Shown here: positions 1-64,000 of the stretch, piece by piece
Layout: the number at the start of each line of letters is the position of its first letter
How positions within the stretch are numbered: position 1 is the first letter of the stretch
NCBI GenBank assembly: GCA_041651155.1
Contig: JBAZJU010000002.1
Coordinates: 89,852 to 153,851, forward strand
DNA length: 64,000 bases
Direction: 5' to 3'
Source of the DNA: Patescibacteria group bacterium
GTDB lineage: Bacteria > Patescibacteriota > Patescibacteriia > CAIXNZ01
Program-made: the position numbers and the translations under genes
The notes under the pieces: generated by a model
Told to the model about the DNA's origin: nothing
The model's database searches: none
The model's input: the letters and a program-made list of their open reading frames with translations, nothing else

Positions 1-217
1 TGAAAAAATTGCTAAATATAATTCCTGGGATTTACGCGCAACACGTGAAGTTTTCCTTCGCTGGAACCAATTTATTAACATAAAGTGAAAATTTTTAATT
101 TATAATTATAAATTTTTAATCAATGACTAAATTTAAAAATTTTAAATAGTTGGATTTTAAGCATTTAAGAATTTAAAATTGATTTAGCCCTAAAAATTTA
201 GAATCTAGCCTTAAAAT

Positions 218-1117
218 ATGTTGTGGCTTTACATTACAATTGCAGCTTATTTGCTTTTTGCCCTGGCTAATATCGGAGATAAATTAGTTGTCAGCAAATT
301 TAAAACAGCGCCAATTGCTTATGCTTTTTATGTCGGAATTTTGGGCGTCGTTGCTGTTATATTATTACCCTTTGGAGTAAAATGGATTAATTTTAATTTG
401 CTGGTGATTTCTTTTTTCGCAGGCGTAGCCTTTATTATGGCTGCTTTTTTTATGTATAAGGCCTTGGCCCAGGGCGAAGCCAGCAGAGCCATTACTTTAC
501 TGGGCAGTTCCAGCCCTATTTTTACTTTTTTGCTCTCAGCTGGAATTTTGCAGGAAAAATTGAATGATGAAGAATTAATATCATTTGGCATTTTAGTTTT
601 GGCAATTATTTTGCTTTCCCAGCATAAGCCAGATGGCAAAAAAACCAAGATTCACTGGGAATTAATTATCTGGGCTTTATTAGCAGGATTGTTTTTTTCC
701 ATTAATTATGTTTTGACCAAATTCTTATTTTACCAAGAAACTTTCGTGACTGTTTTTTTCTGGACCAGAATTGGCGGGGTTTTAACGGCTCTCTTTATTT
801 TCGGCTTAGCTAAAACCAGGAAAATAATTAAAAAAGATTGGCAGAGGCCAAAAAAGCAAAAAGGACTTTTAGTTTTTGGCATTCAGCTGGTCGGTGGCTT
901 GGGCGTAATTTTTCAAAGCTATGCCTTGAATTTAGCCAGCGCAACGTTGGTTAATGCCTTGCAGGCTATTCAGTATGCCTTGGTTTTTATCATGGCAATT
1001 TTTTTAGGCAAAAAAATTCCCGAGCTAAAAGAAAATTTAGCCAAGCGGGAAATTATTATAAAAATTATCGCGATTATATTGGTGGCTATCGGCTTATATA
1101 TATTAACCTCACAATAA
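218..1117 (+). CDS. Polytopic membrane protein, EamA/DMT-superfamily-like transporter
   Basis: 299 aa with about 10 predicted TM helices in a two-halves layout; no diagnostic catalytic motif recognised. Confidence 0.4.
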   Translation: MLWLYITIAAYLLFALANIGDKLVVSKFKTAPIAYAFYVGILGVVAVILLPFGVKWINFNLLVISFFAGVAFIMAAFFMYKALAQGEASRAITLLGSSSPIFTFLLSAGILQEKLNDEELISFGILVLAIILLSQHKPDGKKTKIHWELIIWALLAGLFFSINYVLTKFLFYQETFVTVFFWTRIGGVLTALFIFGLAKTRKIIKKDWQRPKKQKGLLVFGIQLVGGLGVIFQSYALNLASATLVNALQAIQYALVFIMAIFLGKKIPELKENLAKREIIIKIIAIILVAIGLYILTSQ

Positions 1118-1120
1118 TAT

Positions 1121-2119
1121 ATGAAATCTAAAAAGCCAATTTTATTTATGATTATTTTTATTTTCGCCATTCTGATTGTAGGGCTTATCTTTTGGGCCAA
1201 AGAAAGCTATAACCCCAATAAAAAAATTATTTATGGCGTAACTTTTACCAAAAGCTTTGCCAAATATCTGGATTTGGATTGGCGTGAGGTGTATAAAGAG
1301 ACCTTAGATGACTTGCAGGTCAGATATTTGAGGATCCCTGTTTTTTGGGATGAAATTGAGCCTGAAAGAAATCTTTATAATTTTACTGATATTGATTGGC
1401 AGGTTGCTGAAGCTGAAAAACGCGATGCTCATTTAATTTTAGTTTTAGGCCGCAGGCAGCCACGCTGGCCAGAATGCCATGATCCAGCCTGGGTGGAAGG
1501 GCTGCCTTACGCTGAAGTCAGGGCAAAGATTTTAAATAATATTAAATTAGTGGTAACCCGCTATAAAAACAGCCATGCTGTAGAAATTTGGCAGGTTGAG
1601 AATGAACCTTTTTTAGATTTTTTTGGCCAATGTTCAAAGATGTCCAAAAAGGAACTGCAAGAAGAAATTGATTTAGTAAAATCTTTAGATAAACGCAAGG
1701 TTTTAATTACTGATTCAGGAGAGCTCAGCACTTGGTATCCCAGCATAAAAATGGGTGATATGTTCGGCACTAGTATATATCGAGTAACCTATAATAAATA
1801 CATTGGCTATTGGCGTTATTGGTTTGTGCCAGCATCTTTTTATCGCTTGAAGGCTTTAATTTACTCCAAACCTTTAGATGCGGTAATTATTTCTGAATTA
1901 CAAGCTGAACCATGGTTTTCTTCTGGACCCAAAGGAAGTCCATTGTCTGAGCAATATAAAACCATGAACGCAGACCAATTAATAAAAAACGCGGATTATG
2001 CCAATCAGACAAATTTTTACCGCGCATACTTTTGGGGAGTGGAGTGGTGGTATTGGTTGAAAACAGTTGAAAAAGACAATTCTGTTTGGGAAGCGGCAAG
2101 CAAATATTTTAAAAGTTAA
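1121..2119 (+). CDS. Membrane-anchored putative glycoside hydrolase (clan GH-A-like TIM barrel)
   Basis: N-terminal TM anchor; WQVENEPF contains the NEP acid/base motif typical of GH5/GH-A families; strong RBS and ATG. Confidence 0.35.
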   Translation: MKSKKPILFMIIFIFAILIVGLIFWAKESYNPNKKIIYGVTFTKSFAKYLDLDWREVYKETLDDLQVRYLRIPVFWDEIEPERNLYNFTDIDWQVAEAEKRDAHLILVLGRRQPRWPECHDPAWVEGLPYAEVRAKILNNIKLVVTRYKNSHAVEIWQVENEPFLDFFGQCSKMSKKELQEEIDLVKSLDKRKVLITDSGELSTWYPSIKMGDMFGTSIYRVTYNKYIGYWRYWFVPASFYRLKALIYSKPLDAVIISELQAEPWFSSGPKGSPLSEQYKTMNADQLIKNADYANQTNFYRAYFWGVEWWYWLKTVEKDNSVWEAASKYFKS

Positions 2120-2121
2120 CC

Positions 2122-3273
2122 ATGAAAAAATCTTTAAAAATCGGATTTTTTACTGACACTTATTTGCCTCAGGTGAATGGCGTTGTTACCTCAATTGAAA
2201 GTTTTCGCCAGGAGCTAGAAAAACAAGGCCATCAGGTCTATATTTTTTGTCCCAGGGCTGACCATAAAAAAGATGACAAAAGTATAATCCGTTTCCCTTC
2301 TATAAAATTCGTTTTCCAGCCAGAATACCATGTTTCCTTGCCCTTTACCAGGCACTTATTGCGGGATTTTTGGGAAAAAGAATTAGATATTGTCCATGCT
2401 CACACGCCATTTAGCCTGGGTCTTTTAGGCTATTATTACTCATATATTAAGAAAGTTCCCTTTGTCTATACCTATCACACTCTTTATCCTGAATATGTAA
2501 AATCGTATGTGTGGAACGGCAGATTAATAACTCCTAAGATGGTTGCAAAAATTACGGCCATGTTTTCTAACAGATGCGATTTAAATATTGCCCCTTCGGG
2601 AAAGATAAAAAAACTTTTAAAAAGTTATGGCGTAAAAAAACCAATTACAGTATTGCCCACGGGAATTAAGGTTGAAAAATTCAGTAAAAGAGCCAGGCCA
2701 AATAATTTTAGAAGCAAATATAAAATTAAGCCTGAGGAAAAAGTTTTGCTTTATGTCGGACGGCTAGGGCAAGAAAAAAATATTGAATTTTTGCTTAAAG
2801 CATTTTTTGTATTAAAGCAAAGCCAGCAGAAAATTAAATTAATACTTGTCGGCGACGGCCCTGCTAAAAAGAATTTACAAAAGTTAGTTAAAGATCATGG
2901 CTTGGGTAAAGACGTTATCTTTACGAGTTATTTATCTCAAACAGAAGTAATTAGAGCGAATCAGTCAGCAGATTTATTTATTTTTGCTTCTAAAACTGAT
3001 ACTCAGGGTTTAGTTCTATTAGAAGCAGCTGCCAGCGGCTTGCCTATAGTCGCAGTGAAAGACGATGCCTTTGTTAAAATCTTAGAAGACAAGGTAAATG
3101 GATATATAGTAAAACAAAATGTGGCGGAATTTAATAAAAGAATATTGCAAATTTTAGATAACAAAAAATTATATCAGAGGTTATCCAAAAAATCAGCAGA
3201 GATTGCCGAGAATTTCAGTATTGAAAAGCAGACAGCTGAATTAATCCAAGCTTATCGTAAATTATTACACTAA
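2122..3273 (+). CDS. Glycosyltransferase family 4 (GT-B fold)
   Basis: EAAASGLPIVA motif and GT4-like N-terminal sugar-acceptor domain. Confidence 0.7.
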   Translation: MKKSLKIGFFTDTYLPQVNGVVTSIESFRQELEKQGHQVYIFCPRADHKKDDKSIIRFPSIKFVFQPEYHVSLPFTRHLLRDFWEKELDIVHAHTPFSLGLLGYYYSYIKKVPFVYTYHTLYPEYVKSYVWNGRLITPKMVAKITAMFSNRCDLNIAPSGKIKKLLKSYGVKKPITVLPTGIKVEKFSKRARPNNFRSKYKIKPEEKVLLYVGRLGQEKNIEFLLKAFFVLKQSQQKIKLILVGDGPAKKNLQKLVKDHGLGKDVIFTSYLSQTEVIRANQSADLFIFASKTDTQGLVLLEAAASGLPIVAVKDDAFVKILEDKVNGYIVKQNVAEFNKRILQILDNKKLYQRLSKKSAEIAENFSIEKQTAELIQAYRKLLH

Positions 3274-3283
3274 GAAAATAAAA

Positions 3284-3318
3284 AAGCGCCCTGCCCAAAA
3301 GCCGGGAGCTTTTTTATT
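3284..3318. terminator. Bidirectional intrinsic terminator between convergent GT4 and PBP1A genes
   Basis: agcgccctgcccaaaagccgggagct stem-loop flanked by A-run on one side and T-run on the other. Confidence 0.45.
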
Positions 3319-3323
3319 TTAAT

Positions 3324-6221
3324 CTAATCTAAGATATTTAATTTTAAGCTGCTAGAATTGGCATTAGCGCCGCTCTTTGTTGAGATTTGCGCATAAATCT
3401 CGTAAGAACCCGTGGCTGGCGTATTTGTCCAGGTGAAGTTCATCTGCTCAGAGGAAACTTGCATGATGGTAGAGATTTTTTGTTCCGGCGCATTAAAGCT
3501 GCGGGCAAAGAAAGTCAGACCGGAGACCTCTGTTGATTTAGTAAGGATAAAATTAAAATTTAAAGGAAAGTTTGATTTGTAAAAATTGGAATTGTCCCTG
3601 GGGTTTAGCCAGTTGATTTGCGGCATAGCAGGCGGCAGTTTCAGGTTAACTGTGATCTGGACAGAAGTTGAATTATCAATATCATCATAAGCTGTGACTT
3701 TCAGCTGGTGATAGCCATTTTCAGCTTCAAGGGAATTAACATCTATATTATACGGGGAAGAAGTGGCTGTGCCAACTATATTATCATCAATTGCATAAAC
3801 AACTCGGCTAATGCCTCGCAACGCGCTAGCCTGGACTTGAAATTTAACCGGATAAGATTCTAAAGTTTGTTTATCCTGAGGATTAATAAGCGTCAAGGTT
3901 GGTTGGTTTTGAGGCACATGCAGATCATCAAATTCAGTCGGAGCTTGTTCATTGCTTATTTCAATGCCAGAATCCTTAGCTGTTTTTTCTACCCATTTAT
4001 TAACGCCATCTTCCCAGGCCTGGAACATTGGGTCAGCAGCTGGATTTTCTGGAGGAGGGCCAGTCGGATTATCTTTATTTATGTAATATAAAATATCATG
4101 ATTTTGATTAAACTTCTTTTTTATCCTGAAAGATTCAGGTGTTAAAGGTGTGGCTAATTTGCCTGAGGCTTTGTCTATTTCAACTTCCATATCAGAAGGA
4201 GATTGGCCGCGCAAAATCGGAGGCAAGGTCTCAGCAAGTGGCTCAGGAGCTTTAAACCCTTCAACAGGCGTGCCGTTTAAGGTTTTTTGCATATATTCAT
4301 GCCAAATTGGCGCGGCGACATTAACCCCATCTGCGTTGCCTTTCATGTCCGTACCATCGCTATTGCCAGCCCAGACTCCAGTCACAATAGAAGGAGTAAA
4401 GCCAATTGTCCAGCCATCATTATTATCATTGGTAGTGCCTGTTTTAGCTGCGACAGGCCTGTCAGATAAAGTTAAATTTGGCGCTGCGCCAAAAATAAAA
4501 GCGCGAGCGCTTGGGTCAGTTAAAATATTGTTAACCTGGCGCACTGCATTTTCTGACAAAACTTTGTGCTTTTTTTCTTTAAATTCATCCAGCACATTGC
4601 CGTTTTTATCTTCAACTTTCAAGATCGCTTGGACTTCAGCTCTTTCGCCATCGCGAGCAAGGGCTGTATAAGCGCCGACATGGTCAATTAATTTAACTTC
4701 ACAGCCGCCCAAGACTAAGGCCAGGCCGCATTGACTTTTGTCGGTAATTGTGGAATAACCCAGATTTTGCAAAAGCTTTTTGACATTATCATAGCCGGCC
4801 AAATAAAGAGTTTTAACAGCAGGAATATTTAAAGAGCCGGCCAGAGCTGATTTCATCGTAATCGGCCCTCTTTCTTTGAAGTCATAATCATGCGGCTCAT
4901 AAACTATTGGCGAGGTGGCGAAGATCGTGCTTACATCATACAAAATTGTTTCAGGGGTAAAGCCTTTTTCAAAAGCAGCGGCATAAACTATAGGTTTGAT
5001 TGAAGAGCCGGGCTGACGCGGTGAAATGGCGACATTAACTTGTCCTGAGATTTTGTCATCAGTAAAATCCTGAGAACCAACCATGGCTAGAATTTCGCCT
5101 GTTTTAGCATCAACTGAAACTAAAGCAGCATTGGAAGCATTATATTTTTTTAAATTATTATCTTTGGCATTATGGACTGCGTCTTCGGCAATTTTTTGCT
5201 TATCCATATCTAAGGTAGTAATGACTTTTAAACCGCCTTGTTCAATGGCCTTATCGCCTAATTTTTCCGCTAATAATTCTTTGACATAAAAAACAAAATG
5301 CGGTGCAGTAATGCCAGCCACAGCCTCTTTTTTAAATTCTAATTTTTCTGCTTTGGCATCTCCAGCTTCATCTTTGGTGATGTAACCGTTTTTTGCCATT
5401 TCATCCAAAATCCAATGCTGGCGCCAATATAAATCATCAGTATGCGAGCCATAAGGGGAGAGCCTGGTCGGCGCTTGGGGAATAGCGGCTAAAATAGCAG
5501 CCTCGCCCAAAGTTACGTCTTTGGCTTTTTTGCCGAAGAAATAATTGGCAGCTGACTCAACCCCATAATTAACAGACCCATAAGGGATTTCATTGAAATA
5601 CATTTTTAAAATTTGATCCTTGGTATATTTTTTTTCAATCTGGTAGGACAAAATCCATTCTTTTATTTTTCTGGGAATCGTTCTTTCGTTTGTTAAAATT
5701 GCGTTTTTTACCAATTGCTGAGTTAAGGTGGAGCCGCCACGAATCCCTTTCCCTCTTAAAGGATCAATAATAACTGATTCAATAATTGAAAAGAAATTTA
5801 TGCCATGATGTTCATAAAAGTACTTGTCTTCAGCGGAAATAGTCGCCCATTTAACATAATTAGAAATCTGATCCAGCTCTACAATTGTCCTTTTTTCATC
5901 ACCATGAATATCAAAAAGCAAGGTTTCACCTTTGCGGTCATAGATTTTGGTTGATTCAGAGACAACCCGGTCAATTAATTTATCTGGATTTGGCAAGTCA
6001 TGTGAAAACCAGGCGATGGCAGCCACAGAAAAGATCCCAAAAAGCAAAACCAAAATAATGCCTAAAATAATAAGTTTGCCAATTAGTTTTTTGGCTGAAA
6101 CTTTGTGTTTTTTAGGCTGATTATTATTGGCAGCTGCAAATTCATGGCTGCGATGGACCAGTCGGCGTTTTTTATGTCTTTGCCATTCTTTCGGTGATCT
6201 TGTTAATTGAGGGATGGGCAT
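3324..6221 (-). CDS. Class A penicillin-binding protein 1A (GT51 transglycosylase plus transpeptidase) with long C-terminal Ig-like extension
   Basis: GGSTLTQQ transglycosylase motif; SIKP (SxxK) and KTGTT (KTG) transpeptidase motifs; N-terminal TM anchor. ORF track extends to 6305 from a TTG; ATG at 6221 (MPIPQL) is the likely start. Confidence 0.85.
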   Translation of the reverse strand: MPIPQLTRSPKEWQRHKKRRLVHRSHEFAAANNNQPKKHKVSAKKLIGKLIILGIILVLLFGIFSVAAIAWFSHDLPNPDKLIDRVVSESTKIYDRKGETLLFDIHGDEKRTIVELDQISNYVKWATISAEDKYFYEHHGINFFSIIESVIIDPLRGKGIRGGSTLTQQLVKNAILTNERTIPRKIKEWILSYQIEKKYTKDQILKMYFNEIPYGSVNYGVESAANYFFGKKAKDVTLGEAAILAAIPQAPTRLSPYGSHTDDLYWRQHWILDEMAKNGYITKDEAGDAKAEKLEFKKEAVAGITAPHFVFYVKELLAEKLGDKAIEQGGLKVITTLDMDKQKIAEDAVHNAKDNNLKKYNASNAALVSVDAKTGEILAMVGSQDFTDDKISGQVNVAISPRQPGSSIKPIVYAAAFEKGFTPETILYDVSTIFATSPIVYEPHDYDFKERGPITMKSALAGSLNIPAVKTLYLAGYDNVKKLLQNLGYSTITDKSQCGLALVLGGCEVKLIDHVGAYTALARDGERAEVQAILKVEDKNGNVLDEFKEKKHKVLSENAVRQVNNILTDPSARAFIFGAAPNLTLSDRPVAAKTGTTNDNNDGWTIGFTPSIVTGVWAGNSDGTDMKGNADGVNVAAPIWHEYMQKTLNGTPVEGFKAPEPLAETLPPILRGQSPSDMEVEIDKASGKLATPLTPESFRIKKKFNQNHDILYYINKDNPTGPPPENPAADPMFQAWEDGVNKWVEKTAKDSGIEISNEQAPTEFDDLHVPQNQPTLTLINPQDKQTLESYPVKFQVQASALRGISRVVYAIDDNIVGTATSSPYNIDVNSLEAENGYHQLKVTAYDDIDNSTSVQITVNLKLPPAMPQINWLNPRDNSNFYKSNFPLNFNFILTKSTEVSGLTFFARSFNAPEQKISTIMQVSSEQMNFTWTNTPATGSYEIYAQISTKSGANANSSSLKLNILD

Positions 6222-6476
6222 ATGGATTAAATTACAAATATCAAATTCCAAATAACAAACCTGCGTTTGCCGTAGCAAACTACGGTTTGCGAAGGCAAAA
6301 AACAAAAAAATTGGAAATTATTTAATTAAAAATGCTCGTCTCGGCTTTGTATTAATCTATTGAGTTTTTATTTTTTTAATCCGAGCCGAAGTCTGTCTTG
6401 GCCAAGGCCAGGCCGGACAAAATTCAAAATTATTTAATATATAGAGTATAGCTGATTTTTTTAGTTTTTTCAAGGA

Positions 6477-6980
6477 TTAGAGGTCTATTTGGCTGAGAAG
6501 TTTTTTTGACTGCAAATAGGTCAGGGCAATAGCCAGAGCATCAGCCGCATCATCTGGCTTAGGTATTTGCTTTAAGTTTAGCAAAATTTTAACCATGGCC
6601 TGAACTTGGCGTTTGTCTGCTTTGCCATAACCGCAAACTGACTGTTTAACCTGCAAGGGCGTAAATTCATAGAGGGGGAGTTTGTTTAATATCGCTGTGA
6701 GCAGGATTACTCCACGCGCTTGGCCAACTTGCAAGGCAGTCTTTACATTTTTACAAAAAAATAATTGCTCAACAGCAATTACATCTGGCCTGTACTTTTT
6801 GATCAATTTATTTAAGGATTGATGAATATATTTTAATCTTTCTGGGAATTTTTGTCTGGGCGAGGTTGAAATAATGCCAAAATCAAGAATTTGATTATTT
6901 TTGCCTGTTTCCTTAATAAAAGCAAACCCAGTAGTTGCTACCCCTGGATCAACACCTAGAATTATTATTTCATTGGGCAT
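6477..6980 (-). CDS. ruvC: Holliday junction resolvase RuvC
   Basis: N-terminus IILGVDPGVATTGFAFI is typical RuvC; length 167 aa. Confidence 0.85.
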   Translation of the reverse strand: MPNEIIILGVDPGVATTGFAFIKETGKNNQILDFGIISTSPRQKFPERLKYIHQSLNKLIKKYRPDVIAVEQLFFCKNVKTALQVGQARGVILLTAILNKLPLYEFTPLQVKQSVCGYGKADKRQVQAMVKILLNLKQIPKPDDAADALAIALTYLQSKKLLSQIDL

Positions 6981-6981
6981 T

Positions 6982-7710
6982 TTATTCTTTTAAATTTGTG
7001 TAATAATTATCAACATCATCATTGTCATCAAAAGCTTCAAATAATTTTTGATTTTTTTCCTGCAGTTCGGCTGAAACAGTAATTTTTTCCCTGGGCACAA
7101 ATTCAATTTCAGCATAATCACTACTTAAGCCCAGATCTTTTAATTTACCAAAGACTTTCTGCAAATCTTCAACTTTGGTAAAAATAGTCAGGCCGTCTTC
7201 ACTGGTCGCAATATCTTGCGCGCCAGCATCAATGATTTGCAATTCTAATTCATCTAGATTTTTATTGCTTAATTGCGCTTGCTCTATTCTAATTACGCCT
7301 TTTTGCTCAAATTGCCACATGACTGAATTAGGGTTGCCTAAAGTGCCGCCATTGGCTGAAAATAAATGCTTCATATCAGAAGCAGTGCGGTTTTTATTAT
7401 CTGACAAGCATTTGATTATCAGAGCAGTGCCTCCTGGACCAAAGCCTTCATAAGTTAATTCTTCTATTTTTTCTCCTTTGATTTCGCCAGTGCCTTTTTT
7501 AATCGCGCGTTCAATATTTTCTTTGGGCACATTGGCTGCTCTGGCTTTTTCAATAGCCAGACGCAAAGAAAAATTGGAGTCTGGATCACCACCTTTTTCT
7601 CGGGCAGTCACTGTGACAGCCTTGGTTAGTTTGGTAAACAAATTAGCACGTTTAGCATCTTGCGCGCCTTTTGTTCTTTTGATATTTGCCCATTTAGAAT
7701 GCCCGCTCAT
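6982..7710 (-). CDS. yebC: YebC/PmpR family DNA-binding transcriptional regulator
   Basis: MSGHSKWANIKRTKGAQDAKR N-terminus diagnostic of YebC family; classic adjacency to ruvC. Confidence 0.85.
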   Translation of the reverse strand: MSGHSKWANIKRTKGAQDAKRANLFTKLTKAVTVTAREKGGDPDSNFSLRLAIEKARAANVPKENIERAIKKGTGEIKGEKIEELTYEGFGPGGTALIIKCLSDNKNRTASDMKHLFSANGGTLGNPNSVMWQFEQKGVIRIEQAQLSNKNLDELELQIIDAGAQDIATSEDGLTIFTKVEDLQKVFGKLKDLGLSSDYAEIEFVPREKITVSAELQEKNQKLFEAFDDNDDVDNYYTNLKE

Positions 7711-8013
7711 ATGTTAGATTTTTAGATTATAGATTTATAGATAATTATACTAATAAGTATTTAAATTTTAGCAAATTTAGGCAGGAATTTCAAGTTTAGG
7801 AAATTTTTATCATAATTCTGATTTGGAAAAATTGATATCCACAGATTGCCCCAAAAGCACTTGCTAAAAATAAAATAGCTGTTATACTAAAAGTAATAAA
7901 GGAGCAAAGGAGGCGTTTTCTAACTTTATAAAATTATTGCTATATGTTTAAAATACCCTGTTTGATTATTTTGCAGCCATGCTTAGTAAAATAATCAGCA
8001 GGGTTTTTATATT

Positions 8014-8640
8014 ATGATAATTTTCATATTTCTATTTATTTTTTTAATTGCGGCCGCCATTATCTTGTTGTTTTTGGGCTATAATTATGTTGCGCTGGCG
8101 CTTAGTATTATTATAATCTGCCTGTTATACTTAGGCCTAATTTTTGTAATGATAGAATGCTATAGAGTCTTATTCGTGGGCAATGCGCCTTATGTGCCGA
8201 CCCGCAAAAAATTAATAAATAAAATTTTAGAAGCCGTTGATTTTAAGGAAAAAGCTTTGGTCTATGAATTAGGTTGCGGCAGCGCCAAGTTTTTACGCAG
8301 CTTGGCTAAAACTAAAGATATTCAGGCTATTGGTTATGAATATTTTATCATGCCCTACATTTTTGCCCGTTTATACTGTTTATTAGCAAATAGGAATGTA
8401 AAAATATATTATCAGGATTTTTTTAAGGCTGATTTGTCTCAGGCGGATTACATTTTTTGTTTTTTAATTGATAAGGAAATGGCTCGTTTAGAGGGGAAGC
8501 TGATCGCAGAATTAAAGCCGGGCGCTTTAGTTATTTCCAATACTTTTAAATTCACGAATTGGGAGCCGATTAAAATAGTTGCCCTGAACGAAAATAAAAA
8601 ATTAAGCTTAAATAACAGAGTTTTTATCTACCGGAAATAG
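8014..8640 (+). CDS. Membrane-anchored class I SAM-dependent methyltransferase
   Basis: Two N-terminal TM helices followed by VYELGCGSAKF (methyltransferase motif I, GxGxG). Confidence 0.45.
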   Translation: MIIFIFLFIFLIAAAIILLFLGYNYVALALSIIIICLLYLGLIFVMIECYRVLFVGNAPYVPTRKKLINKILEAVDFKEKALVYELGCGSAKFLRSLAKTKDIQAIGYEYFIMPYIFARLYCLLANRNVKIYYQDFFKADLSQADYIFCFLIDKEMARLEGKLIAELKPGALVISNTFKFTNWEPIKIVALNENKKLSLNNRVFIYRK

Positions 8641-8675
8641 TTTAAAAAAATGAGGGGATTTGTTATAATTCAAGC

Positions 8676-10310
8676 ATGAAGAATCTCCTGCATTTAGGCG
8701 TAAAGTTAAAAGAACTGATAATAAAAAATCAGTTTATTTTGTATCTAATGATTTTTTTTACGGCTTTTTTGGCCTATTTGTGGATTCAGTCTTCACCGAC
8801 TTTTTTAGACCCCGATTCATTTTACCATCTAAAAATGGCCAAGCTTATTGCCGAGCGTGGAGTGATTTTAGATTTTCCCTGGCTGCAGTTTACAGTGCTA
8901 AAGGATTATTACATTGACCATCATTTTCTCTATCATGTTGCAGCCATACCTTTTATTAAGGTTTTTGGAGATTTTGCCGGATTTAAATTGTATACTGTAA
9001 TTTTGGCTACACTGTTTATCTTTTTGTCTTACTGTTTCTTTAAAAAGGAAAAGCTTAAATATGCAGAGATTTATGCGCTGATAATGATTTTTACAGCTGA
9101 CTTTATGTTTAGGATTTCTTTGGCCAAAGCCAGCGCGTTTTCTTTAATCATCTTATTTGCAGGCATATATTTTATTTTTTATAAGAAATACTGGCTTTTA
9201 TTTTTGGGCGCTTATTTGTATGTTTTGTCATATGGAGGGTTTCCGCTTCTGGCGGTAATCACCCTAATTTACGTTTTTGCGCGTGCTTTTGATTTAACTT
9301 TTATTAATAAAATAAAATTCATAGAGCCGGCGCATGTTTCATTAATAAAAAAAGTATTTAAGAATTTCGCGGTTTTTTTAAAGAATATTCTCTCGTGGGA
9401 GAGTGCAAGAATTATAGCCGCCACCTTGAGCGGAATTTTTGTCGGTCTGATTTTAAATCCATATTTTCCCAAAAATCTGAATTTTTATTGGCAGCAGCTG
9501 GTGCAGATCGGGATTATTAATTTTCAAGGCGTGGTTAATGTGGGCGGAGAGTGGTATCCATATGAATTTTTAAAATTAATTTCTGATACAGGAGTTTTAT
9601 TCATCTTTGGGGTAGTAGCTTTTGTCCTATTTTTTATTTTTATTAAAAAGCAAAACGCCAAAAGCATTTTCTTTTTATTGGCAGCCTTATTTTTTTTATT
9701 TTTAACCCTGAAATCAAAGCGTTATATAGAATATTTTGTGCCATTTTTAGATTTTTTCGTGGCTTTTACCCTAGGGAATATTCTTGCCGAGGTTAAAGTC
9801 AAAGAATTTTTGCAGATTTTTAAAAAAGAAAATTATATAATCGGCTTGCTCTTACATTTTTGTTTGATTTATGCGGCTATTATTTTTCCCTTAATAATGA
9901 TGCGGGATGCATATCTGACCAGGCAGAGCTTTAAGGGCGGGATAGAATTCAGCCGATTCTCCGGCATTAGCAAGTATTTGCTGGCAAATTCTCAGCCAGG
10001 ACAAATTGTAATGCAGACTGACTGGGATGATTGGCCGATGTTATTTTATTATAATGATAAGGATTATTATATTGTTGGTCTGGATCCGACTTTTATGTAT
10101 AATTATGATCCGGTGTTATATAATTTATTCGCAGATATAACTACAACAAAAAAAGCAGATGATTTGTATCAGATAGTTAAAAATACTTTTAAAGCCAGCT
10201 ATTTTATAGTGGATAAAGATCGCTTTTGGCTAGTTCAAAATTTGCAAAATGATGGTAATTTTACCAAAGTCTATGAAGATAATGACGGTTCAATATATAA
10301 ATTGAAGTAA
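8676..10310 (+). CDS. GT-C-fold-like polytopic membrane protein, candidate polyprenol-phosphate-sugar dependent glycosyltransferase
   Basis: 544 aa, more than 10 TM helices, acidic first extracytoplasmic loop (LDPDSFYH), large C-terminal soluble domain; immediately upstream of a GT2 Dpm1-like gene. Confidence 0.4.
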   Translation: MKNLLHLGVKLKELIIKNQFILYLMIFFTAFLAYLWIQSSPTFLDPDSFYHLKMAKLIAERGVILDFPWLQFTVLKDYYIDHHFLYHVAAIPFIKVFGDFAGFKLYTVILATLFIFLSYCFFKKEKLKYAEIYALIMIFTADFMFRISLAKASAFSLIILFAGIYFIFYKKYWLLFLGAYLYVLSYGGFPLLAVITLIYVFARAFDLTFINKIKFIEPAHVSLIKKVFKNFAVFLKNILSWESARIIAATLSGIFVGLILNPYFPKNLNFYWQQLVQIGIINFQGVVNVGGEWYPYEFLKLISDTGVLFIFGVVAFVLFFIFIKKQNAKSIFFLLAALFFLFLTLKSKRYIEYFVPFLDFFVAFTLGNILAEVKVKEFLQIFKKENYIIGLLLHFCLIYAAIIFPLIMMRDAYLTRQSFKGGIEFSRFSGISKYLLANSQPGQIVMQTDWDDWPMLFYYNDKDYYIVGLDPTFMYNYDPVLYNLFADITTTKKADDLYQIVKNTFKASYFIVDKDRFWLVQNLQNDGNFTKVYEDNDGSIYKLK

Positions 10311-10315
10311 AGTTT

Positions 10316-11947
10316 ATGTTTAAGGGTTATACTAAGCGAGAAAATTTAATTGTGCTAGTAATAATTGGCACTGCGCTTTTGCTCTCCAGCCTGCCTTATG
10401 CGGTGGGTTTTTTTTGGGGCGGGCAAAATCATTTTCTCGGCGGCAGCCATATGAATTTAGGTGATGTGAGCGTTTACCGCTCATATATTGAGCAGGCAAA
10501 AGAAGGCAAAATATTGGTCTTGAATTTATTTACTTCAGAAACACAAACTGCCATGTATTTTACTCCGCTGTGGCTGGTGCTGGGGCTCTTGGCCAGACTT
10601 TTTAGCCTAAATAGCCTTTTAATTTTTCATTTAGCCAGGTTTTTAGCCGGATTTTTATTTTTATACTTTATTTTTTATTATTTTCTGGATTTATTTTTTA
10701 AAAAATATTGGGATAAAATCATTGCCTTACTTTTAATTTGTTTCTCCTCGGGCTTGGGTTTGTTTTTTAAGCCTCAGACAAAAAGTATAATTTTTGACGC
10801 CAAATATATCTGGCAAAATTTTTCAGTTGACTTGATTATGCCAGAATCAAACACTTTCTTAACTCTGGCCCATTCAGCTCTCTTTGTGATTTCTCAACTT
10901 TTAATTCTTCTCACATTTTATTGGCTTATAAAAGCCAATACGCAAAAGAAAACTTTATTTTTTCTTTTTGGTGTCAGTTTTATTCTGGGACTTATTCATA
11001 CTTATGATATTTTAATTGTTTTGGGGGTCTCTCTTGCTTATTTGATTACTGGATTTATTTTTAGAAAACAAAGCTTAATTTTTAATTTTAAAAATTATAT
11101 CCTAAAAATTTTTATAATTGGTTTGGGCTATGCCCCGGCCTTTTATTATTTTTATTTTATAGTAAGAAGAGAGCCGGCTTTGTGGGGCTGGATAAGCCAA
11201 AACATTACAGACTCGCCTTCTTTTAAGATGTATTTAATTGCCTATGGCTTTTTAATTTTTTTTAGTATTTTCAGCCTGCGCTTATTAAAAAAGCAAAACA
11301 ACAAAAATGTCTATTTTTTAATAGTCTGGGTTTTGACCTTGTTTGTTTTAGCATATTTGCCGCTTTCTTTTCAGAGGAGATTGATTAGCACCGAACACAT
11401 TGCCCTGGCGATTCTGGCAACTTATAGTTTAAGCTGGCTGGTTGCTGAAATTTTAAAAATATATAAAAAAAGATGGCAAAATATATTAACTGTAATTTTA
11501 TTGTTTGTGTTTATGAGCCTGGCAAATCTGTCTTTTGTTGTTACGGTTATATATGATTATATTAAACTGCCGCAGATTTTTTATTTGCCTGATAGTTTTT
11601 ACCAGGCTGCGGTCTGGCTTAAAACAAAGAGCTTAAGCAATGAAGCTGTCTTAGCCAGCGCGCAAAATGGCATGATTTTACCGCCTTTTATCAACAGACC
11701 TGTTTTTTTAGGCAGCGGGCATCAGACCTTGGATTTTCAACATAAAAGAGAACTTTTAGATAAGTGGTTTTTTCAGGATAATAATCAGGCAGACGCCAAA
11801 AAACAATTTTTGCAAAATTATAATATTAAATATATATTTTATACAGCCAGGGAAAAGTTATTGGGTAATTATGATCTTGATAAAGCCGATTATTTGCAGC
11901 AAGTTTACGCTAATAAAGAGGTTAAAATTTACAAATTAATTGATTGA
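10316..11947 (+). CDS. GT-C-fold-like polytopic membrane protein (second paralog-type)
   Basis: 543 aa, many TM helices, C-terminal soluble domain; 4-nt spacing to previous gene and 8-nt overlap with the GT2 gene. Confidence 0.4.
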   Translation: MFKGYTKRENLIVLVIIGTALLLSSLPYAVGFFWGGQNHFLGGSHMNLGDVSVYRSYIEQAKEGKILVLNLFTSETQTAMYFTPLWLVLGLLARLFSLNSLLIFHLARFLAGFLFLYFIFYYFLDLFFKKYWDKIIALLLICFSSGLGLFFKPQTKSIIFDAKYIWQNFSVDLIMPESNTFLTLAHSALFVISQLLILLTFYWLIKANTQKKTLFFLFGVSFILGLIHTYDILIVLGVSLAYLITGFIFRKQSLIFNFKNYILKIFIIGLGYAPAFYYFYFIVRREPALWGWISQNITDSPSFKMYLIAYGFLIFFSIFSLRLLKKQNNKNVYFLIVWVLTLFVLAYLPLSFQRRLISTEHIALAILATYSLSWLVAEILKIYKKRWQNILTVILLFVFMSLANLSFVVTVIYDYIKLPQIFYLPDSFYQAAVWLKTKSLSNEAVLASAQNGMILPPFINRPVFLGSGHQTLDFQHKRELLDKWFFQDNNQADAKKQFLQNYNIKYIFYTAREKLLGNYDLDKADYLQQVYANKEVKIYKLID

Positions 11948-12674
11948 GATGAAAAAATTGTTAATTGTAATCCCGGCTTATAATGAGGCTAAAATAATTA
12001 AAGCAAATTTAGAAAAATTAGCAGATTATGCCCAGGCAAATTTGCAGGCTTATGATTATAAAATAGTTGTCTCTGATAATAATTCAACTGATTTAACAGG
12101 GCGGATTGTGAAAGATTTGCTGCCTTCAATAAATCATTTAGAATATTTGTTTGTGCCGCAAAAAGGCAAGGGCGTGGCAGTTTTAACTGCCTGGCAAAAA
12201 TACCAAAATGATTATGATTTTTTTGCTTTTATGGATGCTGATTTGGCCACTGATTTGAGAGCATTTTTACCGCTTGTCACTGCCCTGGAGCAGGGCTATG
12301 ACCTGGCGATTGGTTCAAGGTATTTAAAAGAATCTGAAGTCAGGCGTTCTTTATTTAGAAAAATTATGTCTTATGCTTATCGCTTATTTATAAAAATATT
12401 TTTAAATACCGAAATAAATGATTTTCCAACTGGCTTTAAAGCAGTGAGCCAGAAAGTCGTAAAACAAATAATTCCTTTGGTAAAAAACACAACTTGGTTT
12501 TTTGATAGTGAAATTATTTATCAGTCAGAAAAAAGAGGCTTGAAAATTAAAGAAATCCCGGTCAAGTGGGTTGAACCAAGAGGCAAGGGCGATAAAAGCA
12601 GGGTTAATCCTCTAAAAGTTTCCTTGCTATATTTAAAGGAAATTATTAAGTTAAGATTTTTTAAAGGCAGGTAG
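11940..12674 (+). CDS. GT2 polyprenol-phosphate glycosyltransferase (Dpm1/GtrB/ArnC-like)
   Basis: LLIVIPAYNEA and FMDADL (DxD) motifs of GT-A fold family 2; size and layout like dolichyl/undecaprenyl-phosphate sugar synthases. Confidence 0.7.
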   Translation: MIEMKKLLIVIPAYNEAKIIKANLEKLADYAQANLQAYDYKIVVSDNNSTDLTGRIVKDLLPSINHLEYLFVPQKGKGVAVLTAWQKYQNDYDFFAFMDADLATDLRAFLPLVTALEQGYDLAIGSRYLKESEVRRSLFRKIMSYAYRLFIKIFLNTEINDFPTGFKAVSQKVVKQIIPLVKNTTWFFDSEIIYQSEKRGLKIKEIPVKWVEPRGKGDKSRVNPLKVSLLYLKEIIKLRFFKGR

Positions 12675-12707
12675 TTTTTTCGGGGATTTACTGGATTTTT
12701 TGCATGG

Positions 12708-14585
12708 TTAATTTAGCTCAAACTGGCCGATAATTTCTTTTTTATCCCAGACAACCTGATTACTGTTGAGGCCGTCTAATTCCAAGCCGCCAGATAAATT
12801 TAAGATCTGGGCGGTTTTTATTTTTGGCAGATTATAAAAGTTCAGCTGGATAATCTGACCTATTTGCCATTCGCTGGTCGGGTAAAGCCCGTAGCCCAGA
12901 GGATAAAGTTCCTTATCAAGCTGGATAAAATAATTTTTATAAATTTTAGTCAGAGGTTTGAAGTACAAAGAAGTTAAATTATCACTTGTGTCAAACCCGA
13001 GGAAATTTATTTGTTCGTTTAAATTCAAATCCGCTGGTTTAGTAATCGCTGGTATTTCTTTGTCATAGATTTTATACAAGGCAATGCCTGTATCTGGCGC
13101 ATTTTTTTCCCAAAGAGCTAAATTTTGTTCAATTTTAATCAGCTGGAAATCTGGAGATAATAATTTTCTCAAGTTATCATCACCTTGATAAAAAATCCCA
13201 GGCAAATTTTTCTCATAAAGAGTTTGATAAGAAGCTAAATCAGTAAAATTAATTAAGACATATTGTAAGTCAGCCGGTGTGGGAAAATCTTTAACCAAGT
13301 ATTGTTGTTTGCCTAAAAATAAATAATTTAAAGAGTAAAGTTTTGGCCTGGAAGAAAGATTAGAAATAAGATCAAAGCTGGTTGCAGCTGAAACATTGGC
13401 AGGAATTTCTTTTAAAAATTTATTTTTTAAAGTTATCTGCTGGTAGTCTGTGGCAAAGATTGCCTGGGAAAAAGCCAAGACTGGACCAAGCACAAAAAAA
13501 AGATAAATTAAACTGATAATAACGATTAAGGCAATGACATCTTTGTATTTTTGCCAGATAAGAATGCTTTTTTGCCTGGCAGATATTTTTTTAAGAGAAA
13601 AAATGGCAGCCAAGGAAAAGACAATTAAAAATATGGCGCCATAGTGCATTTTTAAAATAGCTTCGCCTGAAGCCGGACCCAAAACTAATTGCATAAACAT
13701 GCCCAAAGAAAGTAAAAGATATTTAGGCCGGTAAAGCGGAATAAATAAAAAAACCATAAAGAATCCGAGCACAAATTCAAAATTAGTCAGAGTCAAAAGA
13801 TGGCTTAAAACTAAAGGCAACTTGACAAAGAAATTTATAAAAATTTCTTGCAGGTTTGCGCCCAGCCAATTATAATAAATCAGAAATTTATAATCTTGAG
13901 AGGAAGAAAAATAAGCAGTCGCTTTCAAAGCCAGAAAAAAATACGCAGTTGAGACAAAAAGAGGCGTTAGAATCCATTTTAGTTTTTTTCTATCTAAAAT
14001 CGCTATTATGCCAAACATAAAAATAACAAAAGCCAGATCTTCGCGCACCAAGAGGGTTAAAAGGGCTAAACCTAAAAAAGAAGAAAATTTATTCTGATCA
14101 TAAAAATAAAATGTCCAGGCAATAAAAAAAGGCGCCAAGGCCAGCATGTGGAATTCAAAAGTATTGATGTTAAGAGTTACTGGATTAAAAAGGTATAAAA
14201 TAACAATTAACAATGTTTGCCAGGGATTCAAATATTTTTTAGCAATTAGATATAAGGGGATTACTGTGAAGGCTAAAAATAATGTTTGGATAAAAAGCAG
14301 ATTTAAAGGTGATTTAAATAAAGAATAAAATGGGATTAGAAAAAAAATTAAAATTTCAAAATGATCGCCCAGATAAGAAGTCGGGTGGATTGTAAATTGA
14401 AAAAAATGGCTCTGGCTGGAATTAAAAAAAACCTGGTTAAAAATCGCCAGATCCAGACCATTGTAGCTGAAAGTAAAGTACTTAAATAAGCACAGGCCAA
14501 AAGCCAGGACAATATAAACAGCCAGCATGATTAAAAGTAGCTTATTTAATTTTTGCCAGTTGAGATTTTTAAAATAGGAAAACAT
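12708..14585 (-). CDS. GT-C-fold-like polytopic membrane protein (third, 620-650 aa)
   Basis: More than 12 TM helices then a roughly 250-aa soluble C-terminal domain. ORF track runs to 14654 through a pyrimidine-rich leader; ATG at 14585 (MFSYFKNL) is the more plausible start. Confidence 0.4.
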   Translation of the reverse strand: MFSYFKNLNWQKLNKLLLIMLAVYIVLAFGLCLFKYFTFSYNGLDLAIFNQVFFNSSQSHFFQFTIHPTSYLGDHFEILIFFLIPFYSLFKSPLNLLFIQTLFLAFTVIPLYLIAKKYLNPWQTLLIVILYLFNPVTLNINTFEFHMLALAPFFIAWTFYFYDQNKFSSFLGLALLTLLVREDLAFVIFMFGIIAILDRKKLKWILTPLFVSTAYFFLALKATAYFSSSQDYKFLIYYNWLGANLQEIFINFFVKLPLVLSHLLTLTNFEFVLGFFMVFLFIPLYRPKYLLLSLGMFMQLVLGPASGEAILKMHYGAIFLIVFSLAAIFSLKKISARQKSILIWQKYKDVIALIVIISLIYLFFVLGPVLAFSQAIFATDYQQITLKNKFLKEIPANVSAATSFDLISNLSSRPKLYSLNYLFLGKQQYLVKDFPTPADLQYVLINFTDLASYQTLYEKNLPGIFYQGDDNLRKLLSPDFQLIKIEQNLALWEKNAPDTGIALYKIYDKEIPAITKPADLNLNEQINFLGFDTSDNLTSLYFKPLTKIYKNYFIQLDKELYPLGYGLYPTSEWQIGQIIQLNFYNLPKIKTAQILNLSGGLELDGLNSNQVVWDKKEIIGQFELN

Positions 14586-14755
14586 ATAACTTAATTTTAT
14601 GCTAAATTTAGGGAAAGATAAAGAAGAGAAGGGTAAGATGGGTAAGAGGAGCAAAAAGGGTAAAAGGGGGATTATTTTAGAGTTTAGGAGCTTGTTTTTT
14701 ATCTTATTTTAGCCACAAAAGGGATCTTTTAGAGCTAAAGTTAGCGCATGTTCTA

Positions 14756-14784
14756 TTGACAAATAGATAATCTTGTGATATACT
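14756..14784 (+). promoter_or_regulatory. Sigma70-like promoter for 14872..15480
   Basis: TTGACA (14756-14761), 17-nt spacer, TGaTATACT extended -10 (14776-14784). Confidence 0.5.
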
Positions 14785-14871
14785 GAAAAATCCAAAACTG
14801 TTTGGATTTGTTCATTGAACAAACAAGAAACATTGAAAAATATAGGCACAAAGTGCCAAAGGAGGAGTGAA

Positions 14872-15480
14872 ATGAAAAAGAGTTTTTTGGTAATCGTGGT
14901 AATGGTGATGGCTTTGTCAGGTATGGCCTGCATCCATCCTCAGCCAATTTCTGTAACCCTACATCGCGATGGGCTTAACGTTGAGGTCAATGGCGACAGA
15001 GAAGCGGTTCAATCTTTGGTAGCAGACTCGCCCGCTCTAGATGCAACTCAGGATTTCAGCGGCGGTATTAACCCCGCCATCGCTGCTGCTATTCAGAAAA
15101 ATCCCAATGCCACAGTGATTTATTCGCCGGATCGCGGAGTCACCTATATTCCGGAAGGTGGACAGGAAGCGGCCGCTAAATATCGCGGAATAATTCATAA
15201 TGACAGCAATAAAAACATTTTTGTGGATATTGCGTCAGCGACAAATCCAGGAGTTAAACGTAGTTTTTATCTCAGGGCCAATCAATCGATTTCCGCTGTT
15301 CTTTTTCCGGGCAGATACAACTACACTATAGGGTGGAACAATCCTCAAGGTAAAAGAGTGTTGTTGCTTCCTCCAAGCAGTTTAATAATTGACGCCTTTA
15401 CCCAAAATGCAACTTCTCCCGACAATGGAGAACCACTTCCGTGGACCTTAAGCTATGTGGAAACACCGGTGCCACGCTAA
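14872..15480 (+). CDS. Secreted protein of unknown function
   Basis: GGAGGAG RBS 7 nt upstream of ATG at 14872; signal-peptide-like MKKSFLVIVVMVMALSGMA. ORF track begins at an upstream TTG (14815). Confidence 0.5.
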   Translation: MKKSFLVIVVMVMALSGMACIHPQPISVTLHRDGLNVEVNGDREAVQSLVADSPALDATQDFSGGINPAIAAAIQKNPNATVIYSPDRGVTYIPEGGQEAAAKYRGIIHNDSNKNIFVDIASATNPGVKRSFYLRANQSISAVLFPGRYNYTIGWNNPQGKRVLLLPPSSLIIDAFTQNATSPDNGEPLPWTLSYVETPVPR

Positions 15481-15503
15481 AAAAAGAAAAATCGGCAAAC
15501 TTA

Positions 15504-15527
15504 AAGAGGGACTCTGTCCCTCTTTTT
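15504..15527. terminator. Bidirectional intrinsic terminator between convergent genes
   Basis: aagagggac tct gtccctctt hairpin followed by TTTTT. Confidence 0.55.
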
Positions 15528-15540
15528 AAATTGGAAAATA

Positions 15541-15999
15541 TTAAGGCTGAATAATTACGGTACCAGGCGGGTTTGTACCCGGTGGTTCTGTCCCTGGCGG
15601 ATTTTCGCCGCCAGTTGAAGATCCTGTGCCGATTGAATTAATAATTTGCGAAGTAATAAAACTGGCAATAGCATAGGCGCTCAAAATAATAACTATGCCA
15701 ATAATGGCAGTTGTTAAAATGCCTTTGGCTTTTTTAAGGACTGGTTCCTGGCCTTGGGAAGTTAAATACAAAAAGCCAGCATACAAAATCATGGCAACTG
15801 AGATTATTCCCAAAAGGCCTAGAAGCGTTTGAATAATTAGGGCTGCTAAAATTTGGGGTGATTGCGGAGTTTCTACGCCATAAACTGCTTGACCCAGGTT
15901 TTGCACTCCTCCGCTGATTATGCCGGCGGAAGCTATTTGCGCGGTCAACAAAAATCCGAAGATTATCAGCGGAATTATAGCTATTTTATTTATTTTCAT
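15541..15999 (-). CDS. TrbC/VirB2-like (T4SS pilin-like) membrane hairpin protein, paralog 1
   Basis: Signal peptide, then the conserved module hydrophobic helix-YAGFLYLTSQG-KKAKG-second helix; C-terminal PPGT repeats. Confidence 0.55.
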   Translation of the reverse strand: MKINKIAIIPLIIFGFLLTAQIASAGIISGGVQNLGQAVYGVETPQSPQILAALIIQTLLGLLGIISVAMILYAGFLYLTSQGQEPVLKKAKGILTTAIIGIVIILSAYAIASFITSQIINSIGTGSSTGGENPPGTEPPGTNPPGTVIIQP

Positions 16000-16019
16000 A
16001 TAGCAAAATTATTTATTAA

Positions 16020-16604
16020 CTAAGGGGTTTGCGGACGCAAACAATCATCAACGCTTGCCAGGCCGCAGGCTTGCCAGTGGCCAGTGCAAAAAGGAGTCTG
16101 GCGGCAGCAAATAGCATCAGCAGATTTGTAATAATCATAGCGGGCATTGCAGCAGGCAATGCTGGTGTACATATTAATATCCTGGCTATTATCGCATAAA
16201 GGATTGTAAGCTCCCTGGCTTGCTGGTTGAGCGCCGGGAGATTCTAAGGTCGTAGTTATAAAATAAGTGATTGTATAACCGGAAAAAATAATAATAATAC
16301 CGATTACTGCCGCAGTTAAAGTGTTTTTGCCTTTCTTGATTTTGTCTTCACTGCCGCCAGAGACTAAATAAAGATAGCCGCCATACATCAGGAGCGCGAC
16401 AAAAACAATGCCTAAGAGCGTAAAAAGAGCCATAATTATATTGGCCGCATAAGCTGCCAGAGAAATCTGATCGCCTGGATAAGCTAGCGAGCCTGTTTTA
16501 TTTAAGCCTTGCAAAAAATTAGACTGGGCTAAAACAGGATAAAAATATAAAAATATGCCCAAAGTTATAATTATGATAAAGAGAATAGAAAGATTTTTTT
16601 TCAT
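16020..16604 (-). CDS. TrbC/VirB2-like membrane hairpin protein with Cys-rich C-terminal ectodomain, paralog 2
   Basis: Module ...LLMYGGYLYLVSGGSEDKIKKGKNTL...; C-terminal roughly 70 aa with 9 Cys. Confidence 0.55.
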   Translation of the reverse strand: MKKNLSILFIIIITLGIFLYFYPVLAQSNFLQGLNKTGSLAYPGDQISLAAYAANIIMALFTLLGIVFVALLMYGGYLYLVSGGSEDKIKKGKNTLTAAVIGIIIIFSGYTITYFITTTLESPGAQPASQGAYNPLCDNSQDINMYTSIACCNARYDYYKSADAICCRQTPFCTGHWQACGLASVDDCLRPQTP

Positions 16605-16608
16605 AATG

Positions 16609-17040
16609 CTAGGGGTTAGATTGGGTCGTCTCGGTCGTATTTGACTGTGAACCTTCCAAGACCTGGCTAATAAAGAAAGTAATTGTATAAGCAGCAGTTA
16701 TTATAGCTAAGCCAATTACTGCATTAACTAATAATTTTTTAGCTTTTTCAATTTTGTCAGGAGCACCGCCAGCTGTCATCCATTTAAAGCCGCCATAAAT
16801 AAATAAAATCAAAAATATCATGCCCACCAGGCTCAAAAGAGCTTTGATTATATTGGCAATAATAATGCTTATTTCAGAAGTTTGCACGCCTGCTGATTGG
16901 GCGCTTGTTTCAATGCCCTGATTAGCATTTTGAAAATTTAAGGCAGCCTGCGCAACTATTGGCATCACAAAAATAAAAGCCAGCACAACAAAAATTATCA
17001 GGCTTAAGTATCTTTTTTTAATTTTGCCAAGTCGGATCAT
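16609..17040 (-). CDS. TrbC/VirB2-like membrane hairpin protein, paralog 3
   Basis: ...FIYGGFKWMTAGGAPDKIEKAKKLL... module; 4-nt gap to paralog 2. Confidence 0.55.
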   Translation of the reverse strand: MIRLGKIKKRYLSLIIFVVLAFIFVMPIVAQAALNFQNANQGIETSAQSAGVQTSEISIIIANIIKALLSLVGMIFLILFIYGGFKWMTAGGAPDKIEKAKKLLVNAVIGLAIITAAYTITFFISQVLEGSQSNTTETTQSNP

Positions 17041-17740
17041 ATTCGCAGTAATTATAAGGGATATAGTGAAAATGACAGTGGGTGCCTAGTTTTTCGCATT
17101 CTGACTGGCTGCAGATATTAGTTGCGCCTTGGCCGCATTGATCGCATTTTTCATCAGCATAAAGCGGCAGGCAGCAGATTTGGTTGCCGCAATCAGTAGT
17201 AATGCCAAGAGACTTGCCCTGTAATTGCCTGAGGCAAAAATCAAGGGCGGCACATTGGGCTCCGCCGGGCTGCTCTGTACAGGTGATTCCTATGGCGGTG
17301 CCGCTGCCTGGTTGATTAGTATTTTGGTTGAGGTTGGTAGTATTTGAATTTTGCGTTTCCTGAAAAGAAGGGCCTGACATGATAGAAGATGCGATAAAAG
17401 TGGTAAGGGCATAGGCACCGACTACAATTAATGCGCCAACAGTGGCATAGCTCAAAGTTTTTTTGGCTTTGCCGATTTTGTCTTCACTGCCAGCCGAAGT
17501 CAGCCAAACAAAACCGCCATAAATAAATAAAATAAAAAAAATAGCGCCAACCACGCCTAAAACAGCAGTGATGACGCCAGCTATAATTACAGTATAATCA
17601 GCCTGGGTCACGCCGGCTTCAGTGGCTGTTTTTTGGGAAAAGCCAGAAATATCAGTAAAGCTGTAAGCCCAGGCATTGCTAATTAAAAATAAACAGCCAA
17701 TGATTATAAAAAATAGTAAAAATATTCTTTTAAACTGCAT
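17018..17740 (-). CDS. TrbC/VirB2-like membrane hairpin protein with Cys-rich C-terminal ectodomain, paralog 4
   Basis: ...FIYGGFVWLTSAGSEDKIGKAKKTL... module; C-terminal roughly 100 aa with 14 Cys; 23-nt overlap with paralog 3. Confidence 0.55.
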   Translation of the reverse strand: MQFKRIFLLFFIIIGCLFLISNAWAYSFTDISGFSQKTATEAGVTQADYTVIIAGVITAVLGVVGAIFFILFIYGGFVWLTSAGSEDKIGKAKKTLSYATVGALIVVGAYALTTFIASSIMSGPSFQETQNSNTTNLNQNTNQPGSGTAIGITCTEQPGGAQCAALDFCLRQLQGKSLGITTDCGNQICCLPLYADEKCDQCGQGATNICSQSECEKLGTHCHFHYIPYNYCEYDPTWQN

Positions 17741-17760
17741 GGGGAAAGGTCAATCTTTTT

Positions 17761-18117
17761 TTATTTAAAAATTTGAAAAATTAAAGTGGTTATGGCATAG
17801 GCTGCGCCCAAAACAAGAGCGCCGATAATGGCCCAGGTAATTATTTTTTTGCCTTTGGCCACATTTTCGCCCCCGGCTGAAGTCATCATCATAATTCCGC
17901 CATAAACAATTAAGAATAAAAAAATAGAACCGCTTAAGGCCAAAGCAGCGCCGGCAAAACGCCCTAAAAAAGTCGGAACATCGCCTTGGGGCAGTCCGGC
18001 TACGGTGTTAGCTTCATTCAAACCATATTGGGCAAGAAGCGGGCTAAAAGGCAAAAGCAAGCCAAAAGTAAAAATGTATATATAAATTTTTTTAAACATA
18101 TAATTTTTTAGGAACAT
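17761..18117 (-). CDS. TrbC/VirB2-like membrane hairpin protein, paralog 5 (minimal, 118 aa)
   Basis: ...IVYGGIMMMTSAGGENVAKGKKII... module only. Confidence 0.5.
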   Translation of the reverse strand: MFLKNYMFKKIYIYIFTFGLLLPFSPLLAQYGLNEANTVAGLPQGDVPTFLGRFAGAALALSGSIFLFLIVYGGIMMMTSAGGENVAKGKKIITWAIIGALVLGAAYAITTLIFQIFK

Positions 18118-18142
18118 TTAAGGGGGCGAAGCGCCCCCTTAA
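18118..18142 (-). promoter_or_regulatory. GC-rich perfect hairpin abutting the start codon of paralog 5
   Basis: ttaagggggcg aa gcgcccccttaa: 10-11 bp perfect stem in an AT-rich context, located exactly where an SD would be. Confidence 0.4.
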
Positions 18143-18158
18143 ATGCCTAAATGATAAA

Positions 18159-18518
18159 TTAAGTAGTTGCGTTCAGGATAGATGTAATAACGAAATTGGC
18201 AATCGCATAAGCTGCTAAAATAATGACTAAGCCGATAAGACCGGCCACAATCAATTCTTTAGCTTTTTTAGTCTTGTCAGAATCGCCCATAGAAGTCATC
18301 CATTTAAAGCCGCCTAAAAGAATGATCAACACAGCGACTAAGCCTAAAAGACCCATTGCTACATTTATAATTTGAGCGACTGTCACGCGTACATCTCGTG
18401 TGCCTAGGCCGATATAAGGCTGGATAGTATTCAGGCCTGGCTCAATTGTAGCTGCAGATGCCATGACCGGAACTACCAATAGGCTAAAAAGCGCTAAAAT
18501 TACAGCGAATTTTTTCAT
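18159..18518 (-). CDS. TrbC/VirB2-like membrane hairpin protein, paralog 6 (minimal, 119 aa)
   Basis: ...ILLGGFKWMTSMGDSDKTKKAKELI... module. Confidence 0.55.
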   Translation of the reverse strand: MKKFAVILALFSLLVVPVMASAATIEPGLNTIQPYIGLGTRDVRVTVAQIINVAMGLLGLVAVLIILLGGFKWMTSMGDSDKTKKAKELIVAGLIGLVIILAAYAIANFVITSILNATT

Positions 18519-18674
18519 GTTTTTAAACCCTTTCTTAATGCTTATTAAATCTAAGCATTGAAGAATTAATTATTAATTATATATAAATTGTTAAATTACT
18601 ATACCTTAATTATAATATTTTTTAGGTTTTAAGGCAAATTAAATTAATTTGTTAGTCTTTTAGCTCTTATCAGG

Positions 18675-19451
18675 CTAAATTGATGAGCTGCAACAACAAA
18701 TAGGAACGCCTTCTGGCTTATCAATGCACTCTTTGATATTATCCCAAGTTTCTGACAGGTTGACAGGGTTATTGCAAACAGAAACATTTGAGACGCAAGT
18801 AGCTGTGCAATTTGGGTGGTTTGCGCAAAAATTATTGCAAACAGTTGAACAATTAGTATCTAATAAAGTTTCATTGGTTTCCGGTTTGAGGCGGGCGCAT
18901 TTGTCAGTTGCATTTGGGCAGCTAATATAGGTTTGATTTTGAATATAATATTTGGCAGAATCAGGATTTGCAACACAGCTCCATTCTGCGCCAAAAGTTT
19001 TAGCGCAAAGATCAGGCGGGGTAAAAGTCGTGGCAGGCGTAGTTCCGCCTGTTGAACTTGGGGCTTGTGGAACAATGCCGCGAGTGATGCCTGTTAAAAT
19101 AAAATTAGTTAAGATGTAGCTGCCTAAAATCACAGCAATGCCGATCACTGCCCAGACTAAAACCGTCTTGCCTTTATTGATTGCATCTGATTTTCCTGCA
19201 GAAGTAAGCATTAGAAAACCGCCGTACACAAACATTAGCAAGGCAACTGCGCCAATAATGCCTAAAAAGGCTCGGATAATGCGGCCGATCAAAGTAGCCA
19301 CGCCAGCAGCGCCGGTTAAATTTCCCACAGGACTGACATCAGTTAAACTCACAGGCGCGTTGGCTGCTAAAGCAGCATTACTAATTAATAAGGCGCAGCT
19401 AAAAAAGATCAATAATAGGAGGAGTTTGTGTTTTTTTAGAAATTTCTTCAT
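18675..19451 (-). CDS. TrbC/VirB2-like membrane hairpin protein with Cys-rich C-terminal ectodomain, paralog 7
   Basis: ...FVYGGFLMLTSAGKSDAINKGKTVL... module; C-terminal roughly 130 aa with about 20 Cys, ending CCCSSSI. Confidence 0.55.
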   Translation of the reverse strand: MKKFLKKHKLLLLLIFFSCALLISNAALAANAPVSLTDVSPVGNLTGAAGVATLIGRIIRAFLGIIGAVALLMFVYGGFLMLTSAGKSDAINKGKTVLVWAVIGIAVILGSYILTNFILTGITRGIVPQAPSSTGGTTPATTFTPPDLCAKTFGAEWSCVANPDSAKYYIQNQTYISCPNATDKCARLKPETNETLLDTNCSTVCNNFCANHPNCTATCVSNVSVCNNPVNLSETWDNIKECIDKPEGVPICCCSSSI

Positions 19452-19483
19452 GGGGCTTTTTTAAGAAGTTAGTTTAAAAAGTT

Positions 19484-21238
19484 TTAAGGCAGGCACCATA
19501 CGTCCTCTTTACCACAATGCCCTGTAGAATTTTGGGCGCTGGCTGCTTTGCCTGCTTTGCAGGTTCTATTTTCAGTGCCAGGAGCAATTCCGCAATCACA
19601 ACAGAAATTTGCTGATGTGCCAGGCGTGCAATTGCCAGCGTTATTTGGCAAATAACAACCATTGCTATCTTTTGTCAAAGTTGTAGTTGTTGTAGGCGGA
19701 GCAGGCATCCAAAAACATACTTGATTTGTTCCACAACCTATTGTCCTTGTATCATAATTATAATGTAAATTGTAGGCAGTTGCCTGGGCACAAAGGCCTA
19801 ATTCTGACTGTGATGGCGCTGTAGTATTTGCGGCTGGAGTACACCAAGAATTATCTACTGGATTAACATTTAAACATACACCACCTTGTCCAACACAATC
19901 TCCAGGTCGGTTAACTAGCCAGATGTCGGTACTTGTTCCAGACGGAGTTGAGGGGGCAGTTGTTGTCGTTGTTGTGGCAGAAGTTCCAGTCGTAGATGTA
20001 TTTGTACCGGTACCAATGGCAGTTAAAATAAAACTGACCAAAGCATAACTGCCCAGAATCACACCAATGCCAATGATTGACCAGGTTAATATATCTTTGC
20101 CTTTTTTTACGCCTTCGCCGCCTTTGGAAGTTAAAAGGATTATACCGCCATAAATAACCATTAATAAGGCAATTGCGCCGATAATGCTTAGGATGGTTTG
20201 AATAATTCGGCCAATAAAAACTGCAGCTTTAATATCACCAACACCTTTGATTGGATTAATGTCTATAGTAAGTCCGCCAGTCCCTGAGGGAGCCTGGGGA
20301 ATACGAGGAGTGGTTGTGGAACCAGCGGGTTTTGTTGCCGCCTGTGGATTAACACAACATTTTTGGATAGAAGAAGATGCCGTAGAATAACAATCAATAA
20401 AATCAGAGCCAAGACTGGATTCTCCGGTTGCGCAGTCGCTTTTACATTGGCCAGTGGGTTTGCAAGTGGCAGAAGTTGTAATGCAGCATTTTGGAAGACT
20501 ATCAGTGCAACCGATATCTCCTCCGGAAGAATTGGAAGTATATGCTGTTTCTTGGCTAGTACATGTTTTAGAACAATGAGCGCCGGCAAAATCAGTACAT
20601 TGGCTAGAACCTGGCAATGACGTCCCCGTGCCACTACTGCCAATGGGTTTTACGCAGGCTTTTAATTGGTTAACTTGGGAATCAACAACATAACAATCTC
20701 GTAAATAATCATAACTTTGGCTTGCGGTTGTGAATTGGCTATTCTCAAGATTATATATTGGAATACAGGTGCCTGCACTTAAAGCAAGGTTGCATTCTTC
20801 AGGGGTGCAAGCTCCTCCAGTTGAGACAACACAATCTGGCGGGGTTGGCTGATCAGCTGGGGGATAAATAGGCGTGCAATAGATTGTATAACCTGCGGGA
20901 CTGGTGCAAATATAGGATTTAACTATTAAATCTGTCCAGCCCTGACAAACTCCTCCGTCTGTACTGCATGATTTTACGCAACAGCCTGCATTTTGCAATT
21001 TACAAGCAGTACCTGCAACTACCGTGGGCATATCTTTTGGGCAGGGTACGGTAGAAAGACCAGTGTTTTGATCTTCAAGATAATTTACGCAAATTCCTCC
21101 CAGATCGCCTGAACATGAAACGCTGGAATCTTTTATTGTACCTTCAGGCGTGGCAGTGAAAGCCTTTGCTTCTTTAGCCAATATTAAACCAGAACAGAAA
21201 ATGGCTGTAAAAATTGCAACATAGATAATTTTTTTCAT
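19484..21238 (-). CDS. Large (584 aa) Cys-rich surface protein with an embedded TrbC/VirB2-like hairpin module, paralog 8
   Basis: Signal peptide, roughly 330-aa Cys-rich N-terminal domain, module ...VIYGGIILLTSKGGEGVKKGKDIL..., Thr-rich linker (TSATTTTTTAPSTPS), second Cys-containing C-terminal domain. Confidence 0.5.
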   Translation of the reverse strand: MKKIIYVAIFTAIFCSGLILAKEAKAFTATPEGTIKDSSVSCSGDLGGICVNYLEDQNTGLSTVPCPKDMPTVVAGTACKLQNAGCCVKSCSTDGGVCQGWTDLIVKSYICTSPAGYTIYCTPIYPPADQPTPPDCVVSTGGACTPEECNLALSAGTCIPIYNLENSQFTTASQSYDYLRDCYVVDSQVNQLKACVKPIGSSGTGTSLPGSSQCTDFAGAHCSKTCTSQETAYTSNSSGGDIGCTDSLPKCCITTSATCKPTGQCKSDCATGESSLGSDFIDCYSTASSSIQKCCVNPQAATKPAGSTTTPRIPQAPSGTGGLTIDINPIKGVGDIKAAVFIGRIIQTILSIIGAIALLMVIYGGIILLTSKGGEGVKKGKDILTWSIIGIGVILGSYALVSFILTAIGTGTNTSTTGTSATTTTTTAPSTPSGTSTDIWLVNRPGDCVGQGGVCLNVNPVDNSWCTPAANTTAPSQSELGLCAQATAYNLHYNYDTRTIGCGTNQVCFWMPAPPTTTTTLTKDSNGCYLPNNAGNCTPGTSANFCCDCGIAPGTENRTCKAGKAASAQNSTGHCGKEDVWCLP

Positions 21239-21351
21239 AAAGGTATAAATGCTAATTTACAAATGTAATGCGAATCTATGAATAAGCAAATTATTAAACT
21301 GATAAATTGTTGAATGGCTAAATGGTTGATTGATAACAAGTGTTATTCTTT

Positions 21352-22281
21352 TTATTGGCAAACACCGTTTGAATTGCAAGTGCCTTTACAGATCTCATAA
21401 GCGTTTCCAATAGCATGCGGCAAGGCACGCGCCGCACACTTAGCTCCTGGATCTAGCTTCGTTTGGCAATTACCAAAGTAAGTTTTTTGGGCAGCGACAG
21501 CGTCAGTTGTATCAGTTATACAGACTAAGCCAGTTTGGCATTCATTAAGATCAGTACAAAACTGACCTTCTGGCTGGCTGCCAGCCGGCGCCACGCAGAA
21601 CATAACATTTGGGTCATAATTGCAGTAACCATTCAGGCATTGTTCATTTTTTGTGCAAGGATAACCGCCAATTGGCCGTTTTTTAACACATTCAGCTCCT
21701 GTGCAAAAACAATCATTTGTACATTCAGCTATGGTTTTACAAGTCGTTCCAGTTCCTGCCTTGTTAGTACATGGTACTGATGGTGCTACTGGGGGGACTG
21801 CAGGAGTTTCTGCTGGCGTGGTGCCACCTTGAGTTTGGCCTCCGCCTGAACCCTGGCCTGCTGGCGGAGCAGTCCAGCCAGTTGGCTCTGGCAAGGGAGC
21901 GCATTTTAAATTGCCAGCCCAGTTCCAGCCGCCTGTGACTGCGCTGATAATAAAATTAACGCCAAAATAGGCCAGAAAAACAATCATCAGCCCGACAACT
22001 GAATTAACTAAAATATCCTTGCCTTTTTTAATTTCATCTGACCGGCCGGCGGAAATCAGCATTCTAAAGCCGCCATAAAAAAAATAAAGCAGGACTAAGG
22101 CGCCTACTATGCCAAAAAGAAAATAGCCGAAATTAATAGCGGTCTGAATTATATCGCAGAGCGAACAACGGCCGGTTGAGGCGCAATCAGGTAAAATCGG
22201 GCTAGCTTGAGCTAGGACTAGATGGGGCAACAAGATTAAAGCTAAAAAAAGAAAACTGCTGAAAAAGATTGTTTTTTTCAT
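21352..22281 (-). CDS. TrbC/VirB2-like membrane hairpin protein with Cys-rich C-terminal ectodomain, paralog 9
   Basis: ...FFYGGFRMLISAGRSDEIKKGKDIL... module near the N-terminus; roughly 190-aa C-terminal Gly/Thr/Cys-rich domain. Confidence 0.55.
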   Translation of the reverse strand: MKKTIFFSSFLFLALILLPHLVLAQASPILPDCASTGRCSLCDIIQTAINFGYFLFGIVGALVLLYFFYGGFRMLISAGRSDEIKKGKDILVNSVVGLMIVFLAYFGVNFIISAVTGGWNWAGNLKCAPLPEPTGWTAPPAGQGSGGGQTQGGTTPAETPAVPPVAPSVPCTNKAGTGTTCKTIAECTNDCFCTGAECVKKRPIGGYPCTKNEQCLNGYCNYDPNVMFCVAPAGSQPEGQFCTDLNECQTGLVCITDTTDAVAAQKTYFGNCQTKLDPGAKCAARALPHAIGNAYEICKGTCNSNGVCQ

Positions 22282-22453
22282 AATAATATTTGAGCTAGGT
22301 TATACTATAATAATACTATATAAATGGTTAAATGGCTAAATGTTTAAATTCAAAAGACAAAACACAAACCTTCGTTTGCCGTAGCAAACTACGGTTTGCG
22401 AAGGCAAAAGACAAAATAAATTAAAAATCAAAATGATTAATATCAAAACCAAT

Positions 22454-22800
22454 TTAATTCTTTTTCTTAATCGGGCTCATGCTGGCAAAAATTCTGGCTA
22501 ATTGCAGAGCTTCATCAGCCAAAAGCTCTATTTCATTCCTAAAAGTCTGATTTGAGTGCGAAACTAATTCTAACCAATATTTACTTTCCTTAGCCTCTCT
22601 TCTGCAAATGCCAATTTTATGAATAAAATCTTTTTTTGTGATAGTGTCATTTGCTTCTCGATAATTTGCACCGACTGAACAAGCAGCTCTAATCAACTGT
22701 TTAATCAGCTCGTTATTAATTATATTTTTTCAACTTTTTTGCATAGATCAATGCAATTTTTAGCAAATTTTAAAGTCCTTTCCTCTAGATCGTACTTCAT
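22454..22800 (-). pseudogene. Four-helix-bundle protein (PF05635/TIGR02436, Avd-like, 23S rRNA IVS protein family) interrupted by a frameshift
   Basis: ATG at 22800 encodes MKYDLEERTLKFAKNCIDLCKKVEKI then TAA (22720). The remaining 80 aa of the family (IRAACSVGANYREAND...EAKESKYWLEL) continue in another frame from the T6/A6 run at 22725-22730. Fused length of about 117 aa is typical of the family. Confidence 0.55.
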
Positions 22801-22895
22801 AGCTTTTGTTTTTATTTTTTAGATTTTATATTTTTAGATTTTTTTGTTTTTTTAATTTGGTCTTTTGTCATTGCTAATTTAGCCTTTGGCTTTCA

Positions 22896-24272
22896 TTAAA
22901 GGGTCTGATTTACTCGTTGCGCGCCGAGATTAATAATTTCAACTGATTTTTGCAAGCCAGCCAGATTGTCGTTGATCATTGTTTTAAAAATATCTTCCAT
23001 CGCATTTTCATCCCTGCCTTTGTACCAGCTTTTTGCAGTAAGAAGTTGATTAACAAAAGCTGATAATTCCTGGTCATCAGTCTGGCTGGAGATTAAACTG
23101 CGCAAGGCTGCTGGCTGGCGGGATTTTTCCAGGAATTTTTTGTTGCTATCAGCATTGGTAGTTATAAAATTGATAAAGCTCCAAGCTTCATTCGGATGCA
23201 GGCTTTTTTTGGCTACAGTTTCAACCCAGTAATTGGCAAAATTTATAGATGGTTCACTGATTTGCGGCATTGTTGACGTTTCAAAATTTAGCTTAGGCGC
23301 CTGCGCTTTGATTAGCGGTATCTGATAGGCATAGCCAAAGAAAAAAGCGGTTTTACCTGCCATAAATGCGGCCAAAGAATTAGGGAGCGTGTCATTCCAG
23401 GTATAGATTTGGTTTGTAGGCGAGGCAAAACTCGTGTAAAAATCCAAAGCTTCAGCTGCTGGCGGTGTTTCACGAGTATAATTGGGCGGTGAGCCGGCAA
23501 AGGTTGCCACGCCCTGGTCATTGGTCATTATTGCGCCAGCCTGCATCATTAGCAGGCTCAAAATGTCTGTAGAACGCTCAACATTGTTAGCTGTACCAAG
23601 CGCGGCGCCTGATTGGATAATATTGCCTCGGCTATCCAATTTTGTAAGTTTTATCACTTGATCGCGAAATTCATCCCAAGTTTTGGGCGGGCTGGCAATA
23701 TTAGCATTATTTAAAAGGTCGCGATTAAAAAATAAAGCCAAGGTATCAATGCTCAAAGGCAGGCCATAGATTTGGTTATTAATGACCTGATTATTATAAA
23801 CTACATCAGGAAAAAGATTATTAATATCACGCAAAGTTAAGGTTTTTTGCGGGCGCATTTCAGTAAAAGTTTCTTTTTGGAAAGTGCCTTTTTGGTAAGT
23901 ATAGGGCATGGTGATTTCAGCCGGCATAGGCAAATTTAAACTCTGATATTTTTTCATCCAGGTCGTGTGGATAGAAAAAATATCAGGGCCGCGGTCTTCA
24001 GCAAAAGCTTTAAGCAGCTCATTCTCATATTCTTCTGGCGTGAAATTTTTAAAGTTTATTGTCACATAAGGATATTGCTTTTGATAATTAGAAATTAAGT
24101 CAGAGATATTGAAGCTTTCCTCATAGACTTTCCAATATTCTAAGGTCACAGGCTTTGGGCTGCCGGCAATTGTGTTAGCAGGCAAGCTTTGGCATTTGGC
24201 GCCAGTGGTTATTAAAACTATGAGGATAACCATAACGATAACTAGTTTTTTGTTTTGGAGAAATTTGAGCAT
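22896..24272 (-). CDS. Extracellular solute-binding protein (ABC transporter SBP family 1-like, sugar-type), apparently orphan
   Basis: Signal peptide plus Cys (possible lipoprotein), 458 aa, family-1 SBP-like composition; no permease or ATPase genes adjacent. Confidence 0.5.
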   Translation of the reverse strand: MLKFLQNKKLVIVMVILIVLITTGAKCQSLPANTIAGSPKPVTLEYWKVYEESFNISDLISNYQKQYPYVTINFKNFTPEEYENELLKAFAEDRGPDIFSIHTTWMKKYQSLNLPMPAEITMPYTYQKGTFQKETFTEMRPQKTLTLRDINNLFPDVVYNNQVINNQIYGLPLSIDTLALFFNRDLLNNANIASPPKTWDEFRDQVIKLTKLDSRGNIIQSGAALGTANNVERSTDILSLLMMQAGAIMTNDQGVATFAGSPPNYTRETPPAAEALDFYTSFASPTNQIYTWNDTLPNSLAAFMAGKTAFFFGYAYQIPLIKAQAPKLNFETSTMPQISEPSINFANYWVETVAKKSLHPNEAWSFINFITTNADSNKKFLEKSRQPAALRSLISSQTDDQELSAFVNQLLTAKSWYKGRDENAMEDIFKTMINDNLAGLQKSVEIINLGAQRVNQTL

Positions 24273-24441
24273 AATATTTAAATTATGAATTATGAGATAT
24301 GAATTATGAAATGAGTAATGTTTTGGGTTAGTTTAATGAAGCCATTTTAGGTTAAGGTTATAGCAAAGTGATTTAAGTGTAAGACTTAAAATTTTACCTT
24401 CTGACAAAACTGGCCATCTAACTATAACCTTGTGAATGGAC

Positions 24442-25311
24442 CTAAATTTTTAGAGTCCTTAAATATTTTATAAAATTTTTATTTAAATCTGCGCGCTCTA
24501 GAGCAAAATCAACATTGGCCTGCAGCCAGCCGAGCTTAGAGCCAGTGTCATAATAAGTTCCCTCAACAAGTGAAGCATAGATCGGACGTATTTTTGAAAG
24601 ATTAAAAATAGCATCAACCAGCCAAAGCTCATTGCCCTGGCCAATTTTAGTTTTTTCCAAAATTTCAAAAATATCCGGAGTTAAAATATAGGCGCCAAGA
24701 GTGCCAATTCGGCTGGGCGCTTTGTCTGGACCTGGCTTTTCAATAATTTTTTTGAGCTGGTAAATATTTTTTTCAATTTCTACCCCGTCAATTACTCCAT
24801 ATTTTTTTGTGCCCTCATCGTCAATTTTTATAGCAGTTAAAACAGGATCGTGATATTTTTGAAAAACTTCAATCAGCTGTTTTAACCTGGGCTTTTTTTT
24901 ATTTATAAAAAGATCATCGCCAAAGATTACGGCAAATGGTTCATTGCCGATTATTTTCTTAGAATTTAAAATCGGCGTGCCATTGCCATAAGGGCCTTTT
25001 TGCCTGATATAAATAAAATTTGCCAGATCAGCAATCCTTTTAATTTCTTCCCGCTGTTCTTCTTTGCCCTGTTTTTTTAACCAATTCTGCAATTCATAAT
25101 TATAATCAAAGTGGTCTTCAATCGCTCGTTTAGAAGCGCCCGTGACTAAAATGATGTCTTCTATGCCGGAAGCAACCGCTTCTTCCACTATGTATTGGAT
25201 AACAGGCTTATCAATAATCGGCAGCATTTCCTTGGGCATGGCTTTGGTGGCTGGCAAAAAGCGCGTGCCAAAACCAGCGACCGGGATAATGGCTTTCTTG
25301 ATTTTGTCCAT
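24442..25311 (-). CDS. galU: UTP--glucose-1-phosphate uridylyltransferase
   Basis: KAIIPVAGFGTRFLPATKAMPKEMLPIIDKPVIQYIVEEA is diagnostic of GalU. Confidence 0.85.
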   Translation of the reverse strand: MDKIKKAIIPVAGFGTRFLPATKAMPKEMLPIIDKPVIQYIVEEAVASGIEDIILVTGASKRAIEDHFDYNYELQNWLKKQGKEEQREEIKRIADLANFIYIRQKGPYGNGTPILNSKKIIGNEPFAVIFGDDLFINKKKPRLKQLIEVFQKYHDPVLTAIKIDDEGTKKYGVIDGVEIEKNIYQLKKIIEKPGPDKAPSRIGTLGAYILTPDIFEILEKTKIGQGNELWLVDAIFNLSKIRPIYASLVEGTYYDTGSKLGWLQANVDFALERADLNKNFIKYLRTLKI

Positions 25312-25531
25312 AAAGATTAAATTCCGAACTCTGAATTATGAATTCTGAAATACAGTTGTCTATAATCCAGAATTTGTTTATATAATACCATAAAACAAGG
25401 TAAAAATAAATAAAAATTGTCCCGCGCGCGGGACAATTTTTATTTGGTCATCAGTGGTTATTTTAGGAGCTCTTTTTTGTTGTATAGATGAATTTGTTTT
25501 TTTGCCATCAAATAACCCAAAGACTTGTACT

Positions 25532-25867
25532 TTAGAAGTCTCTATAAAATAAAAATTCCTCTTTTGCTATGTCGTGTATTTTATCAATTAAACTGGAAAT
25601 TTTATGTGCAAAGGCCGGGTCTTTATCAGCTTTCCAGCATTCAAAAGCATGATAACCAACTGAATCGGGTGATTCACCAACCTGATGAAAAGGTTTTAGA
25701 TGAGCGTCTTCTAATACTTTATTTACAGCATATCTGTAAGCCTGGCATTGAAGTTTTGTCTTACAGTCATAAGCAATCATGTAATTTTTATCAAGCTGCG
25801 GCGGAATTATTTTTAAGTCCAGTTTTTCAAATTGTTCTTTTCGCTCTGGCAGATTTGGTTTTTCCAT
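25532..25867 (-). CDS. Hypothetical protein (111 aa)
   Basis: ORF with ATG start; no recognisable motifs. Confidence 0.3.
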   Translation of the reverse strand: MEKPNLPERKEQFEKLDLKIIPPQLDKNYMIAYDCKTKLQCQAYRYAVNKVLEDAHLKPFHQVGESPDSVGYHAFECWKADKDPAFAHKISSLIDKIHDIAKEEFLFYRDF

Positions 25868-25873
25868 AAATTT

Positions 25874-28213
25874 TTATTTGGCTACTTTGGTATAGGCAAT
25901 TAATTCTTTCTTGCCGTCTAAGTAGATTTCATTTTTGCCATCCATGAGCTTAAATAATTGCGGATAGGTATTTTGTTTCCAGTAGGCCAAAAGACGAAAG
26001 GAAAAGGTAATATCTTCTCCGGGGCTTACTGTTGTTTTAATTTTTTTAACTGTTTTGCTATCAAGCCATGACCAATCTTTAAACCAGGAATTTGTGTAAT
26101 CAAGATCATAGCTTTTTAAAGCCAGATTAGTCCAAGTTTTAGTGCCGGTATTTTTAAAAGTTATTGTAACTTTTGGCCGGGAATTTGGCTTGGCTGTCTG
26201 GGGCAGGGTATTAACTGTAATTTGGGCTGCATAGGGAGAAGTGACCTCAATAATCTGGTCTAATTGGTAAATTTGGTTGTCATCGTAATTTAAAGTTAGA
26301 GTATGGGGGAATGTAGCTAGGACATTCGGCGCTTTTAATTTAAACTCAAAATTCGCGCTGGAATTAGGGTAAATTATTGTTTCTTGAGGTGGAATATCTG
26401 CCCATTCAGTATGCCACGAATCATTTCTAAAAGGAGAGATATTAGTTTTTTCATAAACAATCTTTAGCTTTAATTTGCTCTTATTCCAGGCGACATTGCC
26501 TGTATTTTTAAATTGGAGATTAACCGTGGCCATGCTGCCGGATGCCATTTGTTGGGCTAAGTTTGATTGGCTTAAAGTTGCATTGTAAGTTTCTGCCACG
26601 GGATTAGTATTTTGATTACAAGTTTGGCAGGCGATTTTATTTAGGGCAATTGAAAAATCTGTATTGGGGAAATAGCCTTTATTTTGCCAGGCTAATGTAA
26701 AATTTTTGGTTTCAGTCTTTTTATCTTGTGGAGGATTTAAGACTAATTTGAATTTGCCAATTTCTCCGGGATATACATTCCCGCCAAGCAATTTAAAAAC
26801 TGTCTGGCTGGAAGTTTGGTTAGCAAGCTCCCCATCTTTATCAGAAGTTAAAGCTATTTTAACAGAATCAATTTTAGTTAATTTATTTTTTAAACTGGCA
26901 TCAGAAATATAAACATAATTATCCTCGTATCCGCGCCAGACTGCCTGGCCGATATTTTTAAATTCTACATAAACATCAGCGGTTTTTGTTTCCTCAATGT
27001 TTAGATCTTTGGCGCTCAGGCTGACAAATTCAGCTGCGCTGGGCAATGGTTTTTGATAACCGCCATAATCTTGCAGTAAGTTATAAGCTAACTGCCTGGT
27101 TTGCGGCAACTGATCATAAATTAAATTTCCCGGACAGGTCGTACTACCAACATCACGGTGGCCAAGTACATTGGGCAAAATTTGGCCATGAAATTCACTG
27201 GTGGCTAAAGGGTCTATATTAAATTCTTGAGATTTTTTAGCGATTAATTTATCCAGGGCAATTTTAGTTGCTTCAGTTAAATTATCAGGAGTATTGCAGT
27301 CTGGTTTATTCTTGCTATTTAGGGCCGTGTCATAACAGCCTAAAATTGCAATGCCAATCGTATTCCTGTTTCTCAAATAAGCATGGCCGCCCACAGTGCC
27401 TTCACCGCCAGCTCGGCCTTCATAAATATTGCCCTTGGAATCAATTAAGTAGTTATAGCCAATATCGCCCCAGCCCCTGACTTTAGCATGATAATATTGA
27501 ATAGCGCGAATCGTTGATTTGGGATCAACATTAGCTTTTTCTCCGGCTGTGTGGTGGATGACAAATTTTTGTGGCGTGTAATATTCTTCTGGCCATAAAT
27601 CCTGGCCATTTGCGTCGTAGCGGTAACTTTCATTAGCTCCCCATTCAGCCCGAGAAATAATATGTAAATCATCATTGTTATTTTGAGTACTGATACGGAA
27701 ATTACCGCTTGGTCCTTTGGTCGTGTCTAAATAGATAAATTGTAAATTTTTTAATGAGTCTTTAGCAGTTTTATTATTAAAAATAAGTTTGTACTGAAAT
27801 GAATCAGTGAGCTTAGTAGGTATCATCTGGCTCATCAAAACTGGCAGGCTGGAATCTTTGCCTTGGCTATCATCGTCTAAGGCCGTTTGAAACCATTCAG
27901 TCCAATTTTCATTTAAAAATCGCATATAAAGTTGGAAATCTTGGGTATTTTGAGACAAGCTTGGGTCTTCCATTTTTACGTATAAGGCATTAAATGGAAA
28001 ATCAGCCTTTAAAATAGGGGAAATGACCTCATTTGTGTCTGTTTTGTTATTACTAGAAATAAAAAAAGAACCATTTTTTCCAGGTTCATTTACTAAAAGA
28101 TTGCCTTCTTTTACTTCAGAAGTAGTTTTTGCGCTAACTAAAGCGAAAATAAAGGCTATTGACCAGCATAAAACAATAAAAATAACCAATTTTGTTCTAA
28201 TTTTAGGTTTCAT
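25874..28213 (-). CDS. Large secreted protein with N-acetylmuramoyl-L-alanine amidase (Amidase_2/PGRP) domain and C-terminal beta-rich repeats
   Basis: Signal/TM anchor; AEWGANESYR...VIHHTAGEKANVD...WGDIGYNYLIDSKGNIYEGRAGG matches the Amidase_2 fold. Confidence 0.6.
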   Translation of the reverse strand: MKPKIRTKLVIFIVLCWSIAFIFALVSAKTTSEVKEGNLLVNEPGKNGSFFISSNNKTDTNEVISPILKADFPFNALYVKMEDPSLSQNTQDFQLYMRFLNENWTEWFQTALDDDSQGKDSSLPVLMSQMIPTKLTDSFQYKLIFNNKTAKDSLKNLQFIYLDTTKGPSGNFRISTQNNNDDLHIISRAEWGANESYRYDANGQDLWPEEYYTPQKFVIHHTAGEKANVDPKSTIRAIQYYHAKVRGWGDIGYNYLIDSKGNIYEGRAGGEGTVGGHAYLRNRNTIGIAILGCYDTALNSKNKPDCNTPDNLTEATKIALDKLIAKKSQEFNIDPLATSEFHGQILPNVLGHRDVGSTTCPGNLIYDQLPQTRQLAYNLLQDYGGYQKPLPSAAEFVSLSAKDLNIEETKTADVYVEFKNIGQAVWRGYEDNYVYISDASLKNKLTKIDSVKIALTSDKDGELANQTSSQTVFKLLGGNVYPGEIGKFKLVLNPPQDKKTETKNFTLAWQNKGYFPNTDFSIALNKIACQTCNQNTNPVAETYNATLSQSNLAQQMASGSMATVNLQFKNTGNVAWNKSKLKLKIVYEKTNISPFRNDSWHTEWADIPPQETIIYPNSSANFEFKLKAPNVLATFPHTLTLNYDDNQIYQLDQIIEVTSPYAAQITVNTLPQTAKPNSRPKVTITFKNTGTKTWTNLALKSYDLDYTNSWFKDWSWLDSKTVKKIKTTVSPGEDITFSFRLLAYWKQNTYPQLFKLMDGKNEIYLDGKKELIAYTKVAK

Positions 28214-28489
28214 TTTGTTTTTATTTTAATCCTACAAAATTACGAATTTATTTACAAATTATACAAAAAACAAGAGAATTAATGATTTGAGAGGGATAAA
28301 TGGAGAAAATTTTAGGGTTTTAATAATTTCAACTCTCAAATCGGAATAATATGGAAAATTTTGTAGTTTTTGTGAAGAATTTGTATTTTTGTAGGTATTA
28401 TAATTATAGCATATTTTTTTTAAGTTGTAAAGAGCAGGAAGATTTATTTTTGCTAATTTTAGCTTCAAAGTAGCTAAAATATGTAATTA

Positions 28490-29944
28490 TTAAATAGAAC
28501 CGTCAATTTTTTCAGTTTCTGGCTGACTTTTAAGGCTAAGTATTTCTGCCGCTAATTCTTTAGAAAAACCCTTCATAAAATATAAAGTTATCAAATATAT
28601 TAAAGTCGCCAAAATTAGCTGTAAAATGACGTTTTGACCAGCTAATAAGTATAAAAAAATTGACATTACAATTGAAGCCAAGGTCGCCTTAAACAAAATT
28701 TTAATTGAGGGCAAAAACTTAATCGTTCGGTAAGTAACCAGGAAATTGAAAATAAAAATTAGAGCTTCAGAAACAATGGTAAAGGCAGCAGCGCCATAAT
28801 AGCCATAAATTGGAATCGTTATCAGATAGCCGGCTAAAGACACTATAGCCACGAAAATATAGGCCCCTACCATTTTTCTTTGTTTATCAATCGCGACCAC
28901 GGTAAAACCAAACAGAGAATTAATAAAAATAATAGCAGTAGCAAAAATAATTATTTTTAAGATAATACCGGAATCAGTAAAATCAGGGCCGGCAATTAAA
29001 ACCATTAAATCTTTGGCAATAAATAAAGTGCCAAAAACCATGGGTACGGCAATTATTATCAGAGCATCAAAGGTGCTTTGGAAAATTTCTTTAAATTTCG
29101 CATAATTTTTTTGCGCCCAGTGCAGTGTTAAGATTGGGAAAATTAAGCCAATGAATAAATAGATAAAATTTGTCAGGATTTCCAGGACTCGATAAGGCGC
29201 GTTATATATTCCTACTTCTGCCTGCGAGCGAAATAATGAAAGAATAATAGTGTCAGCTTTGAAATAAACTAAGTTTAGGGCAATGGTAATGGCAATGGGC
29301 CAGGTGGTCTTTATAATTTTTTTCCAGATAGTCCAGTTGAAGGCAAAAGAAATTTTGATATACTTTAAAACAAAAATATAATTTAATAAAAAATTTATAA
29401 AGCTGCCGAGTACTACGGCCAGCATTATAAAAAGAAGTCCTTTGTTTAAAAGGGCGAATATAAAAACCAAGGCTAAAAGCACAATGCGTCCCGCCACTTC
29501 AGCAAAAGTTACGCCCAGCATCTTTAATTTTTTTTGGAACAGGCCAATAATAATTATATTCAGGGCAGAGAAAAAATATGAGATAGTGGTAACAGCCACC
29601 CCGAGTTTAATCAGATTATCATAAGGAAAAAATAGAACCACTAAAGGCGCCAGGCCCAAAAAAATAAAGGCGCTGATAAAACGCAGGGAAAAAACATTAT
29701 TAATTATTTTTTGCTGGTCATAATGCGGATCGGAAATTAGCCGGACTACTGTTACTGAGAGGCCGAAATCTACGAGGATAGCAAAAAATTGTAAAAAGGC
29801 GGTAATGGTTGAATACTGGCCAAAACCAATTTGCCCCAGATAGCGAGTCATAATAGCAATAGTCAGCACGCCTAAAATAGTGCCAATTATTTTACCGCTG
29901 AATTGGATAAGTGTATTGTGGGCAATTTTTTGGGTTAAACTCAT
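28490..29944 (-). CDS. Wzx-like oligosaccharide flippase (MOP superfamily polysaccharide biosynthesis protein)
   Basis: About 14 TM helices, roughly 480 aa. ORF track start 29986 reads through a pyrimidine-rich leader; ATG at 29944 (MSLTQKIAHN) is the likely start. Confidence 0.55.
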   Translation of the reverse strand: MSLTQKIAHNTLIQFSGKIIGTILGVLTIAIMTRYLGQIGFGQYSTITAFLQFFAILVDFGLSVTVVRLISDPHYDQQKIINNVFSLRFISAFIFLGLAPLVVLFFPYDNLIKLGVAVTTISYFFSALNIIIIGLFQKKLKMLGVTFAEVAGRIVLLALVFIFALLNKGLLFIMLAVVLGSFINFLLNYIFVLKYIKISFAFNWTIWKKIIKTTWPIAITIALNLVYFKADTIILSLFRSQAEVGIYNAPYRVLEILTNFIYLFIGLIFPILTLHWAQKNYAKFKEIFQSTFDALIIIAVPMVFGTLFIAKDLMVLIAGPDFTDSGIILKIIIFATAIIFINSLFGFTVVAIDKQRKMVGAYIFVAIVSLAGYLITIPIYGYYGAAAFTIVSEALIFIFNFLVTYRTIKFLPSIKILFKATLASIVMSIFLYLLAGQNVILQLILATLIYLITLYFMKGFSKELAAEILSLKSQPETEKIDGSI

Positions 29945-30467
29945 ATGTATAAGGGTAAGATGAGGAAAAAGAGTAAGAAGGGTCATCCTACGCTCCTGCC
30001 TTCGTTGAAACTTCGGCAGGCAGGAAAACTTCGGATGACAAGTAAAAGGGGGTAAGATGGGATTTCCTTTAGGTAATCATAACAAAAAGAACGATTTTAA
30101 TAAATGTTCGGAAATTAATTAGGTACTAAATAAACTGATAAATTGAACTCATATTTTTAGATACAGACTTAAATCCTTATATAAAATTAGCCTAAAATTA
30201 GTGAACAAAATTTTTATACAAAAGAGGGTTTTTCATTGAATGGGCTTGACATAAATGGTATAATTATAATATAAAAATGCGAATAATATTTTAATGCAAA
30301 TGCCACCTACCTTCGCTCCTTTGGAGCTACGGCAGGCAGGCGAATATTTAAAATCCGAATACAACTCTGCCCCAATTTATAACGTAAAGTCCTCAGTCTT
30401 TCGAAATTCGCAGATTCGCATTATTCGTAGATTAGCATTCAAAAAAAACAAAAATAAAAAAATACCT

Positions 30468-32648
30468 ATGAAAAATCAAACTGCCTATTTATTTGGCTGG
30501 AAATATAACCAACTGCAAAACAAAGCTGTGATAAAAAAAAGGTCGCAGATTGACTTTTTGATAAGCATTATCATAGCTTTTTTAATTATCATTGTTATTT
30601 CCCAGCTCTTGTCCCGCTTAGATCAAGCAATCAGAGTGCCATTAGGCAATACTGATTTTTCTTTAATTAATCCTTTGGCTATTAATCGAGTTTTAGCAGC
30701 TGAAAATGAAGCCATTAAAATGATTCAGTCGCAGAATGATTTTGAAATGACAAAAAGCGAAAAGATTGATTTTTCGGTCGGGTTTAAAAATAATGGTTCA
30801 AGCGTTTGGCAAAAAACAGGTTCAGGCAAAGTTGAATTGCGCAGAGTGGATTCCAGCGGGTTGACTTTTAAAGCTTCTTTAGCCAGTGCAGAAAATAAGC
30901 CGGGTCAGATCGGTTATTTTTACACTACATTACTTGCGCCCAGCAGTGTAGGCACATATAAATTTAATTATGTTTTAGTGCGTGATGGCAAAACAAAAAT
31001 TTCCGGCAGCGAACTTCAAATTGTTATCAAGGTAGTTGCTAGTAAATCAGTAGCAAGTTCAACAATTGCCAGTCAAGCCATTGCCACTGCGTCAAGCCAG
31101 TCCGTGGCAAGTTTGGCAGTCGTAAATTCCAGCGCTGAAGCCATTAAAATGATTCAGTCGCAGAATGATTTTGAAATGACAAAAAGCGAAAAGATGGATT
31201 TTTCAGTCGGGTTCAAAAATAATGGTTCAAGCGTTTGGCAAAAAACAGGTTCAGGCAAAGTTGAATTGCGCAGAGTGGATTCCAGCGGTTTGGCTTTTAA
31301 AGCCTCGTTAGCAGCTTTAGAAAATAAGCCTGGCCAAATAGGTTATTTTTACACCGCATTAACAGCGCCCAGCAGCTTGGGCACATATAAATTTAATTAT
31401 GTTTTAGCGCGTGATGGCAAAACAAAAATTTCCGGCAGTGAATTTCAAATTGTTATCAAGGTAGTTGCCGCAAAAACTAAGACAAATACTAGTCCATCAA
31501 CTAACAATGCTACTATTGCAGCGGGTAATCAAAACAAGCCGGTTGGCTTGGCTGAAATTTGTTTAAGCATTAAGCCTGCTGATTTTAAAGCTGCCATGGT
31601 TGACCAGCGTTTGATTGATGAATGCTTGAAAATTGGGATTAGCGTGACAAATGAAGGTACTTCATATATTAATCTGCAGCCAAGTCCAGTACCTGTGCCC
31701 GCGCCTACACCAACGCCAGCTCCTGTGCCAATTCCTACACCAACACCTAATCCAACTCCTGTGGTTGATTCAAGTTACGGGCCTTTAGTTAGAATTGGCT
31801 TATATTCTACTAGTAACCCAATTACAATAACTGCCAATTATTCATATAAAGTAAAAGACCAAACTCAAACTGTTTTGGCTACAGTTCCAGCCAACATTCA
31901 AAGCCAAATTACTTTTAATTTTTCATCTAGAACTTATAGCTTAGTAGCTAATGGTACAAATTTAGCCACAAGTTCATATTTACGCTTTGAATCTGATTCA
32001 GCAAATACAGTTTTTGAAATAGTCTCCTTAAATTGGCGACCAGCCTGGAACACTAGTTTAAATGATAATAAGTTTTTAGGTGCGATAGAAGTCAGATATA
32101 GTCCTAATACTAACAAGTTATGGGTGATTAATGAATTGGCTGTGGAAAATTATTTGAAAGGTTTAGCTGAAACAAGCAATGATTCGCCTTTAGAATATCA
32201 GAAAGCTTTAGTCACTGCGGCGCGCACCTATGCCATGTATCATTATAATCGCGGCACAAAACATGCGGCTGAATATTATACTTTAGATGCAACTTATGAC
32301 CAGGTGTATAAAGGTTATAATTCCCAGATACGTTTGCCAAAAGTTTCACAAGCGGTAGAAGAAACTAAAGGTCAGGTTGTAACATATAATGGCCAGGTAG
32401 TTGTCACTCCATATTTTTCATATAGTGATGGCCATACCAGAAATTGGGAAGATGTTTGGGGCGGCAGCTCAGTCGCTTGGTGCCGTTCAGTAGCTGAACC
32501 AGCTGGTTATGACAAAACTACAATGTATGGACATGGAGTTGGCCTTTCAGCTCATGGCGCCTTGCACTTAGCAGTTTATTATAATTACACCTTTGACCAG
32601 ATTTTGAAATATTATTACACTGGAATTGAGCTGAAAAAGATTTATTAA
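30468..32648 (+). CDS. Membrane-anchored SpoIID/LytB-domain protein with an internally duplicated roughly 145-aa domain and a Pro-rich linker
   Basis: C-terminal SpoIID/LytB signature (ALVTAARTYAMYH...YFSYSDGHTRNWEDVWGG...HGVGLSAHGA). Likely start is ATG at 30468 (MKNQTAYLF, TM helix follows); the ORF track TTG/ATG at 30294 lies in a repeat element. Confidence 0.6.
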   Translation: MKNQTAYLFGWKYNQLQNKAVIKKRSQIDFLISIIIAFLIIIVISQLLSRLDQAIRVPLGNTDFSLINPLAINRVLAAENEAIKMIQSQNDFEMTKSEKIDFSVGFKNNGSSVWQKTGSGKVELRRVDSSGLTFKASLASAENKPGQIGYFYTTLLAPSSVGTYKFNYVLVRDGKTKISGSELQIVIKVVASKSVASSTIASQAIATASSQSVASLAVVNSSAEAIKMIQSQNDFEMTKSEKMDFSVGFKNNGSSVWQKTGSGKVELRRVDSSGLAFKASLAALENKPGQIGYFYTALTAPSSLGTYKFNYVLARDGKTKISGSEFQIVIKVVAAKTKTNTSPSTNNATIAAGNQNKPVGLAEICLSIKPADFKAAMVDQRLIDECLKIGISVTNEGTSYINLQPSPVPVPAPTPTPAPVPIPTPTPNPTPVVDSSYGPLVRIGLYSTSNPITITANYSYKVKDQTQTVLATVPANIQSQITFNFSSRTYSLVANGTNLATSSYLRFESDSANTVFEIVSLNWRPAWNTSLNDNKFLGAIEVRYSPNTNKLWVINELAVENYLKGLAETSNDSPLEYQKALVTAARTYAMYHYNRGTKHAAEYYTLDATYDQVYKGYNSQIRLPKVSQAVEETKGQVVTYNGQVVVTPYFSYSDGHTRNWEDVWGGSSVAWCRSVAEPAGYDKTTMYGHGVGLSAHGALHLAVYYNYTFDQILKYYYTGIELKKIY
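30707..31465 (+). repeat. Near-identical in-frame tandem duplication (2 x about 430 bp) inside the SpoIID-domain gene
   Basis: gaagccattaaaatgattcagtcgcagaatgattttgaaatgacaaaaagcgaaaag occurs at 30709 and 31138; the copies are roughly 90% identical over about 430 bp. Confidence 0.7.
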
Positions 32649-32665
32649 TATTAATATATAAAAGT

Positions 32666-33274
32666 ATGCCAAAATTTACACCAGAAATGCCTCAAGGCGA
32701 AAAAGAAAATAATTTAGAGGCTTATGGTGCATACAGACTCGATCTAAATGATAATTTAGAAGAAGTTCCTGTCCAAGTTCTTGAAAAGTATAAGAATTAC
32801 GCGGAAGAACAATTAAAATGGATTAAAGAGGAGTCTCTAAAAGTTTCCGAGGAATCTAAAGAAGGCTTGGAAGCTTTAAAATATATTTTTTTAATGCTGG
32901 AAAATTTTAGGAAATCAATGTATGAAAAAGGCACTGAAAAATTTCAAGAAGAGATGCTAGAAACATTAGCCAAAGAAGATCTGAATGAAGTATTTTTAGT
33001 TGCGGAGCTTTACAATTTAGTTGATGTTAATGCGTCCGAGTTTGTGCCAGAATCAAAAGATTATGATAAAGAGGTCGTTCTTGATAATGTTAATAGGGCA
33101 ATTGCCAATTTAAAACAGACAGTTTTAAATTTAGCTAAAGCTAAATTTCCCGGAGAATATCAGGAACAATTAAAAGCACATGGTGAGGATTGGAAAAGGC
33201 TTGATCAAGGCAGGTCATTTGAGGCCATGTCTAAAAGCATTGGGCAGGAGCTAATAGATGCTCTTAAAAAATAA
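32666..33274 (+). CDS. Hypothetical acidic coiled-coil protein
   Basis: 202 aa, Glu/Lys-rich, ATG start. Confidence 0.3.
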   Translation: MPKFTPEMPQGEKENNLEAYGAYRLDLNDNLEEVPVQVLEKYKNYAEEQLKWIKEESLKVSEESKEGLEALKYIFLMLENFRKSMYEKGTEKFQEEMLETLAKEDLNEVFLVAELYNLVDVNASEFVPESKDYDKEVVLDNVNRAIANLKQTVLNLAKAKFPGEYQEQLKAHGEDWKRLDQGRSFEAMSKSIGQELIDALKK

Positions 33275-33337
33275 GTGCATATAAATAAAAAAGAAGGCGA
33301 TTGAGTTCGTCTTCTTTTTGTTTTCTTAAATTAAAAT

Positions 33338-33907
33338 TTATTCCTGAGGCTTAATCTTTTCTGCCAGCTGATGCTCAAATTTTTTGTCCTGTTTTTCTAA
33401 AAAGGTATTTATAATTCTGACTATTTCAAAGGGCTTAGGCACTTGGCGGAAAATGAATTTTTGCACTTCGCCTGCTGTCTGAATATGCACGTCGCCAAAT
33501 TTGAAAAATGTTTGCAAAACGCCTTTTTGGGAGCCAGACACATCCTGAATGCGGTCCAGATCCTGTTCAGCTATTTCCCTGTTGAAAAGTCCCCGCTGTT
33601 CTATATTGATTATCCTCTGATCAGTGACAATCCAGACATCAAGGTAATAATCAATAAAAGAACTGAATAAAAACATGGCAGTATAAAGGTAATAGACGCT
33701 GGTTAGCAGAAATAAAAAGGGATAAATGTTTTTGTTATTTAAAATCCAGGGCTGAAAATTTTGCAGGAAAAAATAAATCGCTACCGGCACCAAAGCCAAA
33801 AACAAATACATCAGCCATTTGCCAAGCAGGACAATGATGTGCCTGCGTAAAAACAAGATCAGCTTTTCATCTTTTTGGCGGTTAGGGATTTGATTTTCTA
33901 TAAACAT
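33338..33907 (-). CDS. Membrane protein with bacterial PH (bPH_2, YdbS/YdbT-like) domain
   Basis: Two TM helices then WIVTDQRIINIEQRGLFNREIAEQDL...GDVHIQTAGE, typical bPH_2. Confidence 0.45.
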   Translation of the reverse strand: MFIENQIPNRQKDEKLILFLRRHIIVLLGKWLMYLFLALVPVAIYFFLQNFQPWILNNKNIYPFLFLLTSVYYLYTAMFLFSSFIDYYLDVWIVTDQRIINIEQRGLFNREIAEQDLDRIQDVSGSQKGVLQTFFKFGDVHIQTAGEVQKFIFRQVPKPFEIVRIINTFLEKQDKKFEHQLAEKIKPQE

Positions 33908-34509
33908 ATTTTACTGTTAAATGGGGAATTGACTTATGGATAATTATTGCGATTTGTACTATTGGCTGTCATTATCTCCAGCGAATTTACAAATCTTGAT
34001 ACAAATTTACAAAAAGTTTTGGTAGGAACGGTGCTTAAGTCAAAAATTCAAAATAACTCACTAAAGTGCCTTTAACAAATGAATTTCGTAACATTTGTAA
34101 CTAAATTTGTAGTTTCGTTGGGTTTTAAATTATGAATGTTTGAGACCAGTCAATTAGCAGGCCGTATTTATAAGTAATGAATAAAATTAAAGTTACTGCA
34201 GCTAGAAATAAAAAAGTCATTAAAAAACTTAAATAGCTGAGAAACCCAAAAACAAATAAATGGTAGAGATTAATCAGGGCAAAAATAATAAAAATTCCTA
34301 TAAGGATGCCATAGAGGATAAGATAGACTGATATGGAAATCTCTATCATAGATTTTTGGTCAGTGCGTTACAAGATGGTTTTTAGGATACGAATCTACGA
34401 ATTAGCTACTAATAATACTAATAGGTAATTTGGCGAAATTATTAGTAGATTAGTAGTAAATATGTAGATTAGTAGCCAATCTTATTTTAGCAGTTTACAA
34501 ATTTAAATT

Positions 34510-35547
34510 CTATATTAGGGGATTTTGGGAATTTTCAAGCCTTGGTTTTAAGCCCAGATGTTCATAGGCTAATTTAGTCGCGGTTCGTCCTTTAGGTGTG
34601 CGATTTAAAAAACCCAGTTGCATTAAAAATGGCTCATAAATGTCTTCAAGCGTCTCCATTTCCTCGCTTGAGGCCGCGGCCAGTGTATTTAAGCCAACAG
34701 GACCGCCTGAGAATTTTTCAATAATAATTTCTAAAATTTTGCGATCTATTCCATCCAGGCCGAGTTCATCTATTTCCAATAAAGCTAAGGCTTCTTTGGC
34801 CATTGGTTCTGAAATTTTGCCATCTGCTTTAACCTGGGCATAGTCACGAACGCGTTTGAGTAAACGGTTGGCCACGCGCGGTGTTTTTCTGGCGCGCTGG
34901 GCAATGAGCTGGCAGGCAATTGGTTCAATTTCTGTATCTAAAATTTTGGCATTGCGTTCAATAATTTTTTTAATATCTTCATCCTGATAAAAATCCAATC
35001 TGAAAGTGGCGCCAAAGCGGTCGCGCAAGGGAGAAGAAATTAAACTTACGCGCGTGGTGGCGCCGATTAAGGTAAATTTGGGCAGATCTAATCTTAAAGT
35101 TCTGGCACTTGGTCCTTTGCCAATTACAATATCCAGGGCATAATCTTCCATAGCTGGATAAAGCACTTCTTCAATCACTTTATTTAAACGGTGGATTTCA
35201 TCAATAAATAAAATATCACCATTGGCCAAGTTAGTTAATATCGCTGCCAGATCACCAGTCCGTTCAATAGCTGGACCAGAGGTGACTTTAATATTTGCGC
35301 CCATTTCATTGGCAATCACATGGGCCAAAGTTGTTTTGCCCAAGCCAGGACAGCCATGCAGTAAAACATGCTCAATTGGCTCGCCTCGCTTTTTAGCGGC
35401 AGCCATAAAAATTTCCAAATTATCTTTGACTTTATTTTGGCCAATATATTCATTTAATTTTTTCGGCCGCAAAGATTTCTCAAACGCTACTTCTTCAGCT
35501 GACTCTTTGGTGGAAACTATGCGGTTTTGGTCTTGTTTTTTAGGCAT
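34510..35547 (-). CDS. ruvB: Holliday junction branch migration helicase RuvB
   Basis: [22 protein letters not shown] (Walker A), IDEIHRL (sensor), C-terminal winged helix. Confidence 0.9.
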
Positions 35548-35631
35548 AATTTAATTTTATCTTATCTGTTTTTGAGTAAAAAAACAAGGCAATTTAAAAA
35601 GGAATTACTCTAAGTAATCCCTTTTGTTTTT

Positions 35632-36165
35632 TTATTCTGCACAAAGCGCCTTTACTGCTTCTATAAAATCGCGTTGATAATCATTCTCGTTTTCCAGTAT
35701 CCTTTCTTCATTTCCCCCAATGAATAAATATTTTCTTATCACTTTTTTTGCTTCTTTAGTGAAAAGTATTATTTTTTTAGGGTCCCTCCTTATTATTTTA
35801 AAAATATTGCGCGCTGTTTTTTCTCCGCCTATTTTTAAGGCTTTTTCAATAATTTTGTCGTCTGGCGGAGGAAAAGAATATTTCAGGTGCAGGCACGCAA
35901 AAAATGCCCTTTGATTTTCTTCCTTGCAATCTGCCCGAGCCTCCCAGGTAAAATTGTTTTCTCCATTGCATGCCCTGTCTGTATAGTCAAAAAGACTCGG
36001 CTTATTGCTAAAAAATTTGTCCATCAATATACTCCGCGCTTTTAAACTAAGGACGTTGAAATTACTGCCCCAAAGTAAAATTATATCGCGAAGAATATTC
36101 CCATCGCTTTCTTCAATAATAGTTTCAATAACCTTTTTTCCTGTTAGCTTATTTAGGTGCTTCAT
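35632..36165 (-). CDS. Hypothetical protein (about 177 aa from ATG 36165)
   Basis: GGAGGAA RBS before ATG (MKHLNKL); upstream shares the leader motif with the next two genes. Confidence 0.35.
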   Translation of the reverse strand: MKHLNKLTGKKVIETIIEESDGNILRDIILLWGSNFNVLSLKARSILMDKFFSNKPSLFDYTDRACNGENNFTWEARADCKEENQRAFFACLHLKYSFPPPDDKIIEKALKIGGEKTARNIFKIIRRDPKKIILFTKEAKKVIRKYLFIGGNEERILENENDYQRDFIEAVKALCAE

Positions 36166-36523
36166 TTTTTCCTCCTTCGGCCGCTTCGCAGCTGGCTTTG
36201 CCACTGTCTTTAGTCGATATGACTGGCCAGATAGTTAAACAATCAGCTTTGCCTTTATCATCCATTTTCCGAAACCAAAAACGAAAGTCTCTAACCTTGG
36301 TTTTACCAGTTATCATGGGCAGTATAATTTGGGCAGTATCATACCAGTTTAGGTAAACATTTCTTAGTTGTAATGCACTTTTAATATCTTCGTAGCAAAC
36401 AGAAGTATCTGCTGGTAAATTAACCAAATATTCCTTGAGAGCAATTTTTGCTAGTTTAATAATTGTGGGGTGAATTTTTTCTTCGCGCACATTTTTGTCA
36501 GGTTTTTGTTCTTGATTTGTCAT
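36149..36523 (-). CDS. Hypothetical small protein (about 124 aa from ATG 36523)
   Basis: AAGGAGAAAAAA then ATG (MTNQEQK); preceded by a conserved roughly 115-nt cassette. Confidence 0.35.
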   Translation of the reverse strand: MTNQEQKPDKNVREEKIHPTIIKLAKIALKEYLVNLPADTSVCYEDIKSALQLRNVYLNWYDTAQIILPMITGKTKVRDFRFWFRKMDDKGKADCLTIWPVISTKDSGKASCEAAEGGKNEAPK

Positions 36524-36650
36524 TTTTTTCTCCTTCGGCGCCTTGCGCATTTTTAAGTTGTCAAAGTTACAAACCAATTTTCAGCCCGCGACAACTTGTC
36601 TCGGCCTGGAAAAAGGGGGCGACTCGGAGTCGCCCGGAATGATGTGTGAT
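36524..36650 (-). repeat. Terminator-promoter-leader cassette copy A
   Basis: ccgggcgactccgagtcgccccctttt hairpin, then ttgacaacttaaaaatgcgcaaggcgccgaaggagaaaaaaATG; about 90% identical to 37037..37165. Confidence 0.6.
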
Positions 36651-36664
36651 TGTCCGATAATATT

Positions 36665-37036
36665 TTACTCGTAGTCTATTCTTGGACAGTGATTACGCAG
36701 CCGTTTTTGGATTGGTTTCCAAATAAAATCAATGATCAAATTATAGACTATCCAAGCTAGGACAGCTAAAACGCAGAATGTTGGCAATGTTATAAGAGTA
36801 AGCTTGGCTTCTTGGGGGTGAGTCAAAATAGCCGTTATCACGATAGCCAAAGACCCAACAGTTAAAAACATAGTCACGAAGATTGAACAAAATATAGCCA
36901 AGATGCTATAAAGATACGAGCATAGCGTTTGAGGCATCTTGCCGTCAAGCTCTTCGCAGGTGGGCGGGAAACGAAAATCCCTCCCCTCGCTCCAATAGAT
37001 TAAACGATAATGCCAGGACTTTTTATTGATCTTCAT
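36665..37036 (-). CDS. Hypothetical small membrane protein (about 123 aa from ATG 37036)
   Basis: AAGGAGAAAAAA then ATG (MKINKK); two TM helices. Confidence 0.35.
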   Translation of the reverse strand: MKINKKSWHYRLIYWSEGRDFRFPPTCEELDGKMPQTLCSYLYSILAIFCSIFVTMFLTVGSLAIVITAILTHPQEAKLTLITLPTFCVLAVLAWIVYNLIIDFIWKPIQKRLRNHCPRIDYE

Positions 37037-37165
37037 TTTTTTCTCCTTCGGCGCTTTGCGCCTTTTTAAGTTGTCAAAGTTACAAACCAATTTTCAGCCC
37101 GCGATACTTTATCGTGGCCTGGAAAAAGGGGGCGGGTTGCATAACGGCTTCGCCCATGAGTTGTC
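37037..37165 (-). repeat. Terminator-promoter-leader cassette copy B
   Basis: Same roughly 115-nt element as 36524..36650, including the inverted repeat aagttgtc...gacaactt and the TTGACA box. Confidence 0.6.
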
Positions 37166-37185
37166 TATTTTTTTGAAAATACTTG

Positions 37186-37368
37186 TTATCCTTCGCCTGC
37201 TTTTTTTACTGCGTAAAATAGGACAGCCCACCATGCTCCAAAGAATATTGTCATTAGAAATAGGGTTTTTATAGCAGGTAGGGCTTCGGCCCCAAATGAT
37301 TCCCATTGTAGTAGACTGATTGCGCCTACAAAAAGTAAAGCTTGCGAAAATATTTTAATTCCCCACAT
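37186..37368 (-). CDS. Small (60 aa) two-TM membrane protein
   Basis: GGAGGAG RBS 7 nt before ATG; two hydrophobic helices. Confidence 0.4.
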   Translation of the reverse strand: MWGIKIFSQALLFVGAISLLQWESFGAEALPAIKTLFLMTIFFGAWWAVLFYAVKKAGEG

Positions 37369-37626
37369 TACTGCTCCTCCTTTGGTTGATTTGTGAAGAT
37401 CTCACCTTGCCCATTTTGCAAGATATTAAATTATATCTGGGAATTTAATTTTAGTCAATGATTACCGCCTATTATAGATAAATTAAAACATTAAATATGG
37501 CTAAAATGGCTAATTATATTGACAAATTTGCCAAATATGCTATACTTCAATTAGTAGTCGGAATTTTACGAATATTATCAACAGAGGTTCGGCCTCCAAA
37601 TTGGAGGCCGAACCTCGGAAATCCAC

Positions 37627-38370
37627 ATGAATACCAAAGAAGCTTTAGAACAAATTGATATTATTGGCAAAAAAGCAGATATCTATCTGGCTTGTTTGGA
37701 AATGGGCGGGGCAACTGCTTATTCCATTGCCAAAAAAGTGGGACTAAAAAGGCCCACTGTTTATGATATTTTAAGCCAGCTCTTAAATGAGGGGCTGGTT
37801 TATAAATCTTTAAAAGCCAAGAAAAAATATTATTTTCCTGCTGATCCAGGAAGATTATTAAAGAAAGCCAAAGAAAAAGAAGAGAATATCAAGGCGATTT
37901 TGCCTGAACTGGAAAATTTATATAATGCGCCGAAAATTAAGCCAACCATTAAATATTTTGAAGGCAAAGAAGGTATTAAAGAAATGTACAATGACAGTTT
38001 AAAAAGTTTGAAAAAAGGGGATGAGATTTTGGGTTATGTGGGTGAAGGAATATTGCAGTATTTGCCTAAATATTCAGATGAGTATATCGCCGAAAGAGTA
38101 GCTAAGGGAATCAGATTCAGGGGGATATATAAAAAAGAAAAGGGCATTATGGAATATATGGCGAAAAATCAGGAGCAATTACGCACTGTCAGACTTTTAG
38201 ATCATAAGGATTTTCCGGTCAATAATGAAACCAATATTTACGCCAATAAAATTGCGATTGCCAGTTATGGCAAGGAAATGTTTGCCATGATCATTGAATC
38301 AGAAGAAATTGCCAGGGCGCAAAGGGCAATTTTTGAGCTGGCTTGGAGAGGCGCAGAGGGCTTGGAATAA
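37627..38370 (+). CDS. TrmB-family transcriptional regulator
   Basis: N-terminal wHTH AYSIAKKVGLKRPTVYDILSQLLNEGLV is typical of TrmB sugar-responsive regulators. Confidence 0.55.
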   Translation: MNTKEALEQIDIIGKKADIYLACLEMGGATAYSIAKKVGLKRPTVYDILSQLLNEGLVYKSLKAKKKYYFPADPGRLLKKAKEKEENIKAILPELENLYNAPKIKPTIKYFEGKEGIKEMYNDSLKSLKKGDEILGYVGEGILQYLPKYSDEYIAERVAKGIRFRGIYKKEKGIMEYMAKNQEQLRTVRLLDHKDFPVNNETNIYANKIAIASYGKEMFAMIIESEEIARAQRAIFELAWRGAEGLE

Positions 38371-38465
38371 ACCCTTGATTTTTTTAAATAAATAGTATAA
38401 AATAATTTTATCTATAAATATCCCAATTTTTGTTATTTGGGTTTTGTCATTTGGAATTTAATCAA

Positions 38466-38538
38466 GCGGGTGTAGTTCAGTGGCTAGAACGTTTCCTTGC
38501 CAAGGAAAAGGTCGCCGGTTCAAATCCGGTCACCCGCT
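38466..38538 (+). tRNA. tRNA-Gly (anticodon GCC)
   Basis: Cloverleaf GCGGGTG/CACCCGC acceptor, anticodon loop TTGCCAA, T-loop GGTTCAAATCC; no encoded CCA. Confidence 0.8.
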
Positions 38539-38591
38539 CAAGAAGTTTCAAAAATAAACAAAAAGTTATCAGAAAAGACAGGAGATAATAT

Positions 38592-39089
38592 ATGATTGAT
38601 CGAAACAGCGTTTACGAGGAACTAATCAATTTGCTTGATAGAAATCAAGTTGAATATAAATTGTTTTCCCATAGAGAAGCTTTAACCTACGAAGAATTAG
38701 CTGAAGTACAAAAAGAGACAGGATTTTTTGGAACAGAGATGAAATGCTTGGTACTAAAGGCAGGCGAAAAACTAATTATTTATGTCACGCTGCAAGGAGA
38801 AAGAGTTAATTTTGATGCAATTAAAGAAAAACTTGGGGTGAATAAAGTTAGATTGTCTACTCCAGAAGAATTAAGCGAGTATTTCGGTGCTAAACCAGGG
38901 TGTGCTTATCCTTTTGGATTTGATGCCCAATACGATATTTATGTAGACCCTAAGATTTACGATCAGGAATGGATGCTGTTTAGTCCAGTCGTTCCAACAA
39001 AAACAGTGCAAGCAAAAGGATCAGATTTAAAGAAAGTATTTAACTCTCTTGGTAATAATGTGCAAGAGATCACAGGCTTTAATCAATAG
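38592..39089 (+). CDS. YbaK/ProX-like aminoacyl-tRNA deacylase domain protein
   Basis: 165 aa; GAKPGCAYPFGF and overall YbaK-like pattern; GGAG RBS. Confidence 0.45.
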   Translation: MIDRNSVYEELINLLDRNQVEYKLFSHREALTYEELAEVQKETGFFGTEMKCLVLKAGEKLIIYVTLQGERVNFDAIKEKLGVNKVRLSTPEELSEYFGAKPGCAYPFGFDAQYDIYVDPKIYDQEWMLFSPVVPTKTVQAKGSDLKKVFNSLGNNVQEITGFNQ

Positions 39090-39132
39090 ATTGAAAAAGC
39101 TTTTTAAGGCGAATAGCCGTTGCTACTAACTG

Positions 39133-39218
39133 GCCGAGGTGGTGAAACTGGTATACACGAAGGACTTAAAATCCTTTGGAGTTAAACCTCCGTGCGGGTT
39201 CGAGTCCCGCCCTCGGCA
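39133..39218 (+). tRNA. tRNA-Leu (anticodon TAA), class II with long variable arm
   Basis: GCCGAGG/CCTCGGC acceptor, anticodon loop CTTAAAA, variable arm GGAGTTAAACCTCC, T-loop GGGTTCGAGTCCC. Confidence 0.8.
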
Positions 39219-39326
39219 CTATTCTTCTAAATTGAAGAAGTGTTCTTTTACTACTTTTATAAACAGATTGACTCTCTTTTTGAGGGTCTTTTTGTTTTTT
39301 TAGCAAAATTAGCTATAATAAACTAT

Positions 39327-40073
39327 ATGACAGCCTTATTCTATGCCATAATTTCCGGACTGATAGTCAGCCTAATCGGCTTGGCGGTTTTTTTTCTTTT
39401 GCTGTGGCAGGAAAATTTTTCCAGAAAAATTATTTTTTATTTAGTCAGCTTTTCAGCCGGCGCTATGATCGGCGGCGCTTTTTTTCATTTGTTGCCAGAG
39501 GCTTTAGCTGAACAGGAAAATTCATTACAAGTTTTTGCTTATCTGCTGGTAGGGTTTTGCTTCTTTTTCATTTTAGAAAAATTTTTGCGCTGGCATCATT
39601 GCCATGATAAAGATTGTCATGATAATAGCCATTTGGGCTATATGAATTTAATCGGTGATGGCATCCACAATTTTATTGATGGCCTGATTATTGTTTCAGC
39701 TTTTATGGTCAATACTGCCTTGGGAATTGTAACTACTATTTCTATCATTTCCCATGAAATCCCGCAAGAAATGGGCGACTTTGGCGTCTTGCTTTATTCT
39801 GGCATGAAAAAATCAAAAATGCTTGGCTATAATTTTTTAGTGGCATTAATTGCAATTTTAGGCGTAATAATAGGCTATTTGTTAATTAATTCTGTTGCAG
39901 GTTTAAACAATCTTTTATTGCCTGCTGCAGCCGGCGGATTCATTTACATTGCAGCCACTGATTTAATACCTGAATTACAGAAAGAAATTAAAGCAAAGAG
40001 TTCATTTTACCATTTTTTTGTTTTTTTACTGGCTTTGATCTTTATGCTCCTAATAAAAATTATCGGCGGTTAA
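39327..40073 (+). CDS. ZIP-family divalent metal transporter (ZupT-like)
   Basis: HEIPQEMGDFGVLL signature and His-rich loop HHCHDKDCHDNSH. ATG at 39327; ORF track begins at 39240. Confidence 0.7.
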   Translation: MTALFYAIISGLIVSLIGLAVFFLLLWQENFSRKIIFYLVSFSAGAMIGGAFFHLLPEALAEQENSLQVFAYLLVGFCFFFILEKFLRWHHCHDKDCHDNSHLGYMNLIGDGIHNFIDGLIIVSAFMVNTALGIVTTISIISHEIPQEMGDFGVLLYSGMKKSKMLGYNFLVALIAILGVIIGYLLINSVAGLNNLLLPAAAGGFIYIAATDLIPELQKEIKAKSSFYHFFVFLLALIFMLLIKIIGG

Positions 40074-40126
40074 TTTGACTTTTTGTGGACTTATTTATAA
40101 CATCAAGACATAAAAAATTTTTAACT

Positions 40127-40759
40127 ATGAAATTTAAGCTTTTTTTCACTTTTGTCTTGATTTTTTTAATCTCAATTTTTTTTAGTTCCAAGGCTTTTGC
40201 CAAAACTAGAATTGAAGAAAAAGCAGATTGCCAGTACGAAATAAAAGTAAAGATGGTCTTTGATTTTAAGACGCCAAAAGCACAGGATTTGGCGGATTCA
40301 TTACTGGCAGAGTGGCAAAATGGCATGAACCAGGTTTGGCACGCTTATAAAAATGAAAAATGCCAGGCAAAATTTATTTTTACTTTAGATAAAATACCAG
40401 GAGGCAAAACCTGCAATGATTTTCCCAGCGCGCATTGTTATCAGGTTGTGGAGACAGATAGAAATCAGCGCGGTAATATCTCTGACTCCACTTTATCAGT
40501 GCCTAACAGTAATCAAAACAGCCAGGGTGAATGGACAATTTATACTACGGGATTAAACGCGGCTCATGAGGCAGGGCACATGATGGGTTTGGGTGATGAA
40601 TATCATTATAAAAAAATAAATAAACAATTGTTTTGGGTTGCCAATTACATATCTAAAAATGGCTGGCAAAGCATTATGGCGCAAACCTGGGACAAAGCGA
40701 CTTCATCACAAGAGCAGGTGTTAAATGTACTAAAGCAAGCTGGCTATACCAAATTTTAA
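40127..40759 (+). CDS. Secreted putative zinc metallopeptidase (HExxH)
   Basis: Signal peptide MKFKLFFTFVLIFLISIFFSSKAFA; HEAGHMMGLGDEYHY zincin-like motif. Confidence 0.4.
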   Translation: MKFKLFFTFVLIFLISIFFSSKAFAKTRIEEKADCQYEIKVKMVFDFKTPKAQDLADSLLAEWQNGMNQVWHAYKNEKCQAKFIFTLDKIPGGKTCNDFPSAHCYQVVETDRNQRGNISDSTLSVPNSNQNSQGEWTIYTTGLNAAHEAGHMMGLGDEYHYKKINKQLFWVANYISKNGWQSIMAQTWDKATSSQEQVLNVLKQAGYTKF

Positions 40760-40848
40760 ATTCATTTAAATATAAGTAATTAACTCGCTAAAAGGCGAGT
40801 TTTTTTGCTAAAATTAGTCAAAATAATAGTTTAATTTGGGTTTTGGCC

Positions 40849-40877
40849 TTGACAAAGTGGTATGTTTGTGCTAATAT
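40849..40877 (+). promoter_or_regulatory. Sigma70-like promoter for 40934..41191
   Basis: TTGACA (40849-40854), 17-nt spacer, TAATAT (40872-40877); the downstream gene has a GGAGGAG RBS. Confidence 0.45.
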
Positions 40878-40933
40878 AATGGATTGTAAAGTGATTTACT
40901 TTCCTTTTAACAACTTGACAAGGAGGAGACAAC

Positions 40934-41191
40934 ATGACTATAGATGATATTGTTGAGAGGTATGATAAAAAAGCTTTGAAAATGGCTATTGGAAAACTCG
41001 AAGAAAGACTTCGAGTTGGCGACTTGGGCAATGAGGAATCAGCCAGGATATGGCTGCAGCTCAGCCATCTTTATGAACAAGCTAAAGATCTGTCCAGTTC
41101 ACGTTTTGCAAAAAAGCAAGTTGCCTGGTTCCGAGAGCAATGTTTGAAAGACAAAAAATTGCCTTTTAACCCAGAATTAGTAGCAGCCTAG
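40934..41191 (+). CDS. Hypothetical small protein (85 aa)
   Basis: Strong RBS caaGGAGGAGacaacATG. Confidence 0.4.
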   Translation: MTIDDIVERYDKKALKMAIGKLEERLRVGDLGNEESARIWLQLSHLYEQAKDLSSSRFAKKQVAWFREQCLKDKKLPFNPELVAA

Positions 41192-41329
41192 CCTAACCAG
41201 GGGTTATTCTACCCCTTTAAATCCCACCAAAATCTCCATTTGGAGCCCTTCACCAAGAAGGGTTCTTTTTTTACATAAAAAAAGCGGTCCGATGTTTTTT
41301 CGGTCCGCTTTTAAATTTAAAATGTTTTT

Positions 41330-41710
41330 TTATTTCGCCTCCTTTGCAGGCGCATTGACTGCCTTTAACCAGCCGCCCAGCATTTGGCCGACAGAATTTA
41401 AAGCTTCTTGGATTTCACTATATTTTGCCTCGCTAAGATTTTTTAAATCCTTGGCCATATTGGCAAAAACTTTCAGCGTGTCTAGCTTTCTCAGAGCCTG
41501 GATTAAAGTGTGTTTCTTTTCCTCCTTGCCTTGCCTGGTGGCAATGACAATGAGTTCCAAAATTTCTAAGATTGTAATTTCAGAACTTTTTCTTAAAGTG
41601 TTTTCTTCATTTTTTGAGATTTCGCCAGCCTCTTTATAGAGGTCATAGGTTTTATCTAAAATGGGGAATTTCTCAGAAAAATTCTCCAAAATGTCTTTGT
41701 ATTTTTGCAT
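41330..41710 (-). CDS. Hypothetical helical protein (126 aa)
   Basis: ATG-initiated ORF, predicted all-alpha; no family recognised. Confidence 0.3.
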   Translation of the reverse strand: MQKYKDILENFSEKFPILDKTYDLYKEAGEISKNEENTLRKSSEITILEILELIVIATRQGKEEKKHTLIQALRKLDTLKVFANMAKDLKNLSEAKYSEIQEALNSVGQMLGGWLKAVNAPAKEAK

Positions 41711-41806
41711 AGGTTTTGTTTTTAATTTTTAGGATTTGGTTTGATTAATTAGTTCGACCTTTAATTATTTAATTATGAACTAAGAGATATGAAATATGAG
41801 ATGTTG

Positions 41807-42154
41807 CTAATAATACTTTTTTTGTAATGTTTTAACACTTTTGACTAGTATTTTGATTATTTCTTCGATTTCATCTAATAATTTAGATGCTCTTTCTTTC
41901 TTTATTAAATCAGCATCAATTGACATTAGTAGCCAACTTTTGGTCTCCTTAGCCTCCTTTCTTGAAATATTTAAGTAATAAGTAAATTCTTTTTTACTTA
42001 AAGAATTTTTTGCGTGAATTATGTTTGAATTTATAGACGTTCCAGATCGGATTAATTGTTTGCCTATAATAAAGGCGGCCGTAGTCTTTGGGAATTGATT
42101 CACTAATTTAATTGTGTTGATCGCAAAATTGTAGGTTCTTATTTCGGTATCCAT
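41807..42154 (-). CDS. Four-helix-bundle protein (PF05635/TIGR02436, Avd-like family), intact
   Basis: ...FIIGKQLIRSGTSINSNIIHAKNSLSKKEFTYYLNISRKEAKETKSWLLMS... matches the family core; flanked by imperfect inverted repeats. Confidence 0.6.
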   Translation of the reverse strand: MDTEIRTYNFAINTIKLVNQFPKTTAAFIIGKQLIRSGTSINSNIIHAKNSLSKKEFTYYLNISRKEAKETKSWLLMSIDADLIKKERASKLLDEIEEIIKILVKSVKTLQKKYY

Positions 42155-42204
42155 ATTGAATTAATTAATAATAAATCTCATATCTCATAGTTCATAATTC
42201 ATAG

Positions 42205-44847
42205 TTAAGTTTTTGGCTTTCGGAATTTATATATGACCGCAGCCAAACTTAGTGCCAAAAACACAGCAGATGCAATTAAGTATTTCAAAACCGAATTTCC
42301 TAATTTATTGGGTGGAATTTGCGTGGAGGCTTCAGGGGCAGGGATTATTTGTTTTTCAATATCTGCTTCAGACCGAGGTAGTATTCTGTATTCTTCATTA
42401 TTTTTACTCAAGATGCCGGTAATTTTCAAATTATCTCCTTCAGCAAAATTAGCTTTGTTGATTTTGGTATTAGTTTTAAAATAAATTTCCGCTTCCCCGC
42501 TTTCATCTTTGATCATAAATTTTGAGCCATTTTTATCTAAAAGCAGTCCGGTAATTTGTACTAAATAACCGACTAGATCATTGTTAATTTCTTGAGAGGT
42601 TATAATTTTTGGTTGTGGCGGATCTTGATTTGAAATAACTTTAATATCTTGGGCAGACGCCAGTTTAATTCGTTTTTCACCCAAGGCTTCACTCAAGGTG
42701 CCGTTTAAATCCACTAAATCCCCGATTTTCAGATCAGGCCAGTTAGCTTTTGACATATAAACCTGAATGCCAGAACCAGCTACATACATCATGGTTTTAC
42801 CAAAAATATTTGGCAGGACTGAAACAACGCCCTGGGTTTTGACTAATGTGCCAACAGCCAAATTTTTAATATCTTTTAAATCAACTGAGACGACTTTTTT
42901 TGCGCTTGATTTTTTAGCAGTACTTTTTACAGCAGTGCTTTTGGCTGTTTGGGCGCTAACTTCACTCCCGCTTGATTCTGTAGTTGCAGTAATTTTAATC
43001 TTTTGGGCTTCTTTAGTTTCCAGCTGTCCATCACTCACTATTAAAGTAATTGAATAGGTGCCTTTTTGTTTGAATTGGTGCTGGGCAATCACAGAAGCAT
43101 AAGATTGGTCTTCTATTTGCCAGGTAAAATTTAATTCATCATCTTCCAGATCAAATGAATCTGAAGCATCACAGGTGATTATTTCATTAATATTGGCTGT
43201 CTTAGGACAATCAAGATTAATTTCCGGCGCATGGTTTAACTTGGTCAAAACATTTTCTTTGCCCGGGGTTGGCGTAATTGTCCAAAACCAGTAGCCATTT
43301 TCATCTTGGATATAAGAAGTATTTTCTGGCACATTCTCATCCTCGCTATATTTTACTGTTTGAATGGTTTTATCATCAGGGGAAATTAATTTTAGAGTTT
43401 CTTTGTCATTGTTTAAAGCCAGGCCGCTGATTTTTCTTTCAATAGCTAAGAATTCATTGGGTTTGAGAATGGTTGTTGTAAAATCATTTATAGAAATTCT
43501 ATATTTTTTCTTACTTGCATCCTGAATTTGCCAACCCTTTAGGTCTGCTTCTTGGTCGCCTGTATTTTTTAATTCAATGAACTCAAATTCCAGGTCAGAA
43601 CCGGGCGGATTAGGAAAAAGTTCATTTATAACAATTTTATCTTTAATTTTTTGCTTGCTTTCTTTGTCTGTTGTTTCAGTCGCTGTTTTACTTTTTTCTT
43701 CCTCTGTTAAAGAAATTATATTTGCTTCACCTTTAGTCGGTGTTTGGGTAACTGCGAAGTCATTTTTATTATTGAAAGTTTCAGCACCGTCAAAAATCCT
43801 GGCTGTGGAATCTGGGTCTTTGGCGACAGGCGCGTTATTCTCGGGGAAGCCATTATCCCAGTTGCCGTAAAAGACAGCATCAATAATATTATTTTTATCA
43901 TCTTTTAAAATTATGGCATCGCCGCTATTATTTAATTTGCCCTTAGGATTCTCAATGACCAGAAATTTATTATCAAAATTTGAGCCGATTGTACCAGTCA
44001 GATTGGTTTGCGCGCCTGAGCCGTCAGTGATTGTATAGCCGGCCAAATCAATATCAAAAATATTTTTATTGTAAAGTTCTAGCCATTCCACTTCTCCATC
44101 AGCCGGATCTGAGACAAACTCATTAATTACTAAGGTTCCGGAGGAAACAATTTTTCTGTTGCTTGAGGTTGAAGCAAGGGGATTGTCTTCCGGTTGAGGA
44201 TCATCGGCCGGCGGTTGATCAGGCGGCGGGTCGTCTGTGGGAGGCTCATCTGCCGGAGGATCGTCATCGGGCGGCGGGTCATCAGCCGGCGGCGGGTCAA
44301 TCGGAGGCTGATTTGGAAATTCATTGGCCTTGCCAGCGGAATTGGCAGCGGCATGAACTTGCCAGTTAGCCGTTGTATAATCATTTAAATTTAAATCAAC
44401 TCTTTGCAAAGAAGTGTCAGGGCAAGGCAAATAAGTAAAAATTTCAATGGTTTCGCCGGCAGAATTTTTTAAGCCAATTTCTTCGCCATCTTCGCGCAAA
44501 CTGGACCAGGAGCTATCAATAATTGTGCCAGTAAAGTCAGAATATTTTTGTTTGAACAAATCAGCTTTGTTGGCGATGATGGCATATTCACCTGGATCAA
44601 TGATTAAATCGTTTTGGAATGCGCTTAAGCGGTGATTAGTCTGGTCTTCGTAAAATTTCCAGTTAGTTAAATCAACCGGTTCTGCGCCTTTATTATAAAT
44701 TTCCACCCATTCATTGTCGCTTGTTTCATATGCGCCGATTTCTGAGATGACAATATCAGAATCAGCAGCGTAAGCATAAATCGGGAAATTAAAAAATCCC
44801 AACAATAATAAAGTTAGGACCGCAAATCTTTGTTTTTTGTTTTTCAT
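42205..44847 (-). CDS. Cell-surface protein with three lamin-tail domains (LTD), PKD-like domain, Pro/Asp-rich linker, OB-like domain and C-terminal TM anchor
   Basis: LTD signatures IVISEIGAYETSDNEWVEIYNKGAEPVDLTNWKF, LVINEFVSDPADGEVEWLELYNKN...DLAGYTI and IVINELFPNPPGSDLEFEFIELKNTGDQEADLKGWQI; PPxDDPPP linker; C-terminal hydrophobic helix then KFRKPKT. Confidence 0.55.
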   Translation of the reverse strand: MKNKKQRFAVLTLLLLGFFNFPIYAYAADSDIVISEIGAYETSDNEWVEIYNKGAEPVDLTNWKFYEDQTNHRLSAFQNDLIIDPGEYAIIANKADLFKQKYSDFTGTIIDSSWSSLREDGEEIGLKNSAGETIEIFTYLPCPDTSLQRVDLNLNDYTTANWQVHAAANSAGKANEFPNQPPIDPPPADDPPPDDDPPADEPPTDDPPPDQPPADDPQPEDNPLASTSSNRKIVSSGTLVINEFVSDPADGEVEWLELYNKNIFDIDLAGYTITDGSGAQTNLTGTIGSNFDNKFLVIENPKGKLNNSGDAIILKDDKNNIIDAVFYGNWDNGFPENNAPVAKDPDSTARIFDGAETFNNKNDFAVTQTPTKGEANIISLTEEEKSKTATETTDKESKQKIKDKIVINELFPNPPGSDLEFEFIELKNTGDQEADLKGWQIQDASKKKYRISINDFTTTILKPNEFLAIERKISGLALNNDKETLKLISPDDKTIQTVKYSEDENVPENTSYIQDENGYWFWTITPTPGKENVLTKLNHAPEINLDCPKTANINEIITCDASDSFDLEDDELNFTWQIEDQSYASVIAQHQFKQKGTYSITLIVSDGQLETKEAQKIKITATTESSGSEVSAQTAKSTAVKSTAKKSSAKKVVSVDLKDIKNLAVGTLVKTQGVVSVLPNIFGKTMMYVAGSGIQVYMSKANWPDLKIGDLVDLNGTLSEALGEKRIKLASAQDIKVISNQDPPQPKIITSQEINNDLVGYLVQITGLLLDKNGSKFMIKDESGEAEIYFKTNTKINKANFAEGDNLKITGILSKNNEEYRILPRSEADIEKQIIPAPEASTQIPPNKLGNSVLKYLIASAVFLALSLAAVIYKFRKPKT

Positions 44848-45158
44848 AGATTTTATTTTTATTTTATTTATACTTTTAGCATAGCAAACAAAATTTTAGG
44901 GTCAATATTAATTTGGGCTGAGATTTTGTTAGAAATGATTAGATGATTTATACACACAGGAAAACAAAAACCTCCCTTGTTCTTTAGAGCAAGGCGAAGA
45001 ATCATCTATTCATCATTATATGCGGAATGATAAAAGAGGCGGATTTTTGTTAAAAATTTTTAACAGCTAATTTTTATTTTTGGGGATAAATTTTAATTTG
45101 CAATTTTAGAAATTTTGCATTAAGATATAATTCTGGACTTTAACAAAGGAGGAGTAGA

Positions 45159-45722
45159 ATGCTTTACAAGCAAAACTTGCAGGAATTTTTTGAGACAGAG
45201 CTATTTGATGTTTTTGCCAAAAGACAGAATCTTTTGCCAAAAAATGAATCAATTTTTCAGCTTAATTTGCCCTATGTTGTCGGTATTTTGGTTAGGTTTT
45301 TCAAAACAGAAGAATTTACCAGGGATTTTACGGCTACCCCACTCTATGATTTGAGATTGAATGGAAACGCGGGCATTCCTAAAATTCAAGGCCTAGCAGA
45401 CTTTTGTCTGTTTAGGACGGGTATCTTCCCTTTAGATTTTAATACCAAAAGGGTGCCGCCTCGTAGAAATTTTGTAATGGCTGGCAAAAGCGCCTATTTT
45501 GATTTAAGCCTGAGGCTGAAAGAAAGATCTCTTCTCTTCCATTCCTTAGCGCTAAATTTTGTAATCTTGGCCAACATGATCAGTGAGGTCAGATTGAAAA
45601 ATCTGCCTGAACAAGAAATCCTTAAACTTTTTGAATTTTGGCAGGAGAGCGGGAATCCTTTGGCTGGAGAGCTGTTGACTAAGATGGGAGTATCGCTCAC
45701 TAGCTTAAAAACCTCACAATAA
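45159..45722 (+). CDS. Hypothetical protein (187 aa)
   Basis: AAGGAGGAG RBS before ATG. Confidence 0.35.
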   Translation: MLYKQNLQEFFETELFDVFAKRQNLLPKNESIFQLNLPYVVGILVRFFKTEEFTRDFTATPLYDLRLNGNAGIPKIQGLADFCLFRTGIFPLDFNTKRVPPRRNFVMAGKSAYFDLSLRLKERSLLFHSLALNFVILANMISEVRLKNLPEQEILKLFEFWQESGNPLAGELLTKMGVSLTSLKTSQ

Positions 45723-45727
45723 AAAAT

Positions 45728-45763
45728 CCCCCTGTACCAGATGGTACAGGGGGCGTTTTTTTT
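45728..45763. terminator. Bidirectional intrinsic terminator between convergent genes
   Basis: ccccctgtacc agat ggtacaggggg with A6 upstream and T8 downstream. Confidence 0.6.
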
Positions 45764-45770
45764 AGTTTTT

Positions 45771-46052
45771 TTACAAAACAGCTTCTTTGGCAGCTTTGGC
45801 CACACGGAACTTGACCACTGTTTTCGCCGGAATCTTGATAGAAGCGCCAGTTGCTGGATTTCGGCCCATTCTTTCTTTGCGGTGTACTTTAACAAACTTG
45901 CCTAAGCCTGGGATTGCAAAGACCCCATTTTTCTTAACTTCCTTGTAAGCCAATTCAATCATTGCCATCATCACAGCTTCCACTTCTTTTTTCTTCATGT
46001 TGGTGCTTTCAGCTAAAGCTGCAAGCGCCTGAGATTTGGTCATTTTTGCCAT
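45771..46052 (-). CDS. hup: HU-family nucleoid DNA-binding protein
   Basis: ...GVFAIPGLGKFVKVHRKERMGRNPATGASIKIPAKTVVKFRVAKAAKE is the HU/IHF fold signature. Confidence 0.85.
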   Translation of the reverse strand: MAKMTKSQALAALAESTNMKKKEVEAVMMAMIELAYKEVKKNGVFAIPGLGKFVKVHRKERMGRNPATGASIKIPAKTVVKFRVAKAAKEAVL

Positions 46053-46278
46053 AATCTTTTATAATTATTTAATTATTAGTCCACTTACATTATATAACAT
46101 AAGAGTAAAAATGTGAAGAAAATAAAGGGTTTTTCCACAATCAGGGTTTTTTAGTTAATTCGGGCATGTTTTGCTTTTTGTTGACACAATTTAAAAATTT
46201 TGCTAATTTGAGGTATAATAAAAGTGTCAGATTTAGCTACTATTACTTAAATAATCTAATTAATTAAGTAATTGCTTT

Positions 46279-46539
46279 ATGGAAAAAGACCAGAAATTTT
46301 TAGAAACTTTGTTAGACATGCTTGTTTCCAAGCCCAAGAAAGTAAAGGTTGCGCGCATGGTAAATGAAAGAGGAGTTTTGCTGACAATTGATGTTGATCC
46401 CGAGGATTTAGGCACTTTGATTGGCAAGCAGGGCAGAAATATTGATGCGATCCGAGGCTTGGTCAGAATAATCGGCATGAAAGAAAAGGCTTTTGTTAGC
46501 GTCAAATTAAATCAGCCTGATCGGGAAGAAGCTAAATAA
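46279..46539 (+). CDS. khpA: KH-domain RNA-binding protein (KhpA/YlqC-like)
   Basis: ...LLTIDVDPEDLGTLIGKQGRNIDAIRGLVRIIG with GxxG KH loop; 86 aa. Confidence 0.65.
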   Translation: MEKDQKFLETLLDMLVSKPKKVKVARMVNERGVLLTIDVDPEDLGTLIGKQGRNIDAIRGLVRIIGMKEKAFVSVKLNQPDREEAK

Positions 46540-46663
46540 TTTTTAAAAAATAAAATTTTATATAAATAACCCAGTCTCATGGACTTGGGTTATTTTTGTC
46601 CGGGCTTTGACCCGGATTAAATTAAAACTTAAATTTAAGGATAAATACCAGTCGAGACGAATT

Positions 46664-48025
46664 TTAAAGTTCCACGATTTGTCCATATTTAGGCGCTTCA
46701 GCATTAATGCCTAATTTACCAGCAAGCAGGTTTTTTAAAACTTCAGCTGGCTCTTTTTCACCCTGAACCGTAAAGACTTTTTTAAGCGGACTTTTTATAT
46801 TTTGAATAAAATTTAAAATTCCTTTTTTGTCAGCATGGGCAGAATACCCGCCGATTGCCCGGCCTTCAGCCATATTTTTTATATCCACGCCCATTATGCG
46901 TACAAGAGGCAGGCCTTCTAGTATTTTTCTGCCCAAGGTGCCTTCAACCTGAAAACCAATAACTAGAAAGATATTGTTTGGATTGGGCAGATAATCTTTT
47001 TCATGGAACAAAATTCGACCGCCAGTTGACATGCCGCCGCCGGCAATAATTACTTTGGGCGCGTTTACTTTTATTATTCTTTTAGATTCTTGAGATGAAG
47101 CAGTGAATTTTAAACCAGGGAAATTAAAAATATCATCACCCGAAGCAATTATATAGCGAGTTTTTTGATTAAAATATGATTGGTGTTTTTTATAAACCTC
47201 AGTAATTTTTATGGCCAAAGGGCTGTCAATGAAAATCGGCACCTGAGGAATAATTTTATTTTCCACAAAAGCATTTAATTCGTATAAAAGTTCCTGGGTG
47301 CGTTCAAGCGCAAAAGAAGGAATCATTAAAACCGCTTTTCTTTTGATGGTATCTAAAAAAGTTTGCAAAAGCAGGGCTTTGCTTTCTTTTTTAGATTCAT
47401 GATTCCTGTCACCATATGCTGAATCAACGAGCAGGTAGTCAGTGTCAGTAATTTGGTAAGTGGGATTTAAAAGCGGAGTAGGCGGGTTGCCCAAATCACC
47501 GGTAAAAACAATTTTAACTTTTTTAGTGTCTTCAGTTAATTGCAGTTCAATCATGCTGGAGCCGAGAATGTGGCCGGCATCTCTTAGAGTAAATTCCAAG
47601 TTATCGTTTAATTTGTTCGGCTGGTCATATTCATGAATTTTAATTTGATTCAACATGTTTTGTAAATCTTGCTGGCCATATAATGGCTCAAGCCCATTGT
47701 TTTTAAATTCCTCTGACATTAAATGAACCGCATCTTCCAAGGCTACGGCCATGAGGTCTTTGGTGGGAGGAGTGCAAAAGATTTGCCCTTTAAAACCGTT
47801 TTTGACCAGCTGGCCCAGCCGGCCGCAATGGTCTAAATGCGAATGAGTGACAAAAACATAATCAATTGTTTTTGGATCATAAGGAAAGGGCTGGTGGTTT
47901 AATTCATTGACCTCAGACGGACCCTGAAACAAGCCACAGTCAACCAGGAGCCTGGTTTTGCCAACTTCTATTAAGTAATTTGAGCCTGTGACAACCCCGG
48001 CACCCCCGTAGAAATGTAATTTCAT
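46664..48025 (-). CDS. Beta-CASP MBL-fold ribonuclease (RNase J-like)
   Basis: HSHLDHCG (HxHxDH) metallo-beta-lactamase motif plus beta-CASP region; 453 aa, shorter than canonical RNase J, so exact family is uncertain. Confidence 0.6.
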   Translation of the reverse strand: MKLHFYGGAGVVTGSNYLIEVGKTRLLVDCGLFQGPSEVNELNHQPFPYDPKTIDYVFVTHSHLDHCGRLGQLVKNGFKGQIFCTPPTKDLMAVALEDAVHLMSEEFKNNGLEPLYGQQDLQNMLNQIKIHEYDQPNKLNDNLEFTLRDAGHILGSSMIELQLTEDTKKVKIVFTGDLGNPPTPLLNPTYQITDTDYLLVDSAYGDRNHESKKESKALLLQTFLDTIKRKAVLMIPSFALERTQELLYELNAFVENKIIPQVPIFIDSPLAIKITEVYKKHQSYFNQKTRYIIASGDDIFNFPGLKFTASSQESKRIIKVNAPKVIIAGGGMSTGGRILFHEKDYLPNPNNIFLVIGFQVEGTLGRKILEGLPLVRIMGVDIKNMAEGRAIGGYSAHADKKGILNFIQNIKSPLKKVFTVQGEKEPAEVLKNLLAGKLGINAEAPKYGQIVEL

Positions 48026-48029
48026 TGGT

Positions 48030-50900
48030 TAATTGGGTTATTAATAAATTCGTCTTCGCCAACCGAAATTTAGTTTCGGCCAACGAAGGTTGGTTTATTT
48101 ATTTATTTGGTTGTAAATTTGAGTTAATTATAGCATAATTGATTTTTCTCTCATAAGAAAAGTGGCGACAGTGCCGCCACTTTAATTTGTACCCTTTTTG
48201 TGTTGCCTTGAGGTTTTGCCCATTTAGGACACTTGACAGCCGCTCTCTATATAGGCTCCTCCTTTCTCCAAATGTGCTCTTTGGTCTTAGCAGGGTTTAG
48301 GTCTACCTGCATGGAATCTTGAGATCACTTACTAGCACTATGTGTTTTCTGCATGGAATATAGGGCTTTTCCAAGCGCGCGCTTAGAAGCACTGCTTTCC
48401 CCACTCTTTTTATTATGGATATTTTGGACCGGGGAACCAATCGTATACCTTTAAATAGTTTAGTACTGTTTCTTGGCATTATCTGTCTCCTTTTTGTGAG
48501 ATTACAAAGCCTTATTCTTTAAATTTAATATAACAAAAAGAATATAATTAAACAATATATTTCGGGAAATTAAAAAGCCGGGATGGCTTTTAATTAAGTA
48601 ATAACATTTGTTGAATTTGCCAATCCCGGCGCTGGAGTTTTGTTTTAGGCTGTTACTGCTTTTTTAGGCAGTGTAATCCTAGCCTTTGGATCAGCCCGCT
48701 GCGCTTTCCTTCTCCCCTTGTGAGGCCTGAGTTTTCATTCCGAAAACAATCATAATTTTTACCTTTCATTGCGGGTTGAAAATAGAGCCTGGCGTAACTT
48801 TGACTTAGTAAGAAGGTAATTCGGGACAATAATAAGTGTCCCTGAGGATAGCCAGTGGCCGGAGAAGGCCGTTATAACCGGTTTTCCTCTTTTTTGAATG
48901 CGGTTTGCCTTTTTTCCTGCCGAACTTCTCTTGGTCCTGCCCTTGCTCTTACTTCTGACATGATTGTCCTCCTCGGTTTTGGGGCACTTTGTGCCTTGAC
49001 AATATTATGGGCTACTGCAGCAACCTTTGATTTAATTGTAGCAAAAAATACAGTTTGAGCAAATTAAAATTTGTGGATAAATTTGGCAAATTAAAAAGCC
49101 GGGATGGGCTTTTAATTAAGTATAAACATTTGTTGAATTTGCCAATCCCGGCTCGTGTGACAGGCTTTTGCCTTGTGGCGATGGCTTAGTCTGCCGCTAT
49201 GCTCTTGGGTCTTGCAGCGCACTTTGTGTGCAACGACTGCTTAGTTGTCCTCAACGTTACAATCATATAATGGACTCCTTTTTGATCCGTATTGAAATGT
49301 TTACGGATAAGTCCGCATTTAAATCGCGGGGGATTTTGCCGCTTTTTATATCGCCCTCAAGAGTTTCCTCTAGGGGCTTTATATTACACAGCGTAGTTCC
49401 ACCATGTCCTCCCTTTTCCGGTTCGCCGTTTACAGTGCCGTTTTCTTCGTGGCCACTCGGGCCGGTAAGCTTTTGCTGACTTCCAATTTCGGACCTGCTC
49501 TTGCCATAAGGCACCTCCTGGATTGTTTTTGGACATTGTCTGCCCGGTTCAATAGTCTTTGGTCGTGATGACCTCGTGACGTGAGCTAGCCTCGAAGACG
49601 GCTTAGCCTGCCACTACACTCGTGGTTTCTTTGCAGCGTACTATGTCCTTTCCCGGGGCGTTGTACGCGAAAATCTTAGAAGTGTTCGTTTTTAACGTTA
49701 CAATCATAAGATGATCTCCTGTTTGTTCGTGGTATTGTGAAACGATCTCGGGCACAACATGGCCTTTTTGGCGCTCATGCCCGCAGTTCGGTGGCAGGCA
49801 ATACTGCCATTGAGTGGAATCCCGTTGTCTGTAAATTGGTGACAATCATATCTGGGTCTCCTTTTAGATCCCGATGATTTATTGTCAGAACAAAAGAATG
49901 TCTCCGCATTTGTTACGCCCATGAAGTCCCTACCCCATGGGCCTTAGACATTGAAATTATTTTCCACAATTTGCTCCTTCCTTTGCCTGGTTCGCCGTTT
50001 ACGCTTTTTTGTCCTGCTTGCTTGCGGCCGATTTCTGCGTCGTGGCCTGCGACATTTTTCCAGCGACTACTTTCGGACCTGCTCTTGCCATAAGTCACCT
50101 CCTGGATTGTTTTGGGCAGGGTTTGTCCGTGTCAATGTTTTTGGCCGAAATGACCTCTGTCTTTAATTTACCAAAGAAAAAAAGATCAGGCAAGAAATTT
50201 GTGGATAAATTTGGCAAATTAAAAAGCCGGGATGGGCTTTTAATTAAGTATAAACATTTGTTGAATTTGCCAATCCCGGCTCGTGTGACAGGCTTTTGCC
50301 CTGAAGATGTGTTAGCCTATCGCTATGTTCGCGGTTTCTTTGTCAGCGTGCACGCCGTTTTCCAAGGCGCCGTACGCGGAAAACAGATCGCTTTTGTTGA
50401 ACGTTACAATCATAAGGGCCTCCTTTTTTGACCCAGATTGAGATGTTCGTGGATAAGCCCGCCTTTAAATCGCGGGGATTTTGCCGCTTTTTATATCGCC
50501 CTCAAGAGTTTCCTCTAGGGGCTTTATATTACACAGCGCAGTTCCACTATGTCCTCCCTTTTCTGGTTCGCCGTTTACAGTGCCGTTTTCTTCGTGGCCG
50601 CTCGGGCCGGTAAGCTTTTGCTGACTTCCAATTTCGGACCTGCTCTTGCTCTCTTTTTCGACATACTTACCTCCTCTGTTCGGGTTTACGGGCAACTTTC
50701 GTGCCAGGGAATATATTATGGTCACCCGCGGCAACCTCTGCTTTAAATTTAACAAAGAAAAATATTATTGGCAAGGAATTTGTGGATAAATGTTTTCAGA
50801 TTGCGGATTACGATTACAGATTTCAGATTAAATCCAGATTTTTAAGAGAACTAAAAAGAGACAGTCAAGCTGTCCCTTTTTATAATCATTAGGTTGTTTA
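48030..50900 (-). repeat. Protein-poor repeat block: imperfect tandem units with long terminator-like hairpins and RBS-preceded micro-ORFs (minus strand)
   Basis: Terminator-like hairpins aaaaagccgggatgg..caatcccggc followed by T-run (on minus strand) at 48572-48630, 49094-49152 and 50221-50280. Unit repeats: tttgtggataaatttggcaaatt at 49069 and 50198 (1127-bp period); blocks 49411-49530, 49975-50110 and 50550-50660 are homologous. Each unit carries AGGAGGTG then (GTG/ATG) small ORFs. Confidence 0.6.
50855..50880 (-). terminator. Intrinsic terminator downstream of rpsA
   Basis: Minus strand GGGACAG cuuga CUGUCUC UUUUU. Confidence 0.55.
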
Positions 50901-50902
50901 AT

Positions 50903-52168
50903 CTATTTTTTTGCTTTAACTTTTTTTTCTTTAACAGCTTTGGCTTTCTTTTCCTTAGTTTCTGGCTTTGCCTCTTTTTTTTCTGCCTTATCTTCTTTTT
51001 CTTTTGCTTTTGGTTCTTTAACTTCGGGAGTTTCAGTCTCGGCTGTTTGCTTTTTGACCTCTTTGAGAGCTTTAAGGCTTAAGCCTAAGCGGTGATCTTT
51101 TGGTTCAATAGAAATTATTCTGAATTTTATAGTATCTCCTGCTTTGGCAATTTCATTTAAATCAGTAATAGGTTTATCAGAAAGTTCAGAAATATGAGCC
51201 AAACCGTGAATGTCTGGATCTAATTCTACAAATAAGCCAAACGGGTTAGCCTTTAAAACTTTGCCCTCAACCAAATCATTGACTTTATACTTATCATAAA
51301 CATGAACCCAGGGATCTTCTTTTAGTTTTTTCATTGACAGAAATATCTTTGTGCCTTCAATATTAATTATTTCCGCTTCTACGACATCTCCAACCTTGAT
51401 AAAGTCGCGCGGGTCATCAATTCTTTGCCAGGCAAGTTCAGAAATATGAACCAGGCCTTCCATTTTGTTGTCAAATTCCACAAAGACGCCAAAATCTGTG
51501 ACTGCAGTGACCTTCCCTTTGATTCTATCGCCAACTTTATATTTGGAAACAACCTTTTCTTGTGATTCTTCCCAGGCTGCTTTTTCAGATACAATCAGCT
51601 TTTCCTCTTTTTCATCAACATCAAGCACTTTAACCTGCAAAGGCTGATTAATAAATTTTCTTAAGAATTCTAAAATTTTATTTTTGTCTCCGCCTTCAAC
51701 GCGTGGATAATGTTCGGGTATTAATTGGGAAACAGGCAAAAAGCCGGCAATATGGCCGATTTTAGTCATCAGGCCGCCTTTGTTTGCATCACTAATTTTA
51801 ACCGTCAGAACTTCGCCTGATTTCATCAGATCTTTTAAACTGTCCCAGGCTCTTTGCTGGCCGGCATAACGAAAAGAAAGTTCCATTTCGCCATTTTCAT
51901 TTTCCATGTCTATGACAGTTGCTTCAACGCTATCTCCGATTTTAAGATGGCCGAATTCCTCTGATTCATTATAAAGTTCGCGTCCGCGCACAATACCGGT
52001 TTTAATGCCGTCAATATCAAGGCGCACCTCGGCTTTGGAAGCAGAGATTACCTTGCCTTTAATGACTTCGCTGATTTTTGGTAATTTTAAATATGGTGAA
52101 TCGCCACTCAGTAATTTGGCGAATTCGGAATTTGTGTTTTCTGGTTTTTTAGGATCTTTTTTTGACAT
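50903..52168 (-). CDS. rpsA: 30S ribosomal protein S1 (four S1 domains) with Lys-rich C-terminal tail
   Basis: Repeated S1 OB-fold motifs (GxV.G.V..I...GhFV.l); 421 aa; C-terminal KEKEDKAEKKEAKPETKEKKAK tail. Confidence 0.8.
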   Translation of the reverse strand: MSKKDPKKPENTNSEFAKLLSGDSPYLKLPKISEVIKGKVISASKAEVRLDIDGIKTGIVRGRELYNESEEFGHLKIGDSVEATVIDMENENGEMELSFRYAGQQRAWDSLKDLMKSGEVLTVKISDANKGGLMTKIGHIAGFLPVSQLIPEHYPRVEGGDKNKILEFLRKFINQPLQVKVLDVDEKEEKLIVSEKAAWEESQEKVVSKYKVGDRIKGKVTAVTDFGVFVEFDNKMEGLVHISELAWQRIDDPRDFIKVGDVVEAEIINIEGTKIFLSMKKLKEDPWVHVYDKYKVNDLVEGKVLKANPFGLFVELDPDIHGLAHISELSDKPITDLNEIAKAGDTIKFRIISIEPKDHRLGLSLKALKEVKKQTAETETPEVKEPKAKEKEDKAEKKEAKPETKEKKAKAVKEKKVKAKK

Positions 52169-52447
52169 AGGATTATATGGAAATAGGTAATATGTAATAG
52201 GTAATAAGGATTGGGATTATATTTTTATAAAATTATCCTTTCCGTATTACGTATTACTTATTTCAGTTTCTATTTTTAAATAAAACAATCTCCCTTAAAT
52301 TGAGAGACTTTATTTAAGGTTAACCTGCGCAAAGCTTTTAAAATTGCCTTGACAAGTCCCATCCTTTTGAAATGTTTAGGAGGGGTGAATTAGCAAATTT
52401 TATAGATCTAACTTATATTTAGAGTTTAGCTTAAAATAAAAAATAAG

Positions 52448-53491
52448 TCAAGGCTTGAATTCCTGGAGCAGGTTGGTCAGGAGTTTTTTATTTTCCATGC
52501 TAAGATTTGAATTTGTTAATTGGTTGCGGAGAAATGAAATTATCGGGTCTTTAAGGACTGGGGGTAATTGTTGATTAAGCAGTTTTTGCAAACCGAGTAA
52601 TATTTCTTTGATTTTTTGCTGGTCACTGGTTTCCAATGCCTGGGCAAAATCCTTTTTATAAATATCCAGCTTATTTTTTATTTCTTGCGCCTGCGAAGGG
52701 TATAAGCCTGCTTCTTTTATTTGTTTATTTTCATTAATCTTGGCAATGATTAACAAAAGAAAAAAGATAATAGCAATAATAATAATTTTCTTTTTGTGTT
52801 TTTGCCAGAAGGTCTTTCGGAGCTGTTTTGGCAACAATGAAATAGGCTCTTTCTCTCCCAAATTTTTTTCTATTGGCGTCTGGTTCTCAACAGGGATATT
52901 TATTTCTTCTTTTGATAAATTGGCATGAGCCTCGGCCATCTGCTGGCGTTTTAATTTAGCGCGGATCAAATTGGTTTGTTCAGTCACAACTTTATAAGCT
53001 TTAATTTCTTCCGGGATGCCCTTTAATTTGCGGTAGCCGACTTCAGCAGTCGGAATTTCATTTTTATTCATAGTCAGATAAACAGCTTCTGTAAAATAAA
53101 CTTCATTTGGTTCGGCAATGGCTTCAATGCGTGAAGCAATATTGACTGGCTCGCCGAAAACATCTCCGTCCTTAAGATTGACTTCTCCGGAATTAATGGC
53201 AATTCTGACTTCTATCTGGTCGCTGGAAGTTGCGCGGGCATTATGGTTTAAAATGTTTTCCTGAATTTTCATGCCGCAAAGGACAGCGTCAGTCGGGCTT
53301 TCAAAAGTCACCAAAAAAGCATCACCAATAGTTTTGACTATAGTACCGTCAAATTGCTTGATTGCCGGCTTAATCAATTCGTCCTGCAATTCTAAAAGAT
53401 GATGCAATTGCTGGCGCGATTGGGTGGATGCGCGGGCGGTAAAGCCCTTCATATCCGTGAACATGATGGATAAATGTTTGGTTGAGAGCAT
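52448..53491 (-). CDS. Class III adenylate/guanylate cyclase domain protein with TM segment and C-terminal helical domain
   Basis: MFTDMKGFTARAS...TIGDAFLVTF...IAINSGEV...FGEPVNIASRIE is the CYCc catalytic core; a TM helix follows (IIIIAIIFFLLLIIA). Confidence 0.6.
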   Translation of the reverse strand: MLSTKHLSIMFTDMKGFTARASTQSRQQLHHLLELQDELIKPAIKQFDGTIVKTIGDAFLVTFESPTDAVLCGMKIQENILNHNARATSSDQIEVRIAINSGEVNLKDGDVFGEPVNIASRIEAIAEPNEVYFTEAVYLTMNKNEIPTAEVGYRKLKGIPEEIKAYKVVTEQTNLIRAKLKRQQMAEAHANLSKEEINIPVENQTPIEKNLGEKEPISLLPKQLRKTFWQKHKKKIIIIAIIFFLLLIIAKINENKQIKEAGLYPSQAQEIKNKLDIYKKDFAQALETSDQQKIKEILLGLQKLLNQQLPPVLKDPIISFLRNQLTNSNLSMENKKLLTNLLQEFKP

Positions 53492-53667
53492 ATTTTTCAG
53501 GAGTATATTTTAGTCCCCGTGCTATTAATATACTGTAAAATTTGGAAAATTAAAAGAGGTAAGCACCCCTTTTTTTATTTTCAACTTTATGATAAAATTA
53601 AATTAAATTGATTATCTTTCCGCCAAAGGCGGAAATTCTTAATTTACTTAATTAGCTTAATTTAATT

Positions 53668-54306
53668 ATGACTATTTTTTGGTTAGGCCAGGCAGCTTTC
53701 AAAATCGTGGATAAGGAAGTGACTGTGGCGATTGATCCTTATGATAAAATTGGCCTAAAAATGCCGAAATTTCAGGCTGAAATACTGCTTATTACTCACG
53801 ATCATTCTGACCATAATTATCTTGACGCCATTAAAGGCGAGCCTTTTGTAATTGACAGCCAGGGCGAATATGAAGTAAAAAATGTTTTTGTCTATGGCTT
53901 GCCAGCTTACCATGACAATAAACAGGGGGCAGAAAGCGGGCAGATAACTGTTTATGTTATTGAAATGGAAGGCATGAAGATTGCCCATTTGGGCGATATT
54001 GGGCAAGACAGCTTGACTGATGAGCAATTAGAAGAATTGGAAGGTGTTGACATTTTGTTAATTCCGGTTGGTGGTGAAGAAACTATTAATGCTACAGGCG
54101 CTGTCAAAATAATCAGCCAGATTCAACCGCGCATTGTCATCCCTATGCATTATAAAATTCCGGGAGTAAATATAAAGCTGGATCCGCTTGATAAATTCTT
54201 GAAAGAATTTGGGGTTGCTAGCCCTGAGAAAATGGATAAGTTGAAGATTAATAAAAAAGATCTGCCACAGGAAGAAACCAAGGTAATTGTTTTAGAAAAG
54301 AGCTAA
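53668..54306 (+). CDS. MBL-fold metallo-hydrolase
   Basis: LITHDHSDH motif; 212 aa. Confidence 0.55.
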   Translation: MTIFWLGQAAFKIVDKEVTVAIDPYDKIGLKMPKFQAEILLITHDHSDHNYLDAIKGEPFVIDSQGEYEVKNVFVYGLPAYHDNKQGAESGQITVYVIEMEGMKIAHLGDIGQDSLTDEQLEELEGVDILLIPVGGEETINATGAVKIISQIQPRIVIPMHYKIPGVNIKLDPLDKFLKEFGVASPEKMDKLKINKKDLPQEETKVIVLEKS

Positions 54307-54393
54307 TAAGAATGATAAGCCACAGATTAATAATCACTGACTGCACTGATACAATCAGGGTAATCTGTGAATAAAATTAGTGTTTAAAAAACT

Positions 54394-55128
54394 ATGGCGA
54401 GAAAAAAGGCAAAACAAAAAACCAAGAAAAAGTTAGTTAAAAAAATAGGGCGGAAAAAAGTTCGTTCTAATTTAGGCACCAGGATAAAAGTAAAAGAAGA
54501 AAAAGAAGCTGCAGTTGAAACAATTGTGGGCGCAAGTTTATCGCCATTTGAAGCGACAAAAGATGAATCGTTTGAATTTGAGAGTAATGATTTTGAGGAC
54601 AAAACTGAACGTCAAAGTTTTAACGCTTATGATAATCCTATCTTGATTCAAGAAGCGGATCCAAATGAGGAAATAAATAATGAGATTTCGCAGGCAGATG
54701 AAGCAATGGCTCCACAGGAGCAAATTAACCCCGCTGATTCCAAGAACCCAGAACCCTGGCAAAATTTAACTCCCAGACAAAAAAATTTGATAATGTATAT
54801 TTCCCTGACTTGTGTCATGGTTATAATAGTAGGTTTTTGGTTTGTGGGCCTGAAAGCAAGCTTTGGCCAGAATTTAAAAGGCCTCAATTTCAATATCAAT
54901 GAAGTCCAGGGAGTGAAACAGGGCTTAAATTCAGCCAACCAGCAGATCTCGGAGATAAAAACCCAGCTTGATAATCAGGCGAGTTCAATTACCGATATTA
55001 AAAATAAGGCCGAGGAATTAATTATTGAAGAGCAGATAAAAAATGATGTTGCCCAAAAATTAAAAGATAAATTGCAAAATCAGAATATAAATTCCGAGGC
55101 AGAATTAAATGCTAACACCGCAGAATAA
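54394..55128 (+). CDS. Hypothetical protein: Lys-rich N-terminus, single TM, Gln/Asn-rich coiled-coil C-terminus
   Basis: ORF with ATG; compositional features only. Confidence 0.35.
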
Positions 55129-55136
55129 AATATTTT

Positions 55137-57728
55137 ATGTCAGCGAAGAAAGTTAATAAAAAATTAAAGAAAATCACAAAACCAAAAGCCCCGAAAGAGG
55201 CTAAGGTTTTAAAATCCAGCCAAGCCGAGCTTGAAATTAAACCAAAAGACGAGGATGTTAAGCAGGATACGACAGCCATGGTTGTGACAAATTTAGGGAA
55301 ATTAGAAGAAAGATCCTTGGTTGATGAAATGCAGGAGTCATATTTGGATTATGCCATGTCTGTGATTGTGGCCCGCGCTTTGCCAGATGTACGTGATGGC
55401 TTAAAGCCAGTTCACCGCAGGATTTTATATGCCATGTGGGATATTGGCTTGAAATCCAGTGCCAAATTTAGAAAATCTGCCACGATCGTCGGTGAAGTTT
55501 TGGGCAAATACCATCCGCATGGCGATGTGGCTGTTTATGATTCCATGGTTAGAATGGCTCAGGATTTTTCTTTGCGCTATCCTTTGGTTTGGGGCCAGGG
55601 CAATTTTGGTTCCATGGATGGCGATCGTGCGGCTGCCTATCGTTATACTGAAGCCAAATTAAAAGCAATCGCTGAGGAAATGTTAATGGATATTGATAAG
55701 GATACTGTTAATTTCATTCCTAATTATGATGGTTCGCATAATGAACCATTGGTTTTGCCGGCTAAATTGCCAAATCTTTTATTAAACGGCACCATGGGCA
55801 TTGCCGTGGGTATGGCAACTAATATTCCACCCCATAATTTGACCGAACTATGCGACGGGATTACTCATCTAATTGATAATCCCAAAGCCACGGTTGAGGA
55901 CTTAATGAAATTCATTAAAGGTCCTGATTTCCCGACTGGCGGCATTATATATGATATTAAAGAAATCCAAAGAGCATATGCCACAGGCAAAGGCGCGATT
56001 GTGATGAGAGCCAAAGCTGAAATAGTGGAAGCACAAGGCAAATTTAAAATTATTGTGACAGAAATTCCTTATCAGGTTAATAAGGCGACTTTAGTGGAAA
56101 AAATTGCCACCTTGGTTCAGGAAAAGAAAATCAAAGACATTAAGGATTTGCGCGATGAATCAAATAAAGACGGGGTGCGCATCGTGATTGAACTGAAAAA
56201 AGAATCATATCCAAAAAAGATTTTAAATCAGCTTTATAAACTAACCCAGTTGCAGGAAACTTTCCATGTTAATGCCCTGGCTTTGATTGATGGCTTACAG
56301 CCCAGAGTTTTGACTTTAAAAATGATTTTAGAAGAATATGTCAAACACCGCGAAATTGTGATCAGGCGCAGGACTGAATTTGATTTGAACAAAGCCAAAG
56401 AAAGAGCCCATATTTTGGAGGGCTTAGTTAAGGCGCTAAAAGATATTGATCGGGTAATTGAAACAATCAAGAAGTCAAAAGATAAAGATGAAGCCAAAAA
56501 TAATTTAATGAAAAAATTTAAGTTTACAGAAATTCAGGCTATTGCCATTTTGGAAATGCGCTTACAACAATTGGCTAATCTGGAAAGGCAGAGATTAATT
56601 GATGAATTAAAAGAGAAGAGGAAATTGATTGAAGAGCTGGAATCAATTTTGAAATCAAGAACAAAAATTTTAAACATCATTAAAAAAGATTTAATTGAGA
56701 TTAAAGATAAATACGGAGATGACAGAAGAACAGACATAGTTAAATCTCCAGTCGGTGAATTTTCAGTTAAAGATTTAATACCAAATGAACCGACAATGGT
56801 GATGGTTACTCAAGACGGCTATATTAAACGCTTGCCGACAGATACTTTTAAAACCCAATCGCGCGGCGGCAAGGGAGTAATTGGCTTGACCACGAAAGAA
56901 GAAGATATTGTGGAACATTTTTTTGCGACAACTACTCATTCAGATTTATTATTCTTTACCACGAGCGGCCGAGTTTTCCAGCTCAAAGCTTATGAAGTGC
57001 CGCAAACAACCAGAACTTCAAAAGGCCAGGCTTTGGTAAACTTTTTACAGCTGGCGCCGCATGAAAAAGTCACTTCAGTTTTAGATCTGGCCGATTTGAG
57101 CGGTTATAAATATTTAGTTTTGGTCACGAAAAAAGGCTTGATTAAAAAAGTTGATATTCAGGAAATAACTAAAGTCAGAAAAAGCGGCTTGATTGCCATT
57201 AAATTAAAATCAGGCGGCGATATTTTGCTCTGGGCTAAACCAGCGACAGGTGATGATGAAATTATTTTAGTCACTTCTGGCGGCATGTCAGTCAGGTTTA
57301 AGGAAAAAGGCATAAGAGCTATGGGGCGGGCAGCTTCTGGTGTCAGAGGCATTAGATTAAAAGGTGATGATGTGGTTGTGCGCATGGATATCAGTGAAAA
57401 AGCTGTTAAAGATGAAAATTTGGATTTACTGGTTGTCATGGAAAATGGTTTTGGCAAACGAACCAGTATAAAAGAATATAGGTTGCAGGGCCGTGGCGGT
57501 ACTGGCATTAAGGCTGCTAAAATAACTTCCAAGACAGGTAAGATTGTTGGCGCGCGTTTGATTAATAATAAAGATTTGGATCGCGACATGATTATAATTT
57601 CAGAAAAAGGCCAGGTCATTCGTCTGCCTTTGAAATCTGTCAGCCATTTAGGCCGCGCTACTCAGGGTGTTAGATTAATGAGATTTAAGGAGGTGAAGGA
57701 TAAGGTGGCAAGTATTACGCTAATTTGA
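55137..57728 (+). CDS. gyrA: DNA gyrase subunit A
   Basis: [44 protein letters not shown] (active-site Tyr region), GyrA-box QSRGGKG, C-terminal beta-pinwheel repeats. Confidence 0.9.
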
Positions 57729-57866
57729 TGGCTTAACCACCCGCCTTCGTTAAAACTTCGGCAGGCAGGCAGATTAATATTCACTGATAACACTGATTGA
57801 AATAAAAAAATCCCGTACGATGTGCGGGATTTTTGGTTCTCTATATGTTTAAAATTATTTTGTCTT

Positions 57867-58166
57867 TTAATCTACACGTGGGGGACGGCTGTTGGCCAAA
57901 AATTGGTTAATCATGATGCTCCCTTTCGATGGCCGTGATGGCCTTTTTATTACTTTGCCTTTTACCTTTAGCGCGCCAACCCGAAAGCCCTCTTTTAATA
58001 GATGGCTACGAATCCTGCTTAATTCAGCCAAGGAGCCGGAAATTGTGGAGCAAATTTTATCTTTTCTGCGTCTGCGTTTGATTTGTTCCCAATTTTTAAA
58101 ACAACCGAGGTGATTATACATTATGCTATTAGTCATCTCTCCAGCTATAAGATTTAGTTCTGCCAT
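57867..58166 (-). CDS. Hypothetical small protein (99 aa), paralog of 58178..58393
   Basis: AAGGAGGTAAAA RBS; shares the ..SG(S/T)L..(I/L)..HL(L/K)(K/R)EG motif with the neighbouring gene. Confidence 0.35.
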   Translation of the reverse strand: MAELNLIAGEMTNSIMYNHLGCFKNWEQIKRRRRKDKICSTISGSLAELSRIRSHLLKEGFRVGALKVKGKVIKRPSRPSKGSIMINQFLANSRPPRVD

Positions 58167-58177
58167 TTTTACCTCCT

Positions 58178-58393
58178 TTAGTTCTCTATGAGTTCGCCGG
58201 TTGGCAATCCTTCTCTTTTCAAATGCTGTTGGACTGCCTCTATGTCTGGTAATGTCCCAGAAACAGTAAAGCAGGCTTTATCTTCTTTAAACTCTACCTT
58301 GCTAACAGAAAGACATTCTTTATAGAAGCTTCGAAGAGGATTGATGATCATATGGAAGGTTGCACGATAAACATCAAATTTCAGTTTTGCCAT
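58178..58393 (-). CDS. Hypothetical small protein (71 aa), paralog of 57867..58166
   Basis: AAGGAGGACAAA RBS; tandem with its paralog. Confidence 0.35.
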   Translation of the reverse strand: MAKLKFDVYRATFHMIINPLRSFYKECLSVSKVEFKEDKACFTVSGTLPDIEAVQQHLKREGLPTGELIEN

Positions 58394-58716
58394 TTTGTCC
58401 TCCTTTTAGGATATTTCACCAGTCAACAAATTAGCCTGGAGCAGTTTGGGAATTGGTCTTGTTTCTTCTTTATTAAATTTTAAAGTACTCATTTTCTCCT
58501 CCTTTCCAGTTAAAAATAACTTAACAATTTAAAGTAGCATTGTCAACACTTGCCAAAAATTGAAATTTAGTGTAAGATGGGATATAATTGTAGGGAAATC
58601 TACAATTTTAATTATTAATTGATAACCGAACCACGGATTTTTGTTCACTGATAACACTGATTTATATCCGTGTAAATCTGTGATTATTAATCTGTGTTTC
58701 AGTCTTCCCAAGTTCT

Positions 58717-58959
58717 ATGTCAGTCCCAGCTAAACGCAGACCAAGAAGTGAAAAAAGGCGCAGGGCAGCCCATTTTGCTTTAAAAAAAGTTCAATATAAT
58801 TTGTGCCCAAAATGCAAAAAGCCCAAAATGCCCCATGCTGTTTGTACTTCATGCGGTACTTATAAAAATCGCGAAATCTTAAAATCAAAACTGGATAAGA
58901 AGGAATTGAAAAAAATGAACAAACAGAAAGCCAAAAGTGCCGAGAAACAGACTCACTAA
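58717..58959 (+). CDS. rpmF: 50S ribosomal protein L32 with Lys-rich C-terminal extension
   Basis: MSVPAKRRPRSEKRRRAAHFAL...CPKCKKPKMPHAVCTSCGTY matches bL32 (zinc ribbon CxxC...CxxC). Confidence 0.8.
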   Translation: MSVPAKRRPRSEKRRRAAHFALKKVQYNLCPKCKKPKMPHAVCTSCGTYKNREILKSKLDKKELKKMNKQKAKSAEKQTH

Positions 58960-59060
58960 GGAATGCCTGAACCACAGATTTAATTCACTGATTGCACAGA
59001 TGTTTATTTTCGTCAGTGTTAGCTGTGAGTAAAATCAGTGGTTAAGTTAACAATATCATT

Positions 59061-59495
59061 ATGTCCAACAGACATTTATCCCGCACCATTGCCATGCAGA
59101 CTCTTTACCAATGGGATTTTAATGACCAAAAAGAAAACAATTTGGAGCAGCTTTTGGATTATAATATCAAGGAGTTTGCGCCGGGTTTCAATGACGATGG
59201 TTTTGCCAAACATTTGGTTGAAGGCGTAATTAAAAATATTGCGGACATTGATGAATCTATTAGAAAGTACGCAACTGAATGGCCGCTTGAGCAAATTACG
59301 GTTATTGATCGCAATATTTTGCGCCTGGGCATTTATGAATTAAAATTTGATCCGGACATTCCTTCCAAGGTGGCAATTAACGAAGCGATTGAAGTCGCCA
59401 AAACTTATGGCGGAGATTCATCGGGTAAATTTGTCAATGGTGTTTTAGGCGCGATTTATAAAGAAATGGAAGCCAAGGGACAGATTAAAGAATAA
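59061..59495 (+). CDS. nusB: Transcription antitermination factor NusB
   Basis: [20 protein letters not shown]... and overall NusB helical pattern; 144 aa. Confidence 0.85.
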
Positions 59496-59563
59496 AATTT
59501 AAGAAGTATTTTTAGGTTGGTCAAAATAAATTCAAGGGCATTTTTGTGCAAAAGGAGGTAAAA

Positions 59564-59713
59564 ATGACCAAGGTGAATGAAGGAGCGAAAAAGAAAATGT
59601 CGGCCAGAAAATTGGCCAGAATGGTGATTGAGGAGGCAATCAATATTTTGGTCGGTCCGTATCTCGGCCAGTTTAGGGCCATGCAAGTAAAAGATTTTCT
59701 TTTCCGCGAATAA
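59564..59713 (+). CDS. Possible unannotated 49-aa basic protein (below the ORF-track cutoff)
   Basis: AAAGGAGGTAAAA then ATG: MTKVNEGAKKKMSARKLARMVIEEAINILVGPYLGQFRAMQVKDFLFRE; the only support is the very strong RBS. Confidence 0.3.
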   Translation: MTKVNEGAKKKMSARKLARMVIEEAINILVGPYLGQFRAMQVKDFLFRE

Positions 59714-59840
59714 ATTTTGAGGGAGAATCCTCCCTCATCAACCCAAAAGTATTTTTTATGAATAATTTATGGAATGACAGACTTTAGTTTGCTACCTAAA
59801 GAGGTAGCACATTTAAGTTTGTCGCTCCGTTGCTAAATCT

Positions 59841-60533
59841 ATGAAAGATTTTTCCAAACTTGAAAAAAAATTAGGCGTAAAATTTAAAAACAAAGATTTA
59901 ATCAGGCAGGCCGTAGTTCATCGTTCATATATCAATGAGCACCCGGAATTTGAGCTGGACCACAATGAACGCCTGGAATTTTTAGGCGATGCGGTCTTGG
60001 AACTCATTGTTACGGAATTTCTTTACCTTAATTATCCAAATCCAGAAGGTGAATTAACAAATTGGCGCGCTTCGTTGGTCAATGCCGTAATCCTTTCTGA
60101 AATTGCCCGCGATTTAGAGATTGAAGAATTTTTATATTTAAGCAAGGGCGAAGCTCAGGATATAAATTCCAAGGCGCGGCAATTTATTTTGGCCAATGCC
60201 ATGGAAGCAGTAATCGGCGCGATTTATTTGGATAAAGATTATAAAGTCGCCAAGAAATTTATTGAAGAAAAAGTTATTGTAAAATTGCCATATATTTTAG
60301 AACATAAATTATATCAGGATCCCAAAAGCAGATTTCAGGAAATAAGCCAGGAAAAAGTCGGGGTCACCCCGAGTTATAAGGTTTTAGAAGAATCAGGGCC
60401 AGACCACGCCAAGCATTTTGTGGTCGGCGTGTTTTTAAAAAAGGATTTAGTAGCCAAAGGCGAGGGCACGAGTAAACAAGAAGCCCAGGTTAGTGCCGCA
60501 CACGAGGCTTTACATGTGAAAAATTGGGAATAG
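59841..60533 (+). CDS. rnc: Ribonuclease III
   Basis: ERLEFLGDAVLELIV RNase III signature plus C-terminal dsRBD (KHFVVGV...GEGTSKQEAQVSAAHEAL). Confidence 0.9.
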   Translation: MKDFSKLEKKLGVKFKNKDLIRQAVVHRSYINEHPEFELDHNERLEFLGDAVLELIVTEFLYLNYPNPEGELTNWRASLVNAVILSEIARDLEIEEFLYLSKGEAQDINSKARQFILANAMEAVIGAIYLDKDYKVAKKFIEEKVIVKLPYILEHKLYQDPKSRFQEISQEKVGVTPSYKVLEESGPDHAKHFVVGVFLKKDLVAKGEGTSKQEAQVSAAHEALHVKNWE

Positions 60534-60747
60534 TTTGAAATAAAAAAAAGACAAACCTTTAACCTTACAGATGACTTTAGCCCGCATTGGCGAGGCCATG
60601 TCATCGTACGACCACTAAAGTGGTCTGTAAAATTATGACGGTTTGTCTTTTTTGTTTTGTATTAGCTGAATTTGGGTATTTTTATATTGACAAAAATTAC
60701 AATAATTGTTAGTCTTGTTATAACAAAATTTGAAAGGAGGAATAGCC

Positions 60748-61029
60748 ATGATTGTTAAGGTAGTTATTGAATCCTGCCGGCCGAACGTGGGAGAGGAAAT
60801 TTTTATACACTGTGATGAGAAGCGTACGGATTTGGAAAAGATTCAACAAGGACTAGAAGATTATTTAAAAAATAAATATCCCGGTAAATTGATCAAGGTC
60901 GCAACAAAAGGTTCGTCTTTTAGCGCTATCAGAGATAGCGATATTAGAAAAAAATTATCGGGATTCCCGGGCGTTACCCTTATACCCGAAATACACGCCC
61001 ACATTAGAGACCCCGAAGCAATAAAATAG
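60748..61029 (+). CDS. Hypothetical small protein (93 aa from ATG 60748)
   Basis: AAAGGAGGAATAGCC then ATG (MIVKVVIES). Confidence 0.35.
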   Translation: MIVKVVIESCRPNVGEEIFIHCDEKRTDLEKIQQGLEDYLKNKYPGKLIKVATKGSSFSAIRDSDIRKKLSGFPGVTLIPEIHAHIRDPEAIK

Positions 61030-61060
61030 ATTATAAATAAGGATTGATGTAATTCAATCC

Positions 61061-61630
61061 TTATTGTTTTTTGGGCGGATTTTTAAAAGTTGCTTCCGGA
61101 GTTTGGTTATTTATCACCTCGCGGGAAATGCCTAATTCCTGCTTGTAAACATAATCAATGGAATCAAAAATTGCCTCTGACCAATCAAATCCCAATTTTC
61201 CAGCCACTGCTTTAACTCCTTGTTCGTTCTTGCCTTCAATTTCTATTATTGGTTTTAAGCCCGGCCAGGTATCAAGAGTAATTTCTACGTCATTAAAATG
61301 CCAGAGTTCTCTCTTGGTTTCTTGATAAGATTTACGCTTGGCGCCGATGGATTCCAAAAAATTACAGCCATTTTCAAAATTATTTATTGTTAACTCAATT
61401 TCTTTTTGGTCAGTAATCTTTTTGCCGTGAACAATTTTTAAGCTCATAGTAATTTTATCCCCCTCATCTCTGACTCTCAACCAGCCATTTTTAATTTTCT
61501 TTGGCGGAACAAAAACCACCCGTTTCATTAAAAATTCTGGTTTAATAAGCTTGGCGCCAATGGATTTGAGTTTTTGGCGCATTTGGTCTTTGTTGATTTT
61601 GGTAAAGGTGGCTTCGTATTCAATATTCAT
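61061..61630 (-). CDS. CYTH-domain protein (class IV adenylyl cyclase / triphosphatase-like)
   Basis: Starts MNIEYEATF (EIE.KF-type CYTH N-terminal motif), about 189 aa. ORF track extension to 61681 runs into a palindromic repeat. Confidence 0.5.
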   Translation of the reverse strand: MNIEYEATFTKINKDQMRQKLKSIGAKLIKPEFLMKRVVFVPPKKIKNGWLRVRDEGDKITMSLKIVHGKKITDQKEIELTINNFENGCNFLESIGAKRKSYQETKRELWHFNDVEITLDTWPGLKPIIEIEGKNEQGVKAVAGKLGFDWSEAIFDSIDYVYKQELGISREVINNQTPEATFKNPPKKQ

Positions 61631-61731
61631 AGGTTGGGAATATGAAATTAGAAATAAGTAATATGGATTGGCCTTCGCCAACCGAAGTTGGCTTCGGCCA
61701 ACGAAGGTTGGAAGATTTTAATTTTTTCGTG

Positions 61732-62211
61732 CTATTTCGTGATTATTTTTTCGTGGTTAAGATACCCATTATCCTCATCAAAGAAAAAACGATATTTGAT
61801 TTCTTGTCCAGCTAAAGCTTCTGGCAGCCAGTAAATATCATCAGGCCACATTTGGGTGTACGGAATTTTATCAATCTCCCACCACAGTGGCAGAGTTTCA
61901 TCTGATTCTTTTAATTCACCTTCAAATTCATAGGCTAAGAAAATATCACAATGCTGATTATTCTCATTTTTAAAATTTGGCCAAATAAATTCAATGAAAC
62001 CTAAATGTTTTGGCTTGATTGGAGTGTACCCAGTTTCTTCCTCAACTTCGCGAATAACCGCCTGTTCAATATTTTCGCCATCTTTAACTTTGCCGCCTGG
62101 GCCATTCCATTTTCCCTGGCCAAGGCCTTTTTTCTTCATAATCAAAAGTACCTGATTTTTGTTATTGAGCAGGTAGCAGAGGTTGGTTGTGTAATTAAAG
62201 GCGTAGTCCAT
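61732..62211 (-). CDS. NUDIX hydrolase
   Basis: Nudix box GPGGKVKDGENIEQAVIREVEEETGY. Confidence 0.7.
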   Translation of the reverse strand: MDYAFNYTTNLCYLLNNKNQVLLIMKKKGLGQGKWNGPGGKVKDGENIEQAVIREVEEETGYTPIKPKHLGFIEFIWPNFKNENNQHCDIFLAYEFEGELKESDETLPLWWEIDKIPYTQMWPDDIYWLPEALAGQEIKYRFFFDEDNGYLNHEKIITK

Positions 62212-62266
62212 TTGACAAGTTAATTAAGTTGATTTAAGATAAGAAAAAATCTACAGGAGGTAAAAA

Positions 62267-62509
62267 ATGCCAAGTCCAGCTGAAATGACAAAAGAACAGT
62301 TAAGCAGACTGACTGATCAGCAACTTATTGATGAGATTGTCCATTATAGGTTAGTCAGGGCTAATTATCATCCCGACGACAAGGCCTATGGATGGGCATC
62401 CAAAGAACTTGAAGTGGTTCAGAGCGAGATAAATCGCAGGGAGCGGGAAAAAAGGCAAAATGAAGACTGGGACAGACGATGGAAGAAGCATTCCTGTGCG
62501 TCACAATAA
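62267..62509 (+). CDS. Hypothetical small protein (80 aa)
   Basis: CAGGAGGTAAAAA then ATG. Confidence 0.35.
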   Translation: MPSPAEMTKEQLSRLTDQQLIDEIVHYRLVRANYHPDDKAYGWASKELEVVQSEINRREREKRQNEDWDRRWKKHSCASQ

Positions 62510-62919
62510 AAAATTCAAAGTTAATTTTTAAAGGGTCCACCTGGGCTCTTTTTTCTATACTTAATTTTTAGCACAAAAATCAATTATAAACAACGAAGAA
62601 GCGATTTATAAATCACTTCTTCGGATAAATGGGCATTATTTTCTCTTTGCTTTTTTTTCTCGCCACTTTAATTTGGGAAGCTTAACGCCGGTTGTGATTT
62701 TTTTACCTTTTGCCATAAATATAGAATTAAGTATTAAATAGTAAGAATTAAGAATAATTATTTATATTGGAAATGCTGCCGTTTAAAATAAATGGTTTCA
62801 TGACTTTTATTTCTAAAGCATAACGTAATTCCTTTTCATCAGGCAATTCATATAATTTTTGAACTTCCAGCATTTCTTTAGCGAAATGCATGGATCCGCA
62901 GATGGTTATTCTCATAAAT

Positions 62920-63525
62920 TTATTTTTTAACAAAACGAGGACTTAATAAAACGATAATTGCTCCAATTGCTGCGCCAATAGTATCTTGAATTAAATTTAC
63001 TACGGTAGTATCTGTTGTATTATCCAAACCCAAAACTTTTAAGTGCGTACCCCAGGTATTGTCGCTATAATTTTCAAATATTTCCCAGAGAATGCTACAT
63101 ATAATCACTAAACAAAAGGCAATGATTGTCGACCTTTGAATTGGGATTTGCCAGCGCAAAGAAATTACAACGGGTAATAAAATAATGCTTATCAAAGGAA
63201 TAATGACATGCAGAATATAAGAATAAGGGATTCCATACTGATATAATTCATAAAGTCCAAGAGAGCCAAGGGCGTTGGCAGCAATAGCAATGGTAAGCAA
63301 TAATTGTAATAGTTCGGCGGCACGATTTTTTTTGGCCGCATCAGGTGAATTTGCCGAGACCCTGATGAATTTAGGCAATAAGTAGATTGTTAATGCGCCT
63401 ATAATCATTGACCAACCTAGATAACGAACATCAATAAAAGACGGAATCCAGGAGATCGGCGCAATAACCAAGAAAATGCCCGCAGTCAATAATATTAAAA
63501 TAGATATTAATGGCAAACGTTTCAT
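62920..63525 (-). CDS. Hypothetical polytopic membrane protein (about 201 aa from ATG 63525)
   Basis: 5-6 TM helices. ORF track extension (MGPGFESL...) is translation of the adjacent tRNA-like element. Confidence 0.4.
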   Translation of the reverse strand: MKRLPLISILILLTAGIFLVIAPISWIPSFIDVRYLGWSMIIGALTIYLLPKFIRVSANSPDAAKKNRAAELLQLLLTIAIAANALGSLGLYELYQYGIPYSYILHVIIPLISIILLPVVISLRWQIPIQRSTIIAFCLVIICSILWEIFENYSDNTWGTHLKVLGLDNTTDTTVVNLIQDTIGAAIGAIIVLLSPRFVKK

Positions 63526-63547
63526 AGGTGACCCGGCCCCAAAGGGG

Positions 63548-63665
63548 GGCCTTCGGCCCAGGGATTCGAACCCTGGACCCACTGCTTAAGAGGCAGTTGC
63601 TCTACCAGCCCCAAAGGGGAGCCTTTGGCTCTGAGCTATTTACCTCAAAATTAATTTTTAATATT
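63548..63665 (-). tRNA. tRNA-Lys(CTT)-like element carrying two copies of a 24-nt palindromic insert (probable pseudo-tRNA)
   Basis: GCTCAGAG..GGTAGAGC D-arm, ACTGC CTCTTAA GCAGT anticodon arm, GGGTCCAGGGTTCGAATCCCTGG T-arm and CCGGGTCAC 3' acceptor. AGCCAAAGGCTCCCCTTTGGGGCT sits in the D-loop and GGCCGAAGGCCCCCCTTTGGGGCC between T-stem and acceptor; no complementary 5' acceptor strand found. Confidence 0.35.
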
Positions 63666-63956
63666 TTTAATAATTATCGGAAGTTTATTTTTTTCAGTAT
63701 TTTTTATTAAATTTATGATAGCCCTTTTCTCGTTAAATCCTTTCGGGTGTTTTAAATAGAATTCTCTTTTAAAGGCTAAATTTTTATCATTATAAATTTC
63801 ATAATAAACTAGTTCAAAAGGGATCCTGGGTTTAGTTGATTTAACCCAACCTTTATTGTGATAATTCTTTAATCTTTCCGCAGGTTTCTCCGAAGTACAA
63901 CCAATGTAAAAGCCGTAATCTTTTAAGCTATGTAAAAAGTAGACAAAATATTCCAT
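63651..63956 (-). CDS. GIY-YIG nuclease-family protein (Slx1/UPF0213-like)
   Basis: YFVYFLHSLKDYGFYIGCTSEKPAERLKNYHNKGWVKSTKPRIPFELVYYEIY matches GIY..YIG..R..E pattern. ATG at 63956 directly abuts the tRNA 3' end; ORF track extension (MGPGFESL) is tRNA sequence. Confidence 0.55.
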   Translation of the reverse strand: MEYFVYFLHSLKDYGFYIGCTSEKPAERLKNYHNKGWVKSTKPRIPFELVYYEIYNDKNLAFKREFYLKHPKGFNEKRAIINLIKNTEKNKLPIIIKNIKN

Positions 63957-63957
63957 G

Positions 63958-64000
63958 TGACCCGGCAGGGATTCGAACCCTGGACCCACTGCTTAAGAGG
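63958..64000 (-). tRNA. tRNA-Lys (anticodon CTT), 3' two-thirds only (truncated by window edge)
   Basis: Reverse strand ...CCTCTTAAGCAGTGGGTCCAGGGTTCGAATCCCTGCCGGGTCAC: anticodon loop CTCTTAA, canonical T-arm, acceptor 3' strand plus discriminator A. Confidence 0.6.

Follow-up and report, generated by a model that had tools for sequence, protein, structure and literature searches.

The window analysed here is a stretch of 64,000 nucleotides from a Patescibacteria group bacterium. Inspection of open reading frames located five genes at positions 8014 to 14654 of this window, encoding a methyltransferase (MT), two polytopic proteins (P2 and P3), a GT2 enzyme and, on the opposite strand, a convergent DUF2079 protein (Table 1). 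The NCBI locus tags on the matching Patescibacteria MAG contig are WC460_02525/02530. A preliminary description of this DNA had read the region as one Dpm1/GtrB-type GT2 set among three different GT-C enzymes, with GT4, Wzx-type, GalU-like and GH-like genes elsewhere in the window. These latter genes are all present, the GH-like one being a weak assignment, and amidase and SpoIID genes also occur in the window.

Table 1. Genes of the locus and other features of the window (window coordinates)
Feature	Position	Strand	Description
MT	8014-8640	+	208 aa; membrane-anchored class-I SAM methyltransferase, aKMT type
P2	8676-10310	+	544 aa, polytopic; STT3/AglB-like GT-C, unclassified Patescibacteria family
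P3	10316-11947	+	543 aa, polytopic; second unclassified STT3-like GT-C
GT2	11949-12674 (alternative TTG start 11940)	+	241 aa, Dpm1/GtrB/AglJ-type; PF00535
DUF2079 protein	12708-14585	-	625 aa, polytopic, putative GT-C; PF09852
VirB2-like array, nine genes	15541-22281	-	Pfam T4SS_pilin (PF18895) matches
GT4	2122-3273		elsewhere in window
GH-like gene	1121-2119		weak; elsewhere in window
GalU-like nucleotidyltransferase	24442-25311		elsewhere in window
Wzx-type Polysacc_synt	28490-29986		elsewhere in window

P2, P3 and the DUF2079 protein are mutually distinct in sequence, as had been claimed, the sole BLASTP signal among them being that between P2 and P3 (E 0.003). All three possess Lys/Arg-rich N-termini, which predict that the N-terminus is inside and loop 1 external. 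An Asp shortly after TM1, in the loop where an acidic motif had been anticipated for GT-C enzymes, is invariant in each family (D45/D47 in P2, D50 in P3 and D45 in the DUF2079 protein). Pfam assigns a family to the convergent protein only; P2 and P3 have no match in Pfam or NCBIfam and no sequence-family membership in GT39, GT83, GT85 or GT87. Structure searches with AlphaFold models of P2 and P3 (pLDDT about 93) returned GT-C glycosyltransferases only, with the catalytic subunits of oligosaccharyltransferases (OSTs; STT3, AglB and PglB) ranking first and their C-terminal globular domain included in the match. AftA and ArnT are also good structural matches, AftA matching P3 strongly. None of the three membrane proteins resembles a transporter, the alternative that the preliminary description had named.

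Foldseek analysis of P2 showed the top thirteen matches to be OST catalytic subunits (E 1e-10 to 1e-7, versus 1e-5 to 1e-3 for ArnT and AftA); the aligned stretch spans about 430-470 residues and takes in the C-terminal core domain. The protein thus matched consists of a polytopic TM domain and a C-terminal alpha/beta domain. It possesses DPD in external loop 1, invariant residues E292 and R349, and an invariant W450-D451 right after the last TM helix, which hhalign places on the WWD of STT3. As modelled, P2 is a GT-C glycosyltransferase of an unclassified family with STT3/AglB-like architecture. Profile comparison showed P2 to be homologous to P3, the profile of which extends to the STT3 C-terminus at the sequence level. 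The model of P3 retains the full GT-C fold and an OST-like external domain at high confidence, and the WWD motif is absent. D50 is invariant in 32 of 32 sequences, with E177, D172 and H228 close to invariance, and the P3 family has only six invariant columns. On its model, P3 is a second unclassified GT-C with STT3-like architecture.

The DUF2079 protein was identified by PF09852 (E 1e-50; 173.6 bits against a cut-off of 28.2). Gene calls start it at the ATG at 14585, in agreement with the preliminary description, while the mechanical ORF runs on to a TTG at 14654. Besides D45, its conserved residues are G-D74-H75, E144-F-H146 and E182-D183. Comparison with the P2 family using hhalign gave a 60% match (E 8e-5) over 290 colinear columns, with the common motif QFT[IV]..Y[LI]xDHF; this match and the Pfam clan of the family, which we take to be that of the GT-C enzymes, make the protein a putative GT-C. 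Its gene converges on the GT2 operon and shares the orientation of the pilin-like array. Among 40 loci that possess an array, 25 have the DUF2079 gene immediately downstream and on the strand of the array (with a gap of at most 121 bp in 12 loci). The earlier placement of the protein as a third GT-C holds as far as its identity is concerned; by position, its gene is a companion of the pilin-like array and not of the P2-P3-GT2 operon.

GT2 matches PF00535 (E 1.6e-24), and its best solved relative is the Dol-P-Man synthase of Pyrococcus furiosus (PDB accession no. 5mlz, E 4e-15; residues 3-235 against 24-246, with the DAD motif covered). NCBIfam gave sub-threshold matches to PgfS, AglJ, the haloarchaeal Dol-P-hexose transferase and ArnC, of which the best, PgfS, is far under its cut-off. 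No hydrophobic segment or TM helix was found in GT2, which consists of a soluble catalytic domain alone. Homology predicts GT2 to be a polyprenyl-phosphate sugar synthase of the Dpm1/GtrB/AglJ type, its activity and sugar being deduced from its relatives. Coupling to P3 had been proposed from a TTG start at 11940, which would give an overlap of 8 nt; public gene calls place the start at the ATG at 11949, one base past the P3 stop codon (11945-11947), so that the overlap falls away while the two genes are tightly packed whichever start applies. Some relatives encode GT2 and P3 as a fusion protein, of which GT2 forms the N-terminal part. A physical or functional link between GT2 and the GT-Cs, as predicted from sequence, is backed by these fusions and by conserved clustering, which in more distant relatives brings further GT-Cs around a single GT2.

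MT possesses two hydrophobic N-terminal helices (residues 1-58), and over its entire catalytic domain it can be aligned with aKMT of Sulfolobus (PDB accession nos. 5fa8/5jwj, E 3e-18; residues 54-206 against 3-155 of the chain). NCBIfam NF041081 scored 54.6 bits against a cut-off of 200. By this alignment, MT is homologous to aKMT, a protein-lysine methyltransferase of archaea. It had been counted as a member of the glycosylation module; its gene lies directly upstream of P2 in 8 of 66 loci, from the closest relatives only, and this restriction does not support such a role. MT probably neighbours the module and acts separately from it, in the methylation of protein lysines.

A survey of 80 Patescibacteria genomes yielded these 66 P2 loci, of which 53, with 9 kb or more of downstream sequence, were used for counts over the 10 kb following P2. 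Synteny is conserved: GT2, P3 or DUF2079 was found within this span in 46 of the 53 loci (87%) and a VirB2-like pilin array in 35 (66%), GT2 itself not being found in 25 at the threshold used. The functionally unrelated YebC-RuvC pair adjoins P2 in 54 of 66 loci and is more conserved than the pilin array; the whole region, with these genes, forms one synteny block, which the presence of pilins tracks (OR 5.6, p 0.08). Pilin arrays and DUF2079 show no significant association (OR 3.9, p 0.065). The neighbourhood lends moderate support to pilin acceptors.

Each array protein possesses a signal peptide, two TM helices and a tail, and several carry external S/T/P/G-rich linkers and Cys-rich C-terminal domains (a tail encoded in 19484-21238 reads GTGTNTSTTGTSATTTTTTAPSTPSGTST). 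From this context the array proteins are candidate glycosylation acceptors, and their Thr-rich linkers may be O-glycosylated. Among related loci, the pilin-like proteins show no enrichment of S/T-rich windows (5% vs 3%).

We consider it fairly probable that the locus encodes an extracytoplasmic glycosylation module, in which GT2 makes a lipid-linked sugar, GT-Cs transfer it outside and the acceptors are likely secreted or surface proteins. GT2 would take a monosaccharide from a nucleotide sugar and attach it to polyprenyl phosphate on the cytoplasmic side of the membrane, the product most likely being a polyprenyl-phosphate-hexose. It would probably be held at the membrane by P3, as suggested by the fusion of the two in some relatives. 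After a flippase has turned the lipid-linked sugar over, P2, P3 and the DUF2079 protein may use it outside the membrane via the invariant Asp of the first external loop, a chemistry suggested by fold and motifs; one donor synthase would then feed three GT-Cs. The weakest step is the acceptor: most likely secreted or surface proteins, the adjacent VirB2-like pilins among them, as suggested by the W-D that P2 keeps from the peptide-binding WWDXG of OSTs and by the DUF2079 gene often directly following pilin genes. The streptococcal pairs GtrB/PgtC2 and PgfS/PgfM1 provide a precedent for such acceptors.

It is possible, if rather unlikely, that the same machinery serves cell-envelope glycopolymers or lipoglycans instead of proteins, such as teichoic-acid-like polymers, peptidoglycan-linked polysaccharide or lipomannan-like chains. 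CsbB/YfhO of Bacillus and Listeria, the side-chain glucosylation of streptococcal rhamnopolysaccharide and PPM-dependent LM/LAM/AG assembly in mycobacteria are examples. As in polymer-building pathways, many GT-C paralogues surround one GT2 in relatives: PMT_2, GT87/MptA_B, PTPS_related and YfhO GT-Cs are added around a single GT2 in more distant relatives, the stacked paralogues include three P3 copies, and one relative (L006) has a GT87/MptA_B-like gene inside the cluster. A class A PBP is encoded upstream in 21 of 66 loci, and the GT4, Wzx-type, GalU-like, amidase and SpoIID genes of the window, the lack of the peptide-binding WWD in P3 and the structural matches to AftA and ArnT, enzymes whose acceptors are glycans or lipids, point the same way. 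However, P2 is clearly closest in structure to the protein-modifying OSTs and retains W-D where these have WWDXG, the linkage of DUF2079 to pilin-like genes is tight, and no TagF-like or Wzy-like polymer-synthesis genes were found inside the conserved block.

It is improbable that P2 is a genuine, very divergent N-oligosaccharyltransferase, functionally orthologous to AglB/PglB, that transfers a lipid-linked oligosaccharide, assembled beforehand, to the Asn of N-x-S/T sequons, with GT2 acting like AglJ to prime a polyprenyl-monophosphate carrier, as happens in euryarchaeal N-glycosylation. The extent of the structural match, the loop-1 DPD, E292, R349 and W450-D451, the similarity of GT2 to AglJ and the haloarchaeal transferase, the GT4 and Wzx-type genes and several N-x-S/T sequons in the Cys-rich pilin-like tails would fit it. 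Yet even searches at E 0.1 give no Pfam STT3 match for any member of the P2 family, and no OST is retrieved from PDB sequences with the P2 profile at E≤10. The motif reads xWD[DE]F-P instead of WWDXG, the other catalytic residues being putative equivalents; cytoplasmic GTs able to build an oligosaccharide are absent from the conserved block, and a genome of 35% GC is expected to contain sequons by chance. Least probable is that at least one GT-C-like protein is no transferase, P3 especially serving as an anchor or scaffold for the TM-less GT2, as DPM3 or Ppm2 does for DPM1 or Ppm1, or as a lipid-sugar flippase: GT2 is fused to or abuts P3, the P3 family has few invariant columns and no dedicated flippase was found, the cluster having no flippase gene, but the conserved D50, E177, D172 and H228 fit a catalytic site, fold and external domain are retained, and anchoring and catalysis are not mutually exclusive.

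The proposed module of GT2 and GT-Cs has parts in common with several known systems. The STT3/AglB/PglB OSTs (PF02516) share with P2 and P3 a polytopic GT-C domain, a C-terminal alpha/beta core domain (matching AglB-S2) and acidic residues in external loop 1, but they are of 700-970 aa rather than about 540 aa and differ in sequence profile and in their complete WWDXG. In the euryarchaeal Agl pathway, where AglJ and AglD are Dol-P sugar synthases, a GT-C is likewise paired with a Dpm1-like GT2. Actinobacterial Ppm1, a polyprenol-phosphate-mannose synthase, operates with Pmt and the GT-Cs PimE, MptA/B and AftA, and similarly represents one soluble Dpm1-like synthase that needs a membrane partner or fusion and feeds several GT-Cs; mycobacterial Ppm1 has an Lnt-like domain as its fused or bound partner, whereas the probable partner here is a GT-C (P3). 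The mycobacterial acceptors are lipoglycans, arabinogalactan and Ala/Thr/Pro-rich proteins. In the three-component Gtr/CsbB-GtcA-YfhO systems, a cytoplasmic GT2 makes a C55-P-sugar, which is flipped and transferred outside by a GT-C. The logic proposed here is the same, but the GT-C families differ and no small flippase of the GtrA/GtcA type was found in the window.

The role of YfhO in such systems has been described (PMC12041528). The GT-C enzyme TfpW of Pseudomonas aeruginosa is reported to add arabinose to type IV pilin (bioRxiv 10.1101/2020.04.19.049825); it resembles the arrangement proposed here in being encoded beside the pilin that it modifies and in its lipid-linked donor, and differs in that its substrate is a type IV (T4P) pilin rather than a VirB2-like one. 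In streptococcal O-glycosylation (GtrB/PgtC2 and PgfS/PgfM1/PgfM2), a GT-A/GT2 enzyme makes the undecaprenyl-phosphate sugar and GT-Cs transfer it outside, as proposed here; the targets of GtrB/PgtC2 and PgfS/PgfM1 are S/T-rich, disordered extracytoplasmic stretches of surface proteins, and in S. mutans the Pgf cluster encodes its own adhesin substrates beside the enzyme genes (PMC12041528). The streptococcal GT-Cs belong to the YfhO family, in contrast to two unclassified STT3-like families and DUF2079 here; GT2 lacks TM helices, unlike its streptococcal counterpart, and the putative substrates, deduced from sequence, are VirB2-like pilins instead of LPXTG adhesins, PBPs or PrsA. The locus is a known kind of system assembled from unclassified enzyme families.

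A predicted polyprenyl-phosphate sugar synthase (GT2, 241 aa), two polytopic proteins likely to be GT-C enzymes (P2, 544 aa, and P3, 543 aa), a DUF2079 membrane protein and a putative methyltransferase (MT) are encoded by five genes lying between a YebC-RuvC pair and an array of nine VirB2-like genes (T4SS_pilin, PF18895), in DNA of low GC content (about 33-40%). The ORFs were confirmed, with the coordinates and gene order given in the preliminary description. The window corresponds to a contig of a Patescibacteria MAG (NCBI locus tags WC460_02525/02530). On the plus strand, MT and P2 are separated by 35 nt, P2 and P3 by 5 nt, and P3 and GT2 by 1 nt, the last two genes overlapping by 8 nt if GT2 starts at the TTG. 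The MT-P2 spacer contains a promoter-like sequence, TTTAAA-17-TATAAT with a TG upstream, whose end lies 7 nt before the start codon of P2; judging from this site, P2 might be transcribed from a promoter of its own, giving an almost leaderless mRNA. A promoter and terminator scan returned 29 promoter-like sites with 29.2 expected from shuffled sequences, and as this is no excess over the shuffles, transcription units are not defined by the scan. The ORF interposed between the DUF2079 gene and the array recurs as the same insertion in loci L007, L011-L014 and L017 of close relatives. Elsewhere in the window, the adjoining genes for a homologue of the 23S rRNA intervening-sequence protein and for an 880-aa protein have no relation to the predicted glycosylation cluster, and a tRNA-like sequence may represent a truncated or unusual tRNA.

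Features of the predicted glycosylation region and other features of the window
Feature	Position	Strand	Remarks
YebC-RuvC pair	6477-7710	minus	divergent; one flank of the five-gene region
MT	8014-8640	plus	first of the five genes
Promoter-like sequence	8641-8669	plus	ends 7 nt before P2 start
P2	8676-10310	plus	
P3	10316-11947	plus	
GT2	11949-12674	plus	alternative TTG start at 11940
DUF2079 gene	12708-14585	minus	convergent
Interposed ORF	14815-15480	plus	secreted or TM-anchored protein, 192-221 aa by start choice, without family match
VirB2-like array	15541-22281	minus	other flank of the five-gene region
Pilin-like protein, 584 aa	19484-21238		pilin module in C-terminal half
SpoIID-domain protein, 784 aa	30294-32648	plus	Ig-like repeats
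Intervening-sequence protein homologue	41807-42154	minus	adjoins the next gene
880-aa protein	42205-44847	minus	lamin-tail, PKD and DUF5689 domains
tRNA-like sequence	63559-63610	minus	Rfam 31.4 bits (gathering score 29), model positions 9-63; no ARAGORN call

GT2 matched the Pfam model PF00535 (E 1.6e-24; 87.1 bits against a cut-off of 23.3), and its closest solved structure is the dolichyl-phosphate-mannose synthase of Pyrococcus furiosus (PDB accession no. 5mlz; E 4e-15). Residues 3-235 of GT2 align with residues 24-246 of 5mlz, the entire catalytic domain, with MDADL on MDADL (the DAD metal/nucleotide motif) and the IGSRY and GF motifs kept. The protein has a GT-A domain with a DXD motif and whole-domain homology to a solved polyprenyl-phosphate sugar synthase; ArnC structures were also matched in the PDB search. 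No equivalog-level NCBIfam match, of the kind that would give sugar specificity, was obtained (PgfS 51 against 500, AglJ 51 against 325, ArnC 35 against 529), and the sub-cut-off matches, namely PgfS, AglJ, the haloarchaeal Dol-P-hexose transferase, ArnC and PpgS, are all lipid-phosphate sugar synthases. The enzyme class predicted by these comparisons is clear. No hydrophobic segment was found in GT2, which therefore resembles the TM-less DPM1/Ppm1 type, synthases that require a membrane partner.

In single-sequence searches P2 and P3 had no match in Pfam, NCBIfam or PDB sequences. The STT3 model (PF02516) matched neither protein at E<=1 and none of the 45 and 32 members of their families at E<=0.1, the only stray sub-threshold Pfam matches among all family members being DUF7649, DUF7657, DUF6541 and DUF2142. 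The P2 profile found no oligosaccharyltransferase (OST) among PDB sequences, and PDB-chain searches with P2, P3 and the DUF2079 protein, as single sequences or profiles, gave nothing useful except a weak match of P3 to the C-terminal part of STT3. AlphaFold2 models were built from alignments A1 (45 sequences, 39-64% identity to P2) and A2 (32 sequences, 23-57% identity to P3), with mean pLDDT values of 92.7 for P2 and 92.8 for P3. Over the conserved TM module these models can be superposed on GT-C enzymes of known structure, and they show the architecture of an OST, in which a polytopic TM domain precedes an external alpha/beta core domain at the C-terminus. Foldseek analysis of P2 placed 13 OST catalytic subunits on top (E 3e-10 to 1e-7, TM-score about 0.6), followed by ALG12, ArnT, ALG9 and AftA, with PMTs far weaker. 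At the sequence level, the P3 profile matched the C-terminal region of STT3 only (E 0.0033), hhalign aligned the P3 family with two STT3/AglB C-terminal segments (92% probability), and the P2 and P3 families are homologous across their C-terminal halves (hhalign 96.9%, E 1.4e-10). Structures and sequence evidence agree: P2 and P3 are GT-C enzymes by fold, with OST-like architecture and a predicted chemistry, and stand outside all curated family models. A reading of P2, P3 and the DUF2079 protein as transporters was rejected on fold. Homologues of P2 number more than 1745 and the P3 profile retrieved 10,048 cluster representatives; both families are annotated only as "hypothetical protein".

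Structural matches of the predicted models
Model	Best matches	Further matches	
P2	STT3B 22.8 (466 residues aligned), AglB 22.2, Pmt4 22.1, ALG12 21.6	then AftA, ArnT, DPY19, PglB	10.5
P3	STT3B 20.8, AftA 18.2, AglB 17.1	then DPY19	13.1

All three membrane proteins have a conserved acidic residue immediately past TM1, in extracytoplasmic loop 1; their N-in topology is predicted from N-termini rich in Lys/Arg. In P2 these are D45 (43/45 sequences of A1) and D47 (45/45), with D45-P46-D47 opening the loop-1 helix; the counterparts are D50 in loop 1 of P3 (32/32 sequences of A2) and D45, right after TM1, in the DUF2079 family (40/40 sequences of alignment A4). Each lies 5-15 residues past TM1, where the loop-1 helix begins. 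The catalytic set of OSTs consists of DXD in EL1/EL2, TIXE/SVSE in EL5 and a conserved Arg binding pyrophosphate, and the invariant or near-invariant residues D45-P-D47, D81-x-H83, E292-W293 and R349 of P2 are candidates for putative counterparts of these elements; H87 follows D81-x-H83 in the P2 motif. Directly after its last TM helix P2 possesses the motif [H]-x-D-W450-D451-[DE]-F-P454, the W being present in 45/45 and the D in 42/45 sequences. In OSTs, the sequon's +2 Ser/Thr is bound by the WWDXG motif, with which the C-terminal domain begins. The placement by hhalign of W450-D451 on the second W and the D of SWWD, in a short, low-probability alignment (5.6%, E 0.0068), is suggestive of equivalence to WWDXG; chaining P2 to STT3 via the P3 alignment gave a register shifted by one residue from this placement. 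No WWD-like motif occurs in P3, where the column pattern "asalnGn" aligns to SWWDYGY.

The DUF2079 protein matched PF09852 (173.6 bits, gathering score 28.2; model positions 2-422 of 459), a domain present in all 120 of the 120 homologues listed, and DUF2079 is presumably a member of Pfam's GT-C clan. Its family (A4) has further motifs (G-D74-H75, E144-F-H146 and E182-D183) and is colinear with P2 over 290 columns (hhalign 60%, E 8e-5), with the common motif QFT[IV]..Y[LI]xDHF.

A scan of GTDB species genomes identified 223 genomes with a P2 relative, of which 80 were retrieved for locus analysis; these are Patescibacteria-type MAGs (Uhr-, Falkow-, Buchanan-, Kerfeld-, Komeili- and Parcubacteria). 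Many GTDB records with this locus bear the title "uncultured Gammaproteobacteria bacterium" (TPA_asm series; L007, L030, L035, L037, L038 and others), one of them an 886-kb chromosome, and these titles look like mislabelling. The 80 loci were searched with HMMs from our own alignments, and those with at least 9 kb downstream or at least 3 kb upstream of P2 were taken as assessable. Within about 10 kb downstream of P2, GT2 was found in 28, P3 in 32 and DUF2079 in 29 of 53 loci, and at least one of the three in 46/53 (87%); VirB2-like genes lie downstream in 35/53 (66%). Upstream, YebC and RuvC were each present in 54/66 loci and a class A PBP in 21/66. GT2-P3 fusions with the GT2 domain N-terminal occur in several relatives (P0146, P0148, P0151, P0158 and P0272). 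A 1352-aa protein combines a YfhO-like region with a P3 domain, and P0224 is also among these natural fusions. In a relative whose P2 is 64% identical, the order is MT-P2-P3-P3-P3-GT2, then an unassigned 549-aa ORF and PMT_2. At 40-43% identity P2 still adjoins YebC-RuvC, and DUF2079, PMT_2, GT87/MptA_B, PTPS_related and YfhO-type GT-Cs surround a single GT2. Four loci (L026, L057, L066 and L071) have tandem P2-P2 duplicates directly beside VirB2-like arrays, with GT2 not detected within 10 kb.

In 25/40 array loci the annotated gene immediately preceding the minus-strand pilin genes is a minus-strand DUF2079, and in 12 of these 25 the gap is at most 121 bp; given the direction of transcription, the DUF2079 gene is downstream of the pilin genes. 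In genomes other than those of the window and its close relatives it abuts the pilin genes. The preliminary description had placed this gene in the GT2 module as a third GT-C; it is convergent to that operon, and because of its adjacency to the pilin genes it belongs with the array at least as much as with GT2. The pilin-DUF2079 association across loci was not significant (OR 3.9, p 0.065), pilin presence also tracked the unrelated YebC-RuvC landmark (OR 5.6, p 0.08), and pilin adjacency was not clearly independent of general synteny. Much of the neighbourhood signal is ordinary clade-level synteny.

In several pilin-like proteins of the window the second TM helix leads into a linker rich in S/T/P/G, and in several array proteins a Cys-rich C-terminal domain comes after the linker; some of the Cys-rich tails contain N-x-S/T sequons. 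The 584-aa protein carries its pilin module (TM helices 336-411) behind a long Cys-rich N-terminal region. Among pilin-like proteins of other P2 loci, S/T-rich stretches were not enriched, and such linkers were therefore dropped as a general feature of P2-neighbouring pilins. The scanned window ORFs contained neither VirB4 nor any other component of a T4SS. Patescibacteria are known to carry VirB2-like arrays with 2-11 genes, and one such array has been reported to be essential for the epibiotic growth of a cultured CPR bacterium, in a paper in which glycosylation is not addressed (PMC12102498).

In the proposed mechanism, cytoplasmic GT2 would make a polyprenyl-phosphate sugar, which would be flipped across the membrane and transferred outside by P2, P3 and DUF2079. 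This generic split-pathway scheme is very probably right. The full explanation, in which the most likely acceptors of the split pathway are secreted or surface proteins, the array included, is moderately favoured. Taken separately, it is somewhat less likely than not that the acceptors are proteins, and a role of the VirB2-like array among the acceptors is rather unlikely. For GtrA/GtcA, the small flippase of the Gtr-type three-component system, a scan covering most window ORFs of 110 aa or more gave no Pfam match. The closest experimentally defined analogues are the streptococcal pairs GtrB/PgtC2 and PgfS/PgfM1, which glycosylate S/T-rich extracytoplasmic regions; the S. mutans Pgf cluster also codes for its own adhesin substrates (PMC12041528).

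The main rival explanation is that GT2 and the GT-Cs decorate or assemble envelope glycopolymers, for which the AftA/ArnT structural matches and the stacks of GT-C paralogues in relatives argue. P2 could possibly be a true N-OST, but it fails the sequence-profile test. We consider it improbable that P2 represents a deeply divergent, Patescibacteria-specific STT3/AglB/PglB branch which, with GT2 and the pilin-linked DUF2079, glycosylates variable VirB2-like arrays; if so, surface glycosylation would be part of how ultrasmall episymbionts present or mask host-contact proteins. The SpoIID-domain protein showed a sub-threshold match to the middle domain of OST48 (E 1.2e-4; 22.5 bits, cut-off 27.9), which is probably due to chance.

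MT had been described as part of the glycosylation module. The whole of its catalytic domain aligns with aKMT, an archaeal protein-lysine methyltransferase (PDB accession nos. 5fa8/5jwj; E 3e-18), although below equivalog level (NF041081, 54.6 bits against a cut-off of 200), and it possesses an ELGCGSA SAM-binding motif and two N-terminal TM helices. By its sequence MT is an aKMT homologue with an added two-TM anchor and a putative role in protein-lysine methylation, a combination unusual in a bacterium; its layout recalls the mitochondrial FAM173 lysine methyltransferases. A sugar O-methyltransferase reading was rejected in favour of this homology; no sign of sugar methylation was seen, and MT is not counted in the glycosylation chemistry. 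The gene was identified only in the nearest relatives (8/66 loci, upstream of P2), a distant relative having instead a UbiE-type methyltransferase after P2.

The pairing of GT2 with GT-C enzymes is a familiar mechanism, and only if the pilin array proves to be the acceptor would the advance be more than incremental. New are the fold and likely function of two large CPR families with OST-like architecture, the suggestive partial WWD motif of P2, the GT2-P3 fusions and the recurrent placement of DUF2079 with VirB2-like arrays. In the literature searched, no paper links Patescibacteria/CPR with GT-C, STT3-like or oligosaccharyltransferase enzymes, and DUF2079 is not mentioned. Patescibacteria make up a large share of bacterial diversity, live attached to other microbes and have an almost uncharacterised envelope biochemistry. 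The P2 and P3 families, with the architecture of the N-glycosylation enzyme, gain a fold and a likely chemistry for "hypothetical proteins", and the locus suggests a concrete, testable connection of VirB2-like pilin arrays to a lipid-sugar pathway. Should P2 prove to be an OST relative that modifies proteins, STT3-like enzymes would be more widely distributed among bacteria than now known; if the acceptors are wall polymers, envelope-decoration machinery of the clade would still have been identified.

Follow-up and report, generated by a model that had tools for sequence, protein, structure and literature searches.

Our results reveal a conserved chromosomal operon encoding nine distinct members of the Pfam PF18895 'T4SS pilin' (VirB2-like) family in an ultrasmall member of the Patescibacteria (CPR), with Ca. 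Buchananbacteria, Falkowbacteria and Parcubacteria as its named relatives. In the genomes compared, the nine genes form a fixed set of subunits, and the explanation that fits best overall, an operon of this family whose products would build a filament of major and minor subunits, is a working model to which we give an even chance. Such arrays have already been described between 2023 and 2025 (PMC12102498, PMC10633639, PMC12857230); the present one adds a well-preserved example to a kind of system that is already known.

Nine paralogs with a common two-helix module

The genes lie in a row on the minus strand, at positions 15541-22281 of the window, the 64-kb stretch of DNA that was analysed (Table 1). 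An ORF listing and a script gave gaps, from p1 to p9, of 20, 4, -23, 20, 41, 156, 32 and 113 nt, exactly the range of -23 to 156 nt in the original prediction; the negative value is a 23-nt overlap of p4 and p3. With the second ATG (18099) as its start codon, the p5 protein would be 112 aa long, the length given by the ENA gene call.

Table 1. Array genes and putative expression signals, with bit scores against PF18895 (gathering score 26.6 bits)
Feature	Coordinates	Strand	PF18895 (bits)	Description
p1	15541-15999	-	26.1	152 aa; module and PPGT-repeat tail, Cys-free; last array gene
p2	16020-16604	-	33.0	194 aa; module, then 71-aa C-terminal domain with 8 Cys
p3	16609-17040	-	42.0	143 aa; module, then short Ser/Thr/Asn tail, Cys-free
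p4	17018-17740	-	29.6	240 aa; module aa 44-123, Asn/Thr/Gln linker, 117-aa C-terminal domain with 12 Cys
p5	17761-18117	-	33.3	118 aa; short plain subunit, stops just past TM2
p6	18159-18518	-	40.8	119 aa; short plain pilin-like subunit, without Cys or ectodomain
p7	18675-19451	-	34.3	258 aa; signal peptide, module aa 46-125, Pro/Thr linker, 133-aa C-terminal domain with 14 Cys
p8	19484-21238	-	25.3	584 aa; signal peptide, N-terminal ectodomain, module aa 333-412, Thr-rich linker, C-terminal ectodomain
p9	21352-22281	-	39.4	309 aa; signal peptide, module aa 39-118; first array gene
Sigma-70-like promoter match	18609..18637	-		TTGCCT-17-TATAAT; consensus scan, 10/12 matches
Hairpin	18117..18143	-		GC-rich, A/T runs on both sides; directly 3' of p6
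Terminator-like hairpin	15503..15525	-		AAAGAGGGAC-AGA-GTCCCTCTTT; 3' of p1

All nine proteins begin with a hydrophobic signal peptide with an AxA-like end site and share a module of ~75-80 aa with two hydrophobic helices. Pairwise identity of the modules (~80 aa) averages 35% (range 25-54%), and positions G22, G33, G41, K48, K50, G59 and Y67 are invariant in 18 sequences. An HMM built from the module picked exactly the nine array ORFs and no other in 64 kb (p1 99 bits, p8 88 bits); with this specificity and these conserved positions, the module is not a generic two-TM region of low complexity. PF18895 was matched by all nine, seven above the gathering score and two (p1 and p8) within 1.3 bits below it, with p3 scoring highest, which bears out the CPR 'T4SS pilin-like' identity originally proposed. 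The family is very large, with 76,673 cluster representatives at E <= 1e-3, and NCBI annotates p8 and p9 in a Patescibacteria MAG as 'pilin'. Lysines and arginines number 3-4 in the inter-helix loop and 0-2 in the flanks. This charge distribution, together with the parity of the cysteines (see below), argues, as predicted, for a cytoplasmic position of the conserved Lys-rich loop and for both protein ends lying outside; the signal peptides and positive-inside loop likewise fit an N-out/C-out arrangement. Taken jointly, the family identity and this topology are in our judgement very probably right.

The relationship to the classical pilins, which the original prediction had invoked, stood in architecture but not in profile support. 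Specifically, the array proteins resemble TrbC/VirB2/TraA (F, RP4, Ti) in their leader, two hydrophobic helices, short basic loop and outside termini, and p5 and p6 in their small mature size (about 90 aa). The best Pfam match to TrbC (PF04956), however, reached 16.5 bits, where the cut-off is 27.9; p1 matched at E 0.01, three array proteins gave in-register matches below threshold, hhalign aligned the module to classical TrbC/VirB2 with a probability of 17.5%, and a PDB profile search returned no match. We regard homology to TrbC/VirB2 as weak. The array further differs in its monoderm host, the lack of adjacent virB3/virB4 and its fused 70-300-aa ectodomains. TrbC and VirB2 are known to undergo head-to-tail cyclisation; the array proteins bear no sign of it, and p9 instead has a putative disulfide staple. 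A second likeness is to the Mycoplasma ICE family Mbov_0395/MMCAP2_0565 (NCBIfam NF045849), small two-helix proteins of a monoderm conjugative element, which eight of the nine match below the curated cut-off (p6 39.6 bits, cut-off 40). That family resides on ICEs in single copy; the present array is chromosomal and has nine genes.

One could read these sub-threshold links to TrbC/VirB2, and the absence of T4SS genes nearby, as signs that PF18895 is a misnamed, CPR-specific family of small membrane proteins unrelated to T4SS, for example holin-like or pore-forming proteins, or proteins handling lipids or wall precursors; moreover, helical hairpins look alike in structure searches, which do not discriminate them. 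We consider this very improbable, given that virB4 adjoins VirB2-like genes in 1,135 of the 1,948 Patescibacteria assemblies where the two occur together (PMC12102498), that structure-based annotation in Southlakia epibionticum places pilins within a T4SS cluster (PMC10633639), that the NCBIfam matches are to a pilin-like family of conjugative elements (Mycoplasma ICE), and that Foldseek matched a single pilin in the PDB, the conjugation pilin 8dfu (target-normalised TM-score, TMt, 0.62, not significant).

Conservation and divergence among relatives

The best match of each paralog in the relative L003 is its positional ortholog. Three relatives (L003, L009/L010 and L011) have the same order of nine genes with the same flanks, and three more distant ones (L018-L020) have eight-gene versions in the synteny Amidase - NTP-transferase - SBP - array - DUF2079 - GT2. 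The array, about 25-30 kb from dnaA, neighbours cell-envelope genes (amidase, SpoIID, PBP1, polysaccharide synthesis, GT2, DUF2079), and this cell-wall/glycan neighbourhood is conserved in the distant relatives. Identity between orthologs is 71% for p5 and 77% for p6 (to its L003 ortholog, the array maximum), and 38-51% for the other proteins. Modules of orthologs are 54-90% identical (p5 90%) and ectodomains 32-41%, with many indels; in p7 and its L003 ortholog q7, the values are 72% for the module and 34% for the C-domain.

The original prediction saw here a repertoire of tips on a common scaffold; by implication, alternative tips would be swapped, gained and lost fast for antigenic or host-range variation. 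The faster divergence of the ectodomains speaks for it, as do their changes in size (258/353/437/381 aa among orthologs at position 7, 584/620/456/564 aa at position 8), the extra N-terminal Cys units gained in some orthologs, an IS200-type transposase within the array in two relatives, and the suggestion of adaptation to different host strains by the authors of PMC12102498. Yet the term overstates the variability, and we think such shuffling improbable: the relatives keep the number and order of the genes and their 1:1 orthology while the flanking proteins are only 50-65% identical, which speaks against rapid shuffling; the array holds no recent duplicates (module identity at most 54%); the window revealed neither silent cassettes nor inverted repeats nor phase-variation tracts; and orthologs largely keep the numbers and positions of their Cys (p2 and its ortholog q2 both have 8). 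Anaplasma phagocytophilum and Bartonella also have several tandem, divergent VirB2-type paralogs, read as antigenic variation and thought to diversify surface exposure, as cited in PMC12102498. Those diderm pathogens make small pilins, in contrast to the fixed orthologous set with large added domains described here.

Closer parallels are found within the Patescibacteria, from which 441 VirB2-like arrays of 2-11 genes have been reported, with a mean paralog identity of 25% (maximum 54%), most commonly in Microgenomatia and Saccharimonadia (Quinonero-Coronel et al. 2025, PMC12102498). The present array shares with them PF18895, divergent tandem paralogs, Sec-type leaders, a monoderm CPR host and a chromosomal site not far from dnaA, and its nine genes, with a mean module identity of 35% and a maximum of 54%, fall alongside theirs. 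It differs in its relatives, which are Buchananbacteria, Falkowbacteria and Parcubacteria. Large disulfide-rich ectodomains, borne by five of its nine proteins and in one case on both sides, are not discussed in PMC12102498 or PMC10633639. Unlike the essential six-pilin array of S. epibionticum ML1 (Wang et al. 2023, PMC10633639; PMC12857230), it lies outside a T4SS cluster, in a conserved cell-envelope neighbourhood.

Cysteine-rich ectodomains

The five ectodomain bearers are p2, p4, p7, p8 and p9, in which Thr-, Pro- and Gly-rich linkers separate TM2 from the Cys-rich domains. The C-terminal domains of p2, p4, p7 and p9 (71-191 aa) have the lengths that were predicted (70-190 aa), whereas the predicted 9-20 Cys was slightly off (8, 12, 14 and 19). 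As foreseen, p8 has ectodomains on both sides of the module (~305 aa with 28 Cys on the N side, 172 aa with 14 Cys on the C side), and the ectodomains of different paralogs have no statistically supported sequence similarity to each other. A six-Cys unit ending in CC (in p4, C-x8-C-x5-C-x14-C-x4-CC) recurs in p4 and p8, a pattern defined post hoc; the p7 domain ends in CCC.

The total of extracellular Cys is even in every protein. In p9 and nine of its ten orthologs it is the sum of an odd number on the N side and an odd number on the C side, from which we infer a disulfide staple joining the hairpin's outer ends. All three p9 Cys ahead of TM1 are conserved. The 191-aa C-terminal part, with 19 Cys, starts after the module with a conserved segment, WNW..NLKCAPLP..W, that includes Cys127, followed by a Gly/Pro/Thr linker and a ~140-aa domain with 18 Cys; C33, C42 and C127 are among the invariant residues of the ortholog alignment (13 sequences). 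An AF2 model of p9 has a pLDDT of 67.5 for the whole protein and 70-87 for the C-domain. Matches to Pfam DUF7107 (E 0.044), Colipase-like (E 0.077) and, by Foldseek, Draxin 5z5k_B (E 0.09), none of them significant, point weakly to a small disulfide-rich Dickkopf/colipase-like fold. The AF2 model of p8 (pLDDT 38) was unusable, and this protein has only three full-length homologs (34-39% identity). Enzymes for extracellular disulfides, an MdbA-like oxidoreductase and VKOR, are enriched in CPR genomes (10.1101/335083).

Expression signals and a possible surface filament

The sigma-70-like match lies in the 156-nt gap upstream of p6, and an SD-like GAAAGGG was read just ahead of the p6 ATG. The promoter-like site is a consensus match only, from a scan of the region that returned 32 sites against 19 expected. 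The hairpin 3' of p6 (dG -29.4 kcal/mol, z -6.6) recurs after the position-6 gene in all seven genomes examined (dG -22 to -29), with differing stem sequences, 5 of 13 pairs being changed on both sides between genomes; it is likely a partial terminator or mRNA-stabilising stem-loop. No comparable hairpin lies 3' of the other array genes, the only other notable one (dG -14.7 kcal/mol) being that in the gap which separates p1 from the convergent ORF 14815-15480. With its own promoter-like site and conserved 3' hairpin, p6 resembles a major-subunit gene and is our candidate for the major subunit. Type IV pili and type II secretion offer a functional analogy only, with an abundant short subunit whose gene has its own expression signals and conserved low-abundance subunits, some adhesive; their fold and machinery are unrelated, and the array proteins contain no prepilin-peptidase motif or N_methyl Pfam match.

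For the function of the array proteins and the formation of a pilus, we infer the following. Short, best-conserved and Cys-free, p6 and perhaps p5 would be the bulk structural subunits, and the remaining seven lower-abundance 'minor' subunits, among which p2, p4, p7, p8 and p9 would carry disulfide-bonded ectodomains on Pro/Thr/Gly-rich stalks and act as tip, priming or decorating elements that touch the host or the envelope of the cell itself. Assembly would presumably proceed via a monoderm-type T4SS (VirB4/VirB6/VirB3), as encoded by most Patescibacteria, which in the source genome would sit beyond the ~84 kb examined. We hold such a T4SS-dependent filament of major and minor subunits only tentatively, at somewhat below an even chance. 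To our knowledge, no characterised VirB2-type subunit has a 70-300-aa ectodomain, and domains of this size could hinder the helical packing of subunits. VirB4, VirB6 and VirD4 are absent from the window, as originally noted, and from 10 kb past either end (~84 kb), and the conserved neighbours are cell-wall/glycan genes. Further, no PF18895 pilus is known to have been visualised, and PMC12857230 says only that there is 'potential to elaborate conjugative pili'.

Alternatively, the products could form no extended pilus but be surface proteins anchored in the membrane, or a fixed hetero-oligomeric complex of the envelope. The hairpin would then serve just as membrane anchor and oligomerisation unit, stalks would carry the disulfide-rich domains through the wall, and the eight or nine paralogs would combine at fixed stoichiometry into a ring, channel or patch, possibly without a T4SS. 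The position amid conserved envelope genes with no T4SS gene nearby, the constancy of the set (8-9 members, 1:1 orthologs) and the linkers between TM2 and the Cys-rich domains are consistent with this, and in other lineages 2-17 modules are fused in single polypeptides, which makes them equimolar and adjacent, an arrangement that suits a complex of fixed stoichiometry no less than a filament of major and minor subunits. We nonetheless rate it as rather unlikely: the conserved hairpin and separate promoter-like site of p6 suggest unequal expression, typical of filament operons, the strict Lys-x-Lys loop and small-residue positions exceed the needs of a simple anchor, and the homologous array of S. 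epibionticum lies inside a T4SS cluster, both being essential (PMC10633639). If the filament model holds, the structure would, by analogy with S. epibionticum, attach the cell to its host or form a conduit to it, in the service of an epibiotic lifestyle rather than of plasmid conjugation.

The array and its family assignment

ORF listing recovered the nine consecutive minus-strand pilin-like genes of the original prediction, from p9, the first, to p1, the last, and the computed gaps between them (20, 4, -23, 20, 41, 156, 32, and 113 nt) span the predicted range of -23 to 156 nt. Every encoded protein begins with a hydrophobic leader with an AxA-like end site and continues with two more hydrophobic helices (hydropathy segments), joined by a short, Lys-rich loop (loop-charge count). 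A leader followed by a two-helix hairpin whose short loop is polar or basic is characteristic of PF18895. In the AF2 model of p9, which is of moderate quality (pLDDT 67.5), this hairpin is present as expected, with helices at residues 41 to 76 and 81 to 116. The shared module that had been proposed is real: the ~80-aa modules align with a mean pairwise identity of 35% (range, 25 to 54%), and seven positions (G22, G33, G41, K48, K50, G59, and Y67) are invariant across the nine paralogs and their nine orthologs in one related genome. Whole-protein identity within the array is below the module figure because the ectodomains do not align to each other. An HMM built from the module alignment matched the nine array ORFs, and none besides, among the ORFs of the 64-kb window. 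Together with the invariant positions, this specificity marks the module as a specific family signature and rules out a generic two-TM composition as its explanation.

The predicted membership in a T4SS pilin family was supported by Pfam, with all nine proteins matching PF18895 (T4SS_pilin) at E <= 1.6e-5 over most of the 71-position profile. Seven score above the gathering score of 26.6 bits (29.6 to 42.0 bits), and two fall just under it (p1, 26.1; p8, 25.3). The precomputed annotation of the source contig agrees, and p8 and p9 are already called "pilin" in the source record (MFA5188224.1 and MFA5188225.1). Further, eight of the nine match NCBIfam NF045849, the Mbov_0395 pilin-like conjugal transfer protein of Mycoplasma ICEs, all below threshold; p6 is the best (39.6 bits, E 3.1e-10, against a curated cut-off of 40), the others reach 18.9 to 24.6 bits, and p9 has no match in this search. 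These scores point to a related family rather than to membership.

The predicted TrbC/VirB2 architecture held for the hairpin layout, but no protein reached the PF04956 (TrbC) gathering score of 27.9 bits: p1 (16.5 bits, E 0.01), p2 (13.8 bits), and p9 (12.9 bits) came nearest, and the search returned no match at all for the other six. Alignment of the module to a reference set of five plasmid proteins annotated as VirB2 or TrbC/VirB2 with hhalign gave a weak match over 59 columns (probability 17.5%, E 0.0014) that pairs TM1, loop, and TM2 correctly, which we do not count as proof of homology. A sequence-profile search of the PDB with the module alignment retrieved only spurious cytochrome oxidase helices (E about 0.6). 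A Foldseek search of the PDB with the p9 model found nothing significant, the sole pilin listed being the Aeropyrum pernix conjugation pilus (8dfu; E 4.7, TMt 0.62). The link to classical VirB2/TrbC thus appears weak, and the proteins are therefore filed under PF18895; "VirB2-like" is adopted here in the literature's structure-based sense and not as a proven identity. The reading that the PF18895 family has no relation to T4SS we regard as very improbable; the sub-threshold similarity to a conjugal transfer family speaks against it.

Two other pilin classes were rejected. A type IV pilin or T2SS pseudopilin would have a class III signal peptide and a single N-terminal helix, whereas here a Sec-type leader is followed by two helices; residues 1 to 60 of the nine proteins contain no prepilin-peptidase motif (G|FxxxE), and none of the proteins matches Pfam N_methyl. 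The sorting signal of sortase-assembled Gram-positive pilins (LPXTG, searched as LPx[TSA]G) is likewise present in none of the nine.

Arrays of this kind have been described before. Among 3,035 Patescibacteria genomes searched with PF04956 and PF18895, VirB2-like pilins were found in 1,948 VirB4-bearing assemblies, adjoining virB4 in 1,135 of them, and 441 arrays of 2 to 11 pilin genes were found in 383 assemblies, with within-array identity averaging 25% and reaching at most 54% (Quinonero-Coronel et al. 2025, PMC12102498). That survey defined an array as at least two PF18895 or PF04956 genes in tandem or one gene apart in Patescibacteria; here, nine lie in tandem in a MAG that carries the name "Patescibacteria group bacterium", with a similarly low identity (mean, 35%; 25 to 54%, over the module). 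PF18895 is also reported to predominate among the domains of freshwater-specific structure clusters (10.1101/2025.04.23.650224), and our exhaustive search with the module profile returned 76,673 cluster representatives at E <= 1e-3. Hence, the kind of feature is already known. What this locus adds, namely conserved synteny, the expression architecture of p6, a disulfide logic, and large fused ectodomains, is a set of refinements and not a new category.

Genomic neighborhood

No VirB4, VirB6, VirD4, or further pilin module is encoded in the window or in the 10 kb on either side (about 84 kb), which extends the predicted lack of T4SS machinery beyond the window itself. Whereas TrbC/VirB2 genes are expected in a T4SS cluster next to virB3/virB4, the conserved neighbors of this array are envelope genes. 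The order Amidase_2, NTP-transferase, SBP, array, DUF2079, GT2 is maintained among relatives, with flanking proteins 51 to 83% identical (tblastn). The 10-kb steps beyond the window ends hold dnaA/dnaN and housekeeping genes, and the dnaA/dnaN position places the array about 25 to 30 kb from the presumed replication origin; origin-proximal T4SS genes are known from several Patescibacteria classes (PMC12102498). Outside the array, the window carries the genes of an ordinary CPR chromosome (PBP1, RuvABC, GyrA, amidase, SpoIID, glycosyltransferases, and tRNAs). Several of its other features, in a region rich in envelope-remodeling functions, are listed below.

Coordinates of the array, its signals and surrounding features, and extents of the ectodomains
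Feature	Contig or protein	Coordinates or side	Strand	Description
Pilin-like array	window	15541-22281	-	p1 to p9
Operon-end terminator	window	15503-15525		after p1
GC-rich hairpin	window	18117-18143		directly downstream of p6; dG -29.4 kcal/mol, z -6.6
PF05635 (23S rRNA intervening-sequence protein) gene	window	22454-22696	-	directly upstream of array; 80 aa, profile positions 35-103 (relatives 120-125 aa there); possibly truncated, or its start mis-called
PF05635 gene	window	41807-42154	-	
Membrane protein ORFs	window	8676-10310, 10316-11947	+, +	adjacent, ~543 aa, apparently polytopic, no Pfam match; mutual similarity faint (26% over 137 aa, E 0.003); second conserved beside GT2/DUF2079 in L020; may be uncharacterized envelope glycosyltransferase-like proteins
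Convergent ORF	window	14815-15480	+	conserved neighbor, convergent with array; 221 aa, lipoprotein-like leader (..ALSGMAC..), no Pfam match; 32%-identical counterpart at same position in L020, small opposite-strand ORFs there in L003 and L009
Large secreted/surface proteins	window	42205-44847, 25874-28213, 30294-32648	-, -, +	an 880-aa protein (three lamin-tail domains, PKD, DUF5689), plus an amidase and a SpoIID protein that both contain N_BRCA1_IG-like Ig domains
Partial Rfam tRNA match	window	63559-63610	-	31.4 bits, model positions 9-63; not called by ARAGORN; overlaps end of ORF 62920-63582
rnpA-yidD, dnaA, dnaN	L005 (ena:ERZ27247363:k141_2778245)	1494-4350		~8.5 kb beyond window position 1
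Tandem repeat	L003	5235-5382		8-nt unit TTTAGCAA, 18.5 copies, upstream of position-6 promoter region
IS200-type Y1 transposase gene (PF01797)	L009	11236-11706		between array positions 9 and 8
IS200-type Y1 transposase gene (PF01797)	L011	8467-8841		between array positions 9 and 8
Ectodomain	p2	C-terminal		71 aa, 8 Cys
Ectodomain	p4	C-terminal		117 aa, 12 Cys
Ectodomain	p7	C-terminal		133 aa, 14 Cys
Ectodomain	p9	C-terminal		191 aa, 19 Cys; 3 more Cys before TM1
Ectodomain	p8	N-terminal		about 305 aa, 28 Cys
Ectodomain	p8	C-terminal		172 aa, 14 Cys

Cysteine-rich ectodomains and membrane topology

The Cys-rich C-terminal domains predicted for p2, p4, p7, and p9 (70 to 190 aa, 9 to 20 Cys) are essentially as described, with counts of 8 to 19 Cys, and p8 does carry ectodomains on both sides of its module. 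The extracellular Cys sets of the window proteins are even in number in every case. Specifically, in p9 and nine of its ten orthologs, the count is odd on the N-terminal side (3, 9, or 13) and odd on the C-terminal side, giving an even sum, and the ortholog alignment shows C33, C42, and C127 to be invariant and C39 nearly so. Two odd counts require at least one disulfide between the segment before TM1 and the segment after TM2, which places both ends on one and the same oxidizing side. Cys parity thus lends independent support to the prediction that both tails lie outside, and we are highly confident of the PF18895 family identity and the N-out/C-out topology. MdbA-like oxidoreductases and VKOR are enriched in CPR genomes (10.1101/335083).

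No Pfam family reached threshold on any ectodomain. Three nonsignificant pointers for p9 (DUF7107, E 0.044; Colipase-like, E 0.077; and the Foldseek match Draxin 5z5k_B, E 0.09) weakly hint at a small, disulfide-rich fold of the Dickkopf/colipase type. A six-Cys unit with a CC end occurs in p4 and p8, and some p9 orthologs have an additional N-terminal unit that ends in CCKAK. A post hoc regular expression (C-x4-10-C-x2-6-C-x8-26-C-x3-11-CC) found six matches against 0.4 expected in shuffles. An HMM built from the position-4 units scored no higher than shuffles at the other array positions, so a common origin of the Cys-rich units is not established, and an all-against-all BLAST of the ectodomains without composition correction gave weak matches only. 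The p8 AF2 model, from a four-sequence alignment, was unusable (pLDDT 38). For the N-terminal ectodomain of p8 taken by itself (20243-21160, minus strand), a word-indexed homology search yielded no match at E <= 0.01; as it also missed the parent protein P0001, which the database contains, probably through filtering of Cys/Thr/Ser-rich sequence, we give this negative no weight. Linkers rich in Thr, Pro, and Gly lie between TM2 and the Cys-rich domains and are consistent with stalks across the cell wall.

Conservation of the set and its possible assembly

Orthologous arrays occur in relatives recorded as Ca. Buchananbacteria, Ca. Falkowbacteria, and Ca. Parcubacteria. In the related metagenomic contig L003, each of the nine proteins has its positional counterpart as best match, and L009/L010 and L011 share the nine-gene order and the flanking genes of the window; the more distant L018, L019, and L020 have arrays of eight genes. 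The IS200-type insertion lies at the same place in both relatives that have it, and there is none in the window. Identity between orthologs is highest for the short, Cys-free p5 (71%) and p6 (77%), compared with 38 to 51% for the other array proteins; by part, it is 54 to 90% for the modules and 32 to 41% for the ectodomains, with many indels and size changes. The original prediction spoke of a repertoire, which overstates the variability: strict 1:1 orthology and conserved gene order describe a fixed set, for which antigenic variation must be downgraded and is, in our estimate, improbable. The pattern instead fits nine nonredundant subunits.

The signals around p6 set it apart. The 156-nt gap upstream of it contains a TTGCCT-17-TATAAT match and an SD-like GAAAGGG, and in each of the seven genomes, the position-6 gene is followed by a hairpin (dG, -22 to -29), with differing stem sequences and 5 of 13 consensus pairs changed on both sides. 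Except for the operon-end terminator, no comparable hairpin follows any other array gene. This layout resembles that of a classic major-subunit gene inside a pilus operon, as p6 may be. The tandem repeat TTTAGCAA of L003, which does not occur in the window, could modulate the expression of this putative major subunit.

The best-supported explanation, which we put forward tentatively and at somewhat below even chances, is a T4SS-dependent filament with major and minor subunits. The nine proteins would be exported by Sec as N-out/C-out VirB2-like hairpins; the short subunit p6, and perhaps p5, would supply the bulk of the structure; and the seven minor subunits, five of which would display disulfide-rich domains for binding, would serve to prime, cap, or decorate it. 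To assemble, the filament would need a monoderm-type T4SS whose genes lie elsewhere in the genome. In Southlakia epibionticum, a pilin series inside the T4SS cluster is essential (Wang et al. 2023, PMC10633639). A 2025 review counts six [quoted passage not shown] in that species and speculates on a pilus-like conduit, with pilus formation in Patescibacteria described as a "potential" only (PMC12857230).

The main rival is a nonfilamentous membrane or envelope complex of fixed stoichiometry, which we consider rather unlikely. The envelope-gene surroundings of the array and the lack of T4SS genes nearby speak for it, as do single polypeptides with 2 to 17 fused modules in other lineages. The latter were top matches of the module profile, with tandem hairpin copies in P0022 (820 aa), P0023 (552 aa), and P0026 (1,775 aa); P0022 is a continuous in-frame fusion of eight modules and P0023 of six. 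Fusion makes modules equimolar and adjacent, which bears on how unfused arrays assemble.

More speculatively, and on balance improbably, the eight- to nine-gene PF18895 set of this Buchananbacteria/Falkowbacteria-type lineage could form a surface organelle that stands on its own, genetically uncoupled from any T4SS cluster and tied to its envelope neighborhood, in which a VirB2-type scaffold carries minor subunits fused covalently to disulfide-knotted binding domains. Among these subunits are one with domains at both ends and one in which a disulfide would tie the two outer ends of the hairpin together. If so, these would be the first conjugative-type pilins to act as modular adhesin carriers, and for CPR other than Saccharibacteria they would offer a concrete candidate for the structure that contacts the host.

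Patescibacteria, which live in attachment to other microbes, account for a large part of bacterial diversity, and their T4SS plus pilin array is essential in the single species tested. To the published picture, which it refines and does not change, this locus contributes testable detail from a poorly studied branch. First, its paralogs belong to a fixed orthologous set and are not shuffled as a repertoire would be. Second, the expression signals of one short subunit are conserved and of the kind that is typical of major subunits. Finally, the disulfide-rich outer domains of several subunits are natural candidates for host recognition, and the locus offers targets for modeling, metatranscriptomics, and binder design.

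What the first reader, a model, noticed from the sequence alone, without database searches (positions are those of the whole stretch)
19484..21238. Paralog 8: 584-aa chimeric architecture with Cys-rich domains on both sides of the pilin-like hairpin and a poly-Thr linker
The other array members place any ectodomain C-terminal to the hairpin. This protein has signal peptide, a roughly 330-aa domain with about 40 Cys (CxxC, CC pairs), the hairpin module, a TSATTTTTTAPSTPS linker (probably O-glycosylated; glycosylation genes are nearby), and a second Cys-containing domain. It could act as an adhesin-like tip or a major surface antigen. Many spurious antisense ORFs overlap it (20263..20643 on both strands), reflecting its unusual Ser/Thr/Gly/Cys codon composition.
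Basis: seen in the sequence. Interest (0 to 1): 0.55.

Follow-up and report, generated by a model that had tools for sequence, protein, structure and literature searches.

The report
Double-sided cysteine-rich VirB2-like pilin
This is a real 584-residue gene from a Patescibacteria (ultra-small bacterium) genome encoding a type-IV-secretion-family "pilin" membrane hairpin with fast-evolving, probably disulfide-bonded surface domains on both ends; it is an unusual but not unique elaboration of an already described pilin gene array, probably used to contact other cells.

Summary
The ORF (19484..21238, minus strand, 584 aa) is real. It is 100% identical in three assemblies, and three diverged orthologs (34-41% identity) share its architecture. 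The layout is: signal peptide, 304-aa N-ectodomain (28 Cys), two-helix hairpin matching Pfam T4SS_pilin (PF18895), Thr-rich linker, 144-aa C-ectodomain (14 Cys).

It is gene 2 of a nine-gene VirB2-like pilin array that keeps 1:1 gene order in a relative. Such arrays are already published for Patescibacteria. Both ectodomains should face outward. Cys counts are even in every segment and every ortholog, and ectodomains diverge much faster than the hairpin (31-38% against 72-75%).

The intact N-domain is restricted to this small ortholog group (1.84 billion representatives searched). However, Cys-rich domains N-terminal to the hairpin, and double-sided members, occur in four other sampled arrays, and in one relative the same 6-Cys module sits on opposite sides of adjacent pilins.

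Best reading: a modular, surface-exposed minor subunit or adhesin. Fold, glycosylation and pilus incorporation remain untested.

By-product: these arrays are consistently linked to an orphan solute-binding-protein gene and usually galU, not to VirB4.

The parts
19484..21238 (-). p8 gene, 584 aa + stop: VirB2-like (PF18895) pilin-family protein with ectodomains on both sides of the hairpin. Second gene of the nine-gene array.
   Evidence: ORF. Identical CDS in L003/L004. In NCBI as 'MAG: pilin [Patescibacteria group bacterium]'. Orthologs P0002-P0004.
21161..21238 (-). Signal peptide, aa 1-26: MKK, hydrophobic core, AKA|F cleavage-type site. No canonical lipobox and no type IV prepilin motif.
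   Evidence: Sequence and hydropathy. The N-terminus MKKI[FI]Y.. is conserved in orthologs. No N_methyl Pfam hit. The cleavage site is inferred, not predicted by a dedicated tool.
20249..21160 (-). N-terminal ectodomain, aa 27-330, 28 Cys. Sub-segments split by Pro/Thr/Ser/Gly linkers: N1 27-135 (10 Cys), N2 136-212 (6), N3 213-256 (6), N4 257-330 (6). N3 and N4 share the pattern C-x(5-7)-C-x3-C-x(13-17)-C-x(6-10)-CC.
   Evidence: 24 of the 28 Cys are invariant in 4 orthologs. The profile search finds this domain only in p8 orthologs. N3 vs N4 hhalign gives P=6.5e-4, probability 28%: weak.
20009..20248 (-). Pilin hairpin, aa 331-410: two TM helices joined by the basic loop KGGEGVKKGKD. No Cys.
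   Evidence: PF18895 match at aa 341-403, E=1.6e-5, 25.3 bits. 52% identity to p7. AF2 with a 99-sequence alignment gives two helices at pLDDT 78.8. 72-75% identical in orthologs.
19919..20008 (-). Thr/Ser/Gly/Pro-rich linker, aa 411-440 (14 Thr of 30), including TSATTTTTTAPSTPS. Candidate O-glycosylation site (inferred).
   Evidence: Mixed Thr codons and no tandem DNA repeat.
19487..19918 (-). C-terminal ectodomain, aa 441-584, 14 Cys. C1 is 441-523 (6 Cys) and C2 is 524-584 (8 Cys; motifs CCDCG.APGT..CK and HCGK....C), separated by PAPPTTTTT.
   Evidence: All 14 Cys are invariant in 4 orthologs.
15541..22281 (-). Nine-gene tandem array of PF18895 pilin-family genes. In transcription order: p9 309 aa, p8 584, p7 258, p6 119, p5 118, p4 240, p3 143, p2 194, p1 152.
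   Evidence: Pfam hits. Hairpin HMM. 1:1 positional orthology with L001.
22896..24272 (-). Orphan SBP_bac_1 solute-binding protein directly upstream of the array. It is orthologous to the SBP next to or inside the pilin arrays of six other loci whose DNA was read.
   Evidence: Pfam. 39-43% identity, E<=1e-102, to the SBPs of L005, L007, L010, L012, and 74% to L015. Gene maps.
24442..25311 (-). galU (UTP-glucose-1-phosphate uridylyltransferase), upstream of the SBP on the same strand. Possible first gene of the transcription unit.
   Evidence: TIGR01099 336.9 bits, above the 326.8 cut-off. Conserved next to the SBP/array in L007, L010, L012, L015. Promoter-like site at 25362-25335 and a strong terminator just upstream at 25445-25408, from a consensus scan only.
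8676..14654 (.). Downstream envelope-glycosylation-type genes: two unannotated multi-TM proteins (8676-10310 and 10316-11947, +), a GT2 (11940-12674, +) and DUF2079 (12708-14654, -).
   Evidence: DUF2079 follows the array in L001 too (59% identity). The 544-aa TM protein has an ortholog downstream of the L007 array (28% identity, E=3e-64). The link to p8 is circumstantial.

Best explanation
p8 is a genuine member of a conserved nine-gene array of VirB2-like (PF18895) pilin-family proteins in a Patescibacteria chromosome.

Proposed steps. Sec targeting by a cleavable signal peptide exports the 304-aa N-domain. The two hydrophobic helices insert as a hairpin with the basic loop in the cytoplasm, and the C-terminal part is exported as well. 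Both Cys-rich parts therefore lie outside the cell. There they fold as strings of small, independently disulfide-closed modules separated by Thr/Pro/Ser/Gly linkers that may carry O-glycans.

Because both termini of VirB2-type pilins point away from the filament axis, p8 would display about 450 aa of rapidly evolving surface on the cell or on a heteromeric pilus-like fibre. The conserved bare pilins p5 and p6 are the likeliest bulk subunits of such a fibre. The most likely role of p8 is as a low-copy adhesive or host-contact subunit, which would supply the adhesin function that surveys have not found in Patescibacteria T4SSs. The architecture arose by accretion and shuffling of small Cys modules onto a p7-like hairpin.

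Shown: gene reality, domain order, hairpin homology, array orthology, Cys conservation and parity, rate difference between hairpin and ectodomains, module shuffling in a relative. Inferred: topology, disulfides, glycosylation, pilus incorporation, adhesion.
For: Gene reality. The CDS is identical in three assemblies. Orthologs P0002-P0004 have the same domain order.

Hairpin. PF18895 hit. 30-52% identity to all eight paralogs, E 5e-9 to 1.7e-24. Weak NCBIfam hit to the Mbov_0395 pilin-like conjugal transfer protein family. Confident two-helix model.

Topology. Signal peptide, four Lys in the 13-aa loop, none just outside the helices.

Disulfide-bonded modules. Cys counts are 28/30/30/30 (N), 14/16/16/16 (C) and 0 in the hairpin. 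38 of 52 Cys columns are invariant, and lineage-specific Cys differ by even numbers. All six inter-linker segments have even counts, P~0.016 under random placement. CPR genomes are enriched in MdbA-like oxidoreductase and VKOR (bioRxiv 10.1101/335083).

Exposed, fast-evolving surface. Hairpin 72-75% identical against ectodomains 31-38%, or 25-31% excluding Cys. Bare pilins p5/p6 are 71-77% identical while ectodomain-bearing members are 38-47%. In L015 the flanking genes are 73-86% identical, yet only the hairpin of the position-2 pilin aligns.

Module shuffling. In L015 the same 6-Cys module lies N-terminal to the hairpin in one pilin and C-terminal, in tandem, in its neighbour (E=2e-14 and 8e-10).

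Literature context. VirB2 arrays of 2-11 genes occur in 383 Patescibacteria assemblies, and no PrgB-like adhesins were detected (PMC12102498). The pilin array is essential in S. epibionticum (PMC10633639; PMC12857230).

Outward-facing termini in conjugative pili rest on my own knowledge of the F-pilus and T-pilus structures. I did not check this here.
Against: No T4SS machinery (VirB4, VirB6, VirB8, VirD4) is encoded among the ORFs of at least 100 aa that I scanned in the 64-kb window, nor within 10 kb of the six other arrays whose gene maps I saw. A link to a secretion machine is therefore unproven.

No pilus made of PF18895 proteins has ever been visualised, as far as the papers read here say.

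Ectodomains totalling about 450 aa would be hard to pack on every subunit of a VirB2-type helical filament, so p8 could only be a minor or terminal subunit.

The ectodomain fold is unknown: AF2 pLDDT is 38, and there is no Pfam or PDB match. Nothing identifies a ligand.

Fold searches with the hairpin model return only generic helical hairpins and no T4SS pilin.

The Pfam score is slightly below the gathering cut-off.
Confidence: 0.55

Rival explanations
1. Membrane-anchored surface protein, not a filament subunit. The PF18895 hairpin serves only as a two-helix anchor. The array, together with the co-transcribed solute-binding protein, forms a cell-surface layer or capture complex (for example for host glycans or nutrients) that is independent of any type IV secretion machine. 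p8 is its largest ectodomain carrier.
For: An orthologous orphan SBP sits beside or inside the array in all seven loci whose DNA was read, and an SBP_bac_1 gene also abuts the array on a 964-kb contig. It overlaps a pilin gene by 4 bp in L010 and lies inside the array in L012. No VirB4/VirB6/VirD4 was seen in the window or in those flanks. Large ectodomains on five of nine members are awkward for a tightly packed pilus. The neighbours are envelope and glycosylation genes.
Against: Hairpin sequences belong to a family that overlaps TrbC/VirB2 (several relatives carry both PF18895 and PF04956), and to a mycoplasma ICE pilin-like family. In 1135 assemblies such genes lie near virB4, and in S. epibionticum the essential array is inside the T4SS cluster. 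The strict conservation of the bare ~119-aa members (71-77%) suggests protein-protein packing constraints typical of polymer subunits. The rest of this genome was not visible.
Confidence: 0.3
2. Variable surface antigen or decoy. The array exists mainly for diversification (host-range switching, or evasion of phage or predators), like the tandem VirB2/VirB5 copies of the Bartonella Trw system or Anaplasma VirB2 paralogs. p8's ectodomains are simply hypervariable cargo without a fixed ligand.
For: Ectodomains diverge much faster than hairpins and neighbours. Both ectodomains are replaced in L015. Modules shuffle between adjacent genes. P0001 and its 34%-identical ortholog P0002 co-occur in one sample, ERZ27247363. 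The published survey proposes adaptation to different host strains (PMC12102498).
Against: Strict 1:1 positional orthology of all nine genes between the window and L001 argues against cassette-type turnover. 38 of 52 Cys columns and many Gly/Pro/Asp/Asn positions are invariant, so the fold is under purifying selection. There are no repeats, inverted segments or slippage-prone tracts in the gene. This reading overlaps with the adhesin reading rather than excluding it.
Confidence: 0.1
3. Artefact: two genes (a secreted Cys-rich protein and an ordinary pilin) joined by a frameshift or assembly error.
For: The only support is the unusual length, and the fact that the first 330 aa have no homologs outside the ortholog group.
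Against: The 1755-nt CDS, and more than 12 kb around it, are 100% identical in three assemblies from different pipelines. These may derive from the same or related samples. Three diverged orthologs and the positional ortholog P0005 also have Cys modules between signal peptide and hairpin. There is no Met between residues 70 and 360, and no second signal peptide before the hairpin. N-terminal domains occur in 11 further genes of four other arrays.
Confidence: 0.02
4. The Cys-rich segments bind metal (zinc-knuckle or metallothionein-like) rather than forming disulfides.
For: The C2 motif CCDC...C...HC...C resembles metal-binding spacing. No structure is available to contradict this.
Against: An extracytoplasmic location is predicted on both sides of the hairpin. 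Cys numbers are even in every segment and ortholog, with differences in even numbers. His is nearly absent from the ectodomains (sequence). CPR genomes encode extracellular disulfide-forming enzymes.
Confidence: 0.03

Closest known systems
VirB2-like pilin arrays of Patescibacteria (Quinonero-Coronel et al. 2025, PMC12102498; essential array in Ca. Southlakia epibionticum, Wang et al. 2023, PMC10633639)
   Same: Tandem array of PF18895/VirB2-like two-helix pilin genes: nine here, 2-11 published. Low identity between members: 30-52% across the hairpin here, against a published mean of 25% and maximum of 54%. Patescibacteria chromosome. Signal peptide plus hairpin.
   Different: Those papers treat the genes as small pilins. 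They do not describe members with large ectodomains, Cys-rich modules, domains on both termini, or linkage to an SBP gene (none of the words 'solute', 'disulfide' or 'signal peptide' occurs in the survey's text, and 'cysteine' occurs only in connection with VirB1). This array is not next to virB4 within the 64-kb window.
Canonical T4SS pilins VirB2 / TrbC / TraA (Pfam PF04956)
   Same: Cleavable signal peptide, two hydrophobic helices joined by a short basic loop, both termini on the outer side of the membrane.
   Different: The canonical mature proteins are about 70-120 aa with only short termini (my knowledge). p8 carries about 304 aa before and about 174 aa after the hairpin. PF04956 does not hit p8. 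The host is a monoderm. No cognate machinery is visible nearby.
Mbov_0395-family pilin-like conjugal transfer proteins of mycoplasma ICEs (NCBIfam NF045849) and the pLS20_p028 family (NF045890)
   Same: The only NCBIfam models that touch the p8 hairpin (aa 341-407 and 342-431). Monoderm conjugation context.
   Different: Scores are far below the cut-offs (19.4 vs 40 bits; 12.8 vs 150 bits). No ICE or plasmid context here. These models do not cover the ectodomains.
Modular type IV pilins with grafted functional domains (for example the Streptococcus sanguinis bimodular pilins; recalled from memory, not checked here)
   Same: Works alike in principle: a polymerisation module carrying an extra globular domain that gives the filament an adhesive function.
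   Different: An unrelated pilin fold and assembly system: type IV pili have a single N-terminal helix, a class III signal peptide and a prepilin peptidase. p8 has no N_methyl motif and carries domains on both ends.
Tandemly amplified VirB2/VirB5 variants of Bartonella Trw and Anaplasma T4SSs (as cited in PMC12102498)
   Same: Multiple divergent pilin paralogs in tandem, interpreted as a way to diversify surface interactions.
   Different: Those are diderm systems in which variation lies within small pilins and separate VirB5 adhesins. Here the variable parts are large domains fused to the pilin itself, and the nine positions are stable orthologous lineages.
Large cysteine-rich extracellular proteins of CPR (Peregrinibacteria) proposed to act in attachment (PMC4736985)
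   Same: Secreted, very Cys-rich, strain-variable, with a proposed attachment role, in the same superphylum.
   Different: Those average 1,655 aa and are not described as fused to pilin hairpins. No sequence relationship was tested.

Membership tests
Pfam PF18895 T4SS_pilin (VirB2-like pilins of Patescibacteria and monoderms) | Sequence homology of the two-helix region to family members | tested here: met
   hmmscan E=1.6e-5 at aa 341-403, covering profile positions 8-70 of 71. BLASTP to paralog p7 (itself above the cut-off) gives 52% identity, E=1.7e-24. PF18895.6 is precomputed for P0001. Caveat: 25.3 bits is below Pfam's gathering score of 26.6.
Pfam PF18895 T4SS_pilin (VirB2-like pilins of Patescibacteria and monoderms) | Signal peptide followed by two TM helices joined by a short positively charged loop | tested here: met
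   Hydropathy and sequence. AF2 helices at residues 9-45 and 50-87 of the 90-aa segment, pLDDT 78.8.
Pfam PF18895 T4SS_pilin (VirB2-like pilins of Patescibacteria and monoderms) | Small protein (about 110-140 aa) with only short extramembrane termini | tested here: not met
   p8 is 584 aa, with 304 aa before the hairpin and 174 aa after it. The 120 best family hits are 90-142 aa. This is the respect in which p8 is a variant. The same departure occurs in other arrays.
T4SS pilin in the functional sense (VirB2: subunit of a pilus built by a VirB4-containing machine) | Encoded with, or dependent on, T4SS machinery (VirB4, VirB6, VirB3/8) | tested here: not met
   No such Pfam family in any scanned ORF of at least 100 aa in the 64-kb window, or in the 10-kb flanks of six other arrays. 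The rest of the genome (the contig is 190 kb, plus other contigs) could not be examined, so absence from the genome is not shown.
T4SS pilin in the functional sense (VirB2: subunit of a pilus built by a VirB4-containing machine) | Fold superimposable on solved VirB2/TraA pilins | tested here: inconclusive
T4SS pilin in the functional sense (VirB2: subunit of a pilus built by a VirB4-containing machine) | Polymerises into an extracellular filament | not testable with these tools
   Needs microscopy or biochemistry. According to the reviews read, pilus formation by Patescibacteria T4SSs is still only a possibility.
Patescibacteria VirB2 arrays (PMC12102498) | 2-11 tandem VirB2-like genes, highly divergent from each other, in a Patescibacteria genome | tested here: met
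   Nine consecutive same-strand genes with the hairpin. 30-52% identity across the hairpin. NCBI names the source 'Patescibacteria group bacterium'.
Type IV pilus (T4P) pilins | Class III signal peptide / N-methylation motif and a single N-terminal hydrophobic helix | tested here: not met
   No PF07963 N_methyl hit. A classical signal peptide and two internal TM helices are seen instead. p8 is not a type IV pilin.
Shared '6-Cys module' family across arrays (hypothetical) | Statistically supported homology between p8 modules N3/N4 and Cys modules of other arrays | tested here: inconclusive
   An HMM of p8's double module scores the L005, P0005 and P0006 modules no better than shuffled decoys. 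hhalign gives P=6.5e-4 to 5.5e-3 and probability 7-28%. Only the Cys spacing is shared. Real module homology is shown only within L015.

The most novel reading that the evidence does not exclude
The galU - orphan SBP - PF18895 array cassette is a distinct, widely conserved Patescibacteria surface apparatus that does not need a neighbouring VirB4 machine. In this reading, a heteromeric, glycosylated fibre or membrane complex is built from conserved bare hairpin subunits. It is decorated by 'modular VirB2 pilins' whose disulfide-knot modules are shuffled between genes and between the two termini. p8, the largest double-sided member, acts as the host-recognition element and works together with the co-transcribed solute-binding protein in capturing host-derived material.
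Probability: 0.2. Interest if true: 0.75.

Novelty: new variant of a known kind. Interest (0 to 1): 0.45.

Why it matters
Patescibacteria depend on contact with host cells. In the one species tested genetically, the VirB2-like pilin array is essential, yet nobody knows what these proteins build, and no adhesin has been found for the system. Pilin-family proteins with large, fast-evolving, probably disulfide-bonded domains fused to both outward-facing termini are obvious candidates for that missing contact function. They also give concrete, expressible targets (modules N3-N4 and C2) for binding and localisation experiments.

The consistent linkage to an orphan solute-binding protein and galU, rather than to VirB4, raises the question of whether all 'T4SS pilin' arrays really belong to type IV secretion. 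On the other side, the protein is already annotated as a pilin, arrays of this kind are published, and similar architectures are common in public data. This is therefore a refinement of a known system, not a new one.

Tried and rejected
1. Full-length AF2 with the 4-ortholog alignment gave mean pLDDT 38, with only the hairpin above 60. No fold inference is possible for the ectodomains, and no fold search was attempted on that model.

3. p8 was searched against PDB sequences: no hit at E<=10. Pfam gives no ectodomain hit at E<=1. NCBIfam touches only the hairpin, weakly.

4. A self-BLAST for internal repeats found nothing. An HMM of the double module against other arrays plus shuffled decoys showed no signal. 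hhalign of modules was weak. The visually striking 'C-x3-C ... CC' module family is therefore not statistically established, except inside L015.

5. The N-domain profile against 1.84 billion representatives found only the ortholog group. The C-domain profile search found nothing, but it did not recover the query proteins either, so that negative is weak.

6. A genome-contig scan found one distant locus, L005. A metagenome-contig scan found only the already known P0004 contig. The hairpin alignment A7 was too diverse for the search for related loci.

7. dN/dS between the close pair P0002/P0003 could not be computed because no DNA is available for P0003. Protein-level rates were used instead.

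8. Phase variation by repeat slippage in the poly-Thr tracts is rejected: there is no tandem DNA repeat and the codons are mixed.

9. A type IV pilus identity is rejected (no N_methyl motif, two TM helices). A lipoprotein is rejected (no canonical lipobox; sequence).

10. The promoter/terminator scan gives only consensus matches. The operon structure is suggested, not shown.

Caveat on sampling: the comparison arrays were reached through high-scoring bare pilins on long contigs and through p8 relatives (seven loci with DNA). The stated frequencies are indicative, not a census.
Full report

The ORF 19484..21238 (minus strand, ATG start) encodes 584 aa. Its first 26 residues look like a signal peptide: MKK, a hydrophobic core, then AKA|F. 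The only other strongly hydrophobic stretches are aa ~338-372 and 383-410, separated by the basic loop KGGEGVKKGKD. That hairpin matches Pfam PF18895 (T4SS_pilin) over aa 341-403 at E=1.6e-5. The score of 25.3 bits is marginally below the gathering score of 26.6. The hairpin is also 30-52% identical to all eight neighbouring paralogs, with the best match to p7 at E=1.7e-24.

There are 43 Cys: 1 in the signal peptide, 28 in the N-domain (aa 27-330), none in the hairpin and 14 in the C-domain (aa 441-584). 'CxxC' is wrong, because the only instance is CCDC in the C-domain; the recurrent motifs are CxxxC and CC. The linker TSATTTTTTAPSTPS is at aa 421-435. Cys makes up 7.4% of residues, against 0.37% in 22 other ORFs of the window.

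The ORF named 20263..20643 is on the same strand in another frame. The only antisense ORF of at least 60 aa is 20363..20620.

**2. One gene or two?**

The CDS, and more than 12 kb around it, are 100% identical in an ENA assembly (L003) and a Logan assembly (L004), as well as in the NCBI MAG. These come from different pipelines but possibly from the same or related samples, so they exclude an assembler artefact and not a read-level error.

The stronger evidence comes from three diverged orthologs: P0002 (607 aa), P0003 (608 aa) and P0004 (620 aa). They are 34-41% identical to p8 overall and share the order signal peptide / Cys-rich N-domain / hairpin / linker / Cys-rich C-domain. p8 has no Met between residues 70 and 360 and no second signal peptide. 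GC by codon position (0.44/0.57/0.29) fits one reading frame. The fusion-artefact idea is effectively refuted.

**3. Context**

p8 is gene 2 of nine consecutive same-strand PF18895 genes (22281 down to 15541). The same nine genes occur in the same order in contig L001. Sizes there are 380/620/353/120/120/297/140/188/153 aa, against 309/584/258/119/118/240/143/194/152 here. Every window gene has its best match at the same array position. These are therefore nine old, distinct lineages and not recent copies.

The two bare pilins p5 and p6 are the most conserved (71-77%). The five members with Cys-rich ectodomains are the least conserved (38-47%), which is less than the neighbouring DUF2079 gene at 59%.

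No T4SS machinery family was found in any scanned ORF of at least 100 aa in the window, which otherwise holds housekeeping and envelope genes such as GyrA, RuvABC, NusB, RNase III, PBP1, an amidase and SpoIID.

**4. What is already known**

VirB2-like pilins detected with PF18895 and PF04956 are reported in 1,948 Patescibacteria assemblies. Arrays of 2-11 genes occur in 383 assemblies, with mean identity 25% and maximum 54%. No PrgB-like adhesins were detected (PMC12102498). In Ca. Southlakia epibionticum the pilin series lies inside the T4SS cluster and is essential (PMC10633639; PMC12857230). The role of that T4SS is described as completely unknown (PMC11665869).

None of these texts mentions pilins with large ectodomains, cysteines in pilins, disulfides or a solute-binding protein. 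Searches combining Patescibacteria, pilin and cysteine-rich returned nothing. Large Cys-rich extracellular proteins proposed to act in attachment are known in Peregrinibacteria, but they are not described as pilin fusions (PMC4736985). CPR genomes are enriched in MdbA-like oxidoreductase and VKOR (10.1101/335083). NCBI already names this protein 'pilin'.

**5. Anatomy and inferred topology**

A signal peptide, followed by a hairpin with four Lys in its loop and none just outside the helices, predicts an N-out / loop-in / C-out arrangement. Both Cys-rich parts would then be extracytoplasmic. This is an inference and the positive-inside rule.

The Cys statistics fit disulfide-closed extracellular modules:
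- Counts per side are even in all four orthologs: N 28/30/30/30, C 14/16/16/16, hairpin 0.
- 38 of 52 Cys columns are invariant.
- Lineage-specific Cys differ by even numbers.
- Low-complexity Pro/Thr/Ser/Gly linkers cut p8 into segments holding 10, 6, 6, 6 | 6, 8 Cys. All are even, with P~0.016 under random placement.
- N3, N4 and C2 keep their Cys number in every ortholog.

Excluding Cys, ectodomain identity to the orthologs is only 25-31%, against 72-75% for the hairpin. Even between the close pair P0002/P0003, the hairpin is 95% identical and the ectodomains 76-78%.

**6. How unusual is the architecture?**

The intact N-domain is very restricted. A profile of the four N-domains, searched against 1.84 billion cluster representatives, found only the three representatives of the ortholog group. 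Scans of genome and metagenome contigs added only one distant locus.

The architecture as such is not unique. I located the hairpin with an HMM in six arrays. Cys-containing domains of 125-830 aa precede the hairpin in:
- L005: proteins of 968, 298 and 280 aa
- L007: 274, 251 and 205 aa
- L010: 262 aa
- L012: 417, 317, 295 and 348 aa

Double-sided members include L005-968 (60 + 6 Cys), L007-274 (9 + 6 Cys) and P0005.

P0005 is the positional ortholog of p8 in L015. That contig has the same extended synteny, and its flanking genes are 73-86% identical to the window's. Yet P0005 is only 370 aa, and only its hairpin aligns with p8, at 65%. Both ectodomains have therefore been replaced, or have diverged beyond recognition, over a short evolutionary distance.

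**7. Are modules mobile?**

By eye, a module C-x(5-14)-C-x3-C-x(13-25)-C-x(4-10)-CC recurs in p8 (N3 and N4), L005, P0005 and P0006. An HMM of p8's double module does not separate those instances from shuffled decoys, and profile-profile comparisons are weak, with P=6.5e-4 to 5.5e-3 and probability 7-28%. I do not claim homology there.

Shuffling is demonstrated in L015. Residues 30-68 of the position-3 pilin lie N-terminal to its hairpin. They match two tandem copies that lie C-terminal to the hairpin of the adjacent P0005, at E=2e-14 and 8e-10. Small Cys modules do move between neighbouring scaffolds and between the two sides. This offers a route by which p8's double-sided layout could have arisen on a p7-like hairpin, p7 being its closest paralog.

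**8. Structure attempts**

**9. Glycosylation claim**

The neighbours include:
- galU, above the NCBIfam cut-off
- a GT2 whose best, sub-threshold matches are polyprenyl/dolichyl-phosphate hexose transferases and protein-glycosylation enzymes such as PgfS and AglJ
- DUF2079, which also follows the array in L001
- two unannotated proteins of ~544 aa, with 8 and 10 hydrophobic segments; one has an ortholog downstream of the L007 array

A route from UDP-glucose to polyprenyl-P-hexose to extracytoplasmic transfer onto the Thr-rich linkers is plausible. It is purely circumstantial.

**10. By-product: the SBP linkage**

In every array examined, an orthologous orphan SBP_bac_1 gene lies immediately upstream of the array or inside it. 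It is 39-43% identical to the window's SBP at E<=1e-102 in L005, L007, L010 and L012, and 74% identical in L015. In five of the six other gene maps that hold the SBP (L007, L010, L012, L015 and, as an unnamed NTP_transferase, the window's own duplicate), galU precedes it. In L010 the SBP gene overlaps the first pilin gene by 4 bp. In L012 it sits between pilins 2 and 3. None of those flanks shows VirB4. I did not find this linkage in the papers read. It keeps open the reading that this class of arrays is not part of a type IV secretion machine.

**11. Verdict**

The 'single chimeric gene' reading is right. The 'unique' and 'mobile N-domain' readings are not.

The best-supported mechanism is surface display of two disulfide-rich, linker-tethered, rapidly evolving ectodomains on a VirB2-family hairpin, acting as a minor adhesive subunit of whatever the array builds (confidence ~0.55). 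The main rival is a non-filament membrane-anchored surface complex linked to the SBP (~0.3).

This is a new variant of a known kind and is of moderate interest.

Noticed in passing
window 22896-25311 (-), and loci L005 5265-6710, L007 4503-6774, L010 4013-6468, L012 2907-3782 + 5890-7386, L015 6006-8270: Conserved cassette: galU, then an orphan SBP_bac_1 solute-binding protein (no permease or ATPase nearby), then the PF18895 pilin array, all on one strand. It is seen in every array examined. The SBP orthologs are 39-74% identical, and the SBP is sometimes translationally coupled to a pilin gene or embedded in the array. No VirB4 appears in any flank. The linkage is not mentioned in the Patescibacteria T4SS papers read.
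   Followed up: partly
L015 10513-11205 vs P0005 (L015 9332-10444): The same 6-Cys module (..C.GTCRS.SLEG.TCNA.EK.T.DTC.....T.CC.KS) lies N-terminal to the hairpin in one pilin and, as two tandem copies, C-terminal to the hairpin in the adjacent pilin (E=2e-14 and 8e-10). This is direct evidence of module shuffling between array members.
   Followed up: yes
window 15541-22281 vs L001 909-8716: All nine array positions are 1:1 orthologous between two genomes. The two bare ~119-aa pilins (p5, p6) are 71-77% identical, while every ectodomain-bearing member is only 38-47% identical. This suggests a conserved core subunit plus variable decorated subunits.
   Followed up: yes
window 21352-22281 (p9); L005 6757-9663; L007 6802-7626; L012 7399-8286: Pilins at or near the SBP-proximal end of each array (first in the window, L005 and L007; third, just after the SBP, in L012) share a short C-x(5-6)-C motif immediately before the first TM helix, for example p9 LPDCASTGRCSLCDII, L005 LPACITTGINCTLNDIV and L007 LPECIDDGDCGLDDIV. 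In p9 the Cys split is odd on each side (3 before, 19 after the hairpin). This hints at a disulfide bridging the N- and C-terminal extracellular parts.
   Followed up: no
window 22454-22696 (-) and 41807-42154 (-); L001 381-758: Small genes of the '23S rRNA-intervening sequence protein' family (PF05635). One lies between the SBP gene and the array, in the window's duplicate L003 and in L001 but not in L015. It appears as a TTG-start 80-aa ORF in the window, and its family assignment comes from the precomputed hit on L003. A second copy lies 20 kb away. Their function here is unknown.
   Followed up: no
window 30294-32648 (+): The 784-aa SpoIID-domain protein contains two nearly identical ~140-aa internal repeats (AIKMIQSQNDFEMTKSEK.DFSVGFKNNGSSVWQKTGSGKVELRRVDSSGL...) with weak Ig-like (N_BRCA1_IG) matches. 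The neighbouring 779-aa amidase carries the same Ig-like domain type.
   Followed up: no
window 42205-44847 (-): An 880-aa secreted-looking protein with three lamin-tail domains, a PKD domain and a DUF5689/OB-fold C-terminus. It is a candidate extracellular nucleic-acid-binding or nuclease-associated surface protein.
   Followed up: no
window 8676-11947 (+): Two adjacent proteins of ~544 aa, with 8 and 10 hydrophobic segments, have no Pfam or NCBIfam hit even at permissive thresholds. They sit next to a polyprenyl-phosphate-hexose-type GT2 and DUF2079. One has a 28%-identical ortholog (E=3e-64) downstream of the pilin array in L007. They may be unrecognised GT-C-type glycosyltransferases.
   Followed up: partly
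window 16000-22000: The array region has higher GC (0.40-0.43) than its flanks (~0.33-0.37). This is explained by Cys/Gly/Ala/Thr/Ser/Pro-rich coding and need not indicate foreign origin, since the array is syntenic in relatives.
   Followed up: partly
window 63559-63610 (-): A weak partial tRNA match (31.4 bits, model positions 9-63) lies at the 3' edge region of a GTG-start ORF. Two normal tRNAs are at 38466-38538 and 39133-39218.
   Followed up: no
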